From an uncultured Cytophagia bacterium (lineage in GTDB: Bacteria > Zhuqueibacterota > Zhuqueibacteria > Thermofontimicrobiales > Thermofontimicrobiaceae): a stretch of 64,000 nucleotides of DNA. Shown here piece after piece: positions 1 to 64,000 of the stretch (position 1 is its first letter; each line of letters opens with the position of its first letter). The notes beneath the pieces are model-generated. The model searched no databases, was not told the origin of the DNA, and saw only the letters and a list, made by a program, of their open reading frames with translations. The stretch is from assembly GCA_964647995.1 (NCBI GenBank), contig CAZYNP010000003.1, forward strand, positions 132,571 to 196,570. The letters run 5' to 3'. Made by a program: the position numbers and the translations under genes.

Positions 1-286
1 GGGAATAAATGAGAGTGGTGAGTTCGGGCCGAACCACGATTTGTCTGGCGATGATTGAGCCCTGAACAACCATGTTGTAGGCCGGTAACGCCACTGAAAA
101 TTGGAGATCGCTTAGAATTTTGAATGGATAGACCCAGACTTCAAAAATACCTCGCTCAAAACCGAGGATTGCGGATTGCTGGCCCACAGATTCACAATAG
201 GTCGTCGGGACAATGGTTCGTTGCAGTTGCAATTCTGAATCCTGGATCGGAAACCGAGGTAGTTTGAAATCTGAAATATGATCCAT
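1..286 (-). CDS. 5' part of a probable glycoside hydrolase (amylo-alpha-1,6-glucosidase/glycogen-debranching-like N-terminus); runs off the window edge
   Basis: Not in the ORF track. ATG at 286 with GGAG SD. Open frame to base 1 reads MDHISDFKLPRFPIQDSELQLQRT...VGQQSAILGFERGIFEVWVYPFKILSDLQFS...ARQIVVRPELTTLIYS, resembling the G-x-FE-x-WVYP-x-K...VRPE-x-T pattern I recall for this family. Confidence 0.55.
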   Translation of the reverse strand, partial: MDHISDFKLPRFPIQDSELQLQRTIVPTTYCESVGQQSAILGFERGIFEVWVYPFKILSDLQFSVALPAYNMVVQGSIIARQIVVRPELTTLIYS

Positions 287-370
287 CGTCTCTCCATCCG
301 TTTAAATTGAGATCACCTGGTAAATCTGCCGGGATACGATTTCTGACTGAATTTTCATGCAGTGGTCGAC

Positions 371-1072
371 TTATTTCTTTAAGCCAAAGGAATAGGTGCG
401 GGTGATCCAGATATCGGCAGGTTCGCCATCCCGTTTGGCAGGTATGTATCGGCCTTTGAGCGCTGCCTCCCGCGCGGCGTTACCACAGACCGGACTGCCA
501 GTTGTATTCTGAAGTTCGACCACTTCGATGACGCGACCGAATTTGTCGATGTGCAAATGAAGCTTGACCATGCCTTCGATGCCTTTTTTCTGCAATTCTT
601 CGGAGTATTCGGGGATCACTTCATAGATCGGTCGCGGTTGAATGATGTCCGGCTGGAGCGAGGGCATAGCCGGCCGTCCCCCGGATCCCGCCGACAACGA
701 AGTCGCATCAAAGGTCAATTCCGTATCTTCAATGGTCACATCAGCGGGAATGAGTTCATCCTCGCTGGGAATGGGAACCACTGGGCGCGGCGGCGGCTGT
801 CGTGCCCCAATCTGGCGGGTGACAGGAATGTCTTCGACCACGATGGTCAAACCATAACCTTCGCGTTTTACCCCAGCGCGCTGCTTGATTCTGGGCAACG
901 AATTGAAAAGGATTAAAACAAGCAATAGGGCAACAATCAAAGCTCTTTCGAGATTGAGGCGATATCGCTCATGGGGCGATTGTCGGTGGATTTGAGCCAA
1001 ATGTGCGCTACCATTAAAATAGATGGTTAACTGAACCGAAGGTTGTCCCTGTGGGCCGCGGTCAGGCGACAT
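371..1072 (-). CDS. tonB: Energy transducer TonB family protein
   Basis: Single TM helix (RALIVALLLVLILF), Pro-rich linker (RQPPPRPVVPIP), C-terminal TonB_C-like domain (GIEGMVKLHLHIDKFGRV...PAKRDGEPADIWI). Start moved to ATG 1072 to avoid overlap with batE; the true start could be later. Confidence 0.85.
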   Translation of the reverse strand: MSPDRGPQGQPSVQLTIYFNGSAHLAQIHRQSPHERYRLNLERALIVALLLVLILFNSLPRIKQRAGVKREGYGLTIVVEDIPVTRQIGARQPPPRPVVPIPSEDELIPADVTIEDTELTFDATSLSAGSGGRPAMPSLQPDIIQPRPIYEVIPEYSEELQKKGIEGMVKLHLHIDKFGRVIEVVELQNTTGSPVCGNAAREAALKGRYIPAKRDGEPADIWITRTYSFGLKK

Positions 1073-1088
1073 GATGCCGACGGCTGAA

Positions 1089-1856
1089 TCAGATAATTTC
1101 CAAGGCTTGCTGCTTGATCCAGCCGATCTTGCCATCGGCGAGACGGATCTTGGCCCAGTCTCCTCGTGATTCCTCGACTTTTAATTTGACCCCCCGATGG
1201 AGTGCGAACAGCTCGGTGCCCTGATCATCGGGCGAGCTCAGGACATCAATTTTATCTACCAGAACGATCGCATAATGTAGTGTGCTGTTTTCATGGATCC
1301 GGATGATAAAAATCGTGCCTACCAGCAGCAGCAGCACCAATCCGGGAATCAGCGCTATCCGAACCACCCGCTGGATGCTTGTGCTCCGCAGCAGGATTCG
1401 CATGATGATTAGCCCCATCACCAGCAAGTAGCAAAATACCGTCAGCAGGGTGAGCGTTTTCAAGCCCCAGAGATTCTTCAAATCCGATGCCATTTTGAAC
1501 AGAAAAAACTGAGGCGGCACCACGATTTTATCCACCACCTGAAGATTGGCCAGGTCCAGATTGAATTTTATATCTTCATTTTTCGGATTCAATTTCAGGG
1601 CTCGTTCATAATTTAAAATAGCACGGCCCAGGTCTCGTGATTTATAGTACGCGTTGCCCAGGTTGTAATACAATTGCCAGCTTTCATAGCCGCCATTGCG
1701 GATTTCCAGATATTTCTCGATTGCCTGCTGGTATTGTTCTTTCTGATACAGTTGATTGGCCTGATCGAAAAGGTGTTGGTTGTGATCGGCATGCACCTGT
1801 ATATTGAGCGCAATAACCAGGCATATCGAGAAAAAAGCTATTTTCAATCGCCTCAT
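1089..1856 (-). CDS. batE: BatE-like protein (signal peptide, TPR, 2 TM, C-terminal SH3b)
   Basis: TPR (LYYNLGNAYYKSRDLGRAILNYERALKLNP), two TM helices, SH3 tail (LHRGVKLKVEESRGDWAKIRLADGKIGWI); position after batD. Confidence 0.88.
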   Translation of the reverse strand: MRRLKIAFFSICLVIALNIQVHADHNQHLFDQANQLYQKEQYQQAIEKYLEIRNGGYESWQLYYNLGNAYYKSRDLGRAILNYERALKLNPKNEDIKFNLDLANLQVVDKIVVPPQFFLFKMASDLKNLWGLKTLTLLTVFCYLLVMGLIIMRILLRSTSIQRVVRIALIPGLVLLLLVGTIFIIRIHENSTLHYAIVLVDKIDVLSSPDDQGTELFALHRGVKLKVEESRGDWAKIRLADGKIGWIKQQALEII

Positions 1857-1904
1857 CGGTTTGATCTTACCTCATGTTTATCCATCGGTCAGAACATTTT
1901 CCGG

Positions 1905-3752
1905 TTATACCACTTTCTCCAGAGCAATAATGGCTTCCCGCGCCTGATCAAAGAATTTTTCCATATCCTCCTGCCTGGCGGTCGCCGGAGCAAATCGCTG
2001 ATAGTCGCACACCTGCAAACAGGCCAGATACTGCTGAATCACCTGCGGATCGATGTTGCGCGCTTTCATCAGCTCTTCCACCTGATCGGTGATAATGCCG
2101 GCAGCGGAGATATTGAATTTATCACCCAAAAAACCCATCAACGATTTGGCAATTTCGGCATAAAACGGCTTTTGTGTCTTCTCCGACAGCAGCTTCTTCG
2201 CCTTGTGCAACCGTTTCATGGCGATCTGATTGGCGCGCCGACTACGAGCATAGGCAACATTCTCACTCAACATATCCAGATGCTGCCGATAAGCAATCGC
2301 AGCCGCAACCATCAGCACCGGCAAAATGAACAGCAGCAGAAAGCCAAATTGGCGATAAGCATAAGTGCCAATCTTCTCAAATTCGGGCGAAGCTAACTGA
2401 ATAAAGCGAATGTCCTGGCCTACCAATTTCACTTCCTCTTTGGACAGGCCGGAAGTCGTCGTTAAAAATTCATCGCTGCCCTTTTGAACATCGATGATGA
2501 ATTCCGGCGTGCTCAGCGTTTTATAGCTTTTGCTGGCCAGATCAAAAAATGAAAAGAGAACCGGTTTGATCCGATGCAGCCCAGGATAGCGAGGGATCAG
2601 CACATATTCAAATGTCTTGTTCCCTGAAATACCACTTTCGGCCCGGTTGATGTTTTCAGAAATCTTGGGTTCATATTTTTCAAAATCCGGGGGCACCTCC
2701 AGTACAGGCGTCGGCACCATTTTGATATTGCCGGTTCCGGATATTTTTACCACCAGTGAAATGGCTTCATTGGTTTTTACCGCCTGCTTGTCCACATTCG
2801 CCGACAGATTGAACTGCCCTGCCAACCCCGAAAAATTGGCGGGTTTACCACCTTCTGGCAGCGGCATAACTTCGATGGTAATCGGATTGGACGCGATCGC
2901 TTTGGTAACCGACCGCCCAAAAAAGGGATCGTCAAAGAAGCTATCGAAAATGGACCGACGCTGCGTCTGCACCCGCACATTACATTCGATCTGCATCGGC
3001 CCGACGGTCTTGGTACCTGCCGCAGTGGGGAACATCACCTGGCGTTTGATTTCAGCCACAATATACTTCTTGCCATTGTAAATCTCTTCATGAGTCGGCG
3101 GCTGATTGCCCATGGGATATTCTTCCACCCAAAATCCCGCTGTTTCGGGCAGCTTATTGATTCCATATTGGGTTACAGTCACCCGAGTGTAGATTTTATA
3201 CGAGAGCACCACCGGCTCATTCACATACACCCGGCGCTTGCTGACCACCGCCCTCAAAAATAGATTTTCATCTGTTCCCGGAGTTAGCGGCTGATCGAAC
3301 GATGGCGCAGGGGTTCGGGGTGCAGCCGAGCCGGGCGGTTGCCCCGAACGGGAAGAGACAATTTCGATTTCAATGGGATTGGAGCTGTAGCTGCTACCAT
3401 TGAATTGGACCGTGACCGCCGGAATGGTAAATTTGCCCAACTGGGTGGTCATATATGTAAATGAATAGCTGATCGAGACACTCATGCGACCATTGATGAT
3501 CTGAATGTTTTGAGAGGTGCCGGAACTACCCATGTAGGTGGCAAACGCGCTCAAATCCGGAATCGTTGGCTCGCCCGCTTTATTAGCTTTATCGCCGGAG
3601 AGCGTTACTTCCAGCGTAAACGTTTCATTCAAACCGATCACCGTCCGATCAACAGAGGAGGTGATTTGAATATCTGCGCTCCAGGCAAGGCTGATGCTAC
3701 CGGCAATGACGATTACCATTGCCAAAATTTTATCGAACATTTGCCATTTCAT
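1905..3752 (-). CDS. batD: BatD family protein
   Basis: Repeated Ig-like BatD units (SSGTSQNIQIINGRMS; GFWVEE; FSGLAGQFNLSA; FEYVLIPRYPG), TM near the C-terminus, operon context. Confidence 0.9.
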   Translation of the reverse strand: MKWQMFDKILAMVIVIAGSISLAWSADIQITSSVDRTVIGLNETFTLEVTLSGDKANKAGEPTIPDLSAFATYMGSSGTSQNIQIINGRMSVSISYSFTYMTTQLGKFTIPAVTVQFNGSSYSSNPIEIEIVSSRSGQPPGSAAPRTPAPSFDQPLTPGTDENLFLRAVVSKRRVYVNEPVVLSYKIYTRVTVTQYGINKLPETAGFWVEEYPMGNQPPTHEEIYNGKKYIVAEIKRQVMFPTAAGTKTVGPMQIECNVRVQTQRRSIFDSFFDDPFFGRSVTKAIASNPITIEVMPLPEGGKPANFSGLAGQFNLSANVDKQAVKTNEAISLVVKISGTGNIKMVPTPVLEVPPDFEKYEPKISENINRAESGISGNKTFEYVLIPRYPGLHRIKPVLFSFFDLASKSYKTLSTPEFIIDVQKGSDEFLTTTSGLSKEEVKLVGQDIRFIQLASPEFEKIGTYAYRQFGFLLLFILPVLMVAAAIAYRQHLDMLSENVAYARSRRANQIAMKRLHKAKKLLSEKTQKPFYAEIAKSLMGFLGDKFNISAAGIITDQVEELMKARNIDPQVIQQYLACLQVCDYQRFAPATARQEDMEKFFDQAREAIIALEKVV

Positions 3753-3939
3753 AACTTATGACCTCTATGGTTCCATAGCCAACATCGCACTGCGCCGCAA
3801 ATCGGGGTCAATTAGCATCATACGGCGTCACCGCGTTGGCGGCTAATTGAACATCAGCAAATTGTTATTTTCGCGCAGGCCATCCGTGCTGCCTATCGAG
3901 TCAAAATCCACGCTGGCCGAACGAAATAATGTCACCCCA

Positions 3940-4704
3940 TTACCAATCCTTGAGCACCCGAACGCGTGCCTGCCGGACAGACTTCTTTTCTTTTTGCAGA
4001 TCTTTTTCATCCTCTTTCAATGCGTTGAGAATGCGTTCGGCTTCCTCCTTGCTCATCTGCGATTGATCTTTTTTCTCAGGTGTCTGCTGTTCTTTCTGTT
4101 GGGACTGTTGTTCTTCCGATTGCTGTGGTTCTTGTTGCTGTTGTTCCTCTTTCTGTTGCTCCTCGTTGCTCTGGGATTGCTGCTGATCTTGTTGCTGTTG
4201 CTGTTGTTGTTGCTGCTGTTGTTGATTATTTTGTGGCTGCTTTTGAGCCTGTTCCTTCAATTTGGCTCTGACAAATTCTAAATTATATTTGGCATCCTGA
4301 TCATCGGGATTGAGTTTTAGCGCCTGCGTGTAGGCCAGGATGCTCTCCGGCAATTTGCCCATGCGATATAGGGCATTGCCCATGTTATAATAGCTCTGGG
4401 ATTGCTTCAAAACGTCATTGACAGCGAGGCTCTTTTCATAATTTTTCATCGATTCTTCATAGTTCTTCTTTTTATACAGGGCGTTCCCAATATTGAAATG
4501 AATAATCGGATTGTCGGGATTGTTCACCAGAGCATCCCGATATTTATTATTGGCCTCGTCATATTTCTCCTGCTGGTACAAGCGATTCCCTTCCAGCACT
4601 TGCTGGCGAGCCGATTGCGCAGCCAGCATGGCAGGCAGTAACAGTACCGCGACCACCAGCCAGGCTCCCCAACGATGTGATTGGTTGATGTTAAAATCTC
4701 CCAT
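3940..4704 (-). CDS. batC: BatC-like TPR protein with Gln-rich linker
   Basis: Signal peptide, three TPRs (GNRLYQQEKYDEA; FNIGNALYKKKNYEE; YNMGNALYRMGKLPESI), poly-Q linker, typical end EAERILNALKEDEKDLQ...KDW. Confidence 0.85.
   Translation of the reverse strand: MGDFNINQSHRWGAWLVVAVLLLPAMLAAQSARQQVLEGNRLYQQEKYDEANNKYRDALVNNPDNPIIHFNIGNALYKKKNYEESMKNYEKSLAVNDVLKQSQSYYNMGNALYRMGKLPESILAYTQALKLNPDDQDAKYNLEFVRAKLKEQAQKQPQNNQQQQQQQQQQQQDQQQSQSNEEQQKEEQQQQEPQQSEEQQSQQKEQQTPEKKDQSQMSKEEAERILNALKEDEKDLQKEKKSVRQARVRVLKDW
4085..4245 (-). repeat. CAA/CAG low-complexity tract encoding a poly-Gln/Glu linker
   Basis: ttg/ctg triplet runs on the + strand; translation QQQQQQQQQQQQDQQQSQSNEEQQKEEQQQQ. Confidence 0.9.
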
Positions 4705-5719
4705 GCCATTCCTCTTTTACTTTTCGGCGCTCTGAAACAAAGACCTCGGCAACCAGCAGCACCAGAGCGATGATCAACAGATATTGGAAACGATCCTCAT
4801 ATTGTGAAAACTTGAGGGAAGCCAATTCCTTTTTTTCCATCTTCGATATTTCATCGTACAACTTGCGCAATTCGCTCTCGCTGCCGGTGGCTCGATAGTA
4901 TTTGCCGCCAGTTTGCAAAGCAATTTTCTCCAGGGTAATTTCATCCAATTTGCTGGTAACCACCTGGTCATCTCGATCCTTCTTGAAACCAACATTGCGG
5001 CCGCTTTCATTATACAGCGGTATCGGGACGCCCTGCACCGAGCCAATTCCCACGGTATGAATCACCACGCCATCTTTTTCGGCCAGCTCGGCCGCTTTCA
5101 ATGGCTCGCCCTCATGATCTTCGCCATCGGTGATCAAAATCAGCACCTTATGCTTGCGCTCCCGCTGATCGAATGTCTCCATGGCCTTCATGATGGCCGC
5201 ACCGATCGCAGTGCCCGGCTGCGGAATCAGATTGGTATCCATGATCTCCAGAAACATTTTCGCCGCCCCATAATCCAGCGTCAATGGGCACTGCACAAAT
5301 GGCACTCCGGCGAAGGCAATCAAACCCACCCGGTCGCCTTGCAACAGATCGATCAAATTGCTGACCATGTGTTTGGCTTTTTCCAGCCGGTTGGGCTTGA
5401 TATCTTCGGCCTGCATGGATAGCGAAACATCGATGGCGATTAAAATATCCACTCCTTCGCGCTTCACTTCTTCCAGCTTGGTGCCGATCTGCGGTTTCGC
5501 CAATGCCAGGATCATGAACAAAATCGCCAACAGCAACAAAGAAATCTTGCCCACCTGTCGCTGGCGGCTGATCGATTGCGTCAATTTCTTGATGAGCTCC
5601 AAATTGCCAAATCGCTGCAGCGCCGCCTTTTTCCAGCGAAAAACCATGACATAAAAAGCAATCAAAATGGGTATTAGCCACAGAAGATAAAGATACATTA
5701 CATTGTCAAAGCGAAACAT
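4691..5719 (-). CDS. batB: BatB-like vWA domain membrane protein
   Basis: N-terminal BatA TM segment, MIDAS DVSLSM, GDRVGLIAFAG, PLTLDY, LITDGED, C-terminal TM. Confidence 0.92.
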   Translation of the reverse strand: MFRFDNVMYLYLLWLIPILIAFYVMVFRWKKAALQRFGNLELIKKLTQSISRQRQVGKISLLLLAILFMILALAKPQIGTKLEEVKREGVDILIAIDVSLSMQAEDIKPNRLEKAKHMVSNLIDLLQGDRVGLIAFAGVPFVQCPLTLDYGAAKMFLEIMDTNLIPQPGTAIGAAIMKAMETFDQRERKHKVLILITDGEDHEGEPLKAAELAEKDGVVIHTVGIGSVQGVPIPLYNESGRNVGFKKDRDDQVVTSKLDEITLEKIALQTGGKYYRATGSESELRKLYDEISKMEKKELASLKFSQYEDRFQYLLIIALVLLVAEVFVSERRKVKEEWHGRF

Positions 5720-5813
5720 ATCTCGTAACCTGCCCGCTATCTATTCTTTAAAAAATTAAAGGCACCTGATCAAAACTTTGGCTTGTCGCGGCCACCGTCA
5801 TCCCAACCCTGCC

Positions 5814-6809
5814 TTATGGAATCTTGCGGAAGCGCGTGTTGGCCAGCACAATTTCCACCAGCAGCACCGCCAGGGCAAGCGCTAAAAAATTGACAAACAG
5901 TTCGGTATAGCGAGTGAATTCCTTCACTTCAATTTTGGTTTTCTCTAACTGACCGATTTCGCGATAGATATTTTCCAGACTGGTCTTGTCGGTAGCCCGA
6001 TAGTATTTGCCACCGGTAATATTGGCAATCCGGGTGAGCATTTCGTCATCGATATCCACCTGCATCGGCACATACCGGCGCCCCAAAAATGGATCGTCAA
6101 TGGGATACATTGCCTCGCCACGCTTCCCCGCGCCAATGGTGTAGATGCGAACATTGAGCGCTTTGGCAATTTGCGCCGCGGTGATGGGATCGATTTCCCC
6201 GCGATTGTTGCGCCCGTCGGTCAACAGGATCACCACCTTGCTTTTGGCTTTGCTCATTCGCAGTCGATTGACGCAGTTGGCAATTGCCATGCCAATCGCT
6301 GTGCCGTCTTCAATCATACCGATATGGATCTCTTTCAGAAAATTCAACAAAATGCCATAATCCAGCGTCAGGGGACACTGGGTAAAGCTCTTGCCAGAAA
6401 ATACCACCATCCCGATTCGATCATTGGTTCGCTCTCGGATGAATTGGGAAGCCACCTCTTTGGTTACGTCGAGGCGATTTTTATGCTGCTCCAGATCCTC
6501 GGCCAGCATGCTGCTGGATATATCCATGGCCAGGATAATATCAATGCCCTCGGTGATGATTTTCTCCTCTTTGGCACTGGATTGAGGTCGCGCAAAGCCA
6601 ATGATTATCAATGAAATCACCACCACCCGCAGCAGAAATAGAATATGGCGAAAGCGCTGCGAGGGCGTTCGGCTGACGCCCTTGATGACTCCCAGATTGG
6701 AGAAACGCAGAGTACCGCTGGCTTTCACCCGGCGCTGGAGATACCAGAAGATCATCAATGGCACAATGGCCAATAAAATCAAAAATTCCGGATTGGCAAA
6801 ACGAACCAT
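5814..6809 (-). CDS. batA: BatA-like vWA domain membrane protein
   Basis: MVRFANPEFL start, MIDAS DISSSM, DRIGMVVF, GTAIGMAI, LLTDGRNNRG, ITGGKYYRATD. Confidence 0.93.
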   Translation of the reverse strand: MVRFANPEFLILLAIVPLMIFWYLQRRVKASGTLRFSNLGVIKGVSRTPSQRFRHILFLLRVVVISLIIIGFARPQSSAKEEKIITEGIDIILAMDISSSMLAEDLEQHKNRLDVTKEVASQFIRERTNDRIGMVVFSGKSFTQCPLTLDYGILLNFLKEIHIGMIEDGTAIGMAIANCVNRLRMSKAKSKVVILLTDGRNNRGEIDPITAAQIAKALNVRIYTIGAGKRGEAMYPIDDPFLGRRYVPMQVDIDDEMLTRIANITGGKYYRATDKTSLENIYREIGQLEKTKIEVKEFTRYTELFVNFLALALAVLLVEIVLANTRFRKIP

Positions 6810-6812
6810 CGA

Positions 6813-7898
6813 CTACTGCACCTCCTTCGATTCTGGCTCAATAACTTCCGCCGGCGCTGCCGGCTCGCCGGGCACTGTCACCGCGGCTGGAGTGGCCGGA
6901 GTCTCCGGCTCGAGAATAAGCTTGGTGGTGTTCACAATCTCAAACGCCTGATCGATCACCTGCTGATTTTCTGCCGGCGTTGGGATGTATTTGGCAAATT
7001 TGACCAGATCGCAGGCCATCAAAAAATCTTCCACCATCCGGATCGGCTCGGCCTCGATTTCGGCCTGGTGCATGGCGTCGATCAACTGCCCCGTCGTCAT
7101 CTCCAGGGCCGAAATGAAATACCGGCCTTCAATATAACGGCGGATTATTTCGGATATGCGGCTGTAAAAAGCCTTCACCTCCCCTTGCTCCAACAATTGC
7201 AACTGCAATAATTGCTCCAGTTCCTCCAGGGCAATCTCATGGGAGGGCCGCTTGGGTTTCTCGCGGGTCGGTAGCAATGATTTACCCTGTCGCAGCCGTC
7301 GCACATACCAGAAAACCAACACGGCAATCAAGATAATCAACAAACCGGCGACCGCAAAACGAACAATCCGCTTCCAGTCGCGCGGAATTATCAGTGGCGG
7401 CTTGATGTCTCGAATATCGCCGGCCTGGCTCGGTTTCACGCTTTCGACAACAATGGCGATTTTTTCGGTCGTCAGCTCATAACGCGTGGTGTCATTGGGC
7501 AGCGTATAGCGTACGCTCACCGGAGGAATCTCATAGTTCCCGATATCGTAGGTCGAAATTAGGTATTCCCGCTGCTGAATGATCTCACCAGCGCGCGATT
7601 CGGGCGCCAGGTCTTTGTAATCGCGAATTTCGAACGCGCCGAGGTTGGCGCCCAATTCCGGCATTTCCACGGCCACCTTTTCACCATGGGTGACGATAAT
7701 CGAATATCTGATCAGATCGCCGATGGTAATTTTGCTGCGATCCACTCTCGCTTCCAGAGCAACTCGGCCCTCAGCCGCCAACAATAGGGATTGCCAACCA
7801 ATCCACCACCAGAAAATAAGGTATTTGATACGCCCGTGTGGTTTTGTCATTTTCAATGGCCCTAACCAAGACAATATTTCGTTTGAACTCACCTTCAT
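6813..7898 (-). CDS. BatD-like/DUF4381-type membrane protein of MoxR-vWA operons
   Basis: Ig-like N-terminus (ITIGDLIRYSIIV), DIRDIKPP, TM, then ALEELEQL...FYSRISEIIRRYIEGRY...ALEMTT...DLVKFAK. ATGA-coupled to the upstream gene. Confidence 0.75.
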   Translation of the reverse strand: MKVSSNEILSWLGPLKMTKPHGRIKYLIFWWWIGWQSLLLAAEGRVALEARVDRSKITIGDLIRYSIIVTHGEKVAVEMPELGANLGAFEIRDYKDLAPESRAGEIIQQREYLISTYDIGNYEIPPVSVRYTLPNDTTRYELTTEKIAIVVESVKPSQAGDIRDIKPPLIIPRDWKRIVRFAVAGLLIILIAVLVFWYVRRLRQGKSLLPTREKPKRPSHEIALEELEQLLQLQLLEQGEVKAFYSRISEIIRRYIEGRYFISALEMTTGQLIDAMHQAEIEAEPIRMVEDFLMACDLVKFAKYIPTPAENQQVIDQAFEIVNTTKLILEPETPATPAAVTVPGEPAAPAEVIEPESKEVQ

Positions 7899-8893
7899 CT
7901 CAATACATCATCCAGAATTTGCACGTTCTCGGCCACCATCAATCGCTGGATCAATTCTTCATAAATTTGCTTCTGCTTTTCGAGTACCAGGTCCTGAGTG
8001 ACCTGCTTTTGGACTTCATCCAGCGGCTTTTCGCGAACCACGTTGCCTTTGTCATCTTTCTCAGCATACTTTGATTTATTGGCCTGGTAGTACAGCTCTA
8101 CATCAGCCGGCTCGATTTTGATCTTGCTGGAAATCTGTTCTTGCAACAACTTTTGCACCATAAAATTCTTCTTCGCCTGAAACGCCGCGTCCACAACTTC
8201 GGTATCTTTGTCCAACCCCTGGCGCACTGCCGAATCGTATAACAACTCGGTCAGGATATATTGCTTCAGGAATTCCACTTTTTTCTCCTTGGTGGTATAA
8301 ATCGACCGCAATTCGGGCGGCAACTGGCTCAATTCGAAATCGATGTCGCCCTGGGTAATCTCCCGGCTACCAATGCGCGCCACCACTGCACCGGGGCGTT
8401 TGGTCGCTAACTTTTCCGGCTCCAGCGTCGTGGATTCCGTGAGCTTCTGCTGCGCATCCTCAGGCCGCTGTAATCGCTCCAGACATGCAACGATCTTCTG
8501 ATCCACCGCGCGCAACAGTTCATCCTTGGGATGCAAATAGCGGATGCGAATATAATAGGCCAGCGCATTTTCATAGTCCCGCAACCGCTCAAAATAGATG
8601 TCACCGATGGTATAGCTGATGTTCGCCTGCTCGCTCTCATCCAGGGGATAGCTGTGCAAATAGCGCTCATACTCGGCGACCGATTGCCGGAATAACTGGC
8701 GATTGTAAAGCTCATTGGCATAATTACGTGCTTGCTCTTTGCTTAAATTGCTGGTGGTAGGCTTCGAGCAACCGATCAATAGCAACCAAGCCAGCAGGAC
8801 AAACCCTGCTTTTTTGAGTAACGGATAGACCGCCATGATCGCTCGATCATTAGCGTTTAGCCTCGTCCACTTTCCGTTTGAGAAATTCCTCAT
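7895..8893 (-). CDS. TPR lipoprotein fused to a PrsA/SurA-type chaperone scaffold lacking the parvulin domain
   Basis: Lipobox LLIGC, TPRs, then VVARIGSREITQGDID...FLKQYILTELLYDSAVRQGLDKD...VELYYQANKSKY...KPLDEVQKQV; strong GGAGG SD. Confidence 0.7.
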   Translation of the reverse strand: MRNFSNGKWTRLNANDRAIMAVYPLLKKAGFVLLAWLLLIGCSKPTTSNLSKEQARNYANELYNRQLFRQSVAEYERYLHSYPLDESEQANISYTIGDIYFERLRDYENALAYYIRIRYLHPKDELLRAVDQKIVACLERLQRPEDAQQKLTESTTLEPEKLATKRPGAVVARIGSREITQGDIDFELSQLPPELRSIYTTKEKKVEFLKQYILTELLYDSAVRQGLDKDTEVVDAAFQAKKNFMVQKLLQEQISSKIKIEPADVELYYQANKSKYAEKDDKGNVVREKPLDEVQKQVTQDLVLEKQKQIYEELIQRLMVAENVQILDDVLR

Positions 8894-8941
8894 TTTTAAC
8901 TCCTCCTTGGGCCACTAACCTATTGTTTGCTGCATCAACTG

Positions 8942-9820
8942 CTATCGAAAACGCCGGGCGCGCATTCGAAAGAAACGGATCAACGGCTCAATGTACGATT
9001 GATCGGTACGAATATCAATGTGATCGACATTGATGGATCGGAACAATTTATCGCGATATTGAATATCATCCAGCGACCGCCGGGCATAACTATGCCGCAC
9101 CTCGGCGTAGGACGTATCCACCAGCACCACCTCACCGGTTTCCGCATCTTCCAATTCGATAAAACCAACATCGGGAAGTTCCAGTTCTCGGGGATCGGTG
9201 ATGGTAATCGAAACCACATCGTGCCGGCGATTGGCAATCTGCAGCGCCTTTTCATAGCCGGTATTGATGAAATCAGATACCAAAAAGGCCACACAGCGCC
9301 GTTTTATCACTCGATTTAGATACTCCAGCGCGTGAGCGATATTGGTCTGGGTGCCCTGGGGCCGGTGATACAGCAATTCTCGCAATACCCGGAGCACATG
9401 GGATTTGCCTTTCTTGGGCGGTATGAATTTTTCAATGGTATCGGTAAAAATCATCAGACCGACCTTATCATTGTTTTTAATTGCCGAGAACGCCAGCAGC
9501 GCACAAATCTCAATGGCAATCTCGCCCTTCATCCGCTGGTAGGTACCAAAATTGCCCGAAGAGCTGACATCCACCAACAACATCACCGTTAGCTCGCGCT
9601 CCTCTTCATAAATTTTCACGTAAGGATGTCCCATCCGGGCGGTCACATTCCAATCGATCGTCCGGATGTCATCCCCCATCTGGTACTCCCGCACCTCTGA
9701 AAATTCCATGCCCCGGCCTTTGAATACCGAATGGTATTCGCCAGAAAAGACATCGTTGACCATCCCCCGGGTGGTGATCTCGATGCGTTTGACTTTTTTT
9801 AAAATTTCCTTGGGGATCAT
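8942..9820 (-). CDS. DUF58 domain protein
   Basis: GEYHSVFKGRGMEFSEVREYQMGDDIRTIDWNVTAR signature; follows moxR. Confidence 0.95.
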   Translation of the reverse strand: MIPKEILKKVKRIEITTRGMVNDVFSGEYHSVFKGRGMEFSEVREYQMGDDIRTIDWNVTARMGHPYVKIYEEERELTVMLLVDVSSSGNFGTYQRMKGEIAIEICALLAFSAIKNNDKVGLMIFTDTIEKFIPPKKGKSHVLRVLRELLYHRPQGTQTNIAHALEYLNRVIKRRCVAFLVSDFINTGYEKALQIANRRHDVVSITITDPRELELPDVGFIELEDAETGEVVLVDTSYAEVRHSYARRSLDDIQYRDKLFRSINVDHIDIRTDQSYIEPLIRFFRMRARRFR

Positions 9821-9895
9821 TTTTCCGTATTATTCCCATTCAGCTCAGGTGATCTAATAGCCAGCGATCGTTTCCATTCCAGTCATGTGAACAAT

Positions 9896-9934
9896 CGGCA
9901 ACGGGGAGATCTCAATTCCGGTAAGCCGTTGCCG
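9896..9934. other. Intergenic stem-loop between moxR and DUF58
   Basis: CGGCAACGG (9896-9904) and CCGTTGCCG (9926-9934) form a perfect 9-bp inverted repeat with no U-tract. Confidence 0.45.
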
Positions 9935-9953
9935 CTCAACCGCAGATGGCCTC

Positions 9954-10943
9954 TCATGGCACTTCAATTTTATTGATAATCTTGCGCACGATTTCTTCCG
10001 CGGTCACCTCTTCGGCCTCGGCCTCATAGGTCACAATGATCCGATGGCGCAAGACATCCATGCCGATGGAGCGCACATCTTCGGGAGTGACATAGCCGCG
10101 ATGCCGGAGAAACGCATGCGCCCGGGCTGCCATAGCCAGATAAATGGAGGCGCGCGGGGAAGCGCCATATTCGATCAGATCGGCCAGCTCGGCCAGACCA
10201 TAATCTTTGGGATTGCGCGTGGCAAAGACAATGTCGATGATATATCGCTCGACCTTCTCATCCATATAAATTTCCTGGACAACCGCTCGGGCCCTAACGA
10301 TTTCCTCGGGCGAAACCACTGGATTCACCCGTGGCATCTGCTTTTTCGTCATGCGCCGCATAATTTCCAATTCCTCGTCCTTGTTCGGGTAGCCGATGGC
10401 CACCTTTAGCATAAAGCGGTCTATTTGCGCTTCGGGCAAGGGATATGTACCTTCCTGCTCGATCGGATTCTGGGTGGCCAGCACCATGAACGGATCATCC
10501 AGCGGAAAGGTGTTCTCACCAATCGTCACCTGCCGTTCCTGCATCGCCTCCAACAATGCCGATTGCACCTTGGCCGGCGAGCGGTTGATTTCATCGGCCA
10601 GGATCAGATTGGCAAAAATTGGACCCTTTTTGGTCATGAATTTGCCGTTTTTCTGATCGTAAATAAGCGTACCAATCAGATCCGCGGGCAATAGATCCGG
10701 CGTAAATTGAATGCGTTGGAATTTGGTCTGAATGGTGCTCGACAGAGTTTTCACGGCCAGGGTCTTGGCCAGGCCGGGCACTCCCTCCAGATGAATATGA
10801 CCATTGCAGAGCAGCCCGATCAACAGGCGTTCCACCATATATTTTTGGCCGACAATCACCCGCCCTACTTCGGTTGTGATCTTGTCCACAAAGGCGCTCT
10901 CGCTTTTTATCTTTTCATTCAGCGCTTGAATATCTACGTTCAT
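9954..10943 (-). CDS. moxR: MoxR family AAA+ ATPase
   Basis: Walker A GVPGLAKT, RIQFTPDLLPADL, Walker B LADEINR, ATQNPIEQEGTYPLPEAQIDRF, GASPRA. Confidence 0.97.
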   Translation of the reverse strand: MNVDIQALNEKIKSESAFVDKITTEVGRVIVGQKYMVERLLIGLLCNGHIHLEGVPGLAKTLAVKTLSSTIQTKFQRIQFTPDLLPADLIGTLIYDQKNGKFMTKKGPIFANLILADEINRSPAKVQSALLEAMQERQVTIGENTFPLDDPFMVLATQNPIEQEGTYPLPEAQIDRFMLKVAIGYPNKDEELEIMRRMTKKQMPRVNPVVSPEEIVRARAVVQEIYMDEKVERYIIDIVFATRNPKDYGLAELADLIEYGASPRASIYLAMAARAHAFLRHRGYVTPEDVRSIGMDVLRHRIIVTYEAEAEEVTAEEIVRKIINKIEVP

Positions 10944-10979
10944 TACTCCTCCTCAATCAAATGTTACCGTCGCTAATCT

Positions 10980-11939
10980 TCAGTTATTATTCATCGGATG
11001 GCCTGGGGTTGGCTCTCGCAAATTTCGCTCCCACAGCATCTCCACCAGCGTATAGATCCGCTCCAGTTCACTACGATTGCCCATGGTGCCAGCAAATTTA
11101 GCCACATCGCTGACAGTCAATATTTCTTGAATCTGGCTAACCATCTTTTCATCCACGGCCAGCGCCGTCAGATCGGCTACAATTTTTTCCGACGTCGATT
11201 CCAGAGCCGGCATTTGATACTTTTTCGACAGATATTCACGCACCAGCCGCGATAACAGCCAGAAGGCCTCGCGAAGCTGATCCTCCGGCGCGCTCAGATT
11301 GATGGTAGTGCGCAATTTGCCGAGATATTCTTCCTCCAGCGGCACAATTTTTACCGTCTCCTCCGCCGCTCGCCGCCGGGCCACGAGCTGACGCCACCAG
11401 CGATACCCAAAAGCAGCACCCACTGCCAACAACAACAGTGCCCAGAGCCACCATTTCACCAGCGCCGACCGGGAACCAGGCTCGGCCACCGGATCGATGA
11501 CTTTCACCGATAGCCGCCCGGTAATCAACGAATGGGCCTCCCCCGTTTGATTATCCACATATTTAACAATAACGGGTTCGACATACCCCATGCCAATGGA
11601 TTTCGGTTTCAAAATGAATTCATAGATCTTGGCCGCTTTTGCGACCCCGGCTTCGCTCAGCCGGCGATCGGCAGCGGAAGTGGTCGTAATCTCCAGATTT
11701 TCCAGAATTGGATTTTCCAGTTCCCCAATCTGGTAACGCTTGAGATCACCCGTCCACTCCAAAGCAATGGTCAATACTACCGTTCGATTCAGCGGCACTT
11801 CCTTGCTGCCGATGGTTGCCGATACCTTGATGAGACTTTGCGAATTTGGCTGCGCAACTATCATTGGCGGCAGCATCAGGCTCATCATCAAACAAAGGAT
11901 TGGCAATCGATGCCAACGATCAGACACAATTTGCGCCAT
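10980..11939 (-). CDS. BatD-like single-TM protein
   Basis: Start moved to ATG 11939 (GAGGAG SD). Signal peptide, Ig-like domain (YEFILKPKSIG), TM, C-terminal helical domain similar to that of 6813-7898 (LSRLVREYL...DVAKFA). Confidence 0.7.
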   Translation of the reverse strand: MAQIVSDRWHRLPILCLMMSLMLPPMIVAQPNSQSLIKVSATIGSKEVPLNRTVVLTIALEWTGDLKRYQIGELENPILENLEITTTSAADRRLSEAGVAKAAKIYEFILKPKSIGMGYVEPVIVKYVDNQTGEAHSLITGRLSVKVIDPVAEPGSRSALVKWWLWALLLLAVGAAFGYRWWRQLVARRRAAEETVKIVPLEEEYLGKLRTTINLSAPEDQLREAFWLLSRLVREYLSKKYQMPALESTSEKIVADLTALAVDEKMVSQIQEILTVSDVAKFAGTMGNRSELERIYTLVEMLWERNLREPTPGHPMNNN

Positions 11940-12287
11940 AATCTCCTCGTTCTCATTTTCAAGACCAGGCCAACCGGATAAAAGTTTTACGCTCAAAGAA
12001 AAAAGCCGAATCTTAATCATGGTCAGGCAATCTCCAATGAAACAATCGGCTTTTTGAGTCTTGCCCCTTTCCAACCGGGCAGGATGAAGATTGGGTCTGT
12101 TCACATCTCACTAAAGGCGTTGTCGCGCCGTCGGCCAGACCCATTTTGTTATCAGTGAGTCAACTCACTCAAAGCCGGACAACACAAACAGTGATAGACC
12201 CGTGTTAAACACCAAAGTCTGGCGTTTTTGTCGATGCGAAAAGCAACTCCAGATGCATGAGACCAGCAAAATCCCATGCGGTCATTG

Positions 12288-12818
12288 TTAGGGATTTGAG
12301 GATGGTGGCTGTGATGATGATGATTCCGACGAATCCGATTTTAAAAACTCAATCTCATTGATATCTTGCCCCAGATGATCAAGTTCCCATTTCACGGAGC
12401 TTGCCAGCTCATGATCCGGATAGGTTTTTAAAAATCGCTCGTAATAGATGCGAGCATTGGCTGTATCCTGCAGGCTATTGGCATAATGAAAGCCGATTAA
12501 AAATAACGACTGGGCGCGGAGGGAACTTTGGGGAAATTTTTCGATCAAGCGTTTATGGCTAACGATTGAGTTTTCAAAGTCTGAAAGGTGGTTGGAATAG
12601 ATCTGTCCGATGTTAAAAAGTAGCGAATCCGCGAAACCGGTCTCGGGATAAGTATTGGCCGCTTCGTCCAGGACTCTGATTGCTTCTTTAAAGTTTTCAT
12701 CACGCTCATAACGATTGGCTTCGGCCCTAAACTGTTCTTTCGTTTTCTTCTGACCGCAGCTAATGAAGATCGACATCAGTACGCCAAGAACAATAGCCAA
12801 AGAAGCAATTCGTTTCAT
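12288..12818 (-). CDS. TPR lipoprotein (BamD/CpoB-like repeats)
   Basis: Lipobox IFISC; TPRs (ADSLLFNIGQIY; AQSLFLIGFHYAN; YYERFLKTYPDHELA). Confidence 0.75.
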   Translation of the reverse strand: MKRIASLAIVLGVLMSIFISCGQKKTKEQFRAEANRYERDENFKEAIRVLDEAANTYPETGFADSLLFNIGQIYSNHLSDFENSIVSHKRLIEKFPQSSLRAQSLFLIGFHYANSLQDTANARIYYERFLKTYPDHELASSVKWELDHLGQDINEIEFLKSDSSESSSSQPPSSNP

Positions 12819-13006
12819 TTTTTTGTGCCTCCCATCAGATTCAAGATGATGAACGATCGTGAGTGGTTCGGAATTTAGTTGGTTGTGTTTTTTGTTTAAC
12901 TTTAATTATAAGTTTTCAAATGGCATAACTTAGCAAAATAAAAATCATCACAGATTTTCAACTTCACTCAATCTAAAAAGTTCCGATGTCCGACCAAATC
13001 GAAAAT

Positions 13007-13035
13007 TTGACTTGCTATTTAACGCTGACTATATT
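13007..13035 (+). promoter_or_regulatory. sigma70-type promoter for the GH116 gene
   Basis: TTGACT (13007-13012), 17 nt, TATATT (13030-13035). Confidence 0.7.
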
Positions 13036-13144
13036 AAATTCTTGCACTCAACGCGCAGAGACTGCATTCGTATCTTATTGCCAACGGCGTCTTGATAACC
13101 TGTTGCGCCCATCTTACCTGCATGATGAATCGAGGGAGGTGTAC

Positions 13145-15919
13145 ATGCTTGCCAAAAGCTGCCTATTGCTATTGGTTTTCTTTCTGCTGGCATCGACGAT
13201 GCGCAGCGCTCAATCAGACTCTAATCAAGTGCGCGATGATATTGGCCAGGTTCGTTCCTATCGCGGGGACTTTCTCAGAGAGATCGGATTCCCCCTGGGT
13301 GGCATCGGCACCGGGAATATCACCCTGGGCGGCCGTGGCGAGTTGCGCGATTGGGAGATCTTCAATCGCCCCGGCAAGGGCAAAAAGCCGGATATGGCCT
13401 TTTTTGCCCTCTGGGCGCATCGCCAGGGCTCGCCAGCCATGGCCAGAATTCTGGAACGGAGATATTTACCGCCTTACACCGGTTGGATGGGACTGCCACG
13501 CCAATCACTCCCGGGCTTGCCGCGATTGGAAGAAGTCAGCTTCGATGGACAATTTCCGTTTGCCTGGCTGCAATTCCAGGACCAGGAGCTACCGGTCACG
13601 ATAAAATTAGAAGCCTACAATCCCACCATCCCGCTGGATGTGGACAATAGCAGCTTGCCCGTGGCCATTTTGAATTGGATCGCCACCAATCCGCACGACG
13701 TGCCGGTTGAAATCGCCATTGCTTTCAGCTTGCGAAATCCCATCGGAACCGATGGGAAGGACTTTGGTGAATCCCTGGTCCGAAACGGCATTAATGAATT
13801 CGTTGACAATGGAACGGTCCGTGGTTTAAAATTTAGCTCCAATTACCTGACACCGGACGATGCCCGCTTTGGGTCCATGGCGATAGTGACTACCGAAGCC
13901 ACCATCAATGTCCAGACCAGTTGGTATCGTGGCGGTTGGTGGGACAATGCCCATATCTTCTGGGATCAATTTTCCACGGATGGCCGGATCGCCGAGCGCC
14001 GGGCCAGAACCGTTTCCTCCGAAAATCAGACCGACGTCGCCACCCTCATTGTCCGGCTAACGCTCCAGCCGCGCGCCACCAGAACCGTCCCTTTTTACCT
14101 CACCTGGCATTTCCCCCAGCGGGAAAATTATTGGAATCGAGAGGCAGCAGTGAAGGGGCAAAAACTCAAAAATTATTATGCCAGACGTTTCCAGGATGCG
14201 GTGGCCGTCGCCCAATATGTGGTGGACCATCTGCCCTATCTCGATGCCACCACCCGCCTCTTTCACCAATCGTTGTTCCGCAGCACCTTGCCCGGCTATG
14301 TTCTGGATGCCGTTTCTTCGCAGATTGCGGTCTTGAAAACCAATACCGTGATGCGCGTGGATCAAGGTGAGTTCTTTGGTTTCGAAGGTATTTCCGATGA
14401 TGGGGGGTGCTGCCCCATGAATTGCACCCATGTGTGGAACTACGCCCAAACCGCGGCCTACCTTTATCCCGAACTGGAACGATCGGCGCGAGAAACCGAT
14501 TTTCTCGCCAATACCTTCGGCAATGGCTATATGGTTTTTCGGTCGCTGATCCCATTGGGAGATCACTGGTGGCAATTCAAACCCTGCGCTGACGGCCAGA
14601 TGGGCTGCATCGTGCGCGCTTATCGCGAATGGAAGCTTTCCGGCGACACGGGCTGGCTCAAGAAAATCTGGACCCCACTCAAACAGGCGCTGGAATTTGC
14701 CTGGAAGGGCGTGGGCGAGGTGACGGCGGACTTGCAGTGGCAAAAAGAAAATCTGCCGATAGCGTGGGACGCTGATAAGGACGGTGTTCTGGAAGCCGAA
14801 CAGCATAATACCTACGACATCGAATTCTATGGCCCCAATACCATGACTGGCTCGATCTATCTTGCCGCCTTAAAAGCGGCAGCGGAAATGGCTCGGGCGG
14901 TTGGTGATGTCACGGCCGCACGCGACTACGAGCAATTGTTTCGCGCGGGGAGTCTGAAATATGATCGAATGCTCTGGAACGGAAATTACTACATCCAGCA
15001 GGTACAGATAGCGCCGGGCGTGAAAGTTCCAGATTGGTTGCAAACCCCAACCAGCGAAATTGAAGACGCTGAAGCTTCTCATCGTTCAGCGCCGACTGAC
15101 GCGGCCGGTGCTGTTGCGCACCAGGAACTTCCCCCAAAATATCAGTATGGCGACGGCTGCCTTTCCGATCAACTGCTGGGGCAGTACGAGGCCTTTGTGA
15201 CTGGCCTGGGCTATCTCCTGCCGCCGGATCATGTCCGGCAAGCCCTCAAATCGATCTTTGATCATAATTTTCGTGCCAATCTGGCGACCTTTCCCAACGT
15301 GCAACGCGTTTACGCACTCAACGACGAGGCGGGACTCTTGCTTTGTTCCTGGCCCAATGGCAATCGGCCCCGGTTGCCCTTTGTTTATTCCGATGAAGTA
15401 TGGACCGGCATCGAATATCAAGTGGCGGCCAGCTTGATCTATGCCGGATGGATCGATGAAGGATTAACCATTGTCAAAGCGGTTCGTGACCGCCATGACG
15501 GCAATCGGCGCAATCCCTGGGATGAATTCGAATGCGGACACCACTACGCTCGGGCCATGGCATCATGGGCCGTGCTCCTGGCGCTGTCGGGCTATCATTA
15601 CGACGGTGTAGCGGAAACGATGCAATTCTCTCCAGTTTGGCAGCGAGATCATTTTCGAACCTTCTGGTCGGCAGGCACTGGCTGGGGTCAATTTGCTCAG
15701 GACAAAGATCAAGTTTCCTTGCAGGTGGATTTCGGCCATTTGCAGTTACGGCAATTCATCGTCGCGAAGAACCAGTTGGTTCGACCGGGCCAGATTTTGC
15801 TTCAAGGCAAGCCGATCAAATTCCGTTATCACGACCGGCCACAGCAATGCTCCATCCGATTTGCTACACCGATATCGCTCCAGGCAGGCGACAAATTGGA
15901 GGTCAAATTCGTACCTTAG
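13145..15919 (+). CDS. Secreted GH116 family beta-glucosidase/glucosylceramidase-like enzyme
   Basis: IGFPLGGIGTG N-terminus, FFGFEG (nucleophile region), NCTHVWNY, PCADGQMG, HNTYDIEF (acid/base), SDQLLGQ, EVWTGIEY, ECGHHYARAM. Start at ATG 13145 after GGAGG; signal peptide. Confidence 0.92.
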   Translation: MLAKSCLLLLVFFLLASTMRSAQSDSNQVRDDIGQVRSYRGDFLREIGFPLGGIGTGNITLGGRGELRDWEIFNRPGKGKKPDMAFFALWAHRQGSPAMARILERRYLPPYTGWMGLPRQSLPGLPRLEEVSFDGQFPFAWLQFQDQELPVTIKLEAYNPTIPLDVDNSSLPVAILNWIATNPHDVPVEIAIAFSLRNPIGTDGKDFGESLVRNGINEFVDNGTVRGLKFSSNYLTPDDARFGSMAIVTTEATINVQTSWYRGGWWDNAHIFWDQFSTDGRIAERRARTVSSENQTDVATLIVRLTLQPRATRTVPFYLTWHFPQRENYWNREAAVKGQKLKNYYARRFQDAVAVAQYVVDHLPYLDATTRLFHQSLFRSTLPGYVLDAVSSQIAVLKTNTVMRVDQGEFFGFEGISDDGGCCPMNCTHVWNYAQTAAYLYPELERSARETDFLANTFGNGYMVFRSLIPLGDHWWQFKPCADGQMGCIVRAYREWKLSGDTGWLKKIWTPLKQALEFAWKGVGEVTADLQWQKENLPIAWDADKDGVLEAEQHNTYDIEFYGPNTMTGSIYLAALKAAAEMARAVGDVTAARDYEQLFRAGSLKYDRMLWNGNYYIQQVQIAPGVKVPDWLQTPTSEIEDAEASHRSAPTDAAGAVAHQELPPKYQYGDGCLSDQLLGQYEAFVTGLGYLLPPDHVRQALKSIFDHNFRANLATFPNVQRVYALNDEAGLLLCSWPNGNRPRLPFVYSDEVWTGIEYQVAASLIYAGWIDEGLTIVKAVRDRHDGNRRNPWDEFECGHHYARAMASWAVLLALSGYHYDGVAETMQFSPVWQRDHFRTFWSAGTGWGQFAQDKDQVSLQVDFGHLQLRQFIVAKNQLVRPGQILLQGKPIKFRYHDRPQQCSIRFATPISLQAGDKLEVKFVP

Positions 15920-15940
15920 GCGTTAAGTCTTTGGAATCTG

Positions 15941-15968
15941 AAGCCGGGCAGAAGCTGCCCGGCTTTTC
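15941..15968. terminator. Likely bidirectional intrinsic terminator
   Basis: AAGCCGGGCA-gaagc-TGCCCGGCTT 10-bp perfect stem followed by T residues, between convergent genes. Confidence 0.75.
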
Positions 15969-17178
15969 ATTTCAGGATCAATTTCACTGTGATCACGCGA
16001 CGCCGGCTGGCTTTTTCAACAATGAGTTTGAACCGGTCCGTCTCAAAAGATTCATTGGCGCGAGGAATGCGCCCCAGCCGATCGATAATGAACCCGCCAA
16101 TCGTGGTATAAGTCCCCTCCGGTATGTCCAGGTGGAATTTTTGATTGAGTTCATCCACTTCGGCCTGTCCGACCACTTTAATGGAGTTTTCGCCTTCCAG
16201 CAGATACATCGGCTCATGATCCAGATCGAATTCGTCGTAAATTTCGCCAAAAAGCTCCTCGATCAAATCCTCCAGCGTCACAATGCCGGCGGTGCCGCCG
16301 TATTCGTCCAGCACCACCGCCATACCCATCTTTTTCTGTTGAAATTCCCGCAGCAAGTCAAACGCCGATTTGGTTTCTGGCACATAGAGAATTTCTTCGG
16401 TGATCTCGCTGAGCTGCTGCGGATGAAAAAACAGGTCTTTCGCATAAACCACCGCTACGATATTGTCGATATCGCCGTCATAAATGGGCAGCCGGGAGAC
16501 AGCCGACTCGTTGATTTTGGCAATGACCTCCTCAATCGACGCATCAATGCTGACGGCAATAATTTCAGTTCTGGGAATCATGGTTTCTTTGACTCTGGTG
16601 TCCCGCAAATTGAAAACGCGCGAGATGATCTCCCGCTCTCGCGCGGCAATCACGCCGTACTTTTCGCTGTCATGAATATAGTTCTGGATGTCACTGCGGC
16701 GAAGGATTTCTGGCAACTTTTTCTTATCCGACACCTGTAGATAGCGTAAGAGGACATTGGAAATGCTGATCAAGAAAAAGTTGATCGGAGCAAACAATAC
16801 TGAGAAGACATACAGCGGCCGCGCCAGCCATATAATGATATGGTTGGCAAATTCCCAGGCGATTGCCTTAGGAATAATTTCCCCTACGATCAATAATAAG
16901 CTCGCCGATATAATGACCAATAGAAAATCTTGAACCGAGTCCCTGAGAATGAGCACAATCAACGATGAAAAGAGGACATTGACGAGGTTATTGCCCACCA
17001 AACCGGTAACAATGAAGAGTTCTGGTTTTTTGATGAAGCGATAGACTAAATTTGATCCGCGAACCTTGCGGCGATGCAGCACTTCTATTCTGATTCGGCT
17101 GGCCGACAAGAAGGTCGTCTCCGAACCTGAAAAAAAACCGGACATGAGAAGTGCCGCGAGGGCGAATAACGTTTCCAT
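15967..17178 (-). CDS. Hemolysin-family/CNNM (DUF21)-CBS-CorC transporter-associated protein
   Basis: FFSGSET, GNNLVN, GEIIPK, VKETMIPRTEI, SRLPIY, VLDEYGGTAGIVTLEDLIEELFGEIYDE, CorC_HlyC tail. Confidence 0.93.
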   Translation of the reverse strand: METLFALAALLMSGFFSGSETTFLSASRIRIEVLHRRKVRGSNLVYRFIKKPELFIVTGLVGNNLVNVLFSSLIVLILRDSVQDFLLVIISASLLLIVGEIIPKAIAWEFANHIIIWLARPLYVFSVLFAPINFFLISISNVLLRYLQVSDKKKLPEILRRSDIQNYIHDSEKYGVIAAREREIISRVFNLRDTRVKETMIPRTEIIAVSIDASIEEVIAKINESAVSRLPIYDGDIDNIVAVVYAKDLFFHPQQLSEITEEILYVPETKSAFDLLREFQQKKMGMAVVLDEYGGTAGIVTLEDLIEELFGEIYDEFDLDHEPMYLLEGENSIKVVGQAEVDELNQKFHLDIPEGTYTTIGGFIIDRLGRIPRANESFETDRFKLIVEKASRRRVITVKLILK

Positions 17179-17823
17179 TTAACTGCTGGTTTGGATTATG
17201 ATTTTGCCTGCCGTCGCTTCGATCAGATGGCGCTGCAGATTGTCAATCTGACTGGATCGGAGAGTGACGACCAGTTGCGCCTGCTGTTCATAACTCGATT
17301 GGCTGATCTGAGCCTGAAACAGCGAAATGACGCTCATGACACGATTGGTTAATGGGTACTCGAATGTCAATTGAAGCTGCTGCAGAATATAATTTTTTAT
17401 GATGGCGCTTTGTTGCAGCACCAATTGAGCACATTCAGCATAGGCACGTGCCAGGCCACCTTTGCCGAGTTTGGTGCCACCAAAATAGCGCGTCACTACC
17501 AGAACGATATTGGTCAGACCGTGGCCCTTGATCACGGTTAAAATTGGCAGGCCTGCCGTACCCGCCGGTTCACCGGCATCGCTCATCCGATACAGCGGTG
17601 CTGGCGGAAAGCCGATATGATAGGCATAGCAATGATGGGTCGCAGCATGATACTGACGAGCAATGCGCTGGATGAACTCCAGAGCCGCGTCCTCTGTCGT
17701 TACCGGACCGGCGGTGCCGATGAAACGGGAACCTTTGACTTTTAGTTCCGCGGTTTGCTCGTGTTGGATCGTGAGATACTCATCATCCATCATAGTGGCG
17801 ACGACCTGGCGAATGATTCCCAT
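17179..17823 (-). CDS. yigZ: YigZ/IMPACT family protein
   Basis: KVKGSRFIG, ATHHCYAY, SDAGEPAGTAG, VVTRYFGGTKLGKGGLARAY. Start 17823 or 17793. Confidence 0.9.
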   Translation of the reverse strand: MGIIRQVVATMMDDEYLTIQHEQTAELKVKGSRFIGTAGPVTTEDAALEFIQRIARQYHAATHHCYAYHIGFPPAPLYRMSDAGEPAGTAGLPILTVIKGHGLTNIVLVVTRYFGGTKLGKGGLARAYAECAQLVLQQSAIIKNYILQQLQLTFEYPLTNRVMSVISLFQAQISQSSYEQQAQLVVTLRSSQIDNLQRHLIEATAGKIIIQTSS

Positions 17824-17944
17824 GGGTTCATTGTGGCCATTGCCTGGATCACAAAAGCCACGGAGCGGCAGCAGGCGTGCTCCTTGCGGCGATGGCGCCA
17901 GACAAAAATAAAGGGCTATCAAGATTGGTGATAGCCCTTGCTAT

Positions 17945-18021
17945 TGGCGGGGCCGACGGGGCTCGAACCCGCGACCTTCGGCTTGACAGGCCGATGTGCT
18001 AACCAACTGCACCACGACCCC
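17945..18021 (-). tRNA. tRNA-Asp(GTC)
   Basis: GGGGTCG/CGGCCCC acceptor stem, anticodon loop CT-GTC-AA, GGTTCGA T-loop, encoded CCA; 77 nt. Confidence 0.97.
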
Positions 18022-18083
18022 TGATAATTATAGTCTACTAACGTTGGCCCATTTGGGTCAAATTTTTTTTCAATGCATCTGGA

Positions 18084-18161
18084 TGGTGGGCAATACTGGA
18101 CTTGAACCAGTGACCTCCTGCTTGTAAGGCAGGCGCTCTAAACCACCTGAGCTAATCGCCC
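18084..18161 (-). tRNA. tRNA-Val(TAC)
   Basis: GGGCGAT/ATTGCCC acceptor stem, anticodon loop CT-TAC-AA, GGTTCAA T-loop, encoded CCA; 78 nt. Confidence 0.97.
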
Positions 18162-18237
18162 CAGAATTGCTGCTATCTCCTTCTCTCGCTTTCCGGCGCC
18201 GAAGCCATCATCACCGATGCGGGTATCATTCCGGCCG

Positions 18238-18519
18238 TTATGATTGAGCGGCTGGGCTCTGTTGTTGGGTGGCCGCGACTTTCGGTTTTCGCCGACGATA
18301 GATGATCGATATCGGGATAATGACACAATAACTGATTACCAGCAATATCGGCGCCACCGTCAATGACCAGAAACTGTTGGCTGGTCCCTGGGCCAGGAAA
18401 ATATAGCCCACAATTAGCACCAGCAGGCCTATTAAAAAAAGTATTAAGTTCTCCCGCTCCAGGGGAATCGGTTCGGCTATTTTCTTCCGATCTTTGGGTT
18501 TTATCTTCTTTGATCTCAT
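18238..18519 (-). CDS. Small 2-TM membrane protein (DUF3098-like)
   Basis: Lys-rich N-terminus, NLILFLIGLLVLIVGYIFL...SLTVAPILLVISYCVIIPISII pattern. ATG 18519 chosen because the longer ORF start lies inside the promoter. Confidence 0.65.
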   Translation of the reverse strand: MRSKKIKPKDRKKIAEPIPLERENLILFLIGLLVLIVGYIFLAQGPANSFWSLTVAPILLVISYCVIIPISIIYRRRKPKVAATQQQSPAAQS

Positions 18520-18529
18520 GCTGGCCGAA

Positions 18530-18558
18530 AATATAATTAAATTATTCTTAATAGTCAA
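18530..18558 (-). promoter_or_regulatory. sigma70-type promoter for the DUF3098-like gene and tRNAs
   Basis: TTGACT, 17 nt, TATATT on the minus strand; the -10 box ends 10 nt before the ATG. Confidence 0.7.
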
Positions 18559-18872
18559 GAAAAATTATTTTGAATCTGGAAAAAAATATTTGGTCGGCGG
18601 TTGCCTGAACACCCCCATCTCGCCATTTTTCCGTTGGCAAATTTGGGGCCGGCCCAAGTCAAGGCTGCGCGTTCGGCTCCGTAACGCATCATGTTCTTCC
18701 CACTACGCCAATCGAACGCATGTTATATTTACCCCTCACGATTTTGGTTCCATCAATACGGCTATCAGCAGCAAGCCATTCAGGCATCGCATTGAAAATA
18801 TCAAACCGCTCACAAGCGCCCGGCTGTGTTTAGCCTGATTTTCGAGCCTCCCCGAAGAACGGAAAATTTTCC

Positions 18873-18901
18873 TTGACAAAAAGCAACCTATTTGCTATAT
18901 T
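18873..18901 (+). promoter_or_regulatory. Strong sigma70-type promoter for the surface-protein locus
   Basis: TTGACA (18873-18878), 17 nt, TATATT (18896-18901) with an extended TGn. Confidence 0.75.
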
Positions 18902-19348
18902 AAACCGCTGCACGATGTAAATTTGATTCATCACTCATAAATAAAATTGCCATCAGCAATGATCAAAATACAGAAGGCAATGGTCAATCTCGCATCCATC
19001 CCAAACTATTTTGCTGGTATCACCGAACTTTCAATTAGTGAAGGCCATGCCCGCTTCATAATACAGCAACCAACCAATCGACAAGCGTTCTGCACCGATC
19101 ATTTTTTTTCGGACAAATTCAGATTTCTAACCGTTCCAGGGGTGTTTTTGTTGCAGCCAATCGATACGTTCAAGCAGGAATACAAGGACATTTCACCAGG
19201 AAAGGAGGTGCCGCCCAAAAATTGACCGAACATTTTAATGTAGCTGCTGATCCTTATTTCAAAACCATGCTGTGAAAACGGCTGATGAAGTCGTTTAAAA
19301 AAATGGCCAGTTACAAAAATTTTGAACTGCAGATGGAGGCAAGAGTCT

Positions 19349-21391
19349 ATGAAAACACGGTTAATAATTATTCTCTCGCTGTTAGCCTTGTTCAATGCGA
19401 GCGCAATCCTGGCGCAAGCCAATATCGGTGGTCCCTATCAACCAGATTCCGCCACGGTGCTATTGATGCACTTCGATGGCAATTTGAATAATGAATCAAC
19501 TCTCTCGGCTGACGGAATTGGCCACGGCAGCCTCTATTACATCCCCAACAATGTTCCCGGTCTGGGCCAATGTTTGCGCATAGATAACGATTCGCAATCG
19601 GACTCGTCGTTCGTGATGGTACCGGATACTGCGGCTCTGGATATGACCGGCGATTGGACCATCGAGGGCTGGATCAACGTCTTTACCTTTGGGGAAGGAT
19701 CCAGCGACTGGCGTTGGGTTCCCCGCTTGTGCATCAAAACCGGCGATGAGGTTTTTTGGCGCCCCAACTATTTTGTGGAAATGTGGGGCAACAATCGGAT
19801 GTTTAGCTGCGGTTATCACACCGCCGATCAGAGTGCCTGGCCCCAGGTAAATACGCCCAACAACACGATGGAACCCGGGCGCTGGTTTCACCTAACCTTT
19901 ATTCGCGACACCTCCCGGCACATTCTGGTGCAGGTAGTGCATAACGACAAACGGGAACTCATCGTCTTTGCTGTAAAAGATTATAACACGTTTGAAGCTC
20001 CGCCCGATACACCGCCCATTACCACGAACCAGCCGCTTTATATCGGCTTTGCCGGTGGCGGTAACGATTCCTTTCTGGATGGCTTCGTAGACGAAATTCG
20101 CATCAGCAATGTAGTCCGCCAGATACCTATTCCACCCGCGATCACCGATGTCAAAATCATGGACAATCAAATTGCCAGTGTGACCTCCTATCCCATCGGT
20201 GCTGACATCGCCACGCTGTTCGGGACCAAAGTCACCAAAGCCACGTTGCATTACCAGATCAAGAACACATGGTATGAATTGCCCATGACCGAGGTTGCCA
20301 AGGATACCTTCTCCGCGGCGATTCCGGGACAGCCGGTGGGCACAGTGATCAAGTATTACCTGTCGGCTGAAGATGAATTTGGGATGCGCTCGCTCGATCC
20401 CCAAACCGCAGAAAGCGCGACGCCAGAATATTATACCTTTGGCGTTTACCAGCCCAATTCCCTGACCCTGGAGCTCACATTCGAAGAAGGCCAGGGGATC
20501 CCCAAAGATGCATCATCCTACAATCATGAGGTCAAGCTATTCGGCAATCCAACTTTCTCCACCGACACCAAAAACGGCAATTACGCCATTGCGTTAGAAG
20601 GAGATTCCAGCTACCTGGAGATCGACTCGCCATTTCTGCATAGCCGACAGTTCACCGTTGAGCTCTGGTTCTCGGCCGATACGATGATTCAGTATACGCG
20701 ACTCATGAACCGACCCATTGCCGAGGCCAACTGGTACCAGAACACCTATGAAATTCGCTTCCAGCCCAACCAAAAAATTTCCGCTGGGTCGTGGATTCCA
20801 ACCGGCAACCGTTATACCGTGAACGATCTGCAGGTCGACTATACGCTGGAGCTCAAAAAATGGTATCATGTGATTTTTGAGGTGACTGATTCGACCTCTA
20901 TTCTCCAATTGCGGGATGAAAATGACCAATTCCTGGGGCAAAAAGCGACCAAAATTCAAAATCCAGTGGTGCAGGCAACTGCGCCATTGCGCATCGGCTA
21001 TGCGGCTGGCCGACCACATTATAAAGGCCGCCTGGACAATATCAAGATCTATAACTACCCCGCGGCTAATTTGCAATCGGCGGTGGCAGCTCAGGATCGA
21101 AACCTGACTCCACGGCAGGTGGTACTGCATCAGAATTATCCCAACCCATTTAACCCAACCACCGAGATTCGGTTCTCGGTTTCTCAGCAGGTTCGGACCC
21201 AATTGGTAATCTATGATGTGCTGGGTCAAAAAGTTAGAACATTGGTGGATGCTACGTTCCAACCGGGCACCTATTCCTGCCAATGGGATGGCACCGACGA
21301 TGCCGGCCGGGTGGCGGCCAGTGGCGTCTATTTTTACAAATTGACTTCCGGCAACCAGGCACGAGTTCATAAGATGCTGCTGATTCGATAG
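19349..21391 (+). CDS. Secreted protein with two LamG/concanavalin-like domains, an Ig-like spacer and a PNPFN-type C-terminal sorting domain
   Basis: Signal peptide; DSATVLLMHFDGN...WTIEGWI...WFHLTF...GFVDEIRIS; second LamG (FTVELWF...WYHVIF...GRLDNIKIY); LHQNYPNPFNPTTEIRF...ASGVYFYKL...KMLLIR. Start 19349 after GGAGG. Confidence 0.85.
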   Translation: MKTRLIIILSLLALFNASAILAQANIGGPYQPDSATVLLMHFDGNLNNESTLSADGIGHGSLYYIPNNVPGLGQCLRIDNDSQSDSSFVMVPDTAALDMTGDWTIEGWINVFTFGEGSSDWRWVPRLCIKTGDEVFWRPNYFVEMWGNNRMFSCGYHTADQSAWPQVNTPNNTMEPGRWFHLTFIRDTSRHILVQVVHNDKRELIVFAVKDYNTFEAPPDTPPITTNQPLYIGFAGGGNDSFLDGFVDEIRISNVVRQIPIPPAITDVKIMDNQIASVTSYPIGADIATLFGTKVTKATLHYQIKNTWYELPMTEVAKDTFSAAIPGQPVGTVIKYYLSAEDEFGMRSLDPQTAESATPEYYTFGVYQPNSLTLELTFEEGQGIPKDASSYNHEVKLFGNPTFSTDTKNGNYAIALEGDSSYLEIDSPFLHSRQFTVELWFSADTMIQYTRLMNRPIAEANWYQNTYEIRFQPNQKISAGSWIPTGNRYTVNDLQVDYTLELKKWYHVIFEVTDSTSILQLRDENDQFLGQKATKIQNPVVQATAPLRIGYAAGRPHYKGRLDNIKIYNYPAANLQSAVAAQDRNLTPRQVVLHQNYPNPFNPTTEIRFSVSQQVRTQLVIYDVLGQKVRTLVDATFQPGTYSCQWDGTDDAGRVAASGVYFYKLTSGNQARVHKMLLIR

Positions 21392-21395
21392 GCTA

Positions 21396-21443
21396 ATGGC
21401 AGCGGCTTCGGCCATACCGTCGCCGAAGCCGCTCCGTCGCCAT
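21396..21443 (+). other. Strong intergenic stem-loop without a U-tract
   Basis: AGCGGCTTCGGC-9 nt-GCCGAAGCCGCT 12-bp perfect stem with outer ATGGC/GCCAT pairing. Confidence 0.6.
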
Positions 21444-21603
21444 GGGTTGGACATCTTAAGTCCCCATCGGCCTGCTGCCACTAGCCAGTCGCAGTGAACA
21501 ATCACGGATAAGCTGGCGTTGGCGGACGCAGGCTGGGCTCAGGCAATGAAATTTGGTTGAGTCAATACTCAAAACAGCAAGACGAAATCGAAAAGGTGAT
21601 TCC

Positions 21604-22212
21604 ATGAGTGTGGCCAAAGGTCTGTTCTTTCCATTGGGTGTCACAATTGCACTTGCGATCGGCATCCTGGTGCTGGGCTGTGATACGGGCATCGAAGTTT
21701 CTCCGGCGCCAGGAGTAATTCGGGTGACGCTGCAGTCCGATCCCGCCGATACTTCGATCATCATCATCAAAGACACCATTGCGGTTTCCGAACGGGACTG
21801 GTTCGGTGTAACCATCACGCAAGGGAAAATTTATCATGGCGACAATTTTGCCATTTTATTCAAAGATACCAAGAGCTATCGGGTGGAGGACGTTATCTAC
21901 AACATCCTGGAGCGGGAGGCGGGACAATACAAGAAGTTCACTATTTATGAATCGTATGCACCCCCCAATAGTTATGACAAACTGCAATTCGGCGTTACTG
22001 CCAGTTTGCTCCGCATGGGTTTTTTTAATATTCCGGTACAGCTCCGGCCTGGCGATGCGTTGCTGGTCGACCTGATTGCCAATTTTGACATCAAAGAAAA
22101 TCAAACTACCGAAATCAACGTTCAGATCAGCCCGTTCAAATCGGTCGTTCGCTATAAGGACACCTATTATTTCACGCGCCAGATGCAGATCATCGATGTG
22201 CGATATTATTGA
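21604..22212 (+). CDS. Uncharacterised lipoprotein (beta-sandwich, DUF4382-like)
   Basis: Lipobox LVLGC; beta-rich; YAPPNSYDKLQF...TTEINVQI. Start 21604 after AAAGGTG. Confidence 0.6.
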   Translation: MSVAKGLFFPLGVTIALAIGILVLGCDTGIEVSPAPGVIRVTLQSDPADTSIIIIKDTIAVSERDWFGVTITQGKIYHGDNFAILFKDTKSYRVEDVIYNILEREAGQYKKFTIYESYAPPNSYDKLQFGVTASLLRMGFFNIPVQLRPGDALLVDLIANFDIKENQTTEINVQISPFKSVVRYKDTYYFTRQMQIIDVRYY

Positions 22213-22241
22213 TCCCGATTATTAACTGAGAGAGAAGCAGT

Positions 22242-23693
22242 ATGAGCAATTCTTTCATCATCAAATTGGCACTAATTGCCAGCGGGCTGGTGTTATTGCT
22301 GGTGGCCTGTGAACGGGCGACATCGCCGGAAAATCCCAACCTTGTCCCCAACACCACCCTGGCCAACATTCCCGTCGAAAATGACACGCTATTTGCCCTG
22401 GTCACCTTGCACTGGGATGGTGAGGATAACGACGGCTATATTGCTGGCTATGAGTATCGCTATATTACTTCGCACCTGGTGCGCGGAGATTCTGTGGTGC
22501 AGCCGTGGCAGGAGACCAAGGAAACCAGCCTGACCATCGCATTTGAATCCAGCGACGCCTTCAATTATCAAAAATTTCAGGTGCGAGCGATCGATAATGA
22601 CGGCGATGTCGATCCAACACCGGCAGAAAAACGCTTTTATACCAAGCAAACCATTCTGCCCAAAACTGAAATCTTATTTCCCTCGAACAATCAAATTTTC
22701 TTTGCCATCGACCAGACCACCGACTGGTGGCCAGGTATCAAGTTGATCTTCACCGCGCGCGATGACGATGGCGAGGTGGTAGAATATGCCTGGGCTGTGG
22801 ATCAGAATGATTGGCATTGGATGAACGACACCATCGTCTACATTACGCCCGACAATTTTTTGCCTCTGGAGGGAAAACATAAAATTCGCGTTGCCTCACG
22901 GGACAACACCAATCTGGTAGACCCCATCGGCGATTCGGTGTTCGTGCAATTAATCAAGCCGAGCTTCAGTAAGCGCATTCTGGTGATCGATGAAACGGTC
23001 GAGTCGAAATTTCCGCTGGGCGTCGTGGCCAATGATGATTCTGTTGATAAATTCTATCAAGAGCTATTCCAACCGGATGACCAATGGGACTATACCAAAA
23101 AGGGCATGCCCGACAAAAAAACACTGGGTCAATACCAACTGCTGATCTGGCATGCCGACAATGCTTTCACCAGCGATCGTGATCCCCACAAGCTGCCCGA
23201 GCATATCGAGGACGTGATGGATTATCTGAATGTCGGGGGCGATTTTATCATGAGCGGCTGGCGTATTTTGAAATCGTTTGCCCCGCGGGAATCCTTCCCC
23301 AAGACCTTTCAGCCCGGCAGCTTTATCTATGACTATTTGCACATTATCACGGCTGATGAAACTCCGCTGGTGCCCAGTGATTTCACCGGCGCCATTAGTT
23401 TTAGCGGCTTCAGTCCCATTCGCGTCGATTCCTTCAAGCTGGCGGAAGCGTTTCCCTATGTGGGGAAACTCTCTCAGATCAATATCATTCCCGCACGTGG
23501 CGGATTCACCAGCAACATCTATATTTACGACAATGCCGCCGATGGCCTCACTGCGCCACGCGGCATGGCGTGCGGGCTGCGATATTATGGGACCAGCTTC
23601 GATGCGGTGGTATTCGGCTTCCCGATCTACTTCATCCGGAAGAGTGATGCCAAAACACTGGCTCAGGAGATTCTCCGCAGCCTGGGTTACTGA
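22242..23693 (+). CDS. Uncharacterised lipoprotein with two Fn3/Ig-like repeats and an alpha/beta C-terminal domain
   Basis: Lipobox LLVAC; repeats LHWDGEDNDGYIAGYEY...FQVRAIDNDG and FTARDDDGEVVEYAW...IRVASRDN; RILVIDE...YQLLIWHADN...YLNVGGDFIMSGW. Confidence 0.65.
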   Translation: MSNSFIIKLALIASGLVLLLVACERATSPENPNLVPNTTLANIPVENDTLFALVTLHWDGEDNDGYIAGYEYRYITSHLVRGDSVVQPWQETKETSLTIAFESSDAFNYQKFQVRAIDNDGDVDPTPAEKRFYTKQTILPKTEILFPSNNQIFFAIDQTTDWWPGIKLIFTARDDDGEVVEYAWAVDQNDWHWMNDTIVYITPDNFLPLEGKHKIRVASRDNTNLVDPIGDSVFVQLIKPSFSKRILVIDETVESKFPLGVVANDDSVDKFYQELFQPDDQWDYTKKGMPDKKTLGQYQLLIWHADNAFTSDRDPHKLPEHIEDVMDYLNVGGDFIMSGWRILKSFAPRESFPKTFQPGSFIYDYLHIITADETPLVPSDFTGAISFSGFSPIRVDSFKLAEAFPYVGKLSQINIIPARGGFTSNIYIYDNAADGLTAPRGMACGLRYYGTSFDAVVFGFPIYFIRKSDAKTLAQEILRSLGY

Positions 23694-23925
23694 TTGCGGC
23701 CTTTTTCTCCGAACCAGCCTGGTATCCTGATGGCTTCGTAGCTGAACGCTCAGGAGACGGGAGGCCTGTCAATACCAAAATCATTTCTTCGCCGTTCAAT
23801 GGCCAACATAATATTGAGTGGGCGATGAACAGGATCGAAATCATGTCTGACCAATTGAAACTGGCAGCAGCAATCGTTTAAAGCAGTTGGCAACTTAATA
23901 TTTCTTCATGAGTGAAGGAGAAATA

Positions 23926-26751
23926 ATGGTGGTCTCAACGAAAACAATTTTCATCGGCATAACGATTATCATCCTCATCTGGCCATTTGGGGCATGGGCT
24001 GGCAATACCGGCAAAATTGCCGGCACGGTCACCGACAAGCAGTCTGGTGAGCCCCTGGCGGGCGCCAATGTGATGATCAAGGGCACCACACTGGGCGCTG
24101 CCGCCGATAACCATGGCAATTATTACATTCTACAGGTGCCGCCAGGGACCTATGAAGTTACTGCCAGCATGATGGGTTATCACCGCATCACAACCACGAA
24201 TGTAAAGGTCAATGTGGATTTGACGACGCGGCTCAATTTCAAGCTGGAATCCACGGCCATCGAGTTTCCAACGCTGACGGTGGTTGCCGAAGAGCCGCTG
24301 GTGCAGTTGGATATTACTTCGACTCGCAAAAAAACCGCTCGTGAAGAGATCGAGTCGGTGCCGGGTCTGGAACAGACCAAAGATATTTTCACCCTCTACG
24401 GTGGCGCCGTGCTCGACGCCAGTCCACAAAGCCTATTGTTGGGCGATGGCACGCAGCTTCAGGTGCGGGATGAAAGTCTGCGCGATGTTCATATTCGCGG
24501 CGGTCGCGGCGGCGAAATCCTATTTATGGTCGATGGGATGCCGGTCACTCATCCCATTTACGGGGGGCGGGATGTGCTGGACCTGAATGTTGTGGATGTG
24601 GAATCGGTGGAACTATTGACCGGAGCGTTCAATGCCGAGTATGGACAGGCGCAGTCCGGTGTGGTCAATATCACCACCCGAACTGGCAGCGACCGCTTTA
24701 CTGGTGGCATCGAGTATAAGAATGACCAACTTGGTGTCGTTGGCGAATCCTATGACACCCATTACGCTTCATTCTATCTGGGAGGACCCGAGCTCATCAG
24801 CCGCCGGCTATTGCCCAAATTGGGTTTGCAGCTACCCGGCAAACTGAATTTTTTTATTTCCAGCAACGCCACGATGACCAATACGACTTACAACAATCAC
24901 CGCCATCGCGAAGATATCTCAGTGCTGGGCATTACGCTGAAGGAAAAACAGGACAACACGGGCAATTTCAATGCTAAAATCGGCTGGGATCTGACCGATC
25001 AATTCAACATGGTGTTCAGTTATCACGGCTCCTGGAAGCGCTGGAGCAATTTTAACTGGCTCTGGCTCTATTATCCCGACCACACTTCATTGTTCAAGCG
25101 CAACAACCAGAATCTGAACTGGAAAATTACCCACACCTTATCCAAAGCGACGTTCTATAACCTGAATCTCGGCTATCTGGCAGTGGATTACAACGGCTCG
25201 CTGGATGGGAGACGGCCGCCCGACTTCTGGACCTTCTATAAAGACAGCATCGCCTATGATTATTATAGCTATATTCGAAATTTTTCCGACGCACCTGATG
25301 ATGATAAAGGCATCACCGCGCCGCAAATCGATCCGCTGACCCTGTTCTACAATCAATACGGCTATGAAAACATCTGGCGCGACGATTTGACCCGGACTTT
25401 GACCTTCAAAGGCGATGTCACCTCCCAAATTCATCCCGAGCATCTCATCAAAACCGGAATCGAACTTCGCTTCAATGATCTGCAATATATTGACATTCAG
25501 GACGGTGGCGCGATGCTTTCCAATTATGGCAAATATCGGTTCGAAAATGACAACTATGCGCCACCACCGCCGGGACCATTTAAAGAATTCGGCCAAAATC
25601 GCTGGGTCTTTCATGCCAAACCCATCATCGGCGGTTTTTACCTCCAGGATAAATTCGAAAAGGAGAGCTTGATCATCAACGCAGGTCTGCGACTCGACTA
25701 TTTTTATATGGGAAAAATGGTGAACCAGGCGGATTGGAAGAACGCCTGGATCGATGCCACGGGGTTGACGCCCGATTGGAGTTCGTTCAAATATAAGTTC
25801 AGCCCGCGCTTTGGCATTTCTTTTCCCATTTCCATCACCACCGTGGTGTTCTTTTCCTATGGCCATTTCAACCAGTTACCGGAACTCCAATACTACTATC
25901 GTGATCCCTGGACCGGTGCGTTTGCCGGCAATCCATTTCTGGATTATGAGCAAACCATCCTTTATGAGTTTGGCTTTACGCATCAACTGTTCAAGGATTG
26001 GGCGGTTGACATCAAAAGCTACACCAAAGATATCTCGCAACAGGTGCAAACCACCTATCTTCGGGCCTCCCGAGGAACTCCAGTATACTTGTACGATAAC
26101 AAAGGCTATGCCCGCGCCCGGGGACTGGAGTTTGAATTGCGCAAGCGTTACTCCTATTTTACTTCCGGAAAACTGACCTACACCGTGCAATGGGCCAATG
26201 GGTATTCGTCTTCCGCTTTCGATGACTATATCCGCTCGACCAATGATTTTCCCAATCCTATTCGTGAGCGCCGACTAAATTGGGATATTCGGCATCAAAT
26301 TATTTTTCAGGCGTCATTGGATATGCCACCCAATCGTCATCCCAACGTATTGGGTTTGAAGCTGCCCGACGATTGGAACATTACGGTGCTATCTCGCTAC
26401 TCCTCCGGCAAGGCCTATACGCCGGGCACACTCGACCCAGCCGAAGCGCAGAAGAAGGAAAATTCCAAAAACGGTCCCAGCACCATGTCCACCGACCTGA
26501 AGATCAATAAATCATTTCCTGTGGCCGGCCTGTCGTTGTCATTATTTGCCGATATTTTCAACCTATTCGACCAGAAAAATGTCCAGATCGAATACGCTTT
26601 TAATCCCTGGTCCGGCAAGCCATACAAGTATGGGGATCTGGTGTCGCCGACCAAACAATATTATACCTGGTACTCCATGTTCAATTTGATGGACCCACGG
26701 CAATTTAGCCCGGGACGCACCGTAAAAATCGGCTTGCGATTGGATTGGTAA
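23926..26751 (+). CDS. TonB-dependent receptor with N-terminal carboxypeptidase-regulatory-like domain
   Basis: GKIAGTVTDKQSGEPLAGANVMI; plug HIRGGRGGEILFMVDGMPV...LLTGAFNAEYGQAQSGVVNITT; barrel motifs NAGLRLDYF, FSPRFGISFP; ends GLRLDW. Start 23926 after AAGGAG. Confidence 0.93.
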   Translation: MVVSTKTIFIGITIIILIWPFGAWAGNTGKIAGTVTDKQSGEPLAGANVMIKGTTLGAAADNHGNYYILQVPPGTYEVTASMMGYHRITTTNVKVNVDLTTRLNFKLESTAIEFPTLTVVAEEPLVQLDITSTRKKTAREEIESVPGLEQTKDIFTLYGGAVLDASPQSLLLGDGTQLQVRDESLRDVHIRGGRGGEILFMVDGMPVTHPIYGGRDVLDLNVVDVESVELLTGAFNAEYGQAQSGVVNITTRTGSDRFTGGIEYKNDQLGVVGESYDTHYASFYLGGPELISRRLLPKLGLQLPGKLNFFISSNATMTNTTYNNHRHREDISVLGITLKEKQDNTGNFNAKIGWDLTDQFNMVFSYHGSWKRWSNFNWLWLYYPDHTSLFKRNNQNLNWKITHTLSKATFYNLNLGYLAVDYNGSLDGRRPPDFWTFYKDSIAYDYYSYIRNFSDAPDDDKGITAPQIDPLTLFYNQYGYENIWRDDLTRTLTFKGDVTSQIHPEHLIKTGIELRFNDLQYIDIQDGGAMLSNYGKYRFENDNYAPPPPGPFKEFGQNRWVFHAKPIIGGFYLQDKFEKESLIINAGLRLDYFYMGKMVNQADWKNAWIDATGLTPDWSSFKYKFSPRFGISFPISITTVVFFSYGHFNQLPELQYYYRDPWTGAFAGNPFLDYEQTILYEFGFTHQLFKDWAVDIKSYTKDISQQVQTTYLRASRGTPVYLYDNKGYARARGLEFELRKRYSYFTSGKLTYTVQWANGYSSSAFDDYIRSTNDFPNPIRERRLNWDIRHQIIFQASLDMPPNRHPNVLGLKLPDDWNITVLSRYSSGKAYTPGTLDPAEAQKKENSKNGPSTMSTDLKINKSFPVAGLSLSLFADIFNLFDQKNVQIEYAFNPWSGKPYKYGDLVSPTKQYYTWYSMFNLMDPRQFSPGRTVKIGLRLDW

Positions 26752-26819
26752 ACCAATAGCGAACGCCAAAATTACCGTTCACTGGTCGAACAACTTTGGA
26801 AGCAAACACTGTTTCGCAC

Positions 26820-28610
26820 ATGATCAAAAAAAGCACATTGGTTTTCCTTTATAGCGTCGCCCTGTTCACCCCCCTCCTGGCCCAGCAAACCACGCTGGAT
26901 TGGAAATTGCACACGGTCGGTCGGGTGCGGCAGGTGGTCACCAATACCGGTGGCTTGAACGCCAAGCAGGACAATCTCTTCGACTTTCCGCGGCTGATCA
27001 ACTGCGAGTATCCGCCCAACACCTTTGAGGAACACATCACTGAGGCTGGCCTGTGGATCGGCGCAATTGTGGGCCAGGATAGTCTGGTGTCGGTGGCACA
27101 GGGCGAAGCTTCGTCGCGCGAATTTTACCCCAGCGACGCCCCATGGGACACCATCTGGGTGGTGAATCGAGGCGACACGGTCGATATTCCCTATTGGCCG
27201 CGATACGTCGGCATTTCCGATCAGGATTTTGTCTGCCGCTATTCCGATTACAATCCCGTCAGCTTGCGCGTGCCCAACCACCAGCCGCTCTACCTTGATG
27301 TGATCCAAACCAGCTATGCCTGGAGTTCCAATCCGCTGGACGAATTTATTGTCATCAGGTATTACATCATGCCTACGAAAATCGATCTGCAAGATGTTTA
27401 CCTTACCAGTTGGATCAACGGCAATGTGGGCTATGCGGGCAATGAAGAGTATGGGCTGGATGACGAAACCTATTCCCGCATGGATCGCTTGATGCAAATC
27501 TGTGTGGATCTGCCCGGCGGCGGCGATGGTGACGCCATCGGTGCTATCGCCACGAAAGTTTATCCGCCCAGCAATGCTCCCCCGCCGCCCAAAGCGACGT
27601 TCATCTGGTACAACGGTCGGCTGCAAGGTCTCCCCTACCGTGATGGCGAGCGCTTCGAGCAGATGAGCCGCGGGATGGTGATGCAGGACCAGTCCAGCAC
27701 CGGTGACGGCACCAAGTCCATGATCTCCATTGGTCCCTATTCCGTTCGGGTGGGCGACACCCTGAAATTTTCGGTGGGCATAATTCTGGGCCAGGGCATC
27801 CGCGGCGTTCTCGCCAATGCAGATTATCTGGATTGGCTGATCGATCAGAATTTCGCGATCCCATCGCCGCCACCCGCGCCACCGCTGCGCGTCGAATCTC
27901 GACATCAGCAAGTCGTTCTGAACTGGAGGCCTCGACCTGGCGACGTCAATCCCGAGATTTATCGCGATCCCAATCGTGCTGATGGCGAACTGCAGCCATT
28001 CGAGGGCTATCGTGTCTATAAAAGCACCCGCAGCGCCACCGGCCCCTGGACCTTACTGGCCGAATTCGATGTGCCGGATAATGCGTTTTATCAAAATACC
28101 GGGCTGGAATACGAGTACACCGATATTGGCCTGTTGAATAATCTGGAATATTATTACACCGTCACCGCCTTTTCCAAGCCCGATGCGGTAATTCATTTTC
28201 CCTCACTGGAATCCAGTTTGAATGCCAATTCCCGACGGGTTGTGCCCGGCCCGGAACCACCGCAAACCGTGGGTCAGGTAGCGGTGGTGCCCAATCCTTA
28301 CCGCGGCGATATTGCCTATCACGCCTATAATCCCCCCTGGGAGAAACCGGACATTTCCCGCGACTTTTGGATGGAACAGGATCGCCGGATTCAGTTCATC
28401 AATTTGCCCGCCCGCTGTGAAATCAAAATCTACACCCTGGCGGGTGATCTGGTGAGCCGGCTAACTCATGCCAATCCGACCCAGGGTTATGAAGATTGGA
28501 ACCTGACTTCCAGCGTGGGGCAGGCCATTTCCAGCGGGATCTATCTTTTTACCGTCGAAGATCTGAGCAATGGGAAAGTGCAGGTGGGCAAATTTATTAT
28601 CATCAAATAG
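26820..28610 (+). CDS. Secreted protein: beta-rich N-domain, Fn3 and 'VPNPY'-type C-terminal domain (paralog 1)
   Basis: Signal peptide; WKLHTVGRVRQVVTN; FEGYRVYKS...YEYTDIGLLNNLEYYYTVTAF; VVPNPY...IQFINLPARCEIKIYTLAGDLV...SGIYLFTVE...GKFIIIK. Confidence 0.75.
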   Translation: MIKKSTLVFLYSVALFTPLLAQQTTLDWKLHTVGRVRQVVTNTGGLNAKQDNLFDFPRLINCEYPPNTFEEHITEAGLWIGAIVGQDSLVSVAQGEASSREFYPSDAPWDTIWVVNRGDTVDIPYWPRYVGISDQDFVCRYSDYNPVSLRVPNHQPLYLDVIQTSYAWSSNPLDEFIVIRYYIMPTKIDLQDVYLTSWINGNVGYAGNEEYGLDDETYSRMDRLMQICVDLPGGGDGDAIGAIATKVYPPSNAPPPPKATFIWYNGRLQGLPYRDGERFEQMSRGMVMQDQSSTGDGTKSMISIGPYSVRVGDTLKFSVGIILGQGIRGVLANADYLDWLIDQNFAIPSPPPAPPLRVESRHQQVVLNWRPRPGDVNPEIYRDPNRADGELQPFEGYRVYKSTRSATGPWTLLAEFDVPDNAFYQNTGLEYEYTDIGLLNNLEYYYTVTAFSKPDAVIHFPSLESSLNANSRRVVPGPEPPQTVGQVAVVPNPYRGDIAYHAYNPPWEKPDISRDFWMEQDRRIQFINLPARCEIKIYTLAGDLVSRLTHANPTQGYEDWNLTSSVGQAISSGIYLFTVEDLSNGKVQVGKFIIIK

Positions 28611-28631
28611 AAGTTAGCAACAGCTCCAACG

Positions 28632-28648
28632 CCGGATCAGCGATCCGG
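28632..28648 (+). other. Small intergenic hairpin between the paralogs
   Basis: CCGGATC-agc-GATCCGG. Confidence 0.4.
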
Positions 28649-28813
28649 AGGGCCATGGCAGTTGCGCCGCGAAGGCAGGCGGCTCGCCTTGATAATTGAG
28701 CGCACTCCAACAACCGCTGATACTGCCATCCGTTGCAAGCCAAAAGTCAGTCAAAGGCGTTGTCGAGCCGAATCATAATTTATTGGGCCATAATTTAATC
28801 CATTGAGGGCAAC

Positions 28814-30601
28814 ATGCGTGGAGCCATAAGCAAAACGATTTTCATCCTGTTATCAACCGCCATTACCGTTTTTGCCCAGCGCACAACGCTGGATTGGAAG
28901 GTACACAATGTCGGTAAGGTGCGACAGCTTATCACCAATATGGGTGCGTTATGGACTGCGTCCACCGACTATCCGGGCCTGATCTATTGTGAATATCCTC
29001 CCAATAGTCATGAGGAACACATCGGCGAAGCCGGCATCTGGGTGGGCGCCATCACGCCGGAAAATGATACCCTGGTCTCGGCCACAACCATCTGGGCCGA
29101 TCCCCATTTTGAATTTTACCCATCGGCCGCACCCGATGATACGGTCTGGGTGATCAACAAAGGCGATACGGTCAACATACCCTATTGGGGCCGATATACC
29201 GCCATTGCCGATCAGGATTTCGTTTGCCGGTACAGTGACTATTATCTGACCAATATCGGCGACCATCGGCCGTTGTATCTGGATGTCATTCAAATCAGCC
29301 ACGCCTGGAGTTCGTATCCGCTGGACGAGATGATTGTGTTTGAATTTTACGTTATCCCGACACGAAAAAATCTATCGCAGGTGTATATCGCTTACTGGAT
29401 GGACGGCAATGTGGGCTACCGCGGGGAAGGCTGGGGCTTTGCGCTGGACGATCTATCCTATTATTATGCCGACCGAAATCTGGCAGCGTCCATCGATCCC
29501 CCCACCGGAGAGGACGAGGCTGCCATCAGTCCCCTGGGCGTAAAAATCTTCCCCTCGGTCAAAATTCCGCCCTCGACGTTGCGCTGGACGTTTAATTGGT
29601 ACCCCGGCGGAGGTGCCGGTGGGCCAGCGGATCGTGATGGTGTGCTGCATCAGGAAATTAGCGCCGGCACCATCATGCGCAACCAGCAAAGCGGGGATGG
29701 CTCGCAGTTCATTCTCTCTTACGGGCCTTTGACTTTGGCCGTGGGCGATACGGCTTATTTTCGCGTCGGTCTGATATTGGGCGAAGGCGAAGCCAAAATG
29801 CTGGCCAATGCCGATCGATTGGATTGGCTGGTGCAAAAGGATTTTAGAGTTCCGGCGCCGCCACCGCTGCCTCCCTTGCGACTGGAAGCACGCTCGCATG
29901 AGATTACCCTGCGCTGGTCGCTTCAGCCGGGCGATATCGATCCCGAGACCTATCGCGATCCCAATCGTGCCGACAATGCAACCCAGCCGTTCGAGGGGTA
30001 CCGGGTCTACAAGAGCACTCGCAGCAAAACCGGCCCCTGGACCCTACTGGCCGAGTACGACGTACCCGCCAATCAATTCTTTTTGAATACCGGTCTACAA
30101 TATGAATATACAGATATCGGTCTATTGAACAACCTGGAATATTACTATACCGTCACCGCCTTTTCCAAGCCCGACCTGGAGATCGATTTTCCATCCCAGG
30201 AATCCAGCAAGAATGCCAATGCCAAATTGGCTGTCCCCGGCACCGCTGCCCCAGCTACTGTTGGCGAAGTCGCCGTGGTTCCCAATCCCTATCGCGGGGA
30301 TATTGCCTATCATGCTTACAATCCTGCCTGGGAAAAGCCCACCGGCACGCGTGATCGCTGGATGGAGCAAGATCGTCGCATTCAATTCATCAATTTGCCG
30401 GCACGTTGTGAGATCAAAATCTACTCGCTCGCCGGCGATTGGATTGTCACGATCCCGCACGACAATCCTCAGCAAGGCTATGAAGACTGGAATTTAACCT
30501 CAGCGGTGGGCCAGGCAATAGCCAGTGGCATCTATCTATTCACCGTTGAAGACATCACCAACGGCAAAGTTCAAATTGGCAAATTTGTGGTCATTAAATA
30601 A
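28814..30601 (+). CDS. Secreted protein: beta-rich N-domain, Fn3 and 'VPNPY'-type C-terminal domain (paralog 2)
   Basis: Colinear with 26820-28610 (WKVHNVGKVRQLITN; DQDFVCRYSDY; near-identical Fn3 and tail ending GKFVVIK). Confidence 0.75.
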   Translation: MRGAISKTIFILLSTAITVFAQRTTLDWKVHNVGKVRQLITNMGALWTASTDYPGLIYCEYPPNSHEEHIGEAGIWVGAITPENDTLVSATTIWADPHFEFYPSAAPDDTVWVINKGDTVNIPYWGRYTAIADQDFVCRYSDYYLTNIGDHRPLYLDVIQISHAWSSYPLDEMIVFEFYVIPTRKNLSQVYIAYWMDGNVGYRGEGWGFALDDLSYYYADRNLAASIDPPTGEDEAAISPLGVKIFPSVKIPPSTLRWTFNWYPGGGAGGPADRDGVLHQEISAGTIMRNQQSGDGSQFILSYGPLTLAVGDTAYFRVGLILGEGEAKMLANADRLDWLVQKDFRVPAPPPLPPLRLEARSHEITLRWSLQPGDIDPETYRDPNRADNATQPFEGYRVYKSTRSKTGPWTLLAEYDVPANQFFLNTGLQYEYTDIGLLNNLEYYYTVTAFSKPDLEIDFPSQESSKNANAKLAVPGTAAPATVGEVAVVPNPYRGDIAYHAYNPAWEKPTGTRDRWMEQDRRIQFINLPARCEIKIYSLAGDWIVTIPHDNPQQGYEDWNLTSAVGQAIASGIYLFTVEDITNGKVQIGKFVVIK

Positions 30602-30664
30602 CGACTATCCCAAGCGCTTTGTCTGAATGGTTTCCAATTGAAGTTCAAGCTAAAGGTCATTGCT

Positions 30665-31585
30665 ATGACACGAAAAATCATCATCGCCATCTTTATGTTT
30701 GCAAACGTCGCCCTGGCTCAATATGAACGACCAGGCAGCACCGATGCCCAATTTCTAAAAATTGGTGTCAGTGCTCGTGCTACCGGCATGGCCGACGCCT
30801 ATATCGCCGTTGCCGAGGGAGCTGAGGCCATGTACTACAATGTCGCTGCGCTGGCTCGGATTCCCAGCACCGATCTGGTATTCAATCACACCAGTTGGTT
30901 CGCCGGTATCAACCATGATTTTGTGGGTGTGGCACGAACCTTCGGTCGTGCTGGTACTTTCGGGGTGTCTCTGACTGCATTGTACACGGACGAAATGACC
31001 GTGCGAACGCCCCTGCGGCCCGATGGCACCGGCGAAACTTTCTATGCCAGTAATTTGCGCGCCGGAATTAGCTACGCTCGTTATTTGACCGATCGAGTCA
31101 CCTTTGGCGGCTCCATTAATTACATCAACCTATCCCTTTACTCCGACTTCCAGGCCGATGCTGTCTCCATGGACATTGGCATCCTGTACGTCACCAACTT
31201 TCGGAATTTCCGATTTGGGATGAAAATTGCAAATTTCGGCTCCGAAGTCAAGTTCGTCAATGAATCGTATCCGCTGCCGACCCATTTCACCTTTGGCATG
31301 GCCATCAATGCCGTGGATGCGGCTGCGCAAAAATTGCTGGTCAGCTTTGCCGCCTTGAAACCGAACGATGGCCAGCCGTTGGGCCAGGTCGGCGCTGAAT
31401 GGAATTACCAGAATTTGCTGTTTCTCCGAACTGGCTATCGCTTGAATCATGACGTAGCATCCTATTCTTTTGGTACCGGGGTTAAACTGAAAATTAGCGA
31501 CTATGCATTTCGCTTCGACTACTCCTACAGCGATTTTTCCCTATTGGGTCAGAGTCACCGGTTCGGAGTTGGGGTGTCGTTTTAG
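30665..31585 (+). CDS. PorV/PorQ-family (UPF0164) outer-membrane beta-barrel
   Basis: AQFLKIGVSARATGMADAY...AMYYNVAALA...HTSWFAGINHDF; amphipathic strands; ends FGVGVSF. Start 30665 or 30638. Confidence 0.85.
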   Translation: MTRKIIIAIFMFANVALAQYERPGSTDAQFLKIGVSARATGMADAYIAVAEGAEAMYYNVAALARIPSTDLVFNHTSWFAGINHDFVGVARTFGRAGTFGVSLTALYTDEMTVRTPLRPDGTGETFYASNLRAGISYARYLTDRVTFGGSINYINLSLYSDFQADAVSMDIGILYVTNFRNFRFGMKIANFGSEVKFVNESYPLPTHFTFGMAINAVDAAAQKLLVSFAALKPNDGQPLGQVGAEWNYQNLLFLRTGYRLNHDVASYSFGTGVKLKISDYAFRFDYSYSDFSLLGQSHRFGVGVSF

Positions 31586-31703
31586 TTACGGAACGCAGCC
31601 CGGCAACCGCTAATTTGCGATCAATTGCATAAATTAACGCAGGTACCTGACTGGCCGAAAGTTCAGGTTTAATTATTAGCAACCACATTTGGATTGAATT
31701 TTC

Positions 31704-34148
31704 ATGGACACACCTGGTGATAAAATTGTTCGGATTATCTTGTTGGTAATTTCAGGCAGCATGATGGTTGGTCAAAATCTAGCCGCCCAGGGGGAAGATT
31801 ACATCTATTACAAAAATTTCGTCCGGCACGCCAGCGGCGATGCCTGCAAGCATCTGCCACCGGCGGTGTCCTTCACGGTTTATCTCAACCAGGATCAGAC
31901 CAAAATCCTTACCGAGCAGGCTCCCCGCTGGGCCATCGGCGCCGACCCCAATATTCCCGGCAACGGCATTTTCGGCATCGAATTGGGAAACTTTGCCAAT
32001 CCCGAAGTTACGATTGGCGATACCGTTTGCATTCGTTTCACCTGCAATGAAACCCGGCAGCAGGGCTTGCTCACCGGCATTGTCACCGGCATCCCCTGGA
32101 TTACTTTTCCGCAGACGCTGTACCTGTCCGCGGTGGCCTTGCCTGAAGCGCCCCGAGAAATCACCCTCACCACCGATGAGCACCGGCATCGCATCCTGAA
32201 TTGGCAAGGAGTCCCGGGTGTCAGTTACTCCATCTATCGCCGCGCGCTGAGCGATACCGTGCGCACCGGCCAGGCCCGAATGATGTATCAACTTGTCGCC
32301 CAGAATATCATGGGCAATAGCTACCAGGATACCAGTGCCCTGACCCATGAAAAATATGGTTATCTCCTCTATGCGACCTCCAAAGAGGGCGTCACCAGTT
32401 CACACTCCCAGGAAGTGAACGAAGCACCGATCATTCACGAAGGCGATGACCTGACCATCGGCTGGATTGCCCGGCTGCCGCGGCTGAACTATGTCTGGGC
32501 CAGTCCCAACCCGAAAGTCGACGGCTGGCCGCAGGTAGGACAATTGGTCATCTGGCAGGCAATAGTAAAGAATTGGACCGCGACAGATCTGGCCCGCGTC
32601 AAATATTTGTGGTTTTGGGATGGCAGTCCGGTGGATTCTGGCTGCGTCGACCTTCCAGCCGGCGATACCGCCAGCGTCAACTTTGCCAACCCGTGGTCGT
32701 TCGATCGCCATGTGCTAACGCTGAGCCTTGATCCTGATAACCAGGTGGCCGAAGAGGAGGAACGAAATAACCAGTTATCCATTTTCACCGATGCCATTAG
32801 CGTGGGTTTTTACGTCGAACAGAGCCTGTACGACTATTTCCATCAATATCAGAAGCAGCTTCAGGTTCATGCCAATTGCTGGGAGGACTGGGCGCAACGT
32901 CACGTGCGGCGGTGGAATCAGATGTTTGCAGCGGCGATCTTCCCGGATACCCCACAGGGCGTCCTGGATCGAATTCGCATCGACCAAATTACCGTGGTGC
33001 CCGATGGCGCCTTGCCGTTAGCTGGCGGCGAGTTGCCGACCAATTTTCCCAATTTGCGTGATCGCACCGTAGATCTGCAATGGGGTTTTCCAGCGAGCCT
33101 GCTCAATGGTGACGGCTATAAGAATCACACCAGCGCCGTGGACAACAATCCTTTCTACTTCGAGGGCTCCTTGCTTCACGAATTGGGCCATGCTCGCTAC
33201 CTTATCGATCTCTATGGCTTCAATGTCCATGATAATGGCCGCGGCAACACCGTCGCCGTCAAAGAAAACGGTCGCTTAATTGTGGGCACGCCTTATTTAC
33301 CGCTGATGGGCGATGCGGTCCATTATACTCCAATCAAGGGCTTGATGAACGGCGAATACACTTTTATTGACGCTTATTCGGCCGCTGCACTCAATCTCAT
33401 CGCCGGGCACCGAGCAACGCAGGGCAATTATAATTCGCCAGGGAACATCGGAATTTTTATGAACGACCTGCCCCAGCAAAACATCCTTCTGATCCAGGAT
33501 GATAACGGACGTCCCCTGGATTACGCCGATGTCAAAATCTACCAGGCTACCGGTAACGCTGGCCAATGGTACGGCAAATTTTTCGATGACCAACCCGACC
33601 TATCCCTGAGCACGGACGAGAACGGCGAAGTGTTTGTCGGACGCTGTCCCTTCGATGCCGATGGCACGATCGAGCATGATTATGGCAAATCCAATGCGGT
33701 GGTGCTATTGCGGGTAGCTCATAATGGTCGGGTTGGATACACGTTTTTGGAATCCACCCAATTCAACATGGAATACTGGCGCGGGCATTCGGCCGTGGGC
33801 AAATACGAGGTGCGGGTGCCGTTAATCGAGCCGCCGAGCGCGGTGGTTGAAACAGCCGATGCTGAACCAACCGCTTTTCAGTTACATCCCTGTTATCCCA
33901 ATCCCTTCAATTCAACCACCTTTGTTAAGTACAGCCTGCCCGAGCCAGGCCAAACCGTAGTTCAGGTTTTCGATGTCACGGGCCGGGAAATTATCCGGCT
34001 CTGCGACAGGGCTCAGCCTGCTGGCTGCTATCAATTGCGATGGGAGGCAACATCCATGGCTCGCCAGCCTCTGGCTGCCGGTGTTTACTTCATTCGGCTG
34101 ACGCTGAAAAATTATAGTGCCACCCAAAAGGTCATCTACCTGAAATAA
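31704..34148 (+). CDS. Secreted zinc metalloprotease (M6-like HExxH) with Fn3, CARDB-like domain and PNPFN tail
   Basis: LLHELGHARYLIDLY; CARDB-like WQAIVKN...LDPDNQVAEEEERNN; HPCYPNPFNSTT...AAGVYFIRL...KVIYLK. Confidence 0.7.
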   Translation: MDTPGDKIVRIILLVISGSMMVGQNLAAQGEDYIYYKNFVRHASGDACKHLPPAVSFTVYLNQDQTKILTEQAPRWAIGADPNIPGNGIFGIELGNFANPEVTIGDTVCIRFTCNETRQQGLLTGIVTGIPWITFPQTLYLSAVALPEAPREITLTTDEHRHRILNWQGVPGVSYSIYRRALSDTVRTGQARMMYQLVAQNIMGNSYQDTSALTHEKYGYLLYATSKEGVTSSHSQEVNEAPIIHEGDDLTIGWIARLPRLNYVWASPNPKVDGWPQVGQLVIWQAIVKNWTATDLARVKYLWFWDGSPVDSGCVDLPAGDTASVNFANPWSFDRHVLTLSLDPDNQVAEEEERNNQLSIFTDAISVGFYVEQSLYDYFHQYQKQLQVHANCWEDWAQRHVRRWNQMFAAAIFPDTPQGVLDRIRIDQITVVPDGALPLAGGELPTNFPNLRDRTVDLQWGFPASLLNGDGYKNHTSAVDNNPFYFEGSLLHELGHARYLIDLYGFNVHDNGRGNTVAVKENGRLIVGTPYLPLMGDAVHYTPIKGLMNGEYTFIDAYSAAALNLIAGHRATQGNYNSPGNIGIFMNDLPQQNILLIQDDNGRPLDYADVKIYQATGNAGQWYGKFFDDQPDLSLSTDENGEVFVGRCPFDADGTIEHDYGKSNAVVLLRVAHNGRVGYTFLESTQFNMEYWRGHSAVGKYEVRVPLIEPPSAVVETADAEPTAFQLHPCYPNPFNSTTFVKYSLPEPGQTVVQVFDVTGREIIRLCDRAQPAGCYQLRWEATSMARQPLAAGVYFIRLTLKNYSATQKVIYLK

Positions 34149-34159
34149 GGAAATTTGAA

Positions 34160-35095
34160 ATGAAAATAACCCGAGCCATCAAACAGCAGACCCGCGATTA
34201 CATCGCCATTAGTTTCGGCGCCTTGGTCATGGCGGTGGGTGTAGCGGCCTTTCTGATCGATGCCAAAGTCGTTCCTGGCGGCGTCAGCGGCATCTCGATG
34301 ACCGTGCATTATCTTTCCAATTACCGCATTCCAGTGGGATTGTTGATCTGGTTGTTGAACATTCCACTGTATCTTTGGGCATTAAAAGAACTCGGCAGTC
34401 AGTTTGGGTGGCGAACCTTTGTGGGTTTCAGCCTGAACTCATTTTTCATCGATCTGTTGCGCGGCAATATCCCCGGTCTGTCGTTCATCAAAATCCAAAA
34501 TTCCACTGCGGTTCAAAACATCTACCAAAATGACTTTATCCTGGCCGTGCTCTTTGGGGCGATTTTGCTGGGAATCGGCCTGGGCATTGTGTTCAAGTTC
34601 CGTGGTTCTACCGGCGGATCGGATATCGTGGCCGCCATCATGCAAAAGAAATTCGGCTGGAAACCCGGCCAGGCCATCATGCTGATCGATTTTATGGTCA
34701 TTACCAGCGCCGGTATTATTATCCACCTCAAGGGGATTGCCACCGTCAAACCGGCACTGAGCTTGACCCTGTATGCCTTCATTTCGTTGTTTATTTCCGC
34801 CCGGCTGATCGATGTCATCTTCGAAGGCATGGACTATGCCAAGGCCGCACTGATCATTTCGCCCAAAAACCGTGAAATTTCCGAGGCCATCATGGATCAA
34901 CTCAGTCGTGGCGCAACCGCGCTCCATGGGCGAGGCCTGTATACCAATGCCGAACGCGAAATCATTTTTACCGTCGTCACCCACAAAGAGACAACTTTGC
35001 TTACCGATATCGTCAAGGAAATCGACCCCAAAGCATTCATAGTGATCAACAATGTCCATGAAGTTTTGGGCGAAGGGTTCCGGCGCCGGGTGTAA
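34160..35095 (+). CDS. YitT family membrane protein (DUF2179 C-terminus)
   Basis: VPGGVSG, LNIPLY, GSTGGSDIVA, QLSRGAT...GRGLYT...DPKAFIVINNVHEVLGEGF. Confidence 0.93.
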   Translation: MKITRAIKQQTRDYIAISFGALVMAVGVAAFLIDAKVVPGGVSGISMTVHYLSNYRIPVGLLIWLLNIPLYLWALKELGSQFGWRTFVGFSLNSFFIDLLRGNIPGLSFIKIQNSTAVQNIYQNDFILAVLFGAILLGIGLGIVFKFRGSTGGSDIVAAIMQKKFGWKPGQAIMLIDFMVITSAGIIIHLKGIATVKPALSLTLYAFISLFISARLIDVIFEGMDYAKAALIISPKNREISEAIMDQLSRGATALHGRGLYTNAEREIIFTVVTHKETTLLTDIVKEIDPKAFIVINNVHEVLGEGFRRRV

Positions 35096-35116
35096 CCGCC
35101 TTAATAGAAAAGAAAA

Positions 35117-38100
35117 GTGACTCCCATGCTGCGGCTGATTCCAATAGTGCTCATTGCTTTTTTCCAGCAATTGCCCCTATTTTCGCAACGCCTCGTTATC
35201 AATGAAATCATGTCCCAAAACACCAGCACCATTGCCGATAACGACCATGACTTCTCGGACTGGATCGAAATTTACAATGCCGATAGCGTTGCGGCCAACT
35301 TGAACGGCTTTGGCCTATCCGATGACTTCAGCCTGCCCTTCAAGTGGACCTTTCCGGCAGTTACGCTTCCCGCCAAAAGTTGCTTGCTGGTCTTTGCTTC
35401 CGGGAAAGACATTCGGGCGCTTCCGGCGCATTGGGAGACCGTGATCGACTGGGGCGACGATTGGAAATACCTGGTACCGGCGGCCGAGCCGGTCACCAAT
35501 TGGCGCAGCCCCAGCTTCGATGATTCCGCCTGGCCCACCGGCCCCAGCGGTTTCGGTTATGGCGATGGCGATGACGCCACCCTCCTGGCCAATCCGGATC
35601 ACTTTCAGCCGTCCCCCGTTTCGGTTTTCATTCGGAAAAAATTCACCGTAACCAATCTCGCCGATATTGTGCGCCTGGTGCTGCATGTCGACTTTGACGA
35701 TGGCTTTGTCGCCTATCTCAATGGCATCGAATTGGCGCGTAGCAACATGGGGCCGCCTGGGAAGTTGCCTGCATTCGACGAGTTCGCATCGGCTTCCCAC
35801 GAGGCCCAATTGTATCGCGGCGGTGAACCAGAACCATTCATGATTGCTGCGCCTGGCTCATTTCTGCTCCCGGGCGAGAATTATCTGGCGCTGGAGGTAC
35901 ATAATGCCGAACTCTATTCATCGGATTTGACGCTGATCCCATTCCTGACGCTGGAAATGAAAACCCCACCCGAGCATGGCCGGGGCGTCTCGCGCCATCT
36001 CCAGTTTCCCAGCTCGCCGCTGCAATTACACACCAATTTCAAAATCAAAGCCAGCGGCGAAACGCTGCGGCTAACTCATCCCCGCGGCGAGGTTGGCGAT
36101 CAGGTCACTATCGGTTTGCTGCCACCGGACATTTCCTTTGGCCGGCAGCCTGACGGCGGCGCCAACTGGTATTTTTTCGATCAGCCCACCCCGGCGCTCA
36201 GCAATACCCGGCCTGGCTATCAGCAGATAGCCGAACCACCCTCCTGCTCGCTCCCCGGCGGTTTTTACAACCAGCCGCTGCAGGTCGAGTTAACCAGCGC
36301 CCACCATGGCGCGGTGATTCGTTACACCCTGGATGGCTCACTCCCGACGGATACCTCATCCGGCTACGATTCACCTGTGCTGATCACCAAAACTACGGTC
36401 CTGCGGGCACGCGTATTTGGTTCAGGTCTGCTGCCAGGCGCAACCACCACGCAAACCTATCTTATCAATCAGCAATTTAGCCTGCCGGTCATCTCGCTGG
36501 TCACCGATCCGGCCAATCTATGGGACGTGGATAAGGGGATTTATGTTTTTGGCAAACATGCCGACACGCTCAACTATCCCTACTGGGGGGCTAATTTTTG
36601 GCAGGACTGGGAGCGCCCCATTCACCTGGAATTTTTTGAATCCAATGGAGTGCGGGGCTTTGATCTGGATGCCGGCGTTCAAATCTTCGGCTCCTGGAGT
36701 CGCCTCTACCCACAGAAGTCATTGGCCATTTTTGCCCGATCGAATTATGGCGCGGATGCCATTCGTTATTCGATTTTTCCGGATAAACCCATCGCCAGCT
36801 TCCAATCCCTGATCTTGCGGAACTCGGGTCAGGATTGGGGGCGAACTTTCTTTCGCGATGCCATGATGCAATTTTTGGTGCGAGCGACCATGGATCTCGA
36901 TATTCAGGCCTACCGTCCCGCCATGGTCTTTTTGAATGGCCAGCTTTGGGGCATTCACAACATTCGCGAAAAAATGAGCGAACACTATCTGGCTTCCAAT
37001 CGCCGCGTCGATCCCGAAAACATCGATTTCGTGGAGCGGGATAGCATGGTCATTAAAGGCGATCTATGGCACTATCGGCACCTGCTGCAGTTCATCGCCA
37101 CGAACGATCTGGCGCAGACCGAAAACTACGATTATGTTCGCGGCTTGATGGATGTGGAAAATTTCATGGACTACACCATCGCCGTCATCTATTTTGCCAA
37201 TCCCGATTGGCCCTGGAACAATGTGAAATGCTGGCGTCCGAGAACTGCCACCGGTCGCTGGAAATGGCTGCTCTATGATCTGGATTATGGCTTCCATGGC
37301 GGACACCTGGGTCCCGAGGCCAATATGTTTCGAGAAATGCGCCATCAGACCAATGGCACCACCGCTCTTTTTTTTCAGTTGCTGCAAAATAGCGAGTACC
37401 GTCGCCAATTCATCGATCGCTTTGCGGATCATCTGAACATCACCTTCGAGCCCGCGCGCGTGTTGCAAATTATCAAACAGTTCCAGGCGGGAATTGAAGC
37501 CGACATGCCCAGCCATATCGCCAGGTGGAAGGGCACCTTTACTGGCCCCTGGTGGCTCGGCAAATCCATCGATTCCATGGACGAATGGTACAGTCATATC
37601 AGCGTCTTGAATGACTTTGCGCAGCGACGCCCCGATTTTTTGCGAAGACAATTGCTGGAAGAATTTGGCCTGGTTGATGGCGGTATTGCAATTATCAAGT
37701 TGAACACCCAACCCACTCTCGGTGGACAAATCAAGCTCAATAGCCAGCTTCTCCATCAATTTCCCTGGTATGGCATCTATTTTCCCGATGTGCCCATCGA
37801 CCTGACCGCGATTCCTGCTCCGGGCTTTCGCTTCTCGCATTGGATCGGCCTCAGGCCCTCTGACCAGCCCGCCATCACCGCCAGGATCGCCGATCGCCAG
37901 GAAATCACTGCCGTCTTTGTGCCTGATACCACGGTCAGTGGCAGCATCGTGGTCACCGAGATCAACTACCAGTCGCACCCGTCAACTGATGCGGGCGATT
38001 GGATCGAATTGTACAATCGTGGGGCAACCACAATCGACCTGGCGGGCTGGATTTTCCGGGATGCCGAGGATCAACACCAATTTCAGATACCGCCGGCCAC

Positions 38101-38731
38101 CGTCATCACGCCGCACAGTTATCTTGTCCTCTGCCAGGACCAGCAGCGCTTTTCGGATCAATTTCCCGAAGTACATGGCTGCGCTGGTGACTTTTCTTTT
38201 GGTTTGAGCAGCAACGGTGATTCCATTCGCGTGGTTGATGCCGTCGGGAACAGGATCATTGCGTTTTGGTATGGCACTCAAACGCCCTGGCCTGAAGCCG
38301 CCAATGGCAGTGGGAAAACTTTGGCCTTAAAACATCCAGACCTATCGCCAGCATTGCCGCAAAATTGGGCAGCGTCGAACCAGATCGGGGGTACGCCTGG
38401 AGCGCCCAACGATTTGATCTCGGCTACTCAGCCAACTGCTCCTATGCCACCACCGATCGGCGAGCTGTTTCCCAATCACCCCAACCCATTCAATTCTGGC
38501 ACGAAGATTGAATTTTCCCTTGCCCAGCGCCAGGCGGTGTCGCTTCAAATCTATAACCTATTAGGCCAGACAATCCGGGTGCTCTGCCAGCAGCTGTTGC
38601 CTGCCGGAAAGCATGCCTTTTATTGGAACGGGAACGATTTTTCCGGCCAGGCCTGCCCTTCGGGAATATACTTCTGTCTGTTGACCACCGATAGCCATCA
38701 ACTGGTTCGAAAAATGGTGTTGATTCGCTAA
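35117..38731 (+). CDS. CotH kinase family protein with lamin-tail domains, Fn3-associated domain and PNPFN tail
   Basis: LTDs (VINEIMSQN...DWIEIYN; VVTEINY...DWIELYN), RYTLDGSLPT, WERPIHLEFF, LILRNSGQDW, YLNG-like FLNGQLWGIHNIREK, DWPWNN, WLLYDLDYGF, PNHPNPFNSGT tail. Confidence 0.88.
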   Translation: MTPMLRLIPIVLIAFFQQLPLFSQRLVINEIMSQNTSTIADNDHDFSDWIEIYNADSVAANLNGFGLSDDFSLPFKWTFPAVTLPAKSCLLVFASGKDIRALPAHWETVIDWGDDWKYLVPAAEPVTNWRSPSFDDSAWPTGPSGFGYGDGDDATLLANPDHFQPSPVSVFIRKKFTVTNLADIVRLVLHVDFDDGFVAYLNGIELARSNMGPPGKLPAFDEFASASHEAQLYRGGEPEPFMIAAPGSFLLPGENYLALEVHNAELYSSDLTLIPFLTLEMKTPPEHGRGVSRHLQFPSSPLQLHTNFKIKASGETLRLTHPRGEVGDQVTIGLLPPDISFGRQPDGGANWYFFDQPTPALSNTRPGYQQIAEPPSCSLPGGFYNQPLQVELTSAHHGAVIRYTLDGSLPTDTSSGYDSPVLITKTTVLRARVFGSGLLPGATTTQTYLINQQFSLPVISLVTDPANLWDVDKGIYVFGKHADTLNYPYWGANFWQDWERPIHLEFFESNGVRGFDLDAGVQIFGSWSRLYPQKSLAIFARSNYGADAIRYSIFPDKPIASFQSLILRNSGQDWGRTFFRDAMMQFLVRATMDLDIQAYRPAMVFLNGQLWGIHNIREKMSEHYLASNRRVDPENIDFVERDSMVIKGDLWHYRHLLQFIATNDLAQTENYDYVRGLMDVENFMDYTIAVIYFANPDWPWNNVKCWRPRTATGRWKWLLYDLDYGFHGGHLGPEANMFREMRHQTNGTTALFFQLLQNSEYRRQFIDRFADHLNITFEPARVLQIIKQFQAGIEADMPSHIARWKGTFTGPWWLGKSIDSMDEWYSHISVLNDFAQRRPDFLRRQLLEEFGLVDGGIAIIKLNTQPTLGGQIKLNSQLLHQFPWYGIYFPDVPIDLTAIPAPGFRFSHWIGLRPSDQPAITARIADRQEITAVFVPDTTVSGSIVVTEINYQSHPSTDAGDWIELYNRGATTIDLAGWIFRDAEDQHQFQIPPATVITPHSYLVLCQDQQRFSDQFPEVHGCAGDFSFGLSSNGDSIRVVDAVGNRIIAFWYGTQTPWPEAANGSGKTLALKHPDLSPALPQNWAASNQIGGTPGAPNDLISATQPTAPMPPPIGELFPNHPNPFNSGTKIEFSLAQRQAVSLQIYNLLGQTIRVLCQQLLPAGKHAFYWNGNDFSGQACPSGIYFCLLTTDSHQLVRKMVLIR

Positions 38732-38820
38732 ATCGCTGATCCTTCCACGACGTCGAGCGCTCGCCCACATTCATCGTTCTAAGCGCCTAACCTGGAAATA
38801 TGATTCGCTCAAAATTTTAG

Positions 38821-38849
38821 TTGCTTCTCTGCTGCAAAGTGAGTAAATT
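38821..38849 (+). promoter_or_regulatory. Possible internal sigma70-type promoter
   Basis: TTGCTT, 17 nt, TAAATT upstream of 38910. Confidence 0.45.
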
Positions 38850-38909
38850 ACACCAACAGCTAAGCTGCGCTGCTCGAATATCAATGGATTTTTTCAGGAG
38901 ATGATCTTC

Positions 38910-40982
38910 ATGATTTTTATTGCTACCAAAAATTTTAAAAAATTCATCCTTGCGCTCTCGATTCTGTCGTTCATTGCTTCATGGGGTCTGGCCCAAACCA
39001 TCGTGCTCAAGCCGATCGATCTCAACACCCAATTAACCGATGGCAGTATGACCGCCGCGGCTGAGCCGCCGTTCACTAAAAATGGTTTTGAGAAAATTTT
39101 CGACGGCAATGCCTATACCGAGGCCGCGGTTCAAAACAGCGATTCCTTGATTCTCACCCTGCGATTTGGCAGCCCCATCACCATCGGCAAAAGCAAAGTG
39201 TTTTTCTGGAACAACGGTCACTGGACCCTGGAGGCCGCTGCTAATGAGGCTGATCTAAACGCCAGGCAAGGATCGTACCAGGTGCTCGTCTCGCAACGCC
39301 CGTATCGATTTTTTGGCTGGGACTCCTCTTCGTTTGCCGCACTGCCGGCCAAGCTTATTCGCTTACGAGCCTCGAATACGGAGTACCTGGGAATCTATCT
39401 CGGCGAGTGGATGCTTTTTCAGCCCGACCAGATCGTTGCGCTGCAAATCGTACCATCGCCCATTCAAATCATTCCTGGCACCTCGCTCACCCTGAAGTTA
39501 AATCAGGTGGATCATCAGGGAACTATTTCTGCCTATAATTTGAAGGACCCCATTTTCTGGAATACTACGGATCAATCCATCGCCACGGTGGATGAATTGG
39601 GAGTGGTTACCGGACTGGCCCTCGGAACCACCCAATTGACAGTGGATGCGGCGAATCTTCATGCCGCCACCTCGGTCACCGTCGTGCCTGATTTTAAAGC
39701 GACCAATGCAACACCATTAACCATCAAGGTCGCAGTGGTTTTGCAAGACCCGGTGATTGACAAAGTGAACAACCGGCGCATCCATCAGGTGCGCAATTGG
39801 ACGCCCCCAATGACGCTGATCTATCAGCTTCAGGAAGAATTCGCTCAAGCCAGCGATGGCGTGGTGCAATTTGAGCTGGCCGAGATTCATGACGATCAAT
39901 TTGTATTCACTCGACTGGATGGTCAATTCATGACCATCGATACGATGAACTATTATTACGGCCCCGGCGGGCCTCTGTATGGCCGCGAAGTGGAAGGCAC
40001 CCTCCAGAATCTGGCCGAAAAGTACAATCGAGTGCGCTTCGACTACAATGCGATGATCGATTATTATGACTTCGCCAACAAACGCAATCAAAATGTGATC
40101 CATGAAGTCTGGGTCTATGCACCACCCTTCGGGGGAATGTACGAATCGCAATTAGTTGGCCCCAATGCCTTCTGGTACAATTCGCCGCCCCTGCAGCATC
40201 CGGGATTGAATAAGCTCCTGTCGGTCATGGGCTGGAACTACGAGCGCGGCATTGCCGAAGCCATGGAAAGTTTTGGTCATCGTTCCGAGAGCGCCCTGGT
40301 GCATGCGTTTGGCGACCGCTGGGATGTGCATGCGGCCAATCCCACCGCGTGGGAAATTTTCACCCGCATTGATAAAGATTTCCCGGGCGGCGCCCATGTG
40401 GGCAATATCCATTTTCCGCCCAACGGCTTGAGCGATTACGATTACAGCAACCGGCGCTACGTGGTTACTTACGCTGATAATTGGAAACGATACCCAATCT
40501 TGCTGAACCAGAACCGCATGGTGAATTGTGCAGAATGGGGCAATACCCATCGTGGCTATTTGCACTGGTGGTTTAGCCATTTGCCGCGATTCACCGGTGT
40601 CACCGATGGCGTCCTGAATAATTGGTGGCATTACATCGTCGACTTCGAGGAGGCAGTGGCATTGGCCAACCAGCCTTCTCGCATCGAACCGGTCCTTGAA
40701 GACCCGCCTTATCGACCCATAAATTTTCGGCTGGAGCAAAACTACCCCAATCCATTCAATGGTCAAACCAACATTCGCTTTCACCTGACGGAGAAATCGC
40801 CGGTGAAGATCACCATTTTTGACCTATTGGGTCGCCAGATAGCCGTGATCCTGGATGAATGGCGAGAGCCTGGCGCACATACCGTGCGCTGGGAGGCACG
40901 AGATTGCGCCAGCGGCCTGTATTTTTATCAGCTCGAGTCTAACACATTTATTCAAACGAAAAAACTGTTGCTCATCAAATAA
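38910..40982 (+). CDS. Secreted protein: discoidin-like N-domain, Big_2 Ig-like domain, zincin-like domain with non-canonical ExxxH motif, PNPFN tail
   Basis: IFDGNAYT...LTLRF; WNTTDQSIATVDELGVVTGLALGTTQLTV; HEVWVYAPPFGGMYES...WNYERGIAEAMESFGHRSES...GNIHFPPNGLSDYDY; EQNYPNPFNGQT. Start 38910 gives correct spacing from AGGAG. Confidence 0.65.
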   Translation: MIFIATKNFKKFILALSILSFIASWGLAQTIVLKPIDLNTQLTDGSMTAAAEPPFTKNGFEKIFDGNAYTEAAVQNSDSLILTLRFGSPITIGKSKVFFWNNGHWTLEAAANEADLNARQGSYQVLVSQRPYRFFGWDSSSFAALPAKLIRLRASNTEYLGIYLGEWMLFQPDQIVALQIVPSPIQIIPGTSLTLKLNQVDHQGTISAYNLKDPIFWNTTDQSIATVDELGVVTGLALGTTQLTVDAANLHAATSVTVVPDFKATNATPLTIKVAVVLQDPVIDKVNNRRIHQVRNWTPPMTLIYQLQEEFAQASDGVVQFELAEIHDDQFVFTRLDGQFMTIDTMNYYYGPGGPLYGREVEGTLQNLAEKYNRVRFDYNAMIDYYDFANKRNQNVIHEVWVYAPPFGGMYESQLVGPNAFWYNSPPLQHPGLNKLLSVMGWNYERGIAEAMESFGHRSESALVHAFGDRWDVHAANPTAWEIFTRIDKDFPGGAHVGNIHFPPNGLSDYDYSNRRYVVTYADNWKRYPILLNQNRMVNCAEWGNTHRGYLHWWFSHLPRFTGVTDGVLNNWWHYIVDFEEAVALANQPSRIEPVLEDPPYRPINFRLEQNYPNPFNGQTNIRFHLTEKSPVKITIFDLLGRQIAVILDEWREPGAHTVRWEARDCASGLYFYQLESNTFIQTKKLLLIK

Positions 40983-41258
40983 GCCGATATTTTTGCCCAA
41001 TGGAACTGCTGTGCCATCAGACCTGAGCGCACGCACACTACAATTCGTTCTCGGTTGCCATCGGTGGTCAGGATCGTTGGCAAATTTTTATTACCGATTG
41101 GCTTCTGGAACCTGACTGATCACCTCATTGACTTCTTCTGGCTGATGTTGGGCCTGTGCTGGCAAAATGAGTTCAACATGCCAGCCAAGCTGGCCGCAGT
41201 TGCCTATAGCAGAGGGGATATTTTTTTATCCTGTGATACTTCAGAGCGAGGGAACCTA

Positions 41259-42638
41259 ATGTCAAAAATATTATTGAAGAACTGCTTTCATCTGGTGACC
41301 ATGAATCCACAGCGGGAGCGTTTCAATGGCATCGATCTGCTGATTCATGATCGGGTCATTCATCGAATTGCCCCCAATATCGTTGAACCTGAAGCGCTCA
41401 CAATCGATTGCTCAACCAAATTGGTATTGCCGGGTTTGATCAACTCCCATCATCATTTGTTTCAAACCCTCACCCGCAATCTGCCCGCGGTCCAAAATAG
41501 GGCGTTATTCACCTGGCTCACTACGCTGTATGAAATCTGGAAGTTCTTCGACGCCGAAAGTATCTATTACGCAACGCTGCTGGGTTGCGGCGAGCTACTG
41601 AAAACTGGCTGCACCACCACCACCGACCATCATTATCTCTATCCCAAAGATTTAGCGGCCGATATTCCCTCGTTGCAATTTGACGCGGCCGGTCAATTGG
41701 GTATTCGATTTTGTCCGACCCGTGGCTCCATGTCACGCAGCCGTCGCGATGGCGGTTTGCCACCCGATAGCGTGGTACAAAATGAAGACCAGATTTTAGC
41801 ACACAGCGAGGAGATGATTCAGAAATATCATGATCCCGCGCCGCTTGCGATGCGCCAGATGCACCTGGGCCCATGCGCACCATTCAATGTCACCCCGGAA
41901 TTGATGCGGGAGACCGCCCGGATGGCTCGGAAATATGGCGTTCGCCTGCATACTCATCTGGCCGAAACAAGGGACGAGGAAATCTACTGTCAGGAAACCT
42001 ATGGCCAGCGCCCGCTGCAATTTCTGATGGACCTGGATTGGATCGGCGACGATGTTTGGTACGCACACGGCATTCATTTCAACGATGACGAACTGGCATT
42101 GTTGGCCGCCACCCGTACCGGCATTGCCCATTGCCCGGCATCGAATATGCGACTGGGGTCGGGATTTGCCCGGGTGCCGGAGATGCTGCGATTGGGAATT
42201 CCCGTCGGCCTGGCGGTTGATGGCTCGGCCTCGAATGACAGCTCGGACATGGTGGGAGAAATGCGCCAGGCGTTGTTGCTTCATCGGGTTCGCTACGGCG
42301 CCGATGCGATGTCCGCAGAACAGGTATTGGAAATGGCCACGCTGGGATCGGCGCGCTTGCTGGGTCGCAACGACATTGGCTCGCTGGAAATTGGCAAAGC
42401 CGCGGATATTGCCATTTTTGACTTGAAAAAATTAGAATATACCGGTGCGCTATCGGACCCGTTGGCCGCGCTGATCTTCTCCGGCATCAATCACGAAGTT
42501 GATACCACCATCGTCAATGGCGAAATCGTGGTGCAAAACGGTCGGCTGGTGCGTTTTGATGAGGAGGAAATTATCCGCAAGGGCAACGCCCTCGCTGCTG
42601 CCATGTTGCAAAAGGCAAATTCAACCGCAATGCCATAG
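41259..42638 (+). CDS. 8-oxoguanine deaminase-like amidohydrolase
   Basis: PGLINSHHHLFQTLTR, TTDHHY, GIRF..TRGSMS, GPCAPF, LHTHLAET, AHGIHF, HCPASNMRLGSG, VDGSASNDS. Start 41259 after GAGG. Confidence 0.88.
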   Translation: MSKILLKNCFHLVTMNPQRERFNGIDLLIHDRVIHRIAPNIVEPEALTIDCSTKLVLPGLINSHHHLFQTLTRNLPAVQNRALFTWLTTLYEIWKFFDAESIYYATLLGCGELLKTGCTTTTDHHYLYPKDLAADIPSLQFDAAGQLGIRFCPTRGSMSRSRRDGGLPPDSVVQNEDQILAHSEEMIQKYHDPAPLAMRQMHLGPCAPFNVTPELMRETARMARKYGVRLHTHLAETRDEEIYCQETYGQRPLQFLMDLDWIGDDVWYAHGIHFNDDELALLAATRTGIAHCPASNMRLGSGFARVPEMLRLGIPVGLAVDGSASNDSSDMVGEMRQALLLHRVRYGADAMSAEQVLEMATLGSARLLGRNDIGSLEIGKAADIAIFDLKKLEYTGALSDPLAALIFSGINHEVDTTIVNGEIVVQNGRLVRFDEEEIIRKGNALAAAMLQKANSTAMP

Positions 42639-42751
42639 CCCAATCTACCAAGCTATTTTCAATTGGCGACAGGCAGCCGCGGCTCGACGTCACGGTGGTG
42701 CCCGGTTGATCCTGTCTATTGGCACATCCATCGTCTGGTGAGGATTTGATT

Positions 42752-43984
42752 ATGAACTACGTTATCATCCTGGGCGCCTTCCTGGCCGGATTCATCATCG
42801 CCATGGTGGTGGCCTTCGCGCTGCGACTGATTCAAGCCAAAAGCGCTCGGGACCTGGCAGTTGAACTATTCCAGGAAAGCGAACTCCAGCGTCGCGCCAA
42901 TATCGATGCCATTCTGGATCAGCTCAAAGCCAGTTTCGGCAGTCTATCGCTCAACGCTCTCTCGAGGTCCACCGAAGAGTTTTTGAAATTGGCCCGCGCC
43001 AAGCTCGAGGCCGAACGGGAATTGAGCAGCAAAGAATTGGATCAGAAAAAGCGGCTGATCGATCTGCAATTGCAACGGATGACTGAGGAATTGGAAGGCG
43101 TTGCGCAACTGATGAAGGCGCTGGAAAAGGACCGGGCCGAAAAGTTTGGGTCACTGAGCCATCAGTTAAAAGCCACCAGCGAACAGACCACCGCGCTCAT
43201 CGAAACCACGAACAAACTCCGCGAAGCGCTGGTGAGCACCCGCGTGCGAGGGCAATGGGGCGAGCGCATGGCAGAGGATGTGCTGCGCCTGGCCGGATTC
43301 ATCGAAAACGTCAACTATCTCAAACAAAAGCAGATCGATGGCACTCGCTCCCGACCGGATTTCACCTTCCTGTTGCCGCGAAATCTCACGGTGAATATGG
43401 ATGTCAAATTTCCACTGGAAAACTATCTGAAATATCTGGCGGCCTCCAACGAGTTGGAAAAAGAGCGCCATCGGAGCCTATTTCTGCGCGACGTTCGCGC
43501 CAAAATCAGCGAAGTCGCCACCCGCGATTATATCAATCCCGAACAGAACACAGTTGACTATGTGCTGCTATTTATACCCAACGAACAGATCTATTCATTC
43601 ATCCACGAGCACGACCGCTTTATCCTGGATGAAGCGCTGAAAAACCGGGTAGTCTTTTGCTCGCCCTTAACGCTCTATGCTATTCTGGCCGTCATCCGAC
43701 AGGCGGTAGACAACTTTGCGCTGGAGCAAACTTCCAATGAAATGCTGTCATTATTTGGCTCTTTCAAAAAGCAATGGCAAGAGTTTATGCAGCGAATGGA
43801 ACAACTGGGGAAGCGGATTGGTGAGGCCCAGAAAGAATATGAAAATCTGACGACGGTTCGTCGTCGTCAACTGGAAAAACCGTTGCGTGAAATTGATGCG
43901 CTGCGCTCGCAGCGCGGCCTCGAGCCGAAGCGCTTGCAGCTAAACGAGGAATCTGGCACTGACGGGTTGCAACAGCTCGAATAA
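42752..43984 (+). CDS. rmuC: DNA recombination protein RmuC
   Basis: N-terminal TM, coiled coil, RGQWGERMAE, RPDFTFLLP...MDVKFP, DYVLLFIPNE, SPLTL. Confidence 0.92.
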   Translation: MNYVIILGAFLAGFIIAMVVAFALRLIQAKSARDLAVELFQESELQRRANIDAILDQLKASFGSLSLNALSRSTEEFLKLARAKLEAERELSSKELDQKKRLIDLQLQRMTEELEGVAQLMKALEKDRAEKFGSLSHQLKATSEQTTALIETTNKLREALVSTRVRGQWGERMAEDVLRLAGFIENVNYLKQKQIDGTRSRPDFTFLLPRNLTVNMDVKFPLENYLKYLAASNELEKERHRSLFLRDVRAKISEVATRDYINPEQNTVDYVLLFIPNEQIYSFIHEHDRFILDEALKNRVVFCSPLTLYAILAVIRQAVDNFALEQTSNEMLSLFGSFKKQWQEFMQRMEQLGKRIGEAQKEYENLTTVRRRQLEKPLREIDALRSQRGLEPKRLQLNEESGTDGLQQLE

Positions 43985-43998
43985 TAACTAGCGCAGCC

Positions 43999-44056
43999 GC
44001 TCCTGCTGGATCATTTTGACGAATGGGTTTGAGAACCGGGTTCATCCAGCAGGAGC
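43999..44056. terminator. Long inverted repeat between convergent genes (probable terminator)
   Basis: GCTCCTGCTGGAT (43999-44011) and ATCCAGCAGGAGC (44044-44056), 13-bp perfect, 32-nt loop. Confidence 0.5.
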
Positions 44057-44070
44057 ATTTGAGCCTGCGA

Positions 44071-44487
44071 TCACTTCTGCGCAACTTGCTTGTCTTGCAT
44101 ATTTTTGACAATTCCGGCGGCGACATGGCGCACGGTCAGGTTTTTATCCTTTTTGGCCGCCTCTTTCAAAAATGGCAACGCTTTCTCATCACCAATCTGA
44201 TACAGGGCCGTGGCGGCGACAATGCGGGCGGCATAGCTCTTTTCAGCTTTAAGCATCTTCACCAGCGGTTTAACCGCAGCTTCGGTTTTCCTTTCGCCCA
44301 GCAATTGCGCCGCACTGGTGCGAATGCCTACATTTTCATCCTTGAGCGCATTGATCAGGTATTGATCATAATCAGACACCAGGGGCTCACTTGCCATTAC
44401 CGCGCCACCGACGAACGTCATGGCCCACATGGCCAGAACCAACCCAACTACAAAGCTCGATCGTGTTTTCATGATTGTATCCTCCAT
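44071..44487 (-). CDS. Small secreted HEAT-repeat protein
   Basis: Signal peptide; ALKDENVGIRTSAAQLLGE...AVKPLVKML...ARIVAATALYQIGDEKALPFL. Confidence 0.8.
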   Translation of the reverse strand: MEDTIMKTRSSFVVGLVLAMWAMTFVGGAVMASEPLVSDYDQYLINALKDENVGIRTSAAQLLGERKTEAAVKPLVKMLKAEKSYAARIVAATALYQIGDEKALPFLKEAAKKDKNLTVRHVAAGIVKNMQDKQVAQK

Positions 44488-44532
44488 CTATCATCCATGT
44501 TTCGTGTTGCCGTTTATTCGCTATGGTATCAG

Positions 44533-44547
44533 GCAAGCATTGTGCCA
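44533..44547 (-). promoter_or_regulatory. sigma54 (-24/-12) promoter for the HEAT-repeat gene
   Basis: Minus strand TGGCAC-AATGC-TTGC with exact GG-N10-GC spacing, 46 nt upstream of the ATG, next to a sigma54 activator gene. Confidence 0.85.
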
Positions 44548-44704
44548 CAACCGCGACCTGCGGCAACGAATAAGTCGATGTAACATAACTGATCTATTAG
44601 ATAGGAGCTTAACCTGCACTGAAGTTACCGGCCTGGACGGTTGAAACCGAAGATGGAAATCGAAAGTGATACCTTTCCCCCACCGCTGGAACATTTAGTA
44701 CCAG

Positions 44705-46222
44705 CTACATTCCATATCGTTGCATTTTTTCGCGCAGGGTTTTGCGGGCAATGCCGAGGATGCGTGCCGCGTGGGATTTATTGAAATTTACCTGAAGCAT
44801 CACTTTTTTGATGTATTCCTTTTCCAGCGACTCCAATGTCTCCGGGGATTCATCATTCATTGGCCGCCGGGCGAGAACAAAGGATGACGGTGGCAAAAAA
44901 TCGATCCTCAATTCATCGCCCTGCTCCATAATCACCGCTCGCTCGATGATGTTCTGCAATTCGCGAACATTGCCGGGAAAATCATAGCACGATAGTTGCT
45001 CCAGGGTGCTGGCGGCGATGCGCCGGATGTTTTTGCCATAACATTCATTATACTTCTGGAAAAAATACTCAGCCAGGAGCGGAATATCCTCCGGGTGCGT
45101 TCGTAGCGGCGGAATATGGATCTGAACCACATTGAGGCGATAATAGAGGTCCTCGCGAAACCGTCCCCGCTGCATGGCTTCGGCAAGATTTTTATTCGTG
45201 GCCGCGATCACTCGAACATCCACTGATATGGTGGCATTGCCGCCCAGACGTTGAAAACTGCCTTCTTGCAACACCCGCAGCAGTTTGGCCTGCGTCAGCG
45301 GACACATATCGCCGATCTCATCCAAAAACAGCGTCCCACCATTGGCATACTCAAAGCGGCCTTTTTTCTGACAGTACGCGCCAGTAAACGCTCCTTTTTC
45401 ATGCCCAAACAACTCGCTCTCGATGAGATTTTCAGGCAAGGCAGCACAATTCAACGCCACAAATGATTTGCCACGGCGCAAGCTTCTTTTATGGATCGCT
45501 CGGGCCACCAACTCTTTGCCCGTACCGCTGTCGCCCGTAATGAGCACGGTCACGTCACTGGGCGCCACACGCTCGATCAAGTCATGAATCCGTTGCATGG
45601 CCAGCGAATGACCAATGATCATGTCATTATGCAACCGCTGTTTAATGGCAGTTGGCTTTAGCGGCGCCAGTGAGGCGTCAATTGGGAGCGGCTGTTTTGC
45701 GACAGGAGAACCCTGGCAAATTAGCAAGCGTTCCAGCGCCAGACTGGCCATATTAACCACCAGCCGCAGCCGGGTGATATCGCCATTGGAATACTCTTCA
45801 CCCGTCGCTTTCTTGCCGATATTCAGGACACAGACGAATCGACCGCTTACCAATACCGGAATGCGGAGTTCACAATCAAAATATTTCTTCTCCTCGTCAT
45901 CGAACACAATGAGAAACCGATTTTTGCCCGCTTCGCTGATCGCGAATACTTCGCCGCCTTCATAAATCCAGGACCCGACTTGTTCCGCCAATTCGATACG
46001 GGGAGCAGTGTAGCTTCGAGCTTTGAAGCCCTGAACCTTCATCAGTTCCAACTGTCGGCTCTGGAGATCGAACATCATCAACGAGGCTTGCTGGCAACCA
46101 ATGAGCTGGCAACACGCAGCGGTAATATAATTAGCGAGTGATTCGGTATTCTGAAATGCCAGGATTTCTTCACTAAATTTCACCAATCTGGCAAGCAGGT
46201 CATCCTTGGGTTGAATATTCAT
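44705..46222 (-). CDS. GAF domain sigma54-dependent Fis-family transcriptional activator
   Basis: N-terminal GAF-like domain with no REC; [43 protein letters not shown]; [19 protein letters not shown]. Confidence 0.93.
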
Positions 46223-46351
46223 ACGCCTATTATGCCATTGCCTAATATATTACAAAAGTGGATTTTATTGCCACTCTATTTAACGGATTGGCGCTGAAAA
46301 GTTGCAGCTTTTTTGGTACAGTAGTTGTGATTTCAAGATTTTGATATGAAG

Positions 46352-46387
46352 AAAAAAAAAACGCCTGTGGCCATATTGCCACAGGCG
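46352..46387 (-). terminator. Intrinsic terminator after the sigma factor gene
   Basis: CGCCTGTGGC-6 nt-GCCACAGGCG stem followed by 10 U on the minus strand. Confidence 0.9.
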
Positions 46388-46408
46388 GATGAACTTCGAA
46401 GGATATCA

Positions 46409-47266
46409 TTATCCCAGATATTTGCGCAGGGGCTCGAGCCGGGAGCGATGCCGCAGTCGCCGCAACGCTTTTTCTTTGATCTGGCGCACCCGTTCTCGCG
46501 TCAACCGGAAATGCTCCCCAATCTCCTCCAGCGTCAACGGCCGATCGCCTTCGAGACCGAAATACAGGCGGATGATTTCAGCTTCGCGGGGTTTCAGCGT
46601 CGATAAAATTTTATCGATCTCCACCTGCAGCGATTCTTTCATAAGCGTGCTATCGGGAGGGCTATAGCGATCGCTCTCGATCACATCCAACAAACTGTTG
46701 CCGTCTTCTTCTTTGAACGGCTCATCCAGGGACAGGTGCCGGGCCGATGTTTTCAACACGTCAGCGACTTCATAGGTTGACATCTCCATTTTGGAAGCCA
46801 CTTCATCCATGCTGGGCTCTCGGCCAAAGGTTTTTTCCAGCGACTCCAATGCCCGGCCGATTTTATTGATCGCCCCAACTCGGTTCAATGGCAAACGCAC
46901 AACGCGCGACTGCTCCGCCAGAGCTTGCAAAATGGACTGGCGAATCCACCACACCGCATAGGAAATGAATTTAAAGCCGCGTGTTTCGTCGAAGCGCTGC
47001 GCTGCTTTAATTAGACCCAAATTGCCTTCGCTGATAAGATCCTGCAATGGTAATCCCTGACCCTGATATTCCTTCGCGACGCTAATTACAAACCGCAAAT
47101 TGGCTTTGACCAGCTTATCCAGCGCAATTTCATCGCCTTTGCGAATACGTCGCGCCAGATCGATCTCTTCTTCGGGCCGTAAGGGAGAAAAACCACCAAT
47201 TTCTTCTAAATATTTTTCGATAGATTGTTTGGTGCGTGAACTGACCACTTTCTTCTTCTTAGCCAT
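46409..47266 (-). CDS. rpoD: RNA polymerase sigma70 factor, RpoD/SigA family, short form lacking region 1.1
   Basis: YLEEIG, ANLRFVISVAKEY, DLISEGNLGLIKAAQRFDETRGFKFISYAVWWIRQSI, TLEEIG...TRERVRQIKEKAL; 285 aa. Confidence 0.92.
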   Translation of the reverse strand: MAKKKKVVSSRTKQSIEKYLEEIGGFSPLRPEEEIDLARRIRKGDEIALDKLVKANLRFVISVAKEYQGQGLPLQDLISEGNLGLIKAAQRFDETRGFKFISYAVWWIRQSILQALAEQSRVVRLPLNRVGAINKIGRALESLEKTFGREPSMDEVASKMEMSTYEVADVLKTSARHLSLDEPFKEEDGNSLLDVIESDRYSPPDSTLMKESLQVEIDKILSTLKPREAEIIRLYFGLEGDRPLTLEEIGEHFRLTRERVRQIKEKALRRLRHRSRLEPLRKYLG

Positions 47267-47549
47267 ACTATTTCCAACTATTTCATATCTCAATTAGTAT
47301 ACACCCCACCCTTCAAACATACAGAAAAATATTTTTGCCTTCAGCAATTAGCAACCAAAATAGTAGCAACCCAAATAACCAAGCCATCCCTCTTAGGAAA
47401 TGAAATTTATCCGGATGGAATATCGAAGTTAAAAATAGCGGAGTACCGCCATGGGAATTTGCCCCATGGGGTTTATACCCTCCACACAGTTGTAGCCGAA
47501 ACATTAATTTTAGAAATATTGATTCCAGCTTTTTTCCGAATATGAACAA

Positions 47550-47741
47550 TCAGACTCGTTCGATGAATTTCATCTGTCGTCGAACCGCTTTCTCGTGCTT
47601 CAGCCGCTTTCGCTGGCTTGGCTTCAAAAAGTAGCTATTTTTTCGATAGTCGCGCAAGACTCCGGCTTGCTGACACTTCTTTTTGAATCGAGTGATAGCA
47701 CGTTCAATGGACTCGTTTTCTCCCACTATCACTTTGATCAT
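47550..47741 (-). CDS. rpsU: 30S ribosomal protein S21
   Basis: VIVGENESIERAITRFKKK...YFLKPSQRKR; AAAGGA SD. Confidence 0.95.
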   Translation of the reverse strand: MIKVIVGENESIERAITRFKKKCQQAGVLRDYRKNSYFLKPSQRKRLKHEKAVRRQMKFIERV

Positions 47742-48213
47742 AGAAAATCACATCCTTTCTCTCCCTTTATATTTTCATAATAACCCAATTGTAATTCAAT
47801 GTTGAAGTGGGGAAAACCCCAAAAGCAATATAGTTCCAATTGGCTCATCAAATTATCGTACCGAGCGACCTCCATCATCGATTAATCAAAATGGCCACCC
47901 TTATTCTTTTTAAAAACCGACCGCCGCTGCGGATTGCAGTGCCAATCGGGCGTAGTTATAGCTTCCACCTATTTTTACGTTCCGATTATATACTCACGCT
48001 TTTTTTGAAAGTTCCTTTCTAAAAAATTTTTCTATCCCACGCAATCATCTCAATGGACTGAAAATAAATTTTCGGTCACAATCTTTGCCTATTCATCATT
48101 TATGCCGGTTTTTATCGCCGCCGCGTACCATTTACGCGTGATGGCAACGATGATTAACTGGCAGTAGCTATTTAGCGTAGCCCCCTCAATTTCTATCAGC
48201 TCCCGGCCATTTT

Positions 48214-48242
48214 AATATACTAAATAAATCAGCAGAAGTCAA
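48214..48242 (-). promoter_or_regulatory. sigma70-type promoter upstream of rpsU
   Basis: TTGACT, 17 nt, TATATT on the minus strand. Confidence 0.65.
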
Positions 48243-48272
48243 GCGATTGCTGGGAGTTTTTTTACTTTTTTA

Positions 48273-50054
48273 TTATTGGATGCTATTTTTTTGGTCACAC
48301 GGCAAAAAAACTGAAAAAATACTCCCAACGCCCACTTCGCTTTCGACCTCGATCCGGCCACCATGCTCCTCAACGATTTGCTGAGCAATCGATAGCCCCA
48401 GGCCGGTACCCCCCTGTTTCGAAGAATAGTAAAAATCAAAAATGCGATGGAGTTGCTCCCGGGGAATCCCTTTGCCCGTATCACGAAAATAGACCACCAG
48501 CCACTCCCTTTGTTCCCGATCCCGCTGCGAATCCATCCCAATCGTTAGCACACCGCCCCCCGGCATAGCTTGAAGGGCATTGATCAAAATGTTCAGAAAA
48601 ACCTGGCGCAATTGCTTTTCATCCGCAGAAATAGCCTGATCCGTTGTTGCATATCGGCGATGAATCCGAACTCCTGATTGCAGCGCCTCTGCCTGCTGAC
48701 TGAGAATCAGATCATCCAATACCTTCGAAATGACGACCAGTAACTTTTTGGGCTTGGGGGGATGGCCCAACATCAAGAAATGATTCACCAGATCATCCAC
48801 CCGTCTGATTTCCGCGGCCACGATGCTCAGATAATGCTGCAGTTTGGTGACGTTGGGAGCTGATTTGGACAGCTCCCGCTCGATGATGCGCATATTGACG
48901 ACCATTGCATTCAGCGGATTTTTGATTTCATGCGAGAAAACCGCGGCCATCCGATTGAGCGTTTCCAGGCGTTCACTTTTTTTCACCTTTTCCTGAAATT
49001 GGATCAACTTCTCCGCCATTTCATTGAATCGCTCGGCCAATTTCGAAATTTCATCCATCCCAAGCGATGGAATCCGATACTGCAGGTCACCGGCAGAGAA
49101 TCGTTCCATCCCCGACACCAACTGGTTTACTGGGGTCACGATCCAGCGAGTATAAATAAAAGCAATCACCGACGAGAGAAAGATGCTAATGCCAACGAAT
49201 CCGAGCGTTTGCATGCGCATTTTATCGGCAACGGCAAACGCCTCCTGCACCGGCTGCTGGATGACCACGCCCCAATTCAGCCGCGGCAGAATCACAAACG
49301 AGGCGATCATTTTTTTCCGATCGTGAGTGACATAAATACGCCAGCCACTGCTATCGCTCTTAATATCATTATAAATTTCTTCTTCAGCAAAAGTCTGCTT
49401 GAGATAGACCATCTTCGGCTCTGAGTGAGCCAGATAGCGCCCATTTTTGTCAAATACAAATGCCTGCCCCGATGTGCCGACGACCCCCTTTTCCACCAGT
49501 TCCCACATCTCTTTCAAGTTCACTTCGGTAAGCAACAACCCCTCGATCTGATTGTATGAACGCACCGGCGCCGCCATTCGGATCACCGGTAATCGATCAT
49601 CGTACAAATAAACCTCGGATTGATAGACCGTGCCCGTTAGCACCTGACTGATAAATGGCTGCTGTCGATATTGATCGCGGCGGTCAACGGGGAAAGTCGA
49701 TAGCACCACCTGCCCTGAGTCATTCAAATATTTGAAGTCCCGAAAAATTGGGAAATCGCTTACCAACGTATTCAAAAATAAATCCTGCGCCAGGCGAGTT
49801 TTCAAGGTGCTAAAAACATTGGATGCATTGAATTCCAGAATCTGCCGGGCATTGGCAACGGTCATTTCCAAACTGGTCGCCAGATGACGTGCCAATTCCA
49901 GATTACGATGATTGACCACCTCCTCAACCGCGTTCTGAACCGTGCGAATTAACACTGTGGCGGTGATCATAATTGGAATGGACGCTAATAGGATATGGGA
50001 TATTAGCAACTTGGTAATGAAGCGATGCTTGATTTTTATTCGCTCTTTTGCCAT
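48273..50054 (-). CDS. Sensor histidine kinase (TM-dCache-TM-HAMP-HisKA-HATPase)
   Basis: Two TMs around a Cache-like domain, HAMP, H-box FSHEIKNPLN, N-box NILINALQAM, DTGKGI, GTGLGL. Start 50054 or 50087. Confidence 0.92.
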   Translation of the reverse strand: MAKERIKIKHRFITKLLISHILLASIPIMITATVLIRTVQNAVEEVVNHRNLELARHLATSLEMTVANARQILEFNASNVFSTLKTRLAQDLFLNTLVSDFPIFRDFKYLNDSGQVVLSTFPVDRRDQYRQQPFISQVLTGTVYQSEVYLYDDRLPVIRMAAPVRSYNQIEGLLLTEVNLKEMWELVEKGVVGTSGQAFVFDKNGRYLAHSEPKMVYLKQTFAEEEIYNDIKSDSSGWRIYVTHDRKKMIASFVILPRLNWGVVIQQPVQEAFAVADKMRMQTLGFVGISIFLSSVIAFIYTRWIVTPVNQLVSGMERFSAGDLQYRIPSLGMDEISKLAERFNEMAEKLIQFQEKVKKSERLETLNRMAAVFSHEIKNPLNAMVVNMRIIERELSKSAPNVTKLQHYLSIVAAEIRRVDDLVNHFLMLGHPPKPKKLLVVISKVLDDLILSQQAEALQSGVRIHRRYATTDQAISADEKQLRQVFLNILINALQAMPGGGVLTIGMDSQRDREQREWLVVYFRDTGKGIPREQLHRIFDFYYSSKQGGTGLGLSIAQQIVEEHGGRIEVESEVGVGSIFSVFLPCDQKNSIQ

Positions 50055-50065
50055 AGCGCGACGAT

Positions 50066-51292
50066 TTATTTTCGATTGATCTTCCACTCCGTAAATGGCA
50101 GCAGTCGTCCCGCGCTGTCCTGAAAAACGGCAAATTTATTGCGATTGACAAAATACCGCTCGAGCCATAAAAAGAATAAGAACGCGACGGGATTATCTTT
50201 GTTGATCTCGTGCTGCAACGCTTGAAATAGCATTTTGCGGGACATCGGATCCTGAGCGACTTTATAAAGAGCCACATAGCGATCAAAGGTACGATTGCGA
50301 TAACCCACAAAATTTTCTTTGCTGGCAGAATGAAAAAACGCCTCCAAACTTTCGATCGTCTCGTCAAATTGATAATTCATGAGCACCACATCATAATTGC
50401 GCGATGCCAATCGTCGCTTGATCTCGCTTTTCGGTAGCGGAAGCCTGATCACATCAATCCCCAGTTTGTTCCAATCGATTTTTATGCCCGAAACCAGATG
50501 CTCATCCAGCAATGCCCCCTTCTCATAGATCAGCGATATTCGAAACGGCGTGTCATTTTTATCCAGAATCCCGTCCCCGTTGGTATCCCGCCAATTATCG
50601 TTCAGGAGCAGTTGCAGCGCTTTTCTCGGATTGAATTTATATTCTTCGAGACCGGTGAGGTGTTGCGGCGATTCCTGGGAGAAGGGGCCATCGGCGGCAA
50701 AAGCGCGACCTTTTAAGATCCGATCAAACATATAACTTCGATTGAGCGCGTAGCTCAGAGACTTTCGCAGGATGGCATTCTTGAGCAGCGGATGCTGATT
50801 GTTATAAGCCAATAGCTTCACCGAATTGGTGGGTTTATACCGAAAAGAAACGCTCACCGAAGTGGTGGATCGGTCCACCTCTTCAGCGGCGTCATCGCTT
50901 TCGGTGATAGCAAAATCCACCTCATCGGTAATGATCGCCGCGATCAGGCGCTGTTCTGATTCAAAAAAACGGAAAATGATGCGCGCCGGGCGATTCGATT
51001 CCATTTCGGTCGGATATTTGATGCGAAAGACGAGCTCGCTCGCCGATCTGGAAACGCGTTCCAGTTCAATCCCACTCTCATTTGGAACTGCCGGATAATA
51101 ATTTTGCCGAATCAATTCCTCCACATCATCAGGATCTACCCGCCCAAACAATTCGCCGACGATCAAATCTCTCCAGTCATTCGAAAGCGCGGTTTGAGCC
51201 TGGCTATGACTCCAGAGCAGTAGCAGCACGAGGACACCGCCCATAATGAGCGATGTCAGATAGGTGGCGATTACGGATAATTTTCTGATCAA
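50066..51292 (-). CDS. Family-5 (Opp/Dpp-like) solute-binding protein, N-terminally shortened
   Basis: LAYNNQHPLLKNAILRKSLSYALNR, YKFNPRKALQLL...WRDTNGDGILDKN, IKIDWNKLGIDV, NFVGYRN; N-terminal hydrophobic anchor. Confidence 0.8.
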   Translation of the reverse strand: MIRKLSVIATYLTSLIMGGVLVLLLLWSHSQAQTALSNDWRDLIVGELFGRVDPDDVEELIRQNYYPAVPNESGIELERVSRSASELVFRIKYPTEMESNRPARIIFRFFESEQRLIAAIITDEVDFAITESDDAAEEVDRSTTSVSVSFRYKPTNSVKLLAYNNQHPLLKNAILRKSLSYALNRSYMFDRILKGRAFAADGPFSQESPQHLTGLEEYKFNPRKALQLLLNDNWRDTNGDGILDKNDTPFRISLIYEKGALLDEHLVSGIKIDWNKLGIDVIRLPLPKSEIKRRLASRNYDVVLMNYQFDETIESLEAFFHSASKENFVGYRNRTFDRYVALYKVAQDPMSRKMLFQALQHEINKDNPVAFLFFLWLERYFVNRNKFAVFQDSAGRLLPFTEWKINRK

Positions 51293-51367
51293 ATTCGTAT
51301 GAGTTCTCTTTGGTCACCAGGATAATTTTGCACTCAGCCTTGAAATAACCGGGTGAAATTCAATGTT

Positions 51368-51396
51368 ATTTTAGCATATTTATTTTAAAATAGCAA
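51368..51396 (-). promoter_or_regulatory. sigma70-type promoter for the SBP-kinase operon
   Basis: TTGCTA, 17 nt, TAAAAT with extended TGn, minus strand. Confidence 0.55.
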
Positions 51397-51424
51397 GCAA
51401 AATTTATCAGCCACCAAAAAGCAC

Positions 51425-51453
51425 TTGACATTTATTAAAAATATTATTTAATT
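51425..51453 (+). promoter_or_regulatory. Possible sigma70-type promoter for the Ig-like lipoprotein
   Basis: TTGACA (51425-51430) followed by an AT-rich spacer and TTAATT. Confidence 0.45.
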
Positions 51454-51500
51454 ATCTTCGTTCCATAGCGAAGGTGGTCAACACATGGGAGAGGTAAATC

Positions 51501-52739
51501 ATGAGATCCCTCAGACATTGGCAGATGTGGCTATGCTTAGGGTTGATAGCTATCATCGGCTGCACCGAAGAACAGCCGTACTCACCAGAACTTCAACCAG
51601 GACAAATTGTTGGTGTTATAAAACCCAGCACTGCCCTGGCGCAGATCGAGCTGGTGCAGGGCGTTCCAATGCAATCAACTACCTGCGACTCAACGGGCTA
51701 CTACAAATTCCATCGAGTTACTGCCGGCACCTATAATCTGCGGATTAGCGCCCCCAATTACGGTCGGCAGGTGTTGACCAATATCGTGGTCTACCCCAAT
51801 CGCATTACCGCGGTTCCGGATGTGTATTTGAAACCGATTCCGGAACAGATTGCGACGACGTTTCCACTCAACAATGCCACTGACTTTCCTTTGACCGCCG
51901 CGGTTCAAATTGAGTTTAATTTTCTCATGAATCAATCCTCGGTAGAGGCCAATTTTGAGCTCCAGCCAGGTGTTCCGGGACATTTTTCCTGGGCCATTAG
52001 CAATGGTAAGAGCATCATGTCGTTTCAGCCAGATGATCAATATGTTTCCAGTTTCTGGTATCAGGCGGTGCTCAATAAAAATGCCCAAACGATCTATGGC
52101 GAAAACCTAACGTTCGATTACTGGATAAATTTTGAAACCGAGGCGGCGAAAATTACCAACACCGTGCCCCAGAATGGTGCGACTTTCGTTTCCCCGCAAA
52201 CTGCCATTTACTTCTATTTCAATTCTGCTATGAACCGGCAAAGCGTGGAACAACACTTCGTAATTTACCCGACCAAATTGGGCAGCTTCAAATGGTTGGA
52301 TTCGAAACGGCTGATTTTTCAACCTGGCAGCTATCTGGCCAGTAATACGCAGTACCAGATCGCCATCGATCCTGCCGCAACCGATATCTATGGAACACCC
52401 TTATCCAGCAAAATGAATATCTCCTTCAAAACCGAACCGTTAATGATCACCTCTTCTTATCCGGTTAATGGCGCCACGGCCGTCAGCCGCTCGACACCGA
52501 TTACGATTACCTTCAACACACTAATGAATCAAATATCAGCCCAGCAGGCCTTTTCCATTTCGCCGCTGGCATCGGGGTGGAATTTTCAATGGAGTGATCT
52601 CAGTCGATTTCAATACACAGGCACGACGCGATTAGAGGCGAATACTTTCTACACAGTAACGATTGATACTACCTGCAGCGACGCCTGGGGCAATGCTCTG
52701 CCAACCAGTTTTAGCTTTATTTTTAAAACAGGCGATTAA
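51501..52739 (+). CDS. Lipoprotein with carboxypeptidase-regulatory-like domain and three Big_5 Ig-like repeats
   Basis: Lipobox IIGC; GYYKFHRVTAGTYNLRISA; three T-x-P-x-NGAT-x-V...I-x-F-x-MNx-x-S...F-x-T repeats. Confidence 0.8.
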   Translation: MRSLRHWQMWLCLGLIAIIGCTEEQPYSPELQPGQIVGVIKPSTALAQIELVQGVPMQSTTCDSTGYYKFHRVTAGTYNLRISAPNYGRQVLTNIVVYPNRITAVPDVYLKPIPEQIATTFPLNNATDFPLTAAVQIEFNFLMNQSSVEANFELQPGVPGHFSWAISNGKSIMSFQPDDQYVSSFWYQAVLNKNAQTIYGENLTFDYWINFETEAAKITNTVPQNGATFVSPQTAIYFYFNSAMNRQSVEQHFVIYPTKLGSFKWLDSKRLIFQPGSYLASNTQYQIAIDPAATDIYGTPLSSKMNISFKTEPLMITSSYPVNGATAVSRSTPITITFNTLMNQISAQQAFSISPLASGWNFQWSDLSRFQYTGTTRLEANTFYTVTIDTTCSDAWGNALPTSFSFIFKTGD

Positions 52740-52795
52740 TCGGTTTTTGCTATTCATCGACTGGAGTCGCCAGCAGGTTTCTGGCAATCCAGATA

Positions 52796-53644
52796 TTACA
52801 GCAGTTCTTTATAAATGTTCTCCCGATTGGGATCCAGTTGGATCAATTTGCGAAAGATGTCCCGATCAGGAGAATTCTTAAACAGTTCTACGATCTCAAT
52901 ATAATGTGCTTGGAGGAAATTGTCAACTCGCTTGAACTTTGGATTTTCCTGCTTCTTGATTTCTTCGAGCATATTGATGGCTTCTTTGCAGTAAGTTCTG
53001 GCTTTGGCGGGGTCTTCTTTGGCAAAATATAGACCGTAGAAATAGAAATCTTTCATCTCGCGATACTTTTTGGTCTTATCACTCACCAGATCATGAATTA
53101 ACTCAACCCGGATGTCCCAGCCTTCGATGAACTGCCCCATGCCAAACCGAGCTTGCTCGGCAATAAGCTTGGCTTTTTCAAAATAGGAATTGCCTAACAG
53201 GTGACCAAATTTGTCCATCTCCTCGCCGATAATGATATTTACATAAAAATCCAGCAGACTGGTGAGGGAATCCCAATTATTCTCGGAATGAACCGGTATT
53301 TCGCCTTTCTGATATTCCATCCGGCAGCGCTTATCGGAATACTGGACATCCGAATTGTTCGAAATCAGCAATTGCACCTTGTATCGGTCTTCATAGCTGA
53401 CGCTGATATCCTGTAACAGCATATTCAAGCTAACCTTGATTTCACCAATGAACTCATCATTGGTCCATTTGTAATTATTCAGATAATCTTCCAGGACATT
53501 TTTAAAATTGCTGAGTTTTTCGCGCTTTTCATCTGGCAGCGCATTTAATTCTAAATCAACGGTTGCTCGAATCGTTTGCGCACTGACGACTGGAAGATGG
53601 ATCAATCCGAACCAATAACAACATGCAAGAGCGATAATAGCCAT
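52796..53644 (-). CDS. DUF4835 family protein (T9SS-associated in Bacteroidota)
   Basis: LEDYLNNYKW, LLDFYVNIIIGEEMDKF...GNSYFEKAK...GWDIRVEL...FYFYGL. Start moved to 53644. Confidence 0.7.
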   Translation of the reverse strand: MAIIALACCYWFGLIHLPVVSAQTIRATVDLELNALPDEKREKLSNFKNVLEDYLNNYKWTNDEFIGEIKVSLNMLLQDISVSYEDRYKVQLLISNNSDVQYSDKRCRMEYQKGEIPVHSENNWDSLTSLLDFYVNIIIGEEMDKFGHLLGNSYFEKAKLIAEQARFGMGQFIEGWDIRVELIHDLVSDKTKKYREMKDFYFYGLYFAKEDPAKARTYCKEAINMLEEIKKQENPKFKRVDNFLQAHYIEIVELFKNSPDRDIFRKLIQLDPNRENIYKELL

Positions 53645-53741
53645 GACACGCTGGAAATTGCCCTCGCTGCGAACGGTACCAGGCCTCTTTGCTATCATTT
53701 ATGTCCTCCAACGGAAGGTTGCCATTCATCCACTATTCTTT

Positions 53742-54692
53742 TTGTCAAACTTACGAATTTTAACGGAAAGAAGCAAGCAAATAGTTGTTACGTTCTGGCT
53801 CAAGCCATGCCTGCTCACGCCACTCATCGGTTGTCTTGTTCTGGCACAAGCCTGCCTTGCCAGTTTTGAGTTGAACGGTTGTGCTGCGCGCTATCATGCC
53901 CTGGGCAAAGCCTACGTCGGCCGGGCCAATACTCCCGATGCGATTTTTAGCAACTGCAGCGGCCTGGCGCAAGCCGGCTACCCCTCAGCCGTTTTCTTTT
54001 ATACCAACCTCTTTGGCATGAAGGAGCTTGCCCACGCCTCATTTTCAGCAGTGGTCCCAACGCCCATCGGCTACTTTGGCGCGGGAATGATTAACTTTGG
54101 TAATGAGACCTATCGTGAACAATCGCTCCTGCTGTCCTACAACCGCTCGATCGGCTCAAAATTCTACTGGGGCTGCAATCTGCATTATATGAAACTCCAG
54201 ATTGATCGCTATGGTTCAGATTTTTCGATCGTCCTGGATGCCGGGTGGCTGTTAAAAGTCACTTCCAACTTCCAATGGGGGTTCTGTGCTGGCAACATCA
54301 CTCGTTCTAATCTCAGTTCGGGTTCGAAGCCCTTACCCCAAACTCTTGCTATGGGATTTAGCTATCAGCCAATTGCTCCCGCGATTTTCAACCTGGATTT
54401 TTTCAAGGAGACGACATTTCCAATGGAGCTTCGTGCGGGCATCGAATATTATCTATTCCAACGAATTGCACTTCGCAGCGGATTTTCTACCGCTCCGACC
54501 CAATTTTCCGCCGGTTTTGGGTTGTTGCTTTCGGTGGTGGAAATCGATTATGCCATCGCCACCCATGCTGATCTTGGTCTAACGCATTATTTCTCGATTC
54601 AATTTCCGGTGAAAAAGCAGCAAAGTACTCTGGCCAGGCCTCCCAATAACGCCAAATCCGAACCACGAACCACTTGCGAAGATCAATATTAA
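53742..54692 (+). CDS. PorV-like outer-membrane beta-barrel, apparently truncated before a C-terminal HhH domain
   Basis: ARYHALGKAY...AIFSNCSGLAQ...FYTNLFGMKEL...FGNETYRE...IDRYG...LDAG...LRSGFS...FSAGFG...HADLGLTHYFS. Start uncertain (ORF track gives 53643, which collides with the divergent gene). Confidence 0.7.
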   Translation: MSNLRILTERSKQIVVTFWLKPCLLTPLIGCLVLAQACLASFELNGCAARYHALGKAYVGRANTPDAIFSNCSGLAQAGYPSAVFFYTNLFGMKELAHASFSAVVPTPIGYFGAGMINFGNETYREQSLLLSYNRSIGSKFYWGCNLHYMKLQIDRYGSDFSIVLDAGWLLKVTSNFQWGFCAGNITRSNLSSGSKPLPQTLAMGFSYQPIAPAIFNLDFFKETTFPMELRAGIEYYLFQRIALRSGFSTAPTQFSAGFGLLLSVVEIDYAIATHADLGLTHYFSIQFPVKKQQSTLARPPNNAKSEPRTTCEDQY

Positions 54693-54873
54693 TCGGACAG
54701 GTGAACCGGAACTCTGACAAATTTCAGGACTCAGCCGGCTCCGGAACCAACGCATCGTTCGGCATCGCCGGATGAGCAGCCCATTTATGGAATTAGAGAC
54801 GCTAACGAACGTTAACGCCATTAGCCCCAAGCAATGGAAACCATTACTTTTTGATTTTACTATTTCGGATTAG
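54679..54873 (+). pseudogene. Decayed ComEA-type helix-hairpin-helix domain (frameshifted, internal TGA)
   Basis: Frame +1 relative to the preceding ORF reads KININRTGEPEL*QISGLSRLRNQRIVRHRRMSSPFMELETLTNVNAISPKQWKPL...FTISD*, matching the ComEA HhH pattern. It ends at the TAG overlapping the next gene's AGGAG. Confidence 0.7.
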
Positions 54874-54882
54874 GAGCGATTC

Positions 54883-56874
54883 ATGCCACTGCGGTATTGG
54901 TTATTGGTATTGATCGGGCTCAATTTCACCTCCAGCCTTTTTTCGCAGCAATCCGACCTGGACTGGTTTCTGGAGCGAACGGAAGAATTTGAGGAAGCTT
55001 CGGAGGTGTTGGAACTATTAGCCGAGTTCGAGAGACACCCCATCGATCTCAATCAGGCAACCGAAGAGCAGTTGCTGGTTCTGCCCTGGATTTCGGAACC
55101 GATGGCCAAACGCCTGGTAGCCTATCGCGCCCGAAAGGGACCCTTTAGAGATCTGGAGGACCTGGCTCGAATTCCTCACTTCAACATCGAACTTATTCCC
55201 CTGCTGCGGCCTTATGTCGTGGTACGAGCGGTAGAAACGCCTGATGCTTTCTCTGCCACCCTGAAAACCCGCATGATCGAAAAATTGGAAAAAAATGTCG
55301 GTCTGCGCACGGGCACCTATTATCCATCATCGCCTAAAGTTTATAACCGGATAGATCTCGGTTTCCGCAATCGTTTAAACGCCGGGTTGATCCTGGAAAA
55401 AGACACTGGCGAGCGGCGATGGAATGATTTGGGTTTGGCATTTATCAAATTTGCCGATCCTGCCCAAAACTATCGTCTCATTCTGGGGAATTATCGGCTG
55501 GAGTTTGCTCACGGCCTGGTTTTTGGCAATCCCATATATCACGGAACAGGTTATCAGCCGCTGTTGCCGGCCAAAGGGCAGAGCCGGCAGTTGGTGGAAT
55601 ACACGCTGGTGGACGAAAATGCTTCACTTTACGGAGGTGCTGGTCAACTTTCCTTCAAATTTTATCAAATTTTCATTTTTTATTCACAGCAGCGTCTCGA
55701 TGCCTTGTTGAATAGCGACGGCAGCATTAAAAATTTTTACACTTCAGGCTATCATCGCAACCCGACGGAACTCAGCAAGAAAGACCAGCTTACCGAAACC
55801 GTGTTCGGCGCCAGAGTTGGCCTGCTGCCGGTGCGGGATTTTTCCCTGGGAGTAACCGCCTATCGCTCCCGATACAGTCAACCCATTCGGCCCGAGATCA
55901 AGTCCCACTCGCTGTTTGACTTTCGAGGTAGCCGCAATGGTATCGTTGGTGTCGATTTTTCAGCCAATCTGGGTGTGGTCCAGATCTTCGGTGAGTCTGC
56001 TCGCTCGCAAAATAATGGTTTCGGCCTAATCGCTGGCGCCATTTGGGAGACTCCGGCCATCGAAATGGCGTTGATGGCGCGACATTATACCAGGAATTTT
56101 CAAAGTTTGCATGGCAAAAGTTACAGCCAGAGGAGTGATCAGCCTCAAAATGAGAGCGGTATTTATATGGGGCTGCAATTGTCACCAATTAAGCCGCTAA
56201 AACTTATAGTCTCTTTTGATCATTTCAAGTTTCCCTGGGCGACCTATTTGATGCCGTTACCCGCCAGTGGGACGGAGTTGCTGCTGCGGATGGAATACCG
56301 ATCCAGGCGTAAACTTAATTTTTACTGGCAGCTCAAAGCAACTCAACGTGATCATGGCCTTAGCTATCTGGATGAGCTGAAACGAGACCACCAGATCATT
56401 GCGATGCGGCGCCAGATGACCGCTCGCTGGCAACTGGAATACCAACCCTGGTCACAACTACGAATTCGTGGCCGTATCGAAGCAACCTGGATCAATTATG
56501 ATCCCCATGAAGCCGCATTAACGCAGCAATTCCCCAAACGCCACGGCATCCTGCTATTTCAAGAAGCAGTTGTAGCTGTTACTAAAAATTTAACCTTCAA
56601 CAGTCGACTCACTTTCTTTGACACCGACGACTACGATAGCCGGCTCTATCAATTTGAGCATGATGTGCCGTCGATGATGACCAATAGCCTGCTCTATGGG
56701 GTGGGCAATCGCTGGTATGCCAATGTCCAATGGAAATTCGGCGCGCAATTCCGGCTTTCGGCTAAATTCAGTTCCACCAGGTACTATTTTCAGGATACCA
56801 TCGGCACAGGGTGGGACTTAATACCCAGCGATTGCTTGCATGCCCTGCACCTTCAATTCGAAGCATCTCTGTAA
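54883..56874 (+). CDS. ComEA-like helix-hairpin-helix domain protein with a large C-terminal beta-barrel
   Basis: Signal peptide; PIDLNQATEEQLLVLPWISEPMAKRLVAYRARKGPFRDLEDL; barrel motifs LEKDTGE, ILGNYRLEFAHGLV, SGYHRNPTE, FFDTDDYDSRLYQFEHDV. Confidence 0.85.
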   Translation: MPLRYWLLVLIGLNFTSSLFSQQSDLDWFLERTEEFEEASEVLELLAEFERHPIDLNQATEEQLLVLPWISEPMAKRLVAYRARKGPFRDLEDLARIPHFNIELIPLLRPYVVVRAVETPDAFSATLKTRMIEKLEKNVGLRTGTYYPSSPKVYNRIDLGFRNRLNAGLILEKDTGERRWNDLGLAFIKFADPAQNYRLILGNYRLEFAHGLVFGNPIYHGTGYQPLLPAKGQSRQLVEYTLVDENASLYGGAGQLSFKFYQIFIFYSQQRLDALLNSDGSIKNFYTSGYHRNPTELSKKDQLTETVFGARVGLLPVRDFSLGVTAYRSRYSQPIRPEIKSHSLFDFRGSRNGIVGVDFSANLGVVQIFGESARSQNNGFGLIAGAIWETPAIEMALMARHYTRNFQSLHGKSYSQRSDQPQNESGIYMGLQLSPIKPLKLIVSFDHFKFPWATYLMPLPASGTELLLRMEYRSRRKLNFYWQLKATQRDHGLSYLDELKRDHQIIAMRRQMTARWQLEYQPWSQLRIRGRIEATWINYDPHEAALTQQFPKRHGILLFQEAVVAVTKNLTFNSRLTFFDTDDYDSRLYQFEHDVPSMMTNSLLYGVGNRWYANVQWKFGAQFRLSAKFSSTRYYFQDTIGTGWDLIPSDCLHALHLQFEASL

Positions 56875-57049
56875 ATCGCTGTCTATTCCAGGCAATGGCC
56901 AACAGTTTTGATTTTATATCGTGATTGCTAAAGCCAACTCCCTCTGGCCAATGGCGATTGAACGACTTTTTTGCAATACTGTCTGACTAAATTGCATTTC
57001 CACTGCTCCTGGTCGGCTTCGTTCCAAATTTGAGAGTCGAAATTTCCTG

Positions 57050-57078
57050 TTGCATTATTGTCGGAAATATCTTATATT
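57050..57078 (+). promoter_or_regulatory. sigma70-type promoter
   Basis: TTGCAT (57050-57055), 17 nt, TATATT (57073-57078). Confidence 0.65.
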
Positions 57079-57126
57079 AGTCTGTTTTAAATGTGACATT
57101 CAGATTTATGAAAGTTGAATCGCCTC

Positions 57127-57687
57127 ATGGATAAATTGATCCTTCGAATTCTGAAACTCGGCAATCGTCTGGCGAAGTCCAATCGGGTAGTGGATATTTG
57201 CGCTACCTTTGCGACTGCGCGCTCGGTACTGGTCTTTATGCCCCATCAGTTGGTAGACTTTGGTTTTGCCCGAAAATTTGTTCCCCAACTCATTAGCAGT
57301 TTCCCCCATGCAAAAGTTAATTTTGTCCTGCGCAAAAACTTCGAAAGCCTGATGGATCACAAGGATAACTATGGCACAATATTTGTTGCCGATAACGATG
57401 TCAATTATTTCGGGCTCCCGAAAAAAAACTTACGGCAGCGGGTATTGGCAACACAGCATGACATAGTTATCGATCTGAATGATGATTTTCATCTGCTTAG
57501 CACCTATCTATGTCAAAAAAGCAAAGCCACGTTAAAAATTTGCTTGGATCATGTGAATCGAGAGCCATTCTATAATTTCTCCTTCCGCAGTCAATTGCAA
57601 CGAGAACTGGAGGAGAAATATCGCCGGTTGGTGCAGTATTTGAAAGCATTTGTGGTTGCCAGAGCAACGGATTCAGTCTCCGCTTGA
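57127..57687 (+). CDS. DUF6913-like protein (resembles the N-terminal half of a GT9 glycosyltransferase)
   Basis: RSVLVFMP...LISSFPHAKVNFV...HDIVIDLNDDFHLLSTYL...AT(L)KICL...PFYNF; only about 186 aa. Confidence 0.5.
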   Translation: MDKLILRILKLGNRLAKSNRVVDICATFATARSVLVFMPHQLVDFGFARKFVPQLISSFPHAKVNFVLRKNFESLMDHKDNYGTIFVADNDVNYFGLPKKNLRQRVLATQHDIVIDLNDDFHLLSTYLCQKSKATLKICLDHVNREPFYNFSFRSQLQRELEEKYRRLVQYLKAFVVARATDSVSA

Positions 57688-57895
57688 GATTTCGTTTGAC
57701 AATTCTGAGCAATCACGATGAACTCCCAACCACCGTCGTGGGCTAAAAGATGCCACTTATGAGAGGGTAATTGTATTCGCCTTGCTCTCTATGCCAATGC
57801 TTCTCCCCTGCCATCAAAGCGAAATTTAAATATTAACCATAGAATTCTGGAACGCGCTTCATAATAACATCAGCATACGGGGAGATGGTTGCAGC

Positions 57896-59059
57896 ATGAC
57901 GGATAGCTTCGATTCATTAAAAACACAACTTTTTGGTCTGCAAAAAAAATACTCTGAAATGGAGGCATTGAACCAATCGCTCAACGATCGCTTATTGGAA
58001 CTCTACTCTCTGTATCAGGTAAGCCTGACGCTAAGCAAGACATTTGACCTGGATGAGATACTGAAGCTCATCAAAAAACTGTTTCACAAAACGTTTCATG
58101 TGGATCATTTTGGACTATTTTTATTAGATGATCTTCTGGCAACCCTGCACCTGAAAGCAGCTTTCGGCCTACCCGACTGTACGGCGATGCCGGCTTCGTA
58201 TCATTTCAATGAAGATATTTTTGGCCAGGTCCTAAAACTGGAAGAGATCATCTATCTCCCGGACCTTCAACAGAATAACGCCTACCAGCTTTACCAGGGC
58301 GAACCGAAAGCCGGCGCGTTTGTGGCCATTCCTCTGCTGCTCGGCAAAAACCGGCCGCTGGGGGTTTTGACGCTCCATCGAAAAAAGGCCAACTCATTTA
58401 GCAAAAATGAGATTCACCTGTTCAAAAAGATCAGTTTCGAAATCGCCAAGGTGCTGGATAAGACATTGCTGTTCCAGCATACCAAAGAATTATCCATTAC
58501 CGATGATCTCACCGGTCTCTACAACCGCCGCTATTTCAATCAACGATTTGATCGCGAAGTCCAACGGGCAAAGCGGTACAATCGGCCATTGACGGTAATG
58601 ATGGTTGATATTGACTATTTCAAATACTACAACGATCTGAATGGCCATCTGCTGGGCGATGAAGTGCTCAAAAAAGTAGCCGCCATTTTGGAGTCCAATC
58701 TCCGTAAGGCCGACATTGTCGCCCGCTATGGGGGCGAGGAATTCGTTATCTTGCTACCAGAAATTGATAAGAACCACGCGGACCAGGTAGCCGAAAAACT
58801 GCGCCGCACGGTTGAAGTCAAAGCGTTTCCTAAGGAGCAGTATCAGCCAAATAAGAATTTGACCATTTCGTTGGGATTGGCCACATTACCCACCGATTCT
58901 ACCAATGCGAAAGAGTTGCTCGAATTTGCCGATCAGGCGCTCTATAAAGCCAAAGCCGAGGGTAGAAATCGCGTGGTCGCGTACCATTCATCCATGACGC
59001 AAATCAAAAAAACCAATATTCTGCATTTAGAGCCAAAGTCAGCCGCAGCCGGGAAGTAA
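57896..59059 (+). CDS. Coiled-coil-GAF-GGDEF diguanylate cyclase
   Basis: TDDLTGLYNRRYF, DIDYFKYYNDLNGHLLGD, RKAD I-site, RYGGEEF, ADQALYKAK. Confidence 0.93.
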   Translation: MTDSFDSLKTQLFGLQKKYSEMEALNQSLNDRLLELYSLYQVSLTLSKTFDLDEILKLIKKLFHKTFHVDHFGLFLLDDLLATLHLKAAFGLPDCTAMPASYHFNEDIFGQVLKLEEIIYLPDLQQNNAYQLYQGEPKAGAFVAIPLLLGKNRPLGVLTLHRKKANSFSKNEIHLFKKISFEIAKVLDKTLLFQHTKELSITDDLTGLYNRRYFNQRFDREVQRAKRYNRPLTVMMVDIDYFKYYNDLNGHLLGDEVLKKVAAILESNLRKADIVARYGGEEFVILLPEIDKNHADQVAEKLRRTVEVKAFPKEQYQPNKNLTISLGLATLPTDSTNAKELLEFADQALYKAKAEGRNRVVAYHSSMTQIKKTNILHLEPKSAAAGK

Positions 59060-59466
59060 ACAGAAAGCGCGACAACCAAACGCAACGCCCTGCTGCGCTG
59101 GTTGCTATTTTTTTCTGCCAACAACTGCTGATGGCGCCTTAGCAGCCCCATCAGGATTCCAGTGGGCTTGCGGCCAATAAAAATTGCTGACCAAAACAAT
59201 GGGTATCGGAAAGCGCATTGCTCGCCCCCAGATTTCGCCTCAGCCAGTTGCGCCGCGGTTTTGCTGGCAAACCTTTCCGCAATCGAAACCGATGGGATCA
59301 GGATGGTTTTTGGGCCGAACCAGAGGTCAATCCTCGAAGGGGAACCGATCATTACCCGCTTCGTTAAAACTACAACTTTGGAATAAGATTTAATAAACCT
59401 GGACATCTCCCCGATGAGCCGGCGCCGAATTGCCCCGCGTTCGGAACTCATCCTGGAGCTTGATTT

Positions 59467-61977
59467 TTGTTATCGACTATTCAAGCCACGAAGCTTTCAT
59501 TGATGATTCGACCAATTGTCAATTGCTGCAACCGACTGAAGCGTTTGAGGGTCTTAGCTTGCCTGGTACTGGCTTTAGCCGTCAATGCTGCTTCCGCGCC
59601 GATCTACAAAGTGCGATTCGAGCGCAATTACGACACCCAGCACATCAAGCTGATTCTGGAGTTCGATCAGGAGCAGAAGTCGCTTTCTGGCGAAGCCACC
59701 ATCTCGCTGGTGCCCCTGGTCGATACGCTGCGATCTTTTCAATTGCACGCCAAAAACATGGCTATTCAACAGGTAGTGCGGAAAGATCAGCATCCATTGA
59801 CGTTTGAAGCGGATTCGGAAACAGTTACCATCCATTTGAATCATGCGGCTCACAAAACGGATACCGTCACCGTAGTGATCTCCTATTTCACCCGTCCCGC
59901 TGCCGGAGTATATTTCAATGCGCCAAGCAACGAACGGCCGCGGTTGCCCTATCAGATCTATACGCACTCGGAACCAATTGCTGCCCGCCACTGGTTTCCC
60001 TGCTATGATGAACCTGATGACAAAGTCACCAGCGAAGTAATTGCCACCGTACCCGAAAATTTTTTCCTTCTATCCAATGGCTGGTTGGTGCGCACCGATC
60101 ATGATCAAAAACTGCACACCAAAACCTATCATTGGCAGCAGAACCAGCCCCATTCCACCTACCTGATCTGCGTGACCGCCGGCCAGTACACGGAAATCCG
60201 AGATCATATCGGCCAGACACCATTGCAATATTATGTCTATTCCCAGGACTCCGTGAATGCCGCCAACTCCTTTGCTCAAACGCCCAGAATGCTGAGTCTG
60301 TTTGAGAAATTATTTGGTTACCCCTATCCCTGGGATAAATATGCGCAGATCGTGGTTGCCGACTATCAAGCTGGCGGAATGGAACATACCAGCGCCACTA
60401 CTCTCAATGATAACACAATTCATGATCGCCGCGCGTATCTGGATCAAGACAGCGATGAGCTGGTGGCTCACGAATTGGCGCATCAATGGTTCGGCAATCT
60501 GGTAACCTGCCGGTCATGGATGCATCTCTGGCTCAATGAGGGGTTTGCCACCTATGCTGAAATTCTTTATCAGGAATTTGGCCGAAGCCTCGCCGATGCC
60601 CAGAAAGCGATCTATGATCTGCAAAAGACCTATTTCGAACTGGTGGATGTGAAGTTTCATCAGCCAATCGTCTACGATGCGTTTCTGCATCCGGATGATC
60701 TTTTCAATCATCTCACCTACCAGAAAGCCGCACTGGTATTGCACATGTTGCGCCAGGTTATTGGCGACTCGCTTTTCTTCCAAAGCCTGAAGACCTATCT
60801 CCAGCGGTATGCTTTCGATGTGGCCACTACCACCGATTTTCAACAGGTGGTCACCGAGGTGAGCCGACAAAACCTGGATTGGTTCTTTGAGGAATGGCTC
60901 TATCGCGGCGGCCATCCGCAATTGACCCTGCATTCGCGCTGGCTGGCCGATACCAGAGAAGTGCTGCTGCTGGTCGAACAGACACAAACCGATTCGTTGG
61001 GCCTGGTGCCGTTAGTTTTTCGAATGCCAGCAACTGTGGAAATTGTTACCCCCAAGGAACGACTCCGGCATCAGATATGGCTTCATTCCCGCAGCGATAC
61101 CTTCAGATTCGCCTGCGATAGCCATCCGGTGATGATTCAGTTTGATCCCGAAAACTATTTGTTAAAGGAGCTCAAATGCTTCAAATCGCAGGACGAATGG
61201 CTCTACCAATTGCAAAATGCTTCAAACGTCGCCGGGCGACTGACAGCCATTGAGCACCTGCCAGGTGCGACCTTCGATACGCTGGCCACCATTTGCGGAT
61301 TGGAAGCAGCACTCAGCAACGATCCCTATTGGGCAGTTCGCCAACAGGCCGCCTTTGCGTTGATCGATTTTCATCGTCCGGAGACAAAAGAGGTGCTGCG
61401 CCAGGCCTGTCATGACCCAAAGTCTCAGGTACGATCGGCAGCGATCCTGGCGCTGAGCTACTATTATGATGTCAACTCCAATGCCTTGTTTCGAGCACTG
61501 GCCCGGAATGACTCCAGCTATAATGTCGTGGCCGATGCATTGTATGCCCTGGCGAACGTTCCTGACGATAGCAGCTTCGAGGTGATCAAAGGCTTTTTGG
61601 AGGTGGAATCGCGTCAGGATGTCGTGCGCACGGCTGCCTTCCACTGCCTCAGTCGCATCAAAGATGAGCGTGCCATTCCCCTGGTTTTGCAATTCGCCAT
61701 GAGCCCGAACCTGCCGGCCGTCACCCGCTCGAACGCGCTATCCGTGCTCCGAGAAATTGGTGCCGGCCATGCCGAGGTAGAAGCCAGCATGATCGCGCTT
61801 CTGTCCGATGGCGATCCCCTCATTCAAAAAAAAGCCATTGATATTCTTGGACAATTCAAAACCACCACTGCCCTCCAGGCACTGAAGCAGTTGCAGGAAT
61901 CCTCGCTGCCTGATGATGTGCGCCGTCGGTTGCGCGCATCCATCCAAAAAATCGAACAGAACATTGGCAGCCGTTGA
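59467..61977 (+). CDS. M1 family aminopeptidase with C-terminal HEAT repeats, likely exported
   Basis: ARHWFPCYDEP, GGMEHT, HELAHQWFGN...WLNEGFATY, TYQKAALVLHML, HEAT repeats; hydrophobic N-terminus. Confidence 0.93.
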   Translation: MLSTIQATKLSLMIRPIVNCCNRLKRLRVLACLVLALAVNAASAPIYKVRFERNYDTQHIKLILEFDQEQKSLSGEATISLVPLVDTLRSFQLHAKNMAIQQVVRKDQHPLTFEADSETVTIHLNHAAHKTDTVTVVISYFTRPAAGVYFNAPSNERPRLPYQIYTHSEPIAARHWFPCYDEPDDKVTSEVIATVPENFFLLSNGWLVRTDHDQKLHTKTYHWQQNQPHSTYLICVTAGQYTEIRDHIGQTPLQYYVYSQDSVNAANSFAQTPRMLSLFEKLFGYPYPWDKYAQIVVADYQAGGMEHTSATTLNDNTIHDRRAYLDQDSDELVAHELAHQWFGNLVTCRSWMHLWLNEGFATYAEILYQEFGRSLADAQKAIYDLQKTYFELVDVKFHQPIVYDAFLHPDDLFNHLTYQKAALVLHMLRQVIGDSLFFQSLKTYLQRYAFDVATTTDFQQVVTEVSRQNLDWFFEEWLYRGGHPQLTLHSRWLADTREVLLLVEQTQTDSLGLVPLVFRMPATVEIVTPKERLRHQIWLHSRSDTFRFACDSHPVMIQFDPENYLLKELKCFKSQDEWLYQLQNASNVAGRLTAIEHLPGATFDTLATICGLEAALSNDPYWAVRQQAAFALIDFHRPETKEVLRQACHDPKSQVRSAAILALSYYYDVNSNALFRALARNDSSYNVVADALYALANVPDDSSFEVIKGFLEVESRQDVVRTAAFHCLSRIKDERAIPLVLQFAMSPNLPAVTRSNALSVLREIGAGHAEVEASMIALLSDGDPLIQKKAIDILGQFKTTTALQALKQLQESSLPDDVRRRLRASIQKIEQNIGSR

Positions 61978-62370
61978 TGCAGTACAGCTATTGGCCACTG
62001 GCCTGGCTTACCCATCGCCGAATTGGCCACGTTGCGTGGCTTTCCTTTTCGTCCCGTGCCCGAATCGAGTTCAACGGCCGATGCCTTTTTCGAGTGGGAT
62101 CGTTATCTTTTCTCCTGCTGATTCCTGCAGCTACGTATCATCCCGATTAGCGAGTTAATGCCAGGCGTTGGTTGGATCGGCCGGGTCTGGTTTTTGAACC
62201 GTAGCCGCATCTATCGGCCAGGTATTACCAGCCACTGCAAAAAATCAGTTATAGGTGGACTGAGCGGTCGCTTAAAAATGGAATGCTTCCAAAATTTCAA
62301 AAAGTCAAGCAACCGGTCAGTAGCTCTGTCCGCTCATAAGTGAGGTTTTACCAGCCGCTCGATTTTTATA

Positions 62371-62399
62371 TTGCATTCTAACTAAAAATTTCATATTTT
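62371..62399 (+). promoter_or_regulatory. Possible sigma70-type promoter for lepA
   Basis: TTGCAT, 17 nt, TATTTT. Confidence 0.5.
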
Positions 62400-62445
62400 T
62401 GGGAGTTTTGTTTTTGAATACGGATATTTTTTAGGTCGGTCATTT

Positions 62446-64000
62446 ATGTCAACCAATTTCATTCGAAATTTTTCGATCATTGCCCACATTGACCATGGCA
62501 AATCGACCCTGGCTGATCGCCTGCTGGAGGTGACCGGCACCTTCCGCAAAGAGGAGATGGTCGACCAGATTCTTGACAGCATGGATCTGGAGCGAGAGCG
62601 TGGCATTACCATCAAAGCGCACGCGATCACCATGAACTATCGCAGCCGCGATGGGAACGATTACATACTGAACCTGATTGATACCCCAGGCCATGTCGAT
62701 TTCTCGTATGAAGTCTCGCGAAGCCTGGCCGCGTGCGAGGGGGCAATTCTGGTGGTCGACGCGTCACAGGGAGTCGAAGCCCAAACCATCAGCAATCTCT
62801 ATCTGGCGCTGGAGAATAATCTGGAAATTATTCCGGTCATTAACAAGATCGATTTAAAAAACGCCCGGGTCGATCTGGTTAAACAACAATTGATGGAAAT
62901 TATGGGCGTTCGAGAAGATGAGATTTTGCTCTGCAGCGCCCGAATGGGCACCGGCATTGCTGACATTCTGGAAGCGATAGTGCAGCGAGTTCCGCCGCCC
63001 CAGGGCGACCCGCAGGCGCCATTGCAAGCGCTCATTTTCGATTCCATGTTCAATAGCTATCGTGGCGCGATTGCCTACATCCGGGTATTTCAGGGTGAAA
63101 TCAAAACTGGCATGCCGATTAAGTTCTTTTCGCACGACACCACCTATGAAGTGGATGAAGTGGGCATTCTGCAATTAAAAAACATCCCCCGGCAGCGATT
63201 GACGGTGGGCGAGGTTGGCTATGTGATCGCTGGCGCCAAAGAGGTCAAAGACACCAAAGTCGGCGATACCATCACCTCCGTGGAGAATCCCGCACCGCAG
63301 CCGCTGCCTGGCTATCGCGAAGCCAAGCCCATGGTGTTCAGCAGCCTTTTTCCCGCCGAAAATGAAGATTATGAAAACCTCCGGGATGCGCTGGATCGAT
63401 TGAAATTGAACGATGCGGCTCTGGTTTATGAACCCGAGGATTCGGTTGCGCTGGGATTTGGTTTTCGTTGTGGGTTTCTGGGATTGCTGCACATGGAGAT
63501 CGTCCAGGAGCGATTGGAACGAGAATACAATCTCAATCTGGTAACCACGCTGCCCAGTGTGGCCTTTCGGGTCACCAAAACCAATGGCGAAGTGGTAATG
63601 GTCGACAACCCGGTCAAGCTGCCACCCACCGGCAATATTGCCTTTATCGAAGAGCCTTATGTCAAAGCCAGTATTTTGACGCCCATCGAATTCATTGGCA
63701 ACATTATGAAAATCGCCCAGGAGCGCCGGGGTATCTACAAAAACACCGATTACATCGATCCCACTCGCGCCGATTTGCATTATGAATTCCCCCTGGCGGA
63801 AATCATCTATGATTTTTACGATCGCTTGAAATCGGTCAGCAAAGGCTACGCCTCGTTCGATTATGAATTTTCGGATTACCAGCAGGGCGATCTGATCAAA
63901 CTGGATATTCTGATCAATAAAGAGACGGTCGATGCGCTGTCGGTCATCGTGCATAGAAGCAAGGGCTACGAGTGGGGGCGCAAAATATGCCAGAAGCTCA
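62446..64000 (+). CDS. lepA: Elongation factor 4 (LepA), 3' end outside the window
   Basis: Absent from the ORF track because there is no stop. [72 protein letters not shown]. Confidence 0.97.

What the first reader, a model, noticed from the sequence alone, without database searches (positions are those of the whole stretch)
26820..30601. Tandem paralogs: variable N-domain loops, near-invariant Fn3 and a distinct 'VPNPY' sorting tail
Sequence: the C-terminal ~250 aa are nearly identical in protein with synonymous DNA differences (e.g. TAT TAC vs TAC TAT), while the N-domains keep only a framework and differ in loops. Their tail (VVPNPY...IQFINLP..CEIKIY.LAGD...WNLTS.VGQAI.SGIY...GKF..IK) differs from the PNPFN tails of four other proteins in the window. 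Known: Flavobacterium type-B CTD cargos need a co-encoded cognate PorP/SprF. Inference: a third CTD class with cognate PorV-like adaptor, and two receptors with different ligand specificity.
Basis: partly seen in the sequence, partly recalled or inferred. Interest (0 to 1): 0.72.

Follow-up and report, generated by a model that had tools for sequence, protein, structure and literature searches.

The report
Surface-protein paralogs with PorV-linked tail
Two neighbouring genes encode ancient sister proteins of a large unnamed family whose unusual secretion-type tail is almost always encoded between a TonB-dependent outer-membrane transporter and a PorV/PorQ-like barrel, which points to an undescribed nutrient-capture machine in relatives of the Bacteroidota.

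Summary
The paralogs are real: A at 26820-28610 and B at 28814-30601, 60% identical. The C-terminal 250 aa are 75% identical, not nearly identical. Synonymous sites are saturated and dN/dS is 0.04-0.38, so this is an old duplication under purifying selection.

The tail is a T9SS-type C-terminal sandwich, homologous to the window's ordinary PNPFN tails (hhalign 95.7%). It carries an invariant 29-aa insert after the PNPY strand and fails TIGR04183 (16.5 bits or no hit, cutoff 23). Ordinary tails here score 38-41 bits.

The tail is not a modular signal. It occurs almost only on one unannotated superfamily: a beta-supersandwich domain, an Fn3-like domain, then the tail.

In 77 genomes from KSB1, Calditrichota, Ignavibacteriota and Fidelibacterota the family sits in a fixed operon. 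The order is lipoprotein, SGBP-like lipoprotein, TonB-dependent transporter, one to three family copies (orthogroups A-B-C), then a PorV/PorQ-family barrel. The barrel lies directly downstream in 57/65 loci. A Cloacimonadota version carries ExbB-ExbD-TonB inside the operon.

Best reading, which is inferred: these are surface receptor subunits of a utilisome-like importer, exported by T9SS and held by a retained tail on the dedicated barrel, as PorZ is held on PorQ.

The parts
21553..22212 (+). Small predicted lipoprotein (219 aa; start codon uncertain; lipobox LVLGC). First gene of the conserved core operon.
   Evidence: No Pfam or NCBIfam hit. A homolog lies upstream of the transporter in 51/51 testable loci.
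22242..23693 (+). 483-aa lipoprotein (lipobox LLVAC) with two Fn3/Ig-like domains and a C-terminal alpha/beta domain. It resembles a Bacteroides surface glycan-binding protein (SGBP).
   Evidence: The AF2 model has pLDDT 86.7. The best Foldseek PDB hit is 8aa2_G, a chain of the levan utilisome (E 8.8e-10, three orders of magnitude better than the next hit). Bt1761 has the same three-domain layout (bioRxiv 10.1101/2022.08.15.503959). A homolog lies upstream of the transporter in 48/51 loci.
23908..26751 (+). TonB-dependent transporter (947 aa) with CarboxypepD_reg, Plug and 22-strand barrel domains, and a TonB-box-like PTLTVVA near aa 122-128.
   Evidence: Pfam scores are all above cutoff: CarboxypepD_reg 74 bits, Plug 34.7, TonB_dep_Rec_b-barrel 53.7. 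It lies directly upstream of the first family copy in 59/64 loci. Orthologous transporters occur in the distant triads (238-386 bits). ExbB-ExbD-ExbD-TonB genes sit inside the Cloacimonadota version of the operon.
26820..28610 (+). Paralog A (orthogroup A; 596 aa from the ATG at 26820). It has a signal peptide ending LLA/QQ, a beta-supersandwich N-domain, an Fn3-like domain and the variant tail.
   Evidence: It has no Pfam hit.
28284..28607 (+). Variant T9SS-type tail of paralog A. The conserved insert RGD...WEKP...WMEQDRR lies at about 28302-28388.
   Evidence: TIGR04183 scores 16.5 bits (cutoff 23) and the PorZ C-terminal region 25.3 bits. The tail is homologous to ordinary tails by hhalign.
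28814..30601 (+). Paralog B (orthogroup B; 595 aa). Domains: signal peptide aa 1-21 (VFA/QR), N-domain about aa 23-345, Fn3-like about aa 355-475, tail aa 487-595.
   Evidence: The AF2 model has pLDDT 87.5. In Foldseek the N-domain resembles the N-terminal sandwich of GH94, GH149 and GH116 enzymes, and the middle domain resembles Fn3. More than 545 homologs share 57-100% identity.
30293..30379 (+). 29-aa insert in the tail of B (R494-R522), between the PNPY strand and the next strand. Its key residues are invariant across phyla, yet it is predicted to be disordered in the monomer. It is the candidate docking element.
   Evidence: Invariant columns are listed. pLDDT is below 50 at residues 495-499 and 501-519. 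The motif is kept in distant members, for example PNPYRxDxxY..WE..W.E..RR.
30665..31585 (+). PorV/PorQ-family outer-membrane barrel (306 aa from the ATG at 30665; the ORF from the TTG at 30638 is 315 aa). It is the proposed dedicated anchor or shuttle.
   Evidence: NF033709 scores 183.9 bits (cutoff 90). The PorQ equivalog scores 80.5 bits (cutoff 220) and the PorV equivalog 65.5 bits (cutoff 250). Orthologs are 306 aa long and named 'PorV/PorQ family protein'. Synteny is shown.
19322..21391 (+). Accessory gene: a 689-aa protein with a Laminin_G_3 domain and an ordinary type A T9SS tail. It usually precedes the operon.
   Evidence: Pfam Laminin_G_3 80 bits and Por_Secre_tail 29.7 bits. TIGR04183 38.4 bits. 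Synteny is shown.
31704..34148 (+). Accessory gene: an 814-aa protein with an HELGH motif and an ordinary type A T9SS tail. It is not part of the core operon.
   Evidence: TIGR04183 39.8 bits. A true ortholog directly follows the PorV/Q gene in only 10/51 loci.

Best explanation
A and B are two of three ancient orthogroups (A, B, C) of an unannotated, deeply conserved family of secreted proteins. Each protein has a Sec signal peptide, a ~320-aa beta-supersandwich domain, an Fn3-like spacer and a variant T9SS-type C-terminal sandwich. The supersandwich resembles the non-catalytic N-domains of GH94 and GH116 enzymes and is probably glycan-binding.

The family belongs to a fixed operon: small lipoprotein, SGBP-like lipoprotein, TonB-dependent transporter, one to three family copies, and one PorV/PorQ-family barrel.

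Proposed mechanism:
1. The proteins cross the outer membrane through the type IX secretion system, using the variant tail.
2. The tail is not cut off. Its invariant 29-aa insert docks it onto the co-encoded PorV/PorQ-like barrel, in the way PorZ is held by PorQ and PorU by PorV.
3. This fixes the sandwich domains at the cell surface next to the transporter.
4. Together with the two lipoproteins they capture, and perhaps process, a substrate for TonB-powered import. The whole would be a utilisome-like complex in phyla that lack SusCD.
5. All paralogs share the single barrel. That would explain why the tails stay about 80% conserved while the N-domain block aa 186-300 has diverged.

Shown here: the domain architecture, the homology of the tail to T9SS tails, the operon conservation, the orthogroups and purifying selection.

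Inferred: T9SS dependence, tail retention, docking to the barrel, the import role and the glycan substrate.
For: Tail:
- hhalign of the tail profile against the window's ordinary tails gives 95.7% probability and E 1e-8.
- All 60 family members tested give a weak hit to the PorZ C-terminal region (best 5.8e-8), 47/60 to TIGR04183 and 29/60 to the PorU C-terminal region.
- The two best PDB sequence matches are the tails of PorU (6za2) and PorZ (5m11), although neither is significant.
- The tail spans about 108 residues, like the uncleaved PorU (108) and PorZ (96) tails and unlike cleaved ones (67-88) (PMC11285876).
- The insert is invariant but has low pLDDT, as expected for an interface element.

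Linkage:
- The PorV/Q gene is directly downstream in 57/65 loci, and the transporter directly upstream in 59/64.
- lipo219 precedes the transporter in 51/51 loci and p483 in 48/51.
- Distant members (680-1130 aa) keep the order transporter, family, PorV-like, and often a p483-like gene.
- The Cloacimonadota operon contains ExbB-ExbD-ExbD-TonB.

Neighbours and context:
- p483 best matches the levan utilisome chain 8aa2_G, which has the domain layout of the SGBP Bt1761.
- The N-domain fold resembles GH94, GH149 and GH116 N-domains.
- The barrel is PorQ-sized (306 aa) and fails the PorV equivalog.
- The same window holds a second PorV-family-like barrel and a PorD-like T9SS gene. The genome therefore has T9SS parts and more than one such barrel.
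- The precedent for retained tails on cognate barrels is described in PMC10202324 and PMC12365241.
Against: - There is no experimental evidence of any kind, and no cultured-organism data were found.
- T9SS dependence and tail retention cannot be read from sequence.
- Ordinary type A tails in this window also hit the PorU C-terminal region (39 bits), so similarity to PorU and PorZ is not specific to this tail.
- The matches of the N-domain and of p483 to known folds have low TM-scores (0.27-0.34), so 'glycan' is a weak inference.
- About 60% identity across phyla is unusually high for a substrate-specific uptake system. It hints at a more basic role.
- A few family copies stand alone, without a barrel or transporter nearby (L001, L048, L052, L082).
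- It was not shown that the barrel is not simply the organism's general PorV.
Confidence: 0.45

Rival explanations
1. The proteins are ordinary T9SS cargo. The tail is a divergent type A signal that is cleaved after export, and the proteins are released or linked to lipopolysaccharide. The downstream barrel is simply the organism's general PorV shuttle, which happens to be encoded here.
For: The tail is homologous to type A tails. Ordinary type A cargo genes flank the operon. Only family-level assignment of the barrel was possible. No canonical PorV was identified elsewhere in these genomes.
Against: The tail fails TIGR04183, whereas ordinary tails in the same window pass easily. The invariant 29-aa insert and about 80% tail conservation across phyla go far beyond what a cleaved signal needs. 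The barrel is 306 aa and scores 65 bits against a cutoff of 250 on the PorV equivalog. A second PorV-family-like barrel lies beside a PorD-like gene 22 kb away. The barrel co-diverges with the family in distant triads.
Confidence: 0.17
2. The TonB-dependent barrel is an exporter rather than an importer. Like Oar, which Myxococcus needs to secrete the protease PopC, it moves the family proteins across the outer membrane using TonB/ExbBD energy. The unusual tail and its insert are the recognition signal, and the PorV-like barrel is the surface anchor. Export would be independent of the type IX translocon.
For: There is a precedent for a CarboxypepD_reg-type TonB-dependent transporter required for protein secretion (PMC6434023). 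Gene order is fixed as transporter then family, and ExbBD-TonB lies between them in Cloacimonadota. The tail does not qualify as a canonical T9SS signal.
Against: The window's transporter has no hit to the Oar-like barrel model PF25183; one distant ortholog has only a faint hit. A 600-aa three-domain folded protein is a large passenger for a plugged 22-strand barrel. The tail is clearly of T9SS type and its partner is a T9SS-family barrel. The SGBP-like lipoprotein fits import better.
Confidence: 0.1
3. The family proteins are enzymes or structural surface-layer components, and their link to the transporter is indirect. The many invariant Asp, Glu and His residues in the N-domain form a catalytic or metal site, for example for processing a polymer at the cell surface.
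For: Invariant residues include E60, E68, H69, D85, D109, D133, D135, D142, H151, D212, D228 and D234, with a near-invariant C138. The motifs persist in distant members (SEQDF, HxPLG, YxDxDxG). Cross-phylum identity is very high. Beta-helix (NosD-like) genes occur in some distant operons.
Against: The closest folds are non-catalytic sandwich domains. No catalytic family matches by sequence. This reading does not exclude the anchoring model.
Confidence: 0.15

Closest known systems
PorZ-PorQ and PorU-PorV pairs of the Porphyromonas gingivalis T9SS attachment complex
   Same: A secreted protein keeps its C-terminal T9SS domain and is held on the outer membrane by binding a PorV/PorQ-family barrel (PMC12365241, PMC10202324). 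The tail here gives its best, though weak, matches to the PorZ and PorU tails and is of similar length. The partner is a PorV/PorQ-family barrel of PorQ-like size.
   Different: The N-terminal parts are unrelated: there are no PorZ beta-propellers and no PorU peptidase domain. The tail has a 29-aa insert after the first strand. The genes lie in a TonB-dependent transporter operon, in phyla outside Bacteroidota. One barrel serves one to three paralogs.
Type B CTD cargo with cognate PorP/SprF shuttles (e.g. SprB/SprF in Flavobacterium johnsoniae)
   Same: A non-type-A tail is genetically linked to a dedicated PorV-like barrel, which is needed for secretion and anchoring (PMC9143113, PMC12618676).
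   Different: The tail does not match TIGR04131 at E<=0.1. The barrel belongs to the PorV/PorQ family, not PorP/SprF (TIGR03519 19 bits against a cutoff of 90). The tail occurs on a single protein superfamily rather than on varied adhesins.
Type A CTD (TIGR04183 / PF18962)
   Same: Both are C-terminal seven-strand sandwiches with a PNPx first strand, an IY..G...V motif, W....G....SG.Y and a K-rich end. hhalign gives 95.7% probability.
   Different: The tail scores below the curated cutoffs. It has a 29-aa invariant insert and is far more conserved than a generic signal.
SusCD utilisomes of Bacteroides (e.g. the levan utilisome, PDB 8AA2)
   Same: A TonB-dependent transporter is encoded together with surface proteins that capture substrate. 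The 483-aa lipoprotein has the two Ig-like domains plus alpha/beta domain layout of the SGBP Bt1761, and its best structural match is a chain of 8AA2.
   Different: There is no SusD homolog. The transporter is not SusC-type (TIGR04056 77 bits against a cutoff of 368). Some surface subunits would be anchored through a T9SS-type tail and a barrel rather than through a lipid.
Oar, the TonB-dependent transporter required for PopC secretion in Myxococcus xanthus
   Same: Both are CarboxypepD_reg-Plug-barrel outer-membrane proteins functionally tied to a secreted protein (PMC6434023).
   Different: No Oar-like barrel model matches here. PopC has no T9SS-type tail and no PorV-like partner.

Membership tests
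T9SS type A C-terminal domain (TIGR04183 / PF18962) | Score at or above the curated cutoff of the family model | tested here: not met
   Paralog A scores 16.5 bits (cutoff 23) and paralog B has no hit. Pfam Por_Secre_tail gives no hit for A or B. Across 60 members, 47 give weak TIGR04183 hits (best E 1e-4) and 8 give weak Pfam hits. Ordinary tails in the window score 38-41 bits.
T9SS type A C-terminal domain (TIGR04183 / PF18962) | C-terminal beta-sandwich homologous to known CTDs | tested here: met
   The AF2 model shows a strand-rich sandwich at aa 487-595 with pLDDT 84-95 outside the insert. hhalign against the window's type A tails gives 95.7% probability and E 1e-8 over the last 67 aa.
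T9SS type A C-terminal domain (TIGR04183 / PF18962) | Secretion depends on the T9SS, and the tail is cleaved by PorU | not testable with these tools
   This requires genetics and proteomics in a cultured relative.
T9SS type B C-terminal domain (TIGR04131 / PF13585 CHU_C) | Match to the family model | tested here: not met
   TIGR04131 gives no hit at E<=0.1. CHU_C gives only weak sub-threshold hits in 20/60 members (best 3e-4).
T9SS type C C-terminal domain (NF033708, ChiA type) | Match to the family model | tested here: not met
   No hit for any of the 60 members at E<=0.1.
PorZ (NF052228) | Full-length match including the two beta-propeller domains | tested here: not met
   Only model positions 688-757 (the tail) match, at 25.3 and 16.4 bits against a cutoff of 260. 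The N-domain fold is a supersandwich.
PorV/PorQ family (NF033709), for the gene at 30638-31585 | Score at or above the family cutoff | tested here: met
   183.9 bits against a cutoff of 90. Orthologs are named 'PorV/PorQ family protein' by NCBI.
PorV proper (NF033710) or PorQ proper (NF033711), for the gene at 30638-31585 | Score at or above the equivalog cutoff | tested here: not met
   PorV scores 65.5 bits (cutoff 250), PorQ 80.5 bits (cutoff 220) and PorV2 62 bits (cutoff 325).
TonB-dependent transporter, for the gene at 23908-26751 | Plug domain plus TonB-dependent barrel above the Pfam cutoffs | tested here: met
   Plug scores 34.7 bits (cutoff 23.9) and the barrel 53.7 bits (cutoff 27).
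TonB-dependent transporter, for the gene at 23908-26751 | Energised by TonB-ExbB-ExbD | tested here: inconclusive
   There is a TonB-box-like PTLTVVA motif in the sequence. ExbB, two ExbD genes and TonB_C lie inside the orthologous Cloacimonadota operon. None of these genes is in the window's operon.
SusC/RagA (TIGR04056), for the gene at 23908-26751 | Score at or above the family cutoff | tested here: not met
   77.5 bits against a cutoff of 368, covering the N-terminal 230 aa only.
Fibronectin type III domain (PF00041), middle domain of A and B | Match to the family model, or an Fn3 fold | tested here: inconclusive
   Pfam fn3 gives weak hits in only 2/60 members. Foldseek gives many Fn3 matches at E 1e-5 to 1e-6.

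The most novel reading that the evidence does not exclude
The triad of TonB-dependent transporter, sandwich-Fn3-tail proteins and PorQ-like barrel, together with two lipoproteins, is a previously unrecognised outer-membrane machine. It is conserved at about 60% identity across Ignavibacteriota, Calditrichota, KSB1, Fidelibacterota, Zhuqueibacterota and, in expanded form, Cloacimonadota. It would be a SusD-less counterpart of the Bacteroides utilisome, in which the receptor subunits are delivered by the type IX system and permanently plugged into a dedicated barrel through a retained, insert-bearing tail. This would directly couple type IX secretion to TonB-dependent import.
Probability: 0.35. 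Interest if true: 0.8.

Novelty: new variant of a known kind. Interest (0 to 1): 0.64.

Why it matters
No Pfam or NCBIfam model covers this family. Every public copy seen is labelled 'hypothetical', and five full-text literature searches found no description of it. Even so, the tail profile alone finds 1,164 cluster representatives at E<=1e-10, and the operon is among the most conserved envelope loci in several poorly studied phyla.

If the model holds, three things follow:
- The 'cognate barrel holds a retained tail' principle, known from PorZ-PorQ and from type B cargo with PorP/SprF, would extend beyond Bacteroidota and beyond the secretion machine itself.
- It would show how organisms without SusD build surface receptor complexes around a TonB-dependent transporter.
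- It would give a sequence signature (PNPYRxDxxY...WE...WxExxRR) for annotating thousands of genes.

The system is directly testable in cultured Melioribacter roseus, Ignavibacterium album and Caldithrix abyssi.

Tried and rejected
- Positive or diversifying selection on the N-domain: rejected. dN/dS is 0.04-0.38 in every 50-codon window and synonymous sites are saturated.
- Variation confined to loops: rejected. Identity is 54% at strand and helix positions and 48% at coil positions.
- Recent duplication or gene conversion keeping the tails alike: rejected. DNA identity in the tail is only 70%, with pS 0.82. A and B fall in separate cross-phylum orthogroups.
- Tail as a modular signal on unrelated cargo: first suggested by hits 680-1130 aa long, then rejected. 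These proteins share the whole architecture, and 76/79 also match the N-domain profile.
- p814 as a core operon member or as the barrel's client: rejected. A true ortholog is adjacent in only 10/51 loci.
- A first synteny count using stop-to-stop ORF coordinates gave false negatives (43/66). It was replaced by tblastn coordinates.
- UPGMA clustering was dominated by outliers. It was replaced by a neighbour-joining tree.
- Promoter and terminator scans showed no enrichment over shuffled sequence.
- No RNA runs are available, only hot-spring and sludge metagenomes.
- PDB sequence searches were uninformative for p483 (none found), p814 and the barrel (PorV 6h3i at E 0.22).
- The literature searches found no description of the family or the operon.

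Full report
**What is at the coordinates.** Two same-strand ORFs lie in tandem. Paralog A runs from 26796 (TTG) or 26820 (ATG; the finding's start) to 28610. Paralog B runs from 28814 to 30601. BLASTP gives 60% identity over the full length. Both begin with a Sec-type signal peptide followed by Gln (LLA/QQ and VFA/QR). The window matches a candidate division KSB1 MAG at 94% protein identity and is found in hot-spring metagenomes.

**Checking the observation.** A codon-level comparison (Nei-Gojobori) gave these protein identities:
- N-domain (aa 31-355): 52%, falling to 34-46% around aa 190-310
- middle domain: 74%
- tail: 77%
- last 249 aa overall: 75.5% protein identity and 71% DNA identity

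So 'nearly identical' is too strong. The proportion of synonymous differences is 0.64-0.90, which is saturated. dN/dS is 0.04-0.38 in every window. This is an old duplication under purifying selection, not a recent copy and not diversifying selection. Divergence is not loop-specific: strand and helix positions are 54% identical and coil positions 48%. It is concentrated in a contiguous block, aa 186-300.

**The tail.** Pfam finds nothing in A or B. NCBIfam gives only sub-threshold hits, all to the last ~70 residues: the PorZ C-terminal region (25.3 and 16.4 bits), TIGR04183 (16.5 bits for A against a cutoff of 23; none for B) and the PorU C-terminal region. The window's four PNPFN tails behave differently. 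Three score 38-41 bits on TIGR04183, and the fourth scores 28 bits on Pfam Por_Secre_tail.

Across 60 family members, all 60 touch the PorZ tail (best 5.8e-8), 47 touch TIGR04183 and 29 touch PorU. None touches the type B or type C models. A profile of 28 tails aligned to the four ordinary tails gives hhalign probability 95.7% and E 1e-8 over the last 67 residues. In the PDB, the two best sequence matches are the tails of PorU (6za2) and PorZ (5m11), but neither is significant.

The tail is therefore a genuine T9SS-type sandwich. What sets it apart is a 29-residue insert (RGDxxYxxYxPxWExxxxxRxxWxEQDRR) between the PNPY strand and the next strand. The key residues of the insert are invariant across phyla. 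The insert is the only low-confidence part of an otherwise good AlphaFold model (pLDDT below 50 at 495-519; mean 87.5). That is the behaviour expected of a segment that folds on a partner. At about 108 residues, the tail matches the uncleaved PorU and PorZ tails (108 and 96 residues) rather than cleaved ones (67-88; PMC11285876).

**The rest of the protein.** The model shows three parts: a ~320-aa beta-supersandwich, an Fn3-like domain and the tail. By Foldseek, the supersandwich resembles the non-catalytic N-terminal domains of GH94, GH149 and GH116 enzymes and of dextran dextrinase (TM 0.28-0.34 on the whole query, about 350 aligned columns). The middle domain matches many Fn3 domains. Many Asp, Glu and His residues in the N-domain are invariant.

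**How widespread the family is.** More than 545 close homologs exist, all about 595-600 aa long and 57-78% identical. They come from KSB1, Calditrichota, Ignavibacteriota, Fidelibacterota/Marinimicrobia and Zhuqueibacterota. All carry no Pfam domain and are labelled 'hypothetical'.

A tail-profile search of 1.84 billion cluster representatives found 35 hits at E<=1e-30, 1,164 at E<=1e-10 and 6,004 at E<=1e-3. Hits 680-1130 aa long at first looked like other cargo carrying the same tail. Reading them showed the same architecture, with large insertions in the N-domain. Of 79 full-length proteins among the best 150 hits, 76 also match an N-domain profile. They have no Pfam domains and include Cloacimonadota. 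The tail is therefore family-specific, like the tails of PorZ and PorU. It is not a general sorting class.

**Genomic context.** A scan of one genome per species returned 77 loci. tblastn with the window's neighbouring proteins shows a fixed order: (LamG protein with an ordinary tail), 219-aa lipoprotein, 483-aa lipoprotein, TonB-dependent transporter, one to three family copies, PorV/PorQ-family barrel. The counts are:
- The barrel is directly downstream of the last family copy in 57/65 testable loci. In five of the eight exceptions it is elsewhere in the same locus.
- The transporter is directly upstream of the first family copy in 59/64.
- The two lipoproteins precede the transporter in 51/51 and 48/51.
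- The 814-aa protein after the barrel is a true neighbour in only 10/51, so it is not a core member.
- Among fully flanked loci, 23 have one family copy, 28 have two and 5 have three. There is always a single barrel.

A neighbour-joining tree resolves three orthogroups that keep the order A-B-C. The window has A and B, Calditrichota mostly B and C, and many Ignavibacteria a single C. Only 10 sites are conserved differently between A and B.

Of six very distant members examined, five keep a transporter upstream and four keep a PorV-like barrel downstream. Those transporters and barrels are orthologous to the window's, and the gene after the barrel is p483-like in two of them. In Cloacimonadota, ExbB, two ExbD genes and TonB sit between the transporter and the family gene.

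**The neighbouring genes.** The transporter has CarboxypepD_reg, Plug and barrel domains above cutoff but is not SusC-type. The barrel passes the PorV/PorQ family model (183.9 bits) but none of the PorV, PorQ or PorV2 equivalogs. It is 306 aa long, which is PorQ-like in size.

The 483-aa lipoprotein was modelled with pLDDT 86.7 and has two Fn3/Ig-like domains plus an alpha/beta domain. Its best structural match, by three orders of magnitude, is chain G of the Bacteroides levan utilisome 8AA2. By its length (435 aa) that chain is taken to be the surface glycan-binding protein Bt1761, which has the same three-domain layout. TM-scores are low (0.27-0.29) because the domains are flexibly linked.

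About 22 kb further on, the window also holds a PorD-like T9SS gene (114 bits, cutoff 170) and, divergent from it, a second and weaker PorV-family-like barrel (57 bits, cutoff 90). The genome therefore has type IX parts and more than one such barrel.

**Interpretation.** The literature establishes three relevant points:
- PorZ and PorU keep their tails and are held on the cell by PorQ and PorV (PMC12365241; PMC10202324).
- Type B cargo depends on cognate PorP/SprF barrels (PMC9143113, PMC12618676).
- Type A, B and C tails are already defined (PMC10202324).

Against that background, the best-supported reading has three parts. The family proteins are exported by the type IX system. They stay attached through a retained, insert-bearing tail docked on the dedicated barrel. 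They then act as surface receptor or processing subunits of a TonB-dependent importer, together with the two lipoproteins. One shared barrel for all paralogs would explain why the tails are the most conserved part (0.80 mean column conservation, against 0.49-0.56 in the variable block).

Every step after 'homologous tail, conserved operon' is inference. The glycan guess rests on weak fold matches. Rivals are an ordinary cleaved cargo served by a general PorV, an Oar-like export role for the transporter (PMC6434023), and an enzymatic or structural role for the N-domain.

**Verdict.** It needs three corrections:
- The tail is a type-A-derived, family-specific tail, not a third general class.
- The TonB-dependent transporter is as much a partner as the barrel.
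- Different ligand specificity of A and B is plausible but untested.

I found no description of this family or operon in the searched literature. I rate it a new variant of a known kind, with above-average interest.

Noticed in passing
window 52796-53698 (-) and 53643-54692 (+): These two genes are divergently oriented. One is a PorD-like T9SS protein (NF052317, 114 bits, cutoff 170). The other is a second, weaker PorV/PorQ-family-like barrel (NF033709, 57 bits, cutoff 90). Together they show that the genome has type IX parts and more than one PorV-family barrel.
   Followed up: partly
window 22242-23693 (+): This 483-aa lipoprotein is about 55-78% identical across phyla and has no family assignment. 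Its predicted structure best matches chain G of the Bacteroides levan utilisome (8AA2), taken to be the SGBP Bt1761.
   Followed up: yes
L081 7589-9982 (Cloacimonadota contig): ExbB, two ExbD genes and a TonB_C gene are inserted between the transporter and the family gene of the orthologous operon. Three tandem ~725-aa proteins with T9SS tails follow.
   Followed up: partly
L079 7858-9999 and L083 5884-7902: In two distant versions of the operon, a beta-helix (NosD/pectate-lyase-like) protein lies between the transporter and the family gene. This hints at polysaccharide processing.
   Followed up: no
window 31704-34148 (+): This 814-aa protein has an HELGH (HExxH) motif, a weak CARDB hit and an ordinary type A tail. 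It may be a secreted metalloprotease. It is adjacent to the barrel in only 10/51 loci.
   Followed up: partly
window 35117-38731 (+): This 1204-aa protein combines a CotH kinase domain, two lamin-tail domains, a chitobiase C-terminal domain and an ordinary type A T9SS tail.
   Followed up: no
window 12986-15919 (+): A GH116-family beta-glucosidase-like protein (Glyco_hydr_116N 224.7 bits, DUF608 158.6 bits). Its N-domain belongs to the fold class that the paralogs' N-domain resembles.
   Followed up: no
window 26772-27911 (-), 28949-29302 (-), 29453-29899 (-), 30122-30475 (-): Long antisense ORFs overlap the paralogs. They have no support and are most likely by-products of codon composition.
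   Followed up: no
L001 (CP070762.1), L048, L052, L082: These family copies stand alone, without the transporter or barrel nearby. In two Balneolaceae loci only the LamG protein is adjacent. Whether a partner barrel lies elsewhere in those genomes is unknown.
   Followed up: no
L058, L068, L037, L050 (record titles): These operon copies sit on contigs binned as archaeon, Archaeoglobus, Spirochaetota or Caldisericaceae. Their sequences cluster with Calditrichota and related groups in the tree, so the bins are probably contaminated.
   Followed up: no

Follow-up and report, generated by a model that had tools for sequence, protein, structure and literature searches.

Domains of the ComEA type, collected in Pfam as HHH_3 (PF12836), are periplasmic domains of competence systems that bind double-stranded DNA non-specifically. 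Decaying gene fragments are also known, from Rickettsia and from Mycobacterium leprae. The locus described here brings the two subjects together. In the window, by which we mean the whole stretch of 64,000 nucleotides that was analysed, 190 bp (54693-54882) form the gap between the gene for a small outer-membrane barrel and its partner gene. At a probability that we put near 93%, this gap is a domain-level pseudogene: the dead helix-hairpin-helix (HhH) tail of a former barrel-HhH fusion, lost by a frameshift and a nonsense mutation and now drifting.

The gene upstream of the gap encodes a PorV/FadL-like outer-membrane barrel with 14 predicted strands, as judged from a PorV family match, 38 homologs, and the model of a homolog. 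It lies on the + strand at 53742..54692 and ends in TAA at 54690-54692. Its start is ambiguous. TTG at 53742 is called in P0001, which is 97% identical, and gives a plausible signal peptide ending ...AQACLA before SFELNG. The other candidate, ATG at 53643, is called in the homologs P0002 and P0003 and would overlap the first 56 bp of a divergent PorD-like gene. Most members of the barrel family start at the equivalent of approximately 53766, where the window has no start codon. A Pfam search with the barrel protein gives no match. The NCBIfam PorV_fam model NF033709 aligns at E = 2 × 10−15 with 57.1 bits, below its cut-off of 90, and the other PorV/PorQ cut-offs are missed as well (NF033711, 26.5 against 220; NF052325, 23.6 against 325). 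The AlphaFold model of P0003, an intact homolog, has a confident 14-strand barrel (pLDDT > 90), a low-confidence linker, and a confident HhH. Its top PDB fold match is 8gl6_F (E = 4 × 10−10, TM 0.53/0.59), followed by TodX, FadL, and OmpG. The entry 8gl6 is the T9SS complex of F. johnsoniae.

The partner gene, downstream of the gap at 54883..56874 (+), encodes 663 amino acids made up of a signal peptide, an intact periplasmic HHH_3 domain at approximately 55036-55224 (Pfam E = 5.6 × 10−12), and a very large beta-barrel, on the evidence of Pfam, of tblastn across loci, and of a model. That model has pTM 0.77 and about 24 to 28 strands, and a fold search with it found generic large barrels only (ushers, TonB-dependent receptors, MtrB, AlgE) and no specific relative. 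On the other side of the barrel gene, and divergently transcribed, is a DUF4835 or PorD-like gene (52796..53698, − strand) with Pfam DUF4835 E = 8 × 10−34 and 114 bits to NCBIfam T9SS_PorD, below the cut-off of 170. PorD itself is known as a T9SS accessory protein of the periplasm and as a binding partner of PorW (PMC8754138). The PorD-like neighbor is kept in KSB1 loci and is absent from Bacteroidota loci. Elsewhere in the window, at 35117-38731 and 38901-40982 (+), there are encoded two large secreted proteins with the T9SS C-terminal sorting domain (Por_Secre_tail), the first of them also with CotH kinase, Lamin-tail, and chitobiase-C domains. On account of these two proteins, the organism very likely has a type IX secretion system.

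An earlier sequence-only reading of this DNA had proposed that the gap holds a 64-codon HhH-like sequence, in the +1 frame of the barrel gene and with one TGA, and both the coordinates and a Pfam match agree. Frame +1 is open from 54613, overlapping the end of the barrel in frame 0, and from 54679 it reads KININRTGEPEL, a stop, QISGLSRLRNQRIVRHRRMSSPFMELETLTNVNAISPKQWKPLLFDFTISD, and a final stop. As a feature the pseudogenised HHH_3 domain is at 54679..54873 (+), consisting of 64 codons plus the ancestral stop, and its sole internal stop is the TGA at 54715-54717. The terminal TAG at 54871-54873 shares bases with the AGGAG that serves the next gene as Shine-Dalgarno, 7 nt upstream of its ATG at 54883. 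That this TAG marks the ancestral gene end was also part of the sequence-only reading, and the intact fusions described below do share the stop codon. The combined TAG and Shine-Dalgarno (54871..54876, +) is invariant among strains while the remnant drifts. An ORF of 33 amino acids at 54772-54873 was considered as a micro-protein and ruled out, its ATG being CGG in the sister strain.

The conceptual translation of the remnant, with the stop as X, aligns to Pfam HHH_3 over profile positions 5-56 of 65 with E = 1.9 × 10−9 and 37.9 bits, above the Pfam gathering score of 27, so that the check for an HHH_3 match came out positive. With a family-specific HMM, for which 18 intact members supplied the tails, the remnant reaches 42.5 bits (E = 10−13). 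When the same HMM was run over all six frames of the 64-kb window, just two places scored above zero, namely the remnant and the HhH encoded by the downstream gene. Taken together, the scan and the profile matches make the remnant a real observation, far beyond chance. It misses the ComEA cut-offs of NCBIfam, with 32.3 bits against 152.35 for TIGR01259 and 23 against 53.1 for TIGR00426. There is no intact ORF, the remnant being out of frame with the barrel gene, interrupted by the TGA, and without a start of its own. It is what remains of an HHH_3 family member, not a functional member.

The proposal that the ancestor was a barrel-HhH fusion is upheld by its living relatives. The homolog search with the barrel finds 38 relatives, mostly from KSB1 bacteria, of which about 20 (350-409 aa) have PF12836 and the rest (266-316 aa) are without it. 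The nearest intact genes are P0002 and P0003, each of 409 aa and with a barrel about 80% identical to that of the window, and about 18 further fusions have 350-373 aa. Tails of the intact family follow the motif (K)ININTA...LQ.IPGIG...A..II.YR...G.F.S.EEL..VKGIG...L..I. When the window barrel and remnant are aligned to 18 intact fusions, there are zero gaps in the tail, all the way to the last codons (ISD and stop versus ISE and stop). The barrel alignment is gap-free as well, and every family-invariant residue is retained in the window barrel. P0003, found in three KSB1 MAGs, is syntenic: its context (L002, L003, L005) has the same eight genes as the window, namely sensor kinase, SBP_bac_5, Big_5, PorD-like, barrel-HhH, 663-aa HhH-barrel, DUF6913, and GGDEF. 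On the P0002 contig, which is 3.3 kb long, there are just three genes: the PorD-like gene (its end only), the barrel-HhH gene, and the one for the 663-aa protein. Measured against the P0003 lineage (L002), the window is 80% identical for the barrel and 70% for the partner, as compared with 95% for PorD-like, 94% for GGDEF, and 91% for DUF6913. At 80% amino-acid identity, the synonymous sites of the window and P0003 have probably reached saturation. The higher divergence of both barrels relative to their neighbors would be expected for surface-exposed proteins under diversifying pressure.

DNA alignment with the intact genes indicates what disabled the tail. From the end of the barrel to the KININ codons, the window and the sister contigs L001 and L032 all have exactly one nucleotide more than the intact L002 and L031. 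Poor conservation of the linker means that the insertion is given as a range rather than an exact site, possible anywhere in 54613-54692 and put by the alignment at approximately 54650-54668. The second lesion is the premature stop, TGA at 54715..54717 (+) where the closest intact genes have Arg codons (CGA, CGC). Apart from the extra nucleotide and the stop, the window DNA is collinear with its two closest intact relatives down to the common stop and Shine-Dalgarno. The former linker (54606..54692, +), which contains the insertion and has dN/dS 0.41, is now a junk C-terminal extension of the barrel that reads PVKKQQSTLARPPNNAKSEPRTTCEDQY and then a stop.

Such lesions could in principle be artefacts of sequencing or assembly, with the real gene an intact barrel-HhH fusion. 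The window appears metagenomic, all matching runs being metagenomes, and a single-base indel is the commonest assembly error. However, Logan assemblies of two independent hot-spring runs (23x and 60x) match the window letter for letter over 54300-55100 and reproduce the broken frame exactly. This check was made at the level of Logan contigs, and an intact allele that is rare in the population would escape it. Three further lineages share the frame break and stop: a JGI contig, two Logan contigs, and runs of other studies have the +1 nt and, where the window has TGA, likewise a stop, together with further lesions, and the substitution pattern is neutral. We therefore assign an assembly error practically no weight.

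The JGI contig (L001), whose barrel protein is 97% identical, has the +1 nt and has TAA in place of the TGA of the window. The X3/L001 variant has two private lesions in addition: 10 bp are missing from an imperfect direct repeat, and one TGG has become TGA. The repeat is ACGCTAACGA / ACGTTAACGC, at window 54797-54816, and its position at the deletion suggests replication slippage. In the L032 lineage there are the +1 nt, a TAA followed by a second TAA, and a 1-nt deletion, and run X4 appears similar to it in having the same 1-nt deletion. The X7/X11 lineage comes from other hot springs; its premature stop is TAA, and it is free of indels when aligned to the window. In X7/X11 the present frame-0 stop of the barrel (54690-54692) has also changed, from TAA to GAA, and the ORF would gain four codons before frame 0 closes again; the extension newly added to the barrel C-terminus is itself drifting. 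As the +1 nt and the stop are common to all, both lesions predate the separation of these strain lineages, at least four in number, from hot springs and bioreactor sludge. Because three of the four have TAA, the simplest account of the TGA is that one stop replaced another on the branch of the window itself.

A quantitative indication of how selection has changed comes from the comparison of the window to sister strain L001 using NG86. The remnant differs at 16 of 171 sites (9.4%), with the differences falling 4/7/5 on codon positions 1/2/3 and a dN/dS of 1.41, a value that rests on 58 codons. For the barrel the corresponding figures are 6/2/17 and 0.11, for the 663-aa partner 23/12/53 and 0.16, and for the PorD-like gene 2/1/20 and 0.02. 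True intergenic DNA is 7% different between the same two strains, and the third positions of the flanking genes are 6-8% different. Purifying selection is gone from the tail and is still acting on the barrel and the downstream gene. The sequence-only reading had stated that the tail is being lost while the barrel stays intact, and both halves of that statement hold: the one through the dN/dS of 1.4, the even spread over codon positions, and the lesions in at least four lineages, and the other through the dN/dS of 0.11 and the gap-free alignment with its family-invariant residues kept. Protein comparisons show the same separation, since the window, P0002, and P0003 are 80-82% identical to one another in the barrel, whereas in the tail the window is 44% and 34% identical to the two intact relatives, which are 64% identical to each other.

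The remnant has changed at 13 of the 28 tail positions that are conserved at 80% or more. Among the changes are A to T, P to S, L to R, A to N, and G to A, all at residues invariant in the 18 intact tails. Replacement of several consensus glycines had been claimed as a sign of decay, and this stands in part. The invariant Gly of the second hairpin has become Ala and the Gly of 'GPF' has become Ser, but the second Gly of the first hairpin is no lesion, because it is Ser in the closest intact relatives as well as in the remnant. These replacements also bear on the idea that the tail is still made, by a +1 ribosomal frameshift in the linker combined with read-through or reassignment of the TGA. 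What makes programmed recoding worth considering is the +1 frame, open from 54613 so as to overlap the end of frame 0, and the single internal stop in the window copy. The TAA in three other lineages excludes reassignment of TGA, though, and in sister strains the tail has extra stops and has lost 10 bp or 1 bp. With changes even at residues invariant among the intact tails, and a dN/dS of 1.4, the chance that the tail is still translated in this way is vanishingly small.

The remnant might also not be the tail of the barrel at all, if it were a decayed duplicate of the N-terminal HhH of the partner or a decayed, separate, small ComEA-like gene. An intact HhH does occur only 160 bp downstream and in the same reading frame, and the barrel relatives in Bacteroidota are without a tail. 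But the remnant is nearer to the orthologous P0003 tail (47% identity, 51.6 bits) than to the HhH of the partner (30%, 26.9 bits). Its alignment to the fusions is also collinear all the way from the end of the barrel to the common stop, with a linker of equal length plus 1 nt, and the remnant has neither a start codon nor a signal peptide of its own, the sole internal ATG (54772) being CGG in the sister strain. We consider an origin outside the barrel gene very improbable. Since the remnant is without start codon and signal peptide and the linker is of the length seen in the fusions, a later origin of the fusions, by the joining of a separate small HhH gene once this lineage had branched off, is also unlikely. 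The barrel-tail origin is accordingly retained in what follows.

A different possibility is that the 190 bp is being kept for a regulatory role on the partner gene, for example as an internal promoter, attenuator, or spacer. Four lineages still have the stretch at approximately 10% divergence, and its last 12 nt, with the Shine-Dalgarno, are conserved. Outside the Shine-Dalgarno, however, divergence is at or above the neutral rate, 10-bp and 1-bp deletions have been tolerated, and in other lineages nothing of the tail is left, the gap being only 5-24 bp. A search of the gap for promoter- or terminator-like sites found none. Metatranscriptome contigs, from 4 runs of one study, cover 53500-54172 only, which is outside the gap. 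A regulatory reason for keeping the stretch has, in our estimation, only a slim chance of being right. The pseudogene reading is in accord with a frame broken relative to intact syntenic orthologs, with lesions reproduced in independent contigs, and with the loss of purifying selection, and no evidence contradicting it was encountered.

The same tail seems to have been lost elsewhere in the family. In a neighbor-joining tree of barrel cores, rooted on tail-less Bacteroidota sequences, the deepest branch of KSB1 and most of the clades have the tail, and tail-less tips occur in at least seven separate places, a count that is approximate as the tree has no support values. The HhH tail has thus probably been lost repeatedly within the family, in at least seven places. 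An intermediate is seen in L004, from a complete 5.2-Mb genome (CP070762.1, 4840-4998). Its barrel ORF ends ...TNKI and stop, where KININ would begin, and the 107-bp gap that follows ends in ...NFILQMAL, a stop, TPKLESIKPYVIIVK, and a stop adjoining the Shine-Dalgarno of the next gene, the retained tail end of 15 residues being KLESIKPYVIIVK before its stop. L004 is an independent partial loss through internal deletion, in which the first half of the HhH was deleted and the second has decayed. At the far end of the series, the tail is cleanly absent from L027 and L029, with gaps of 24 and 5 bp. A family-HMM search for remnants in the tail-less L007, L018, L020-L022, and L027-L030 gave nothing above noise, the one exception among tail-less loci being the 15-residue end in L004, and for these it is the tree that points to a probable loss. 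In L026 (SMTZ1_10001524, 3958-3971), the barrel matches in two frames (query 1-157 in frame 3 and 149-246 in frame 1) and the HhH tail is intact, which would be either a frameshift inside the barrel or a contig assembly error.

The pairing of the two barrel genes is more widely conserved than the tail. In every locus with enough downstream DNA, from KSB1 and from four Bacteroidota, a small barrel gene is directly upstream of the 663-aa homolog. The Bacteroidota small barrels are 27-35% identical and have no tail. In the four Bacteroidota MAGs (L009-L012, approximately 3500-6400 in each), the tail-less PorV-like barrel is followed by a protein of 650-700 aa with HhH and large barrel, and the PorD-like, Big_5, and DUF6913 neighbors typical of KSB1 are missing. 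The partner keeps its own HHH_3 in 24 of 24 KSB1 homologs.

The course of events we propose would begin with a single outer-membrane protein having a 14-stranded PorV/FadL-like barrel, a linker of approximately 24 residues, and a periplasmic C-terminal ComEA-type HHH_3, its gene ending 7-13 nt before the start of the partner gene. Insertion of 1 nt in the linker shifted the HhH codons out of frame, such that translation ends at the TAA at 54690-54692. A premature stop appeared inside the HhH at 54715-54717, and both lesions became fixed before at least four strain lineages diverged. Afterwards the 190 bp drifted neutrally by substitutions, stop-to-stop changes, and private indels, with the barrel and the downstream gene remaining under purifying selection. 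Given the even number of strands in the modeled barrel, the tail was probably periplasmic, and by analogy to ComEA it may have bound DNA. Its loss may have been tolerated because the adjacent 663-aa partner, which retains its periplasmic HhH in every KSB1 homolog, supplies an equivalent domain. The two genes are probably still co-transcribed, as the gap has no terminator or promoter motif and the Shine-Dalgarno of the partner is conserved; that Shine-Dalgarno would now work without translational coupling.

What the pair does is the more speculative part. One suggestion, which we regard as doubtful, is that it forms the outer-membrane part of an undescribed DNA-handling apparatus, for DNA uptake or release, in KSB1 and Bacteroidota. 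On this suggestion the 14-strand PorV-like barrel, with or without HhH, would dock on the 650-690-aa HhH plus very large barrel in the way that PorV does on the SprA translocon. If that were true, the recurrent loss of one periplasmic HhH would be a natural experiment on a dispensable DNA-binding module.

Our results go beyond the sequence-only reading in naming the disabling lesions, which are the +1-nt linker insertion and the stop, in dating the loss to before the split of at least four lineages, and in finding the same tail lost elsewhere in the family. For annotation, the 'intergenic' 190 bp is a pseudogenised domain and the barrel gene is a truncated form of a barrel-HhH fusion. For evolution, the locus is a well-dated snapshot of domain loss, with the stages laid out in related genomes as intact fusion, frameshift and stop, added indels, short remnant, and clean deletion. 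For function, it draws attention to an uncharacterised but conserved pair of outer-membrane barrels, each with a ComEA-like periplasmic domain, that no paper found in the literature search describes. In a search for a barrel-HhH fusion or a PorV with HhH, the PorV/PorQ papers returned describe neither an HhH tail nor a large HhH-barrel as partner, and the HhH protein of R. anatipestifer transformation has a different architecture (PMC8459023).

With respect to known systems, we file the barrel neither as PorV nor as PorQ, and the tail not as ComEA, because both score below the curated cut-offs. The likeness of the barrel to PorV/PorQ consists of the NF033709 match at E = 2 × 10−15, the 14 predicted strands, the fold match to 8gl6 chain F, the PorD-like neighbor, and the T9SS cargo genes in the window. 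It differs in scoring 57 against a cut-off of 90, and in being paired with a 663-aa barrel, a pairing found also in Bacteroidota without the PorD neighbor. The likeness of the tail to ComEA is in the HHH_3 profile match above the Pfam cut-off, the motif pattern of the intact members, and the predicted periplasmic location. However, ComEA is free or anchored in the inner membrane, whereas here the domain is a C-terminal appendage of an outer-membrane barrel. The copy in the window is moreover dead and far below the ComEA family cut-offs, and DNA binding by the intact members is putative. As a process, domain loss by pseudogenisation is well known and ordinary, and it is the gene pair that is uncharacterised. 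Like other bacterial pseudogene remnants, this one has a disabling indel and a nonsense mutation, neutral drift, progressive deletion, and a hiding place in an 'intergenic' gap, and related lineages show the later stages down to clean deletion. It differs from them in that one domain has been lost with the rest of the gene under purifying selection, and in that the same domain appears to have been lost independently many times in one family.
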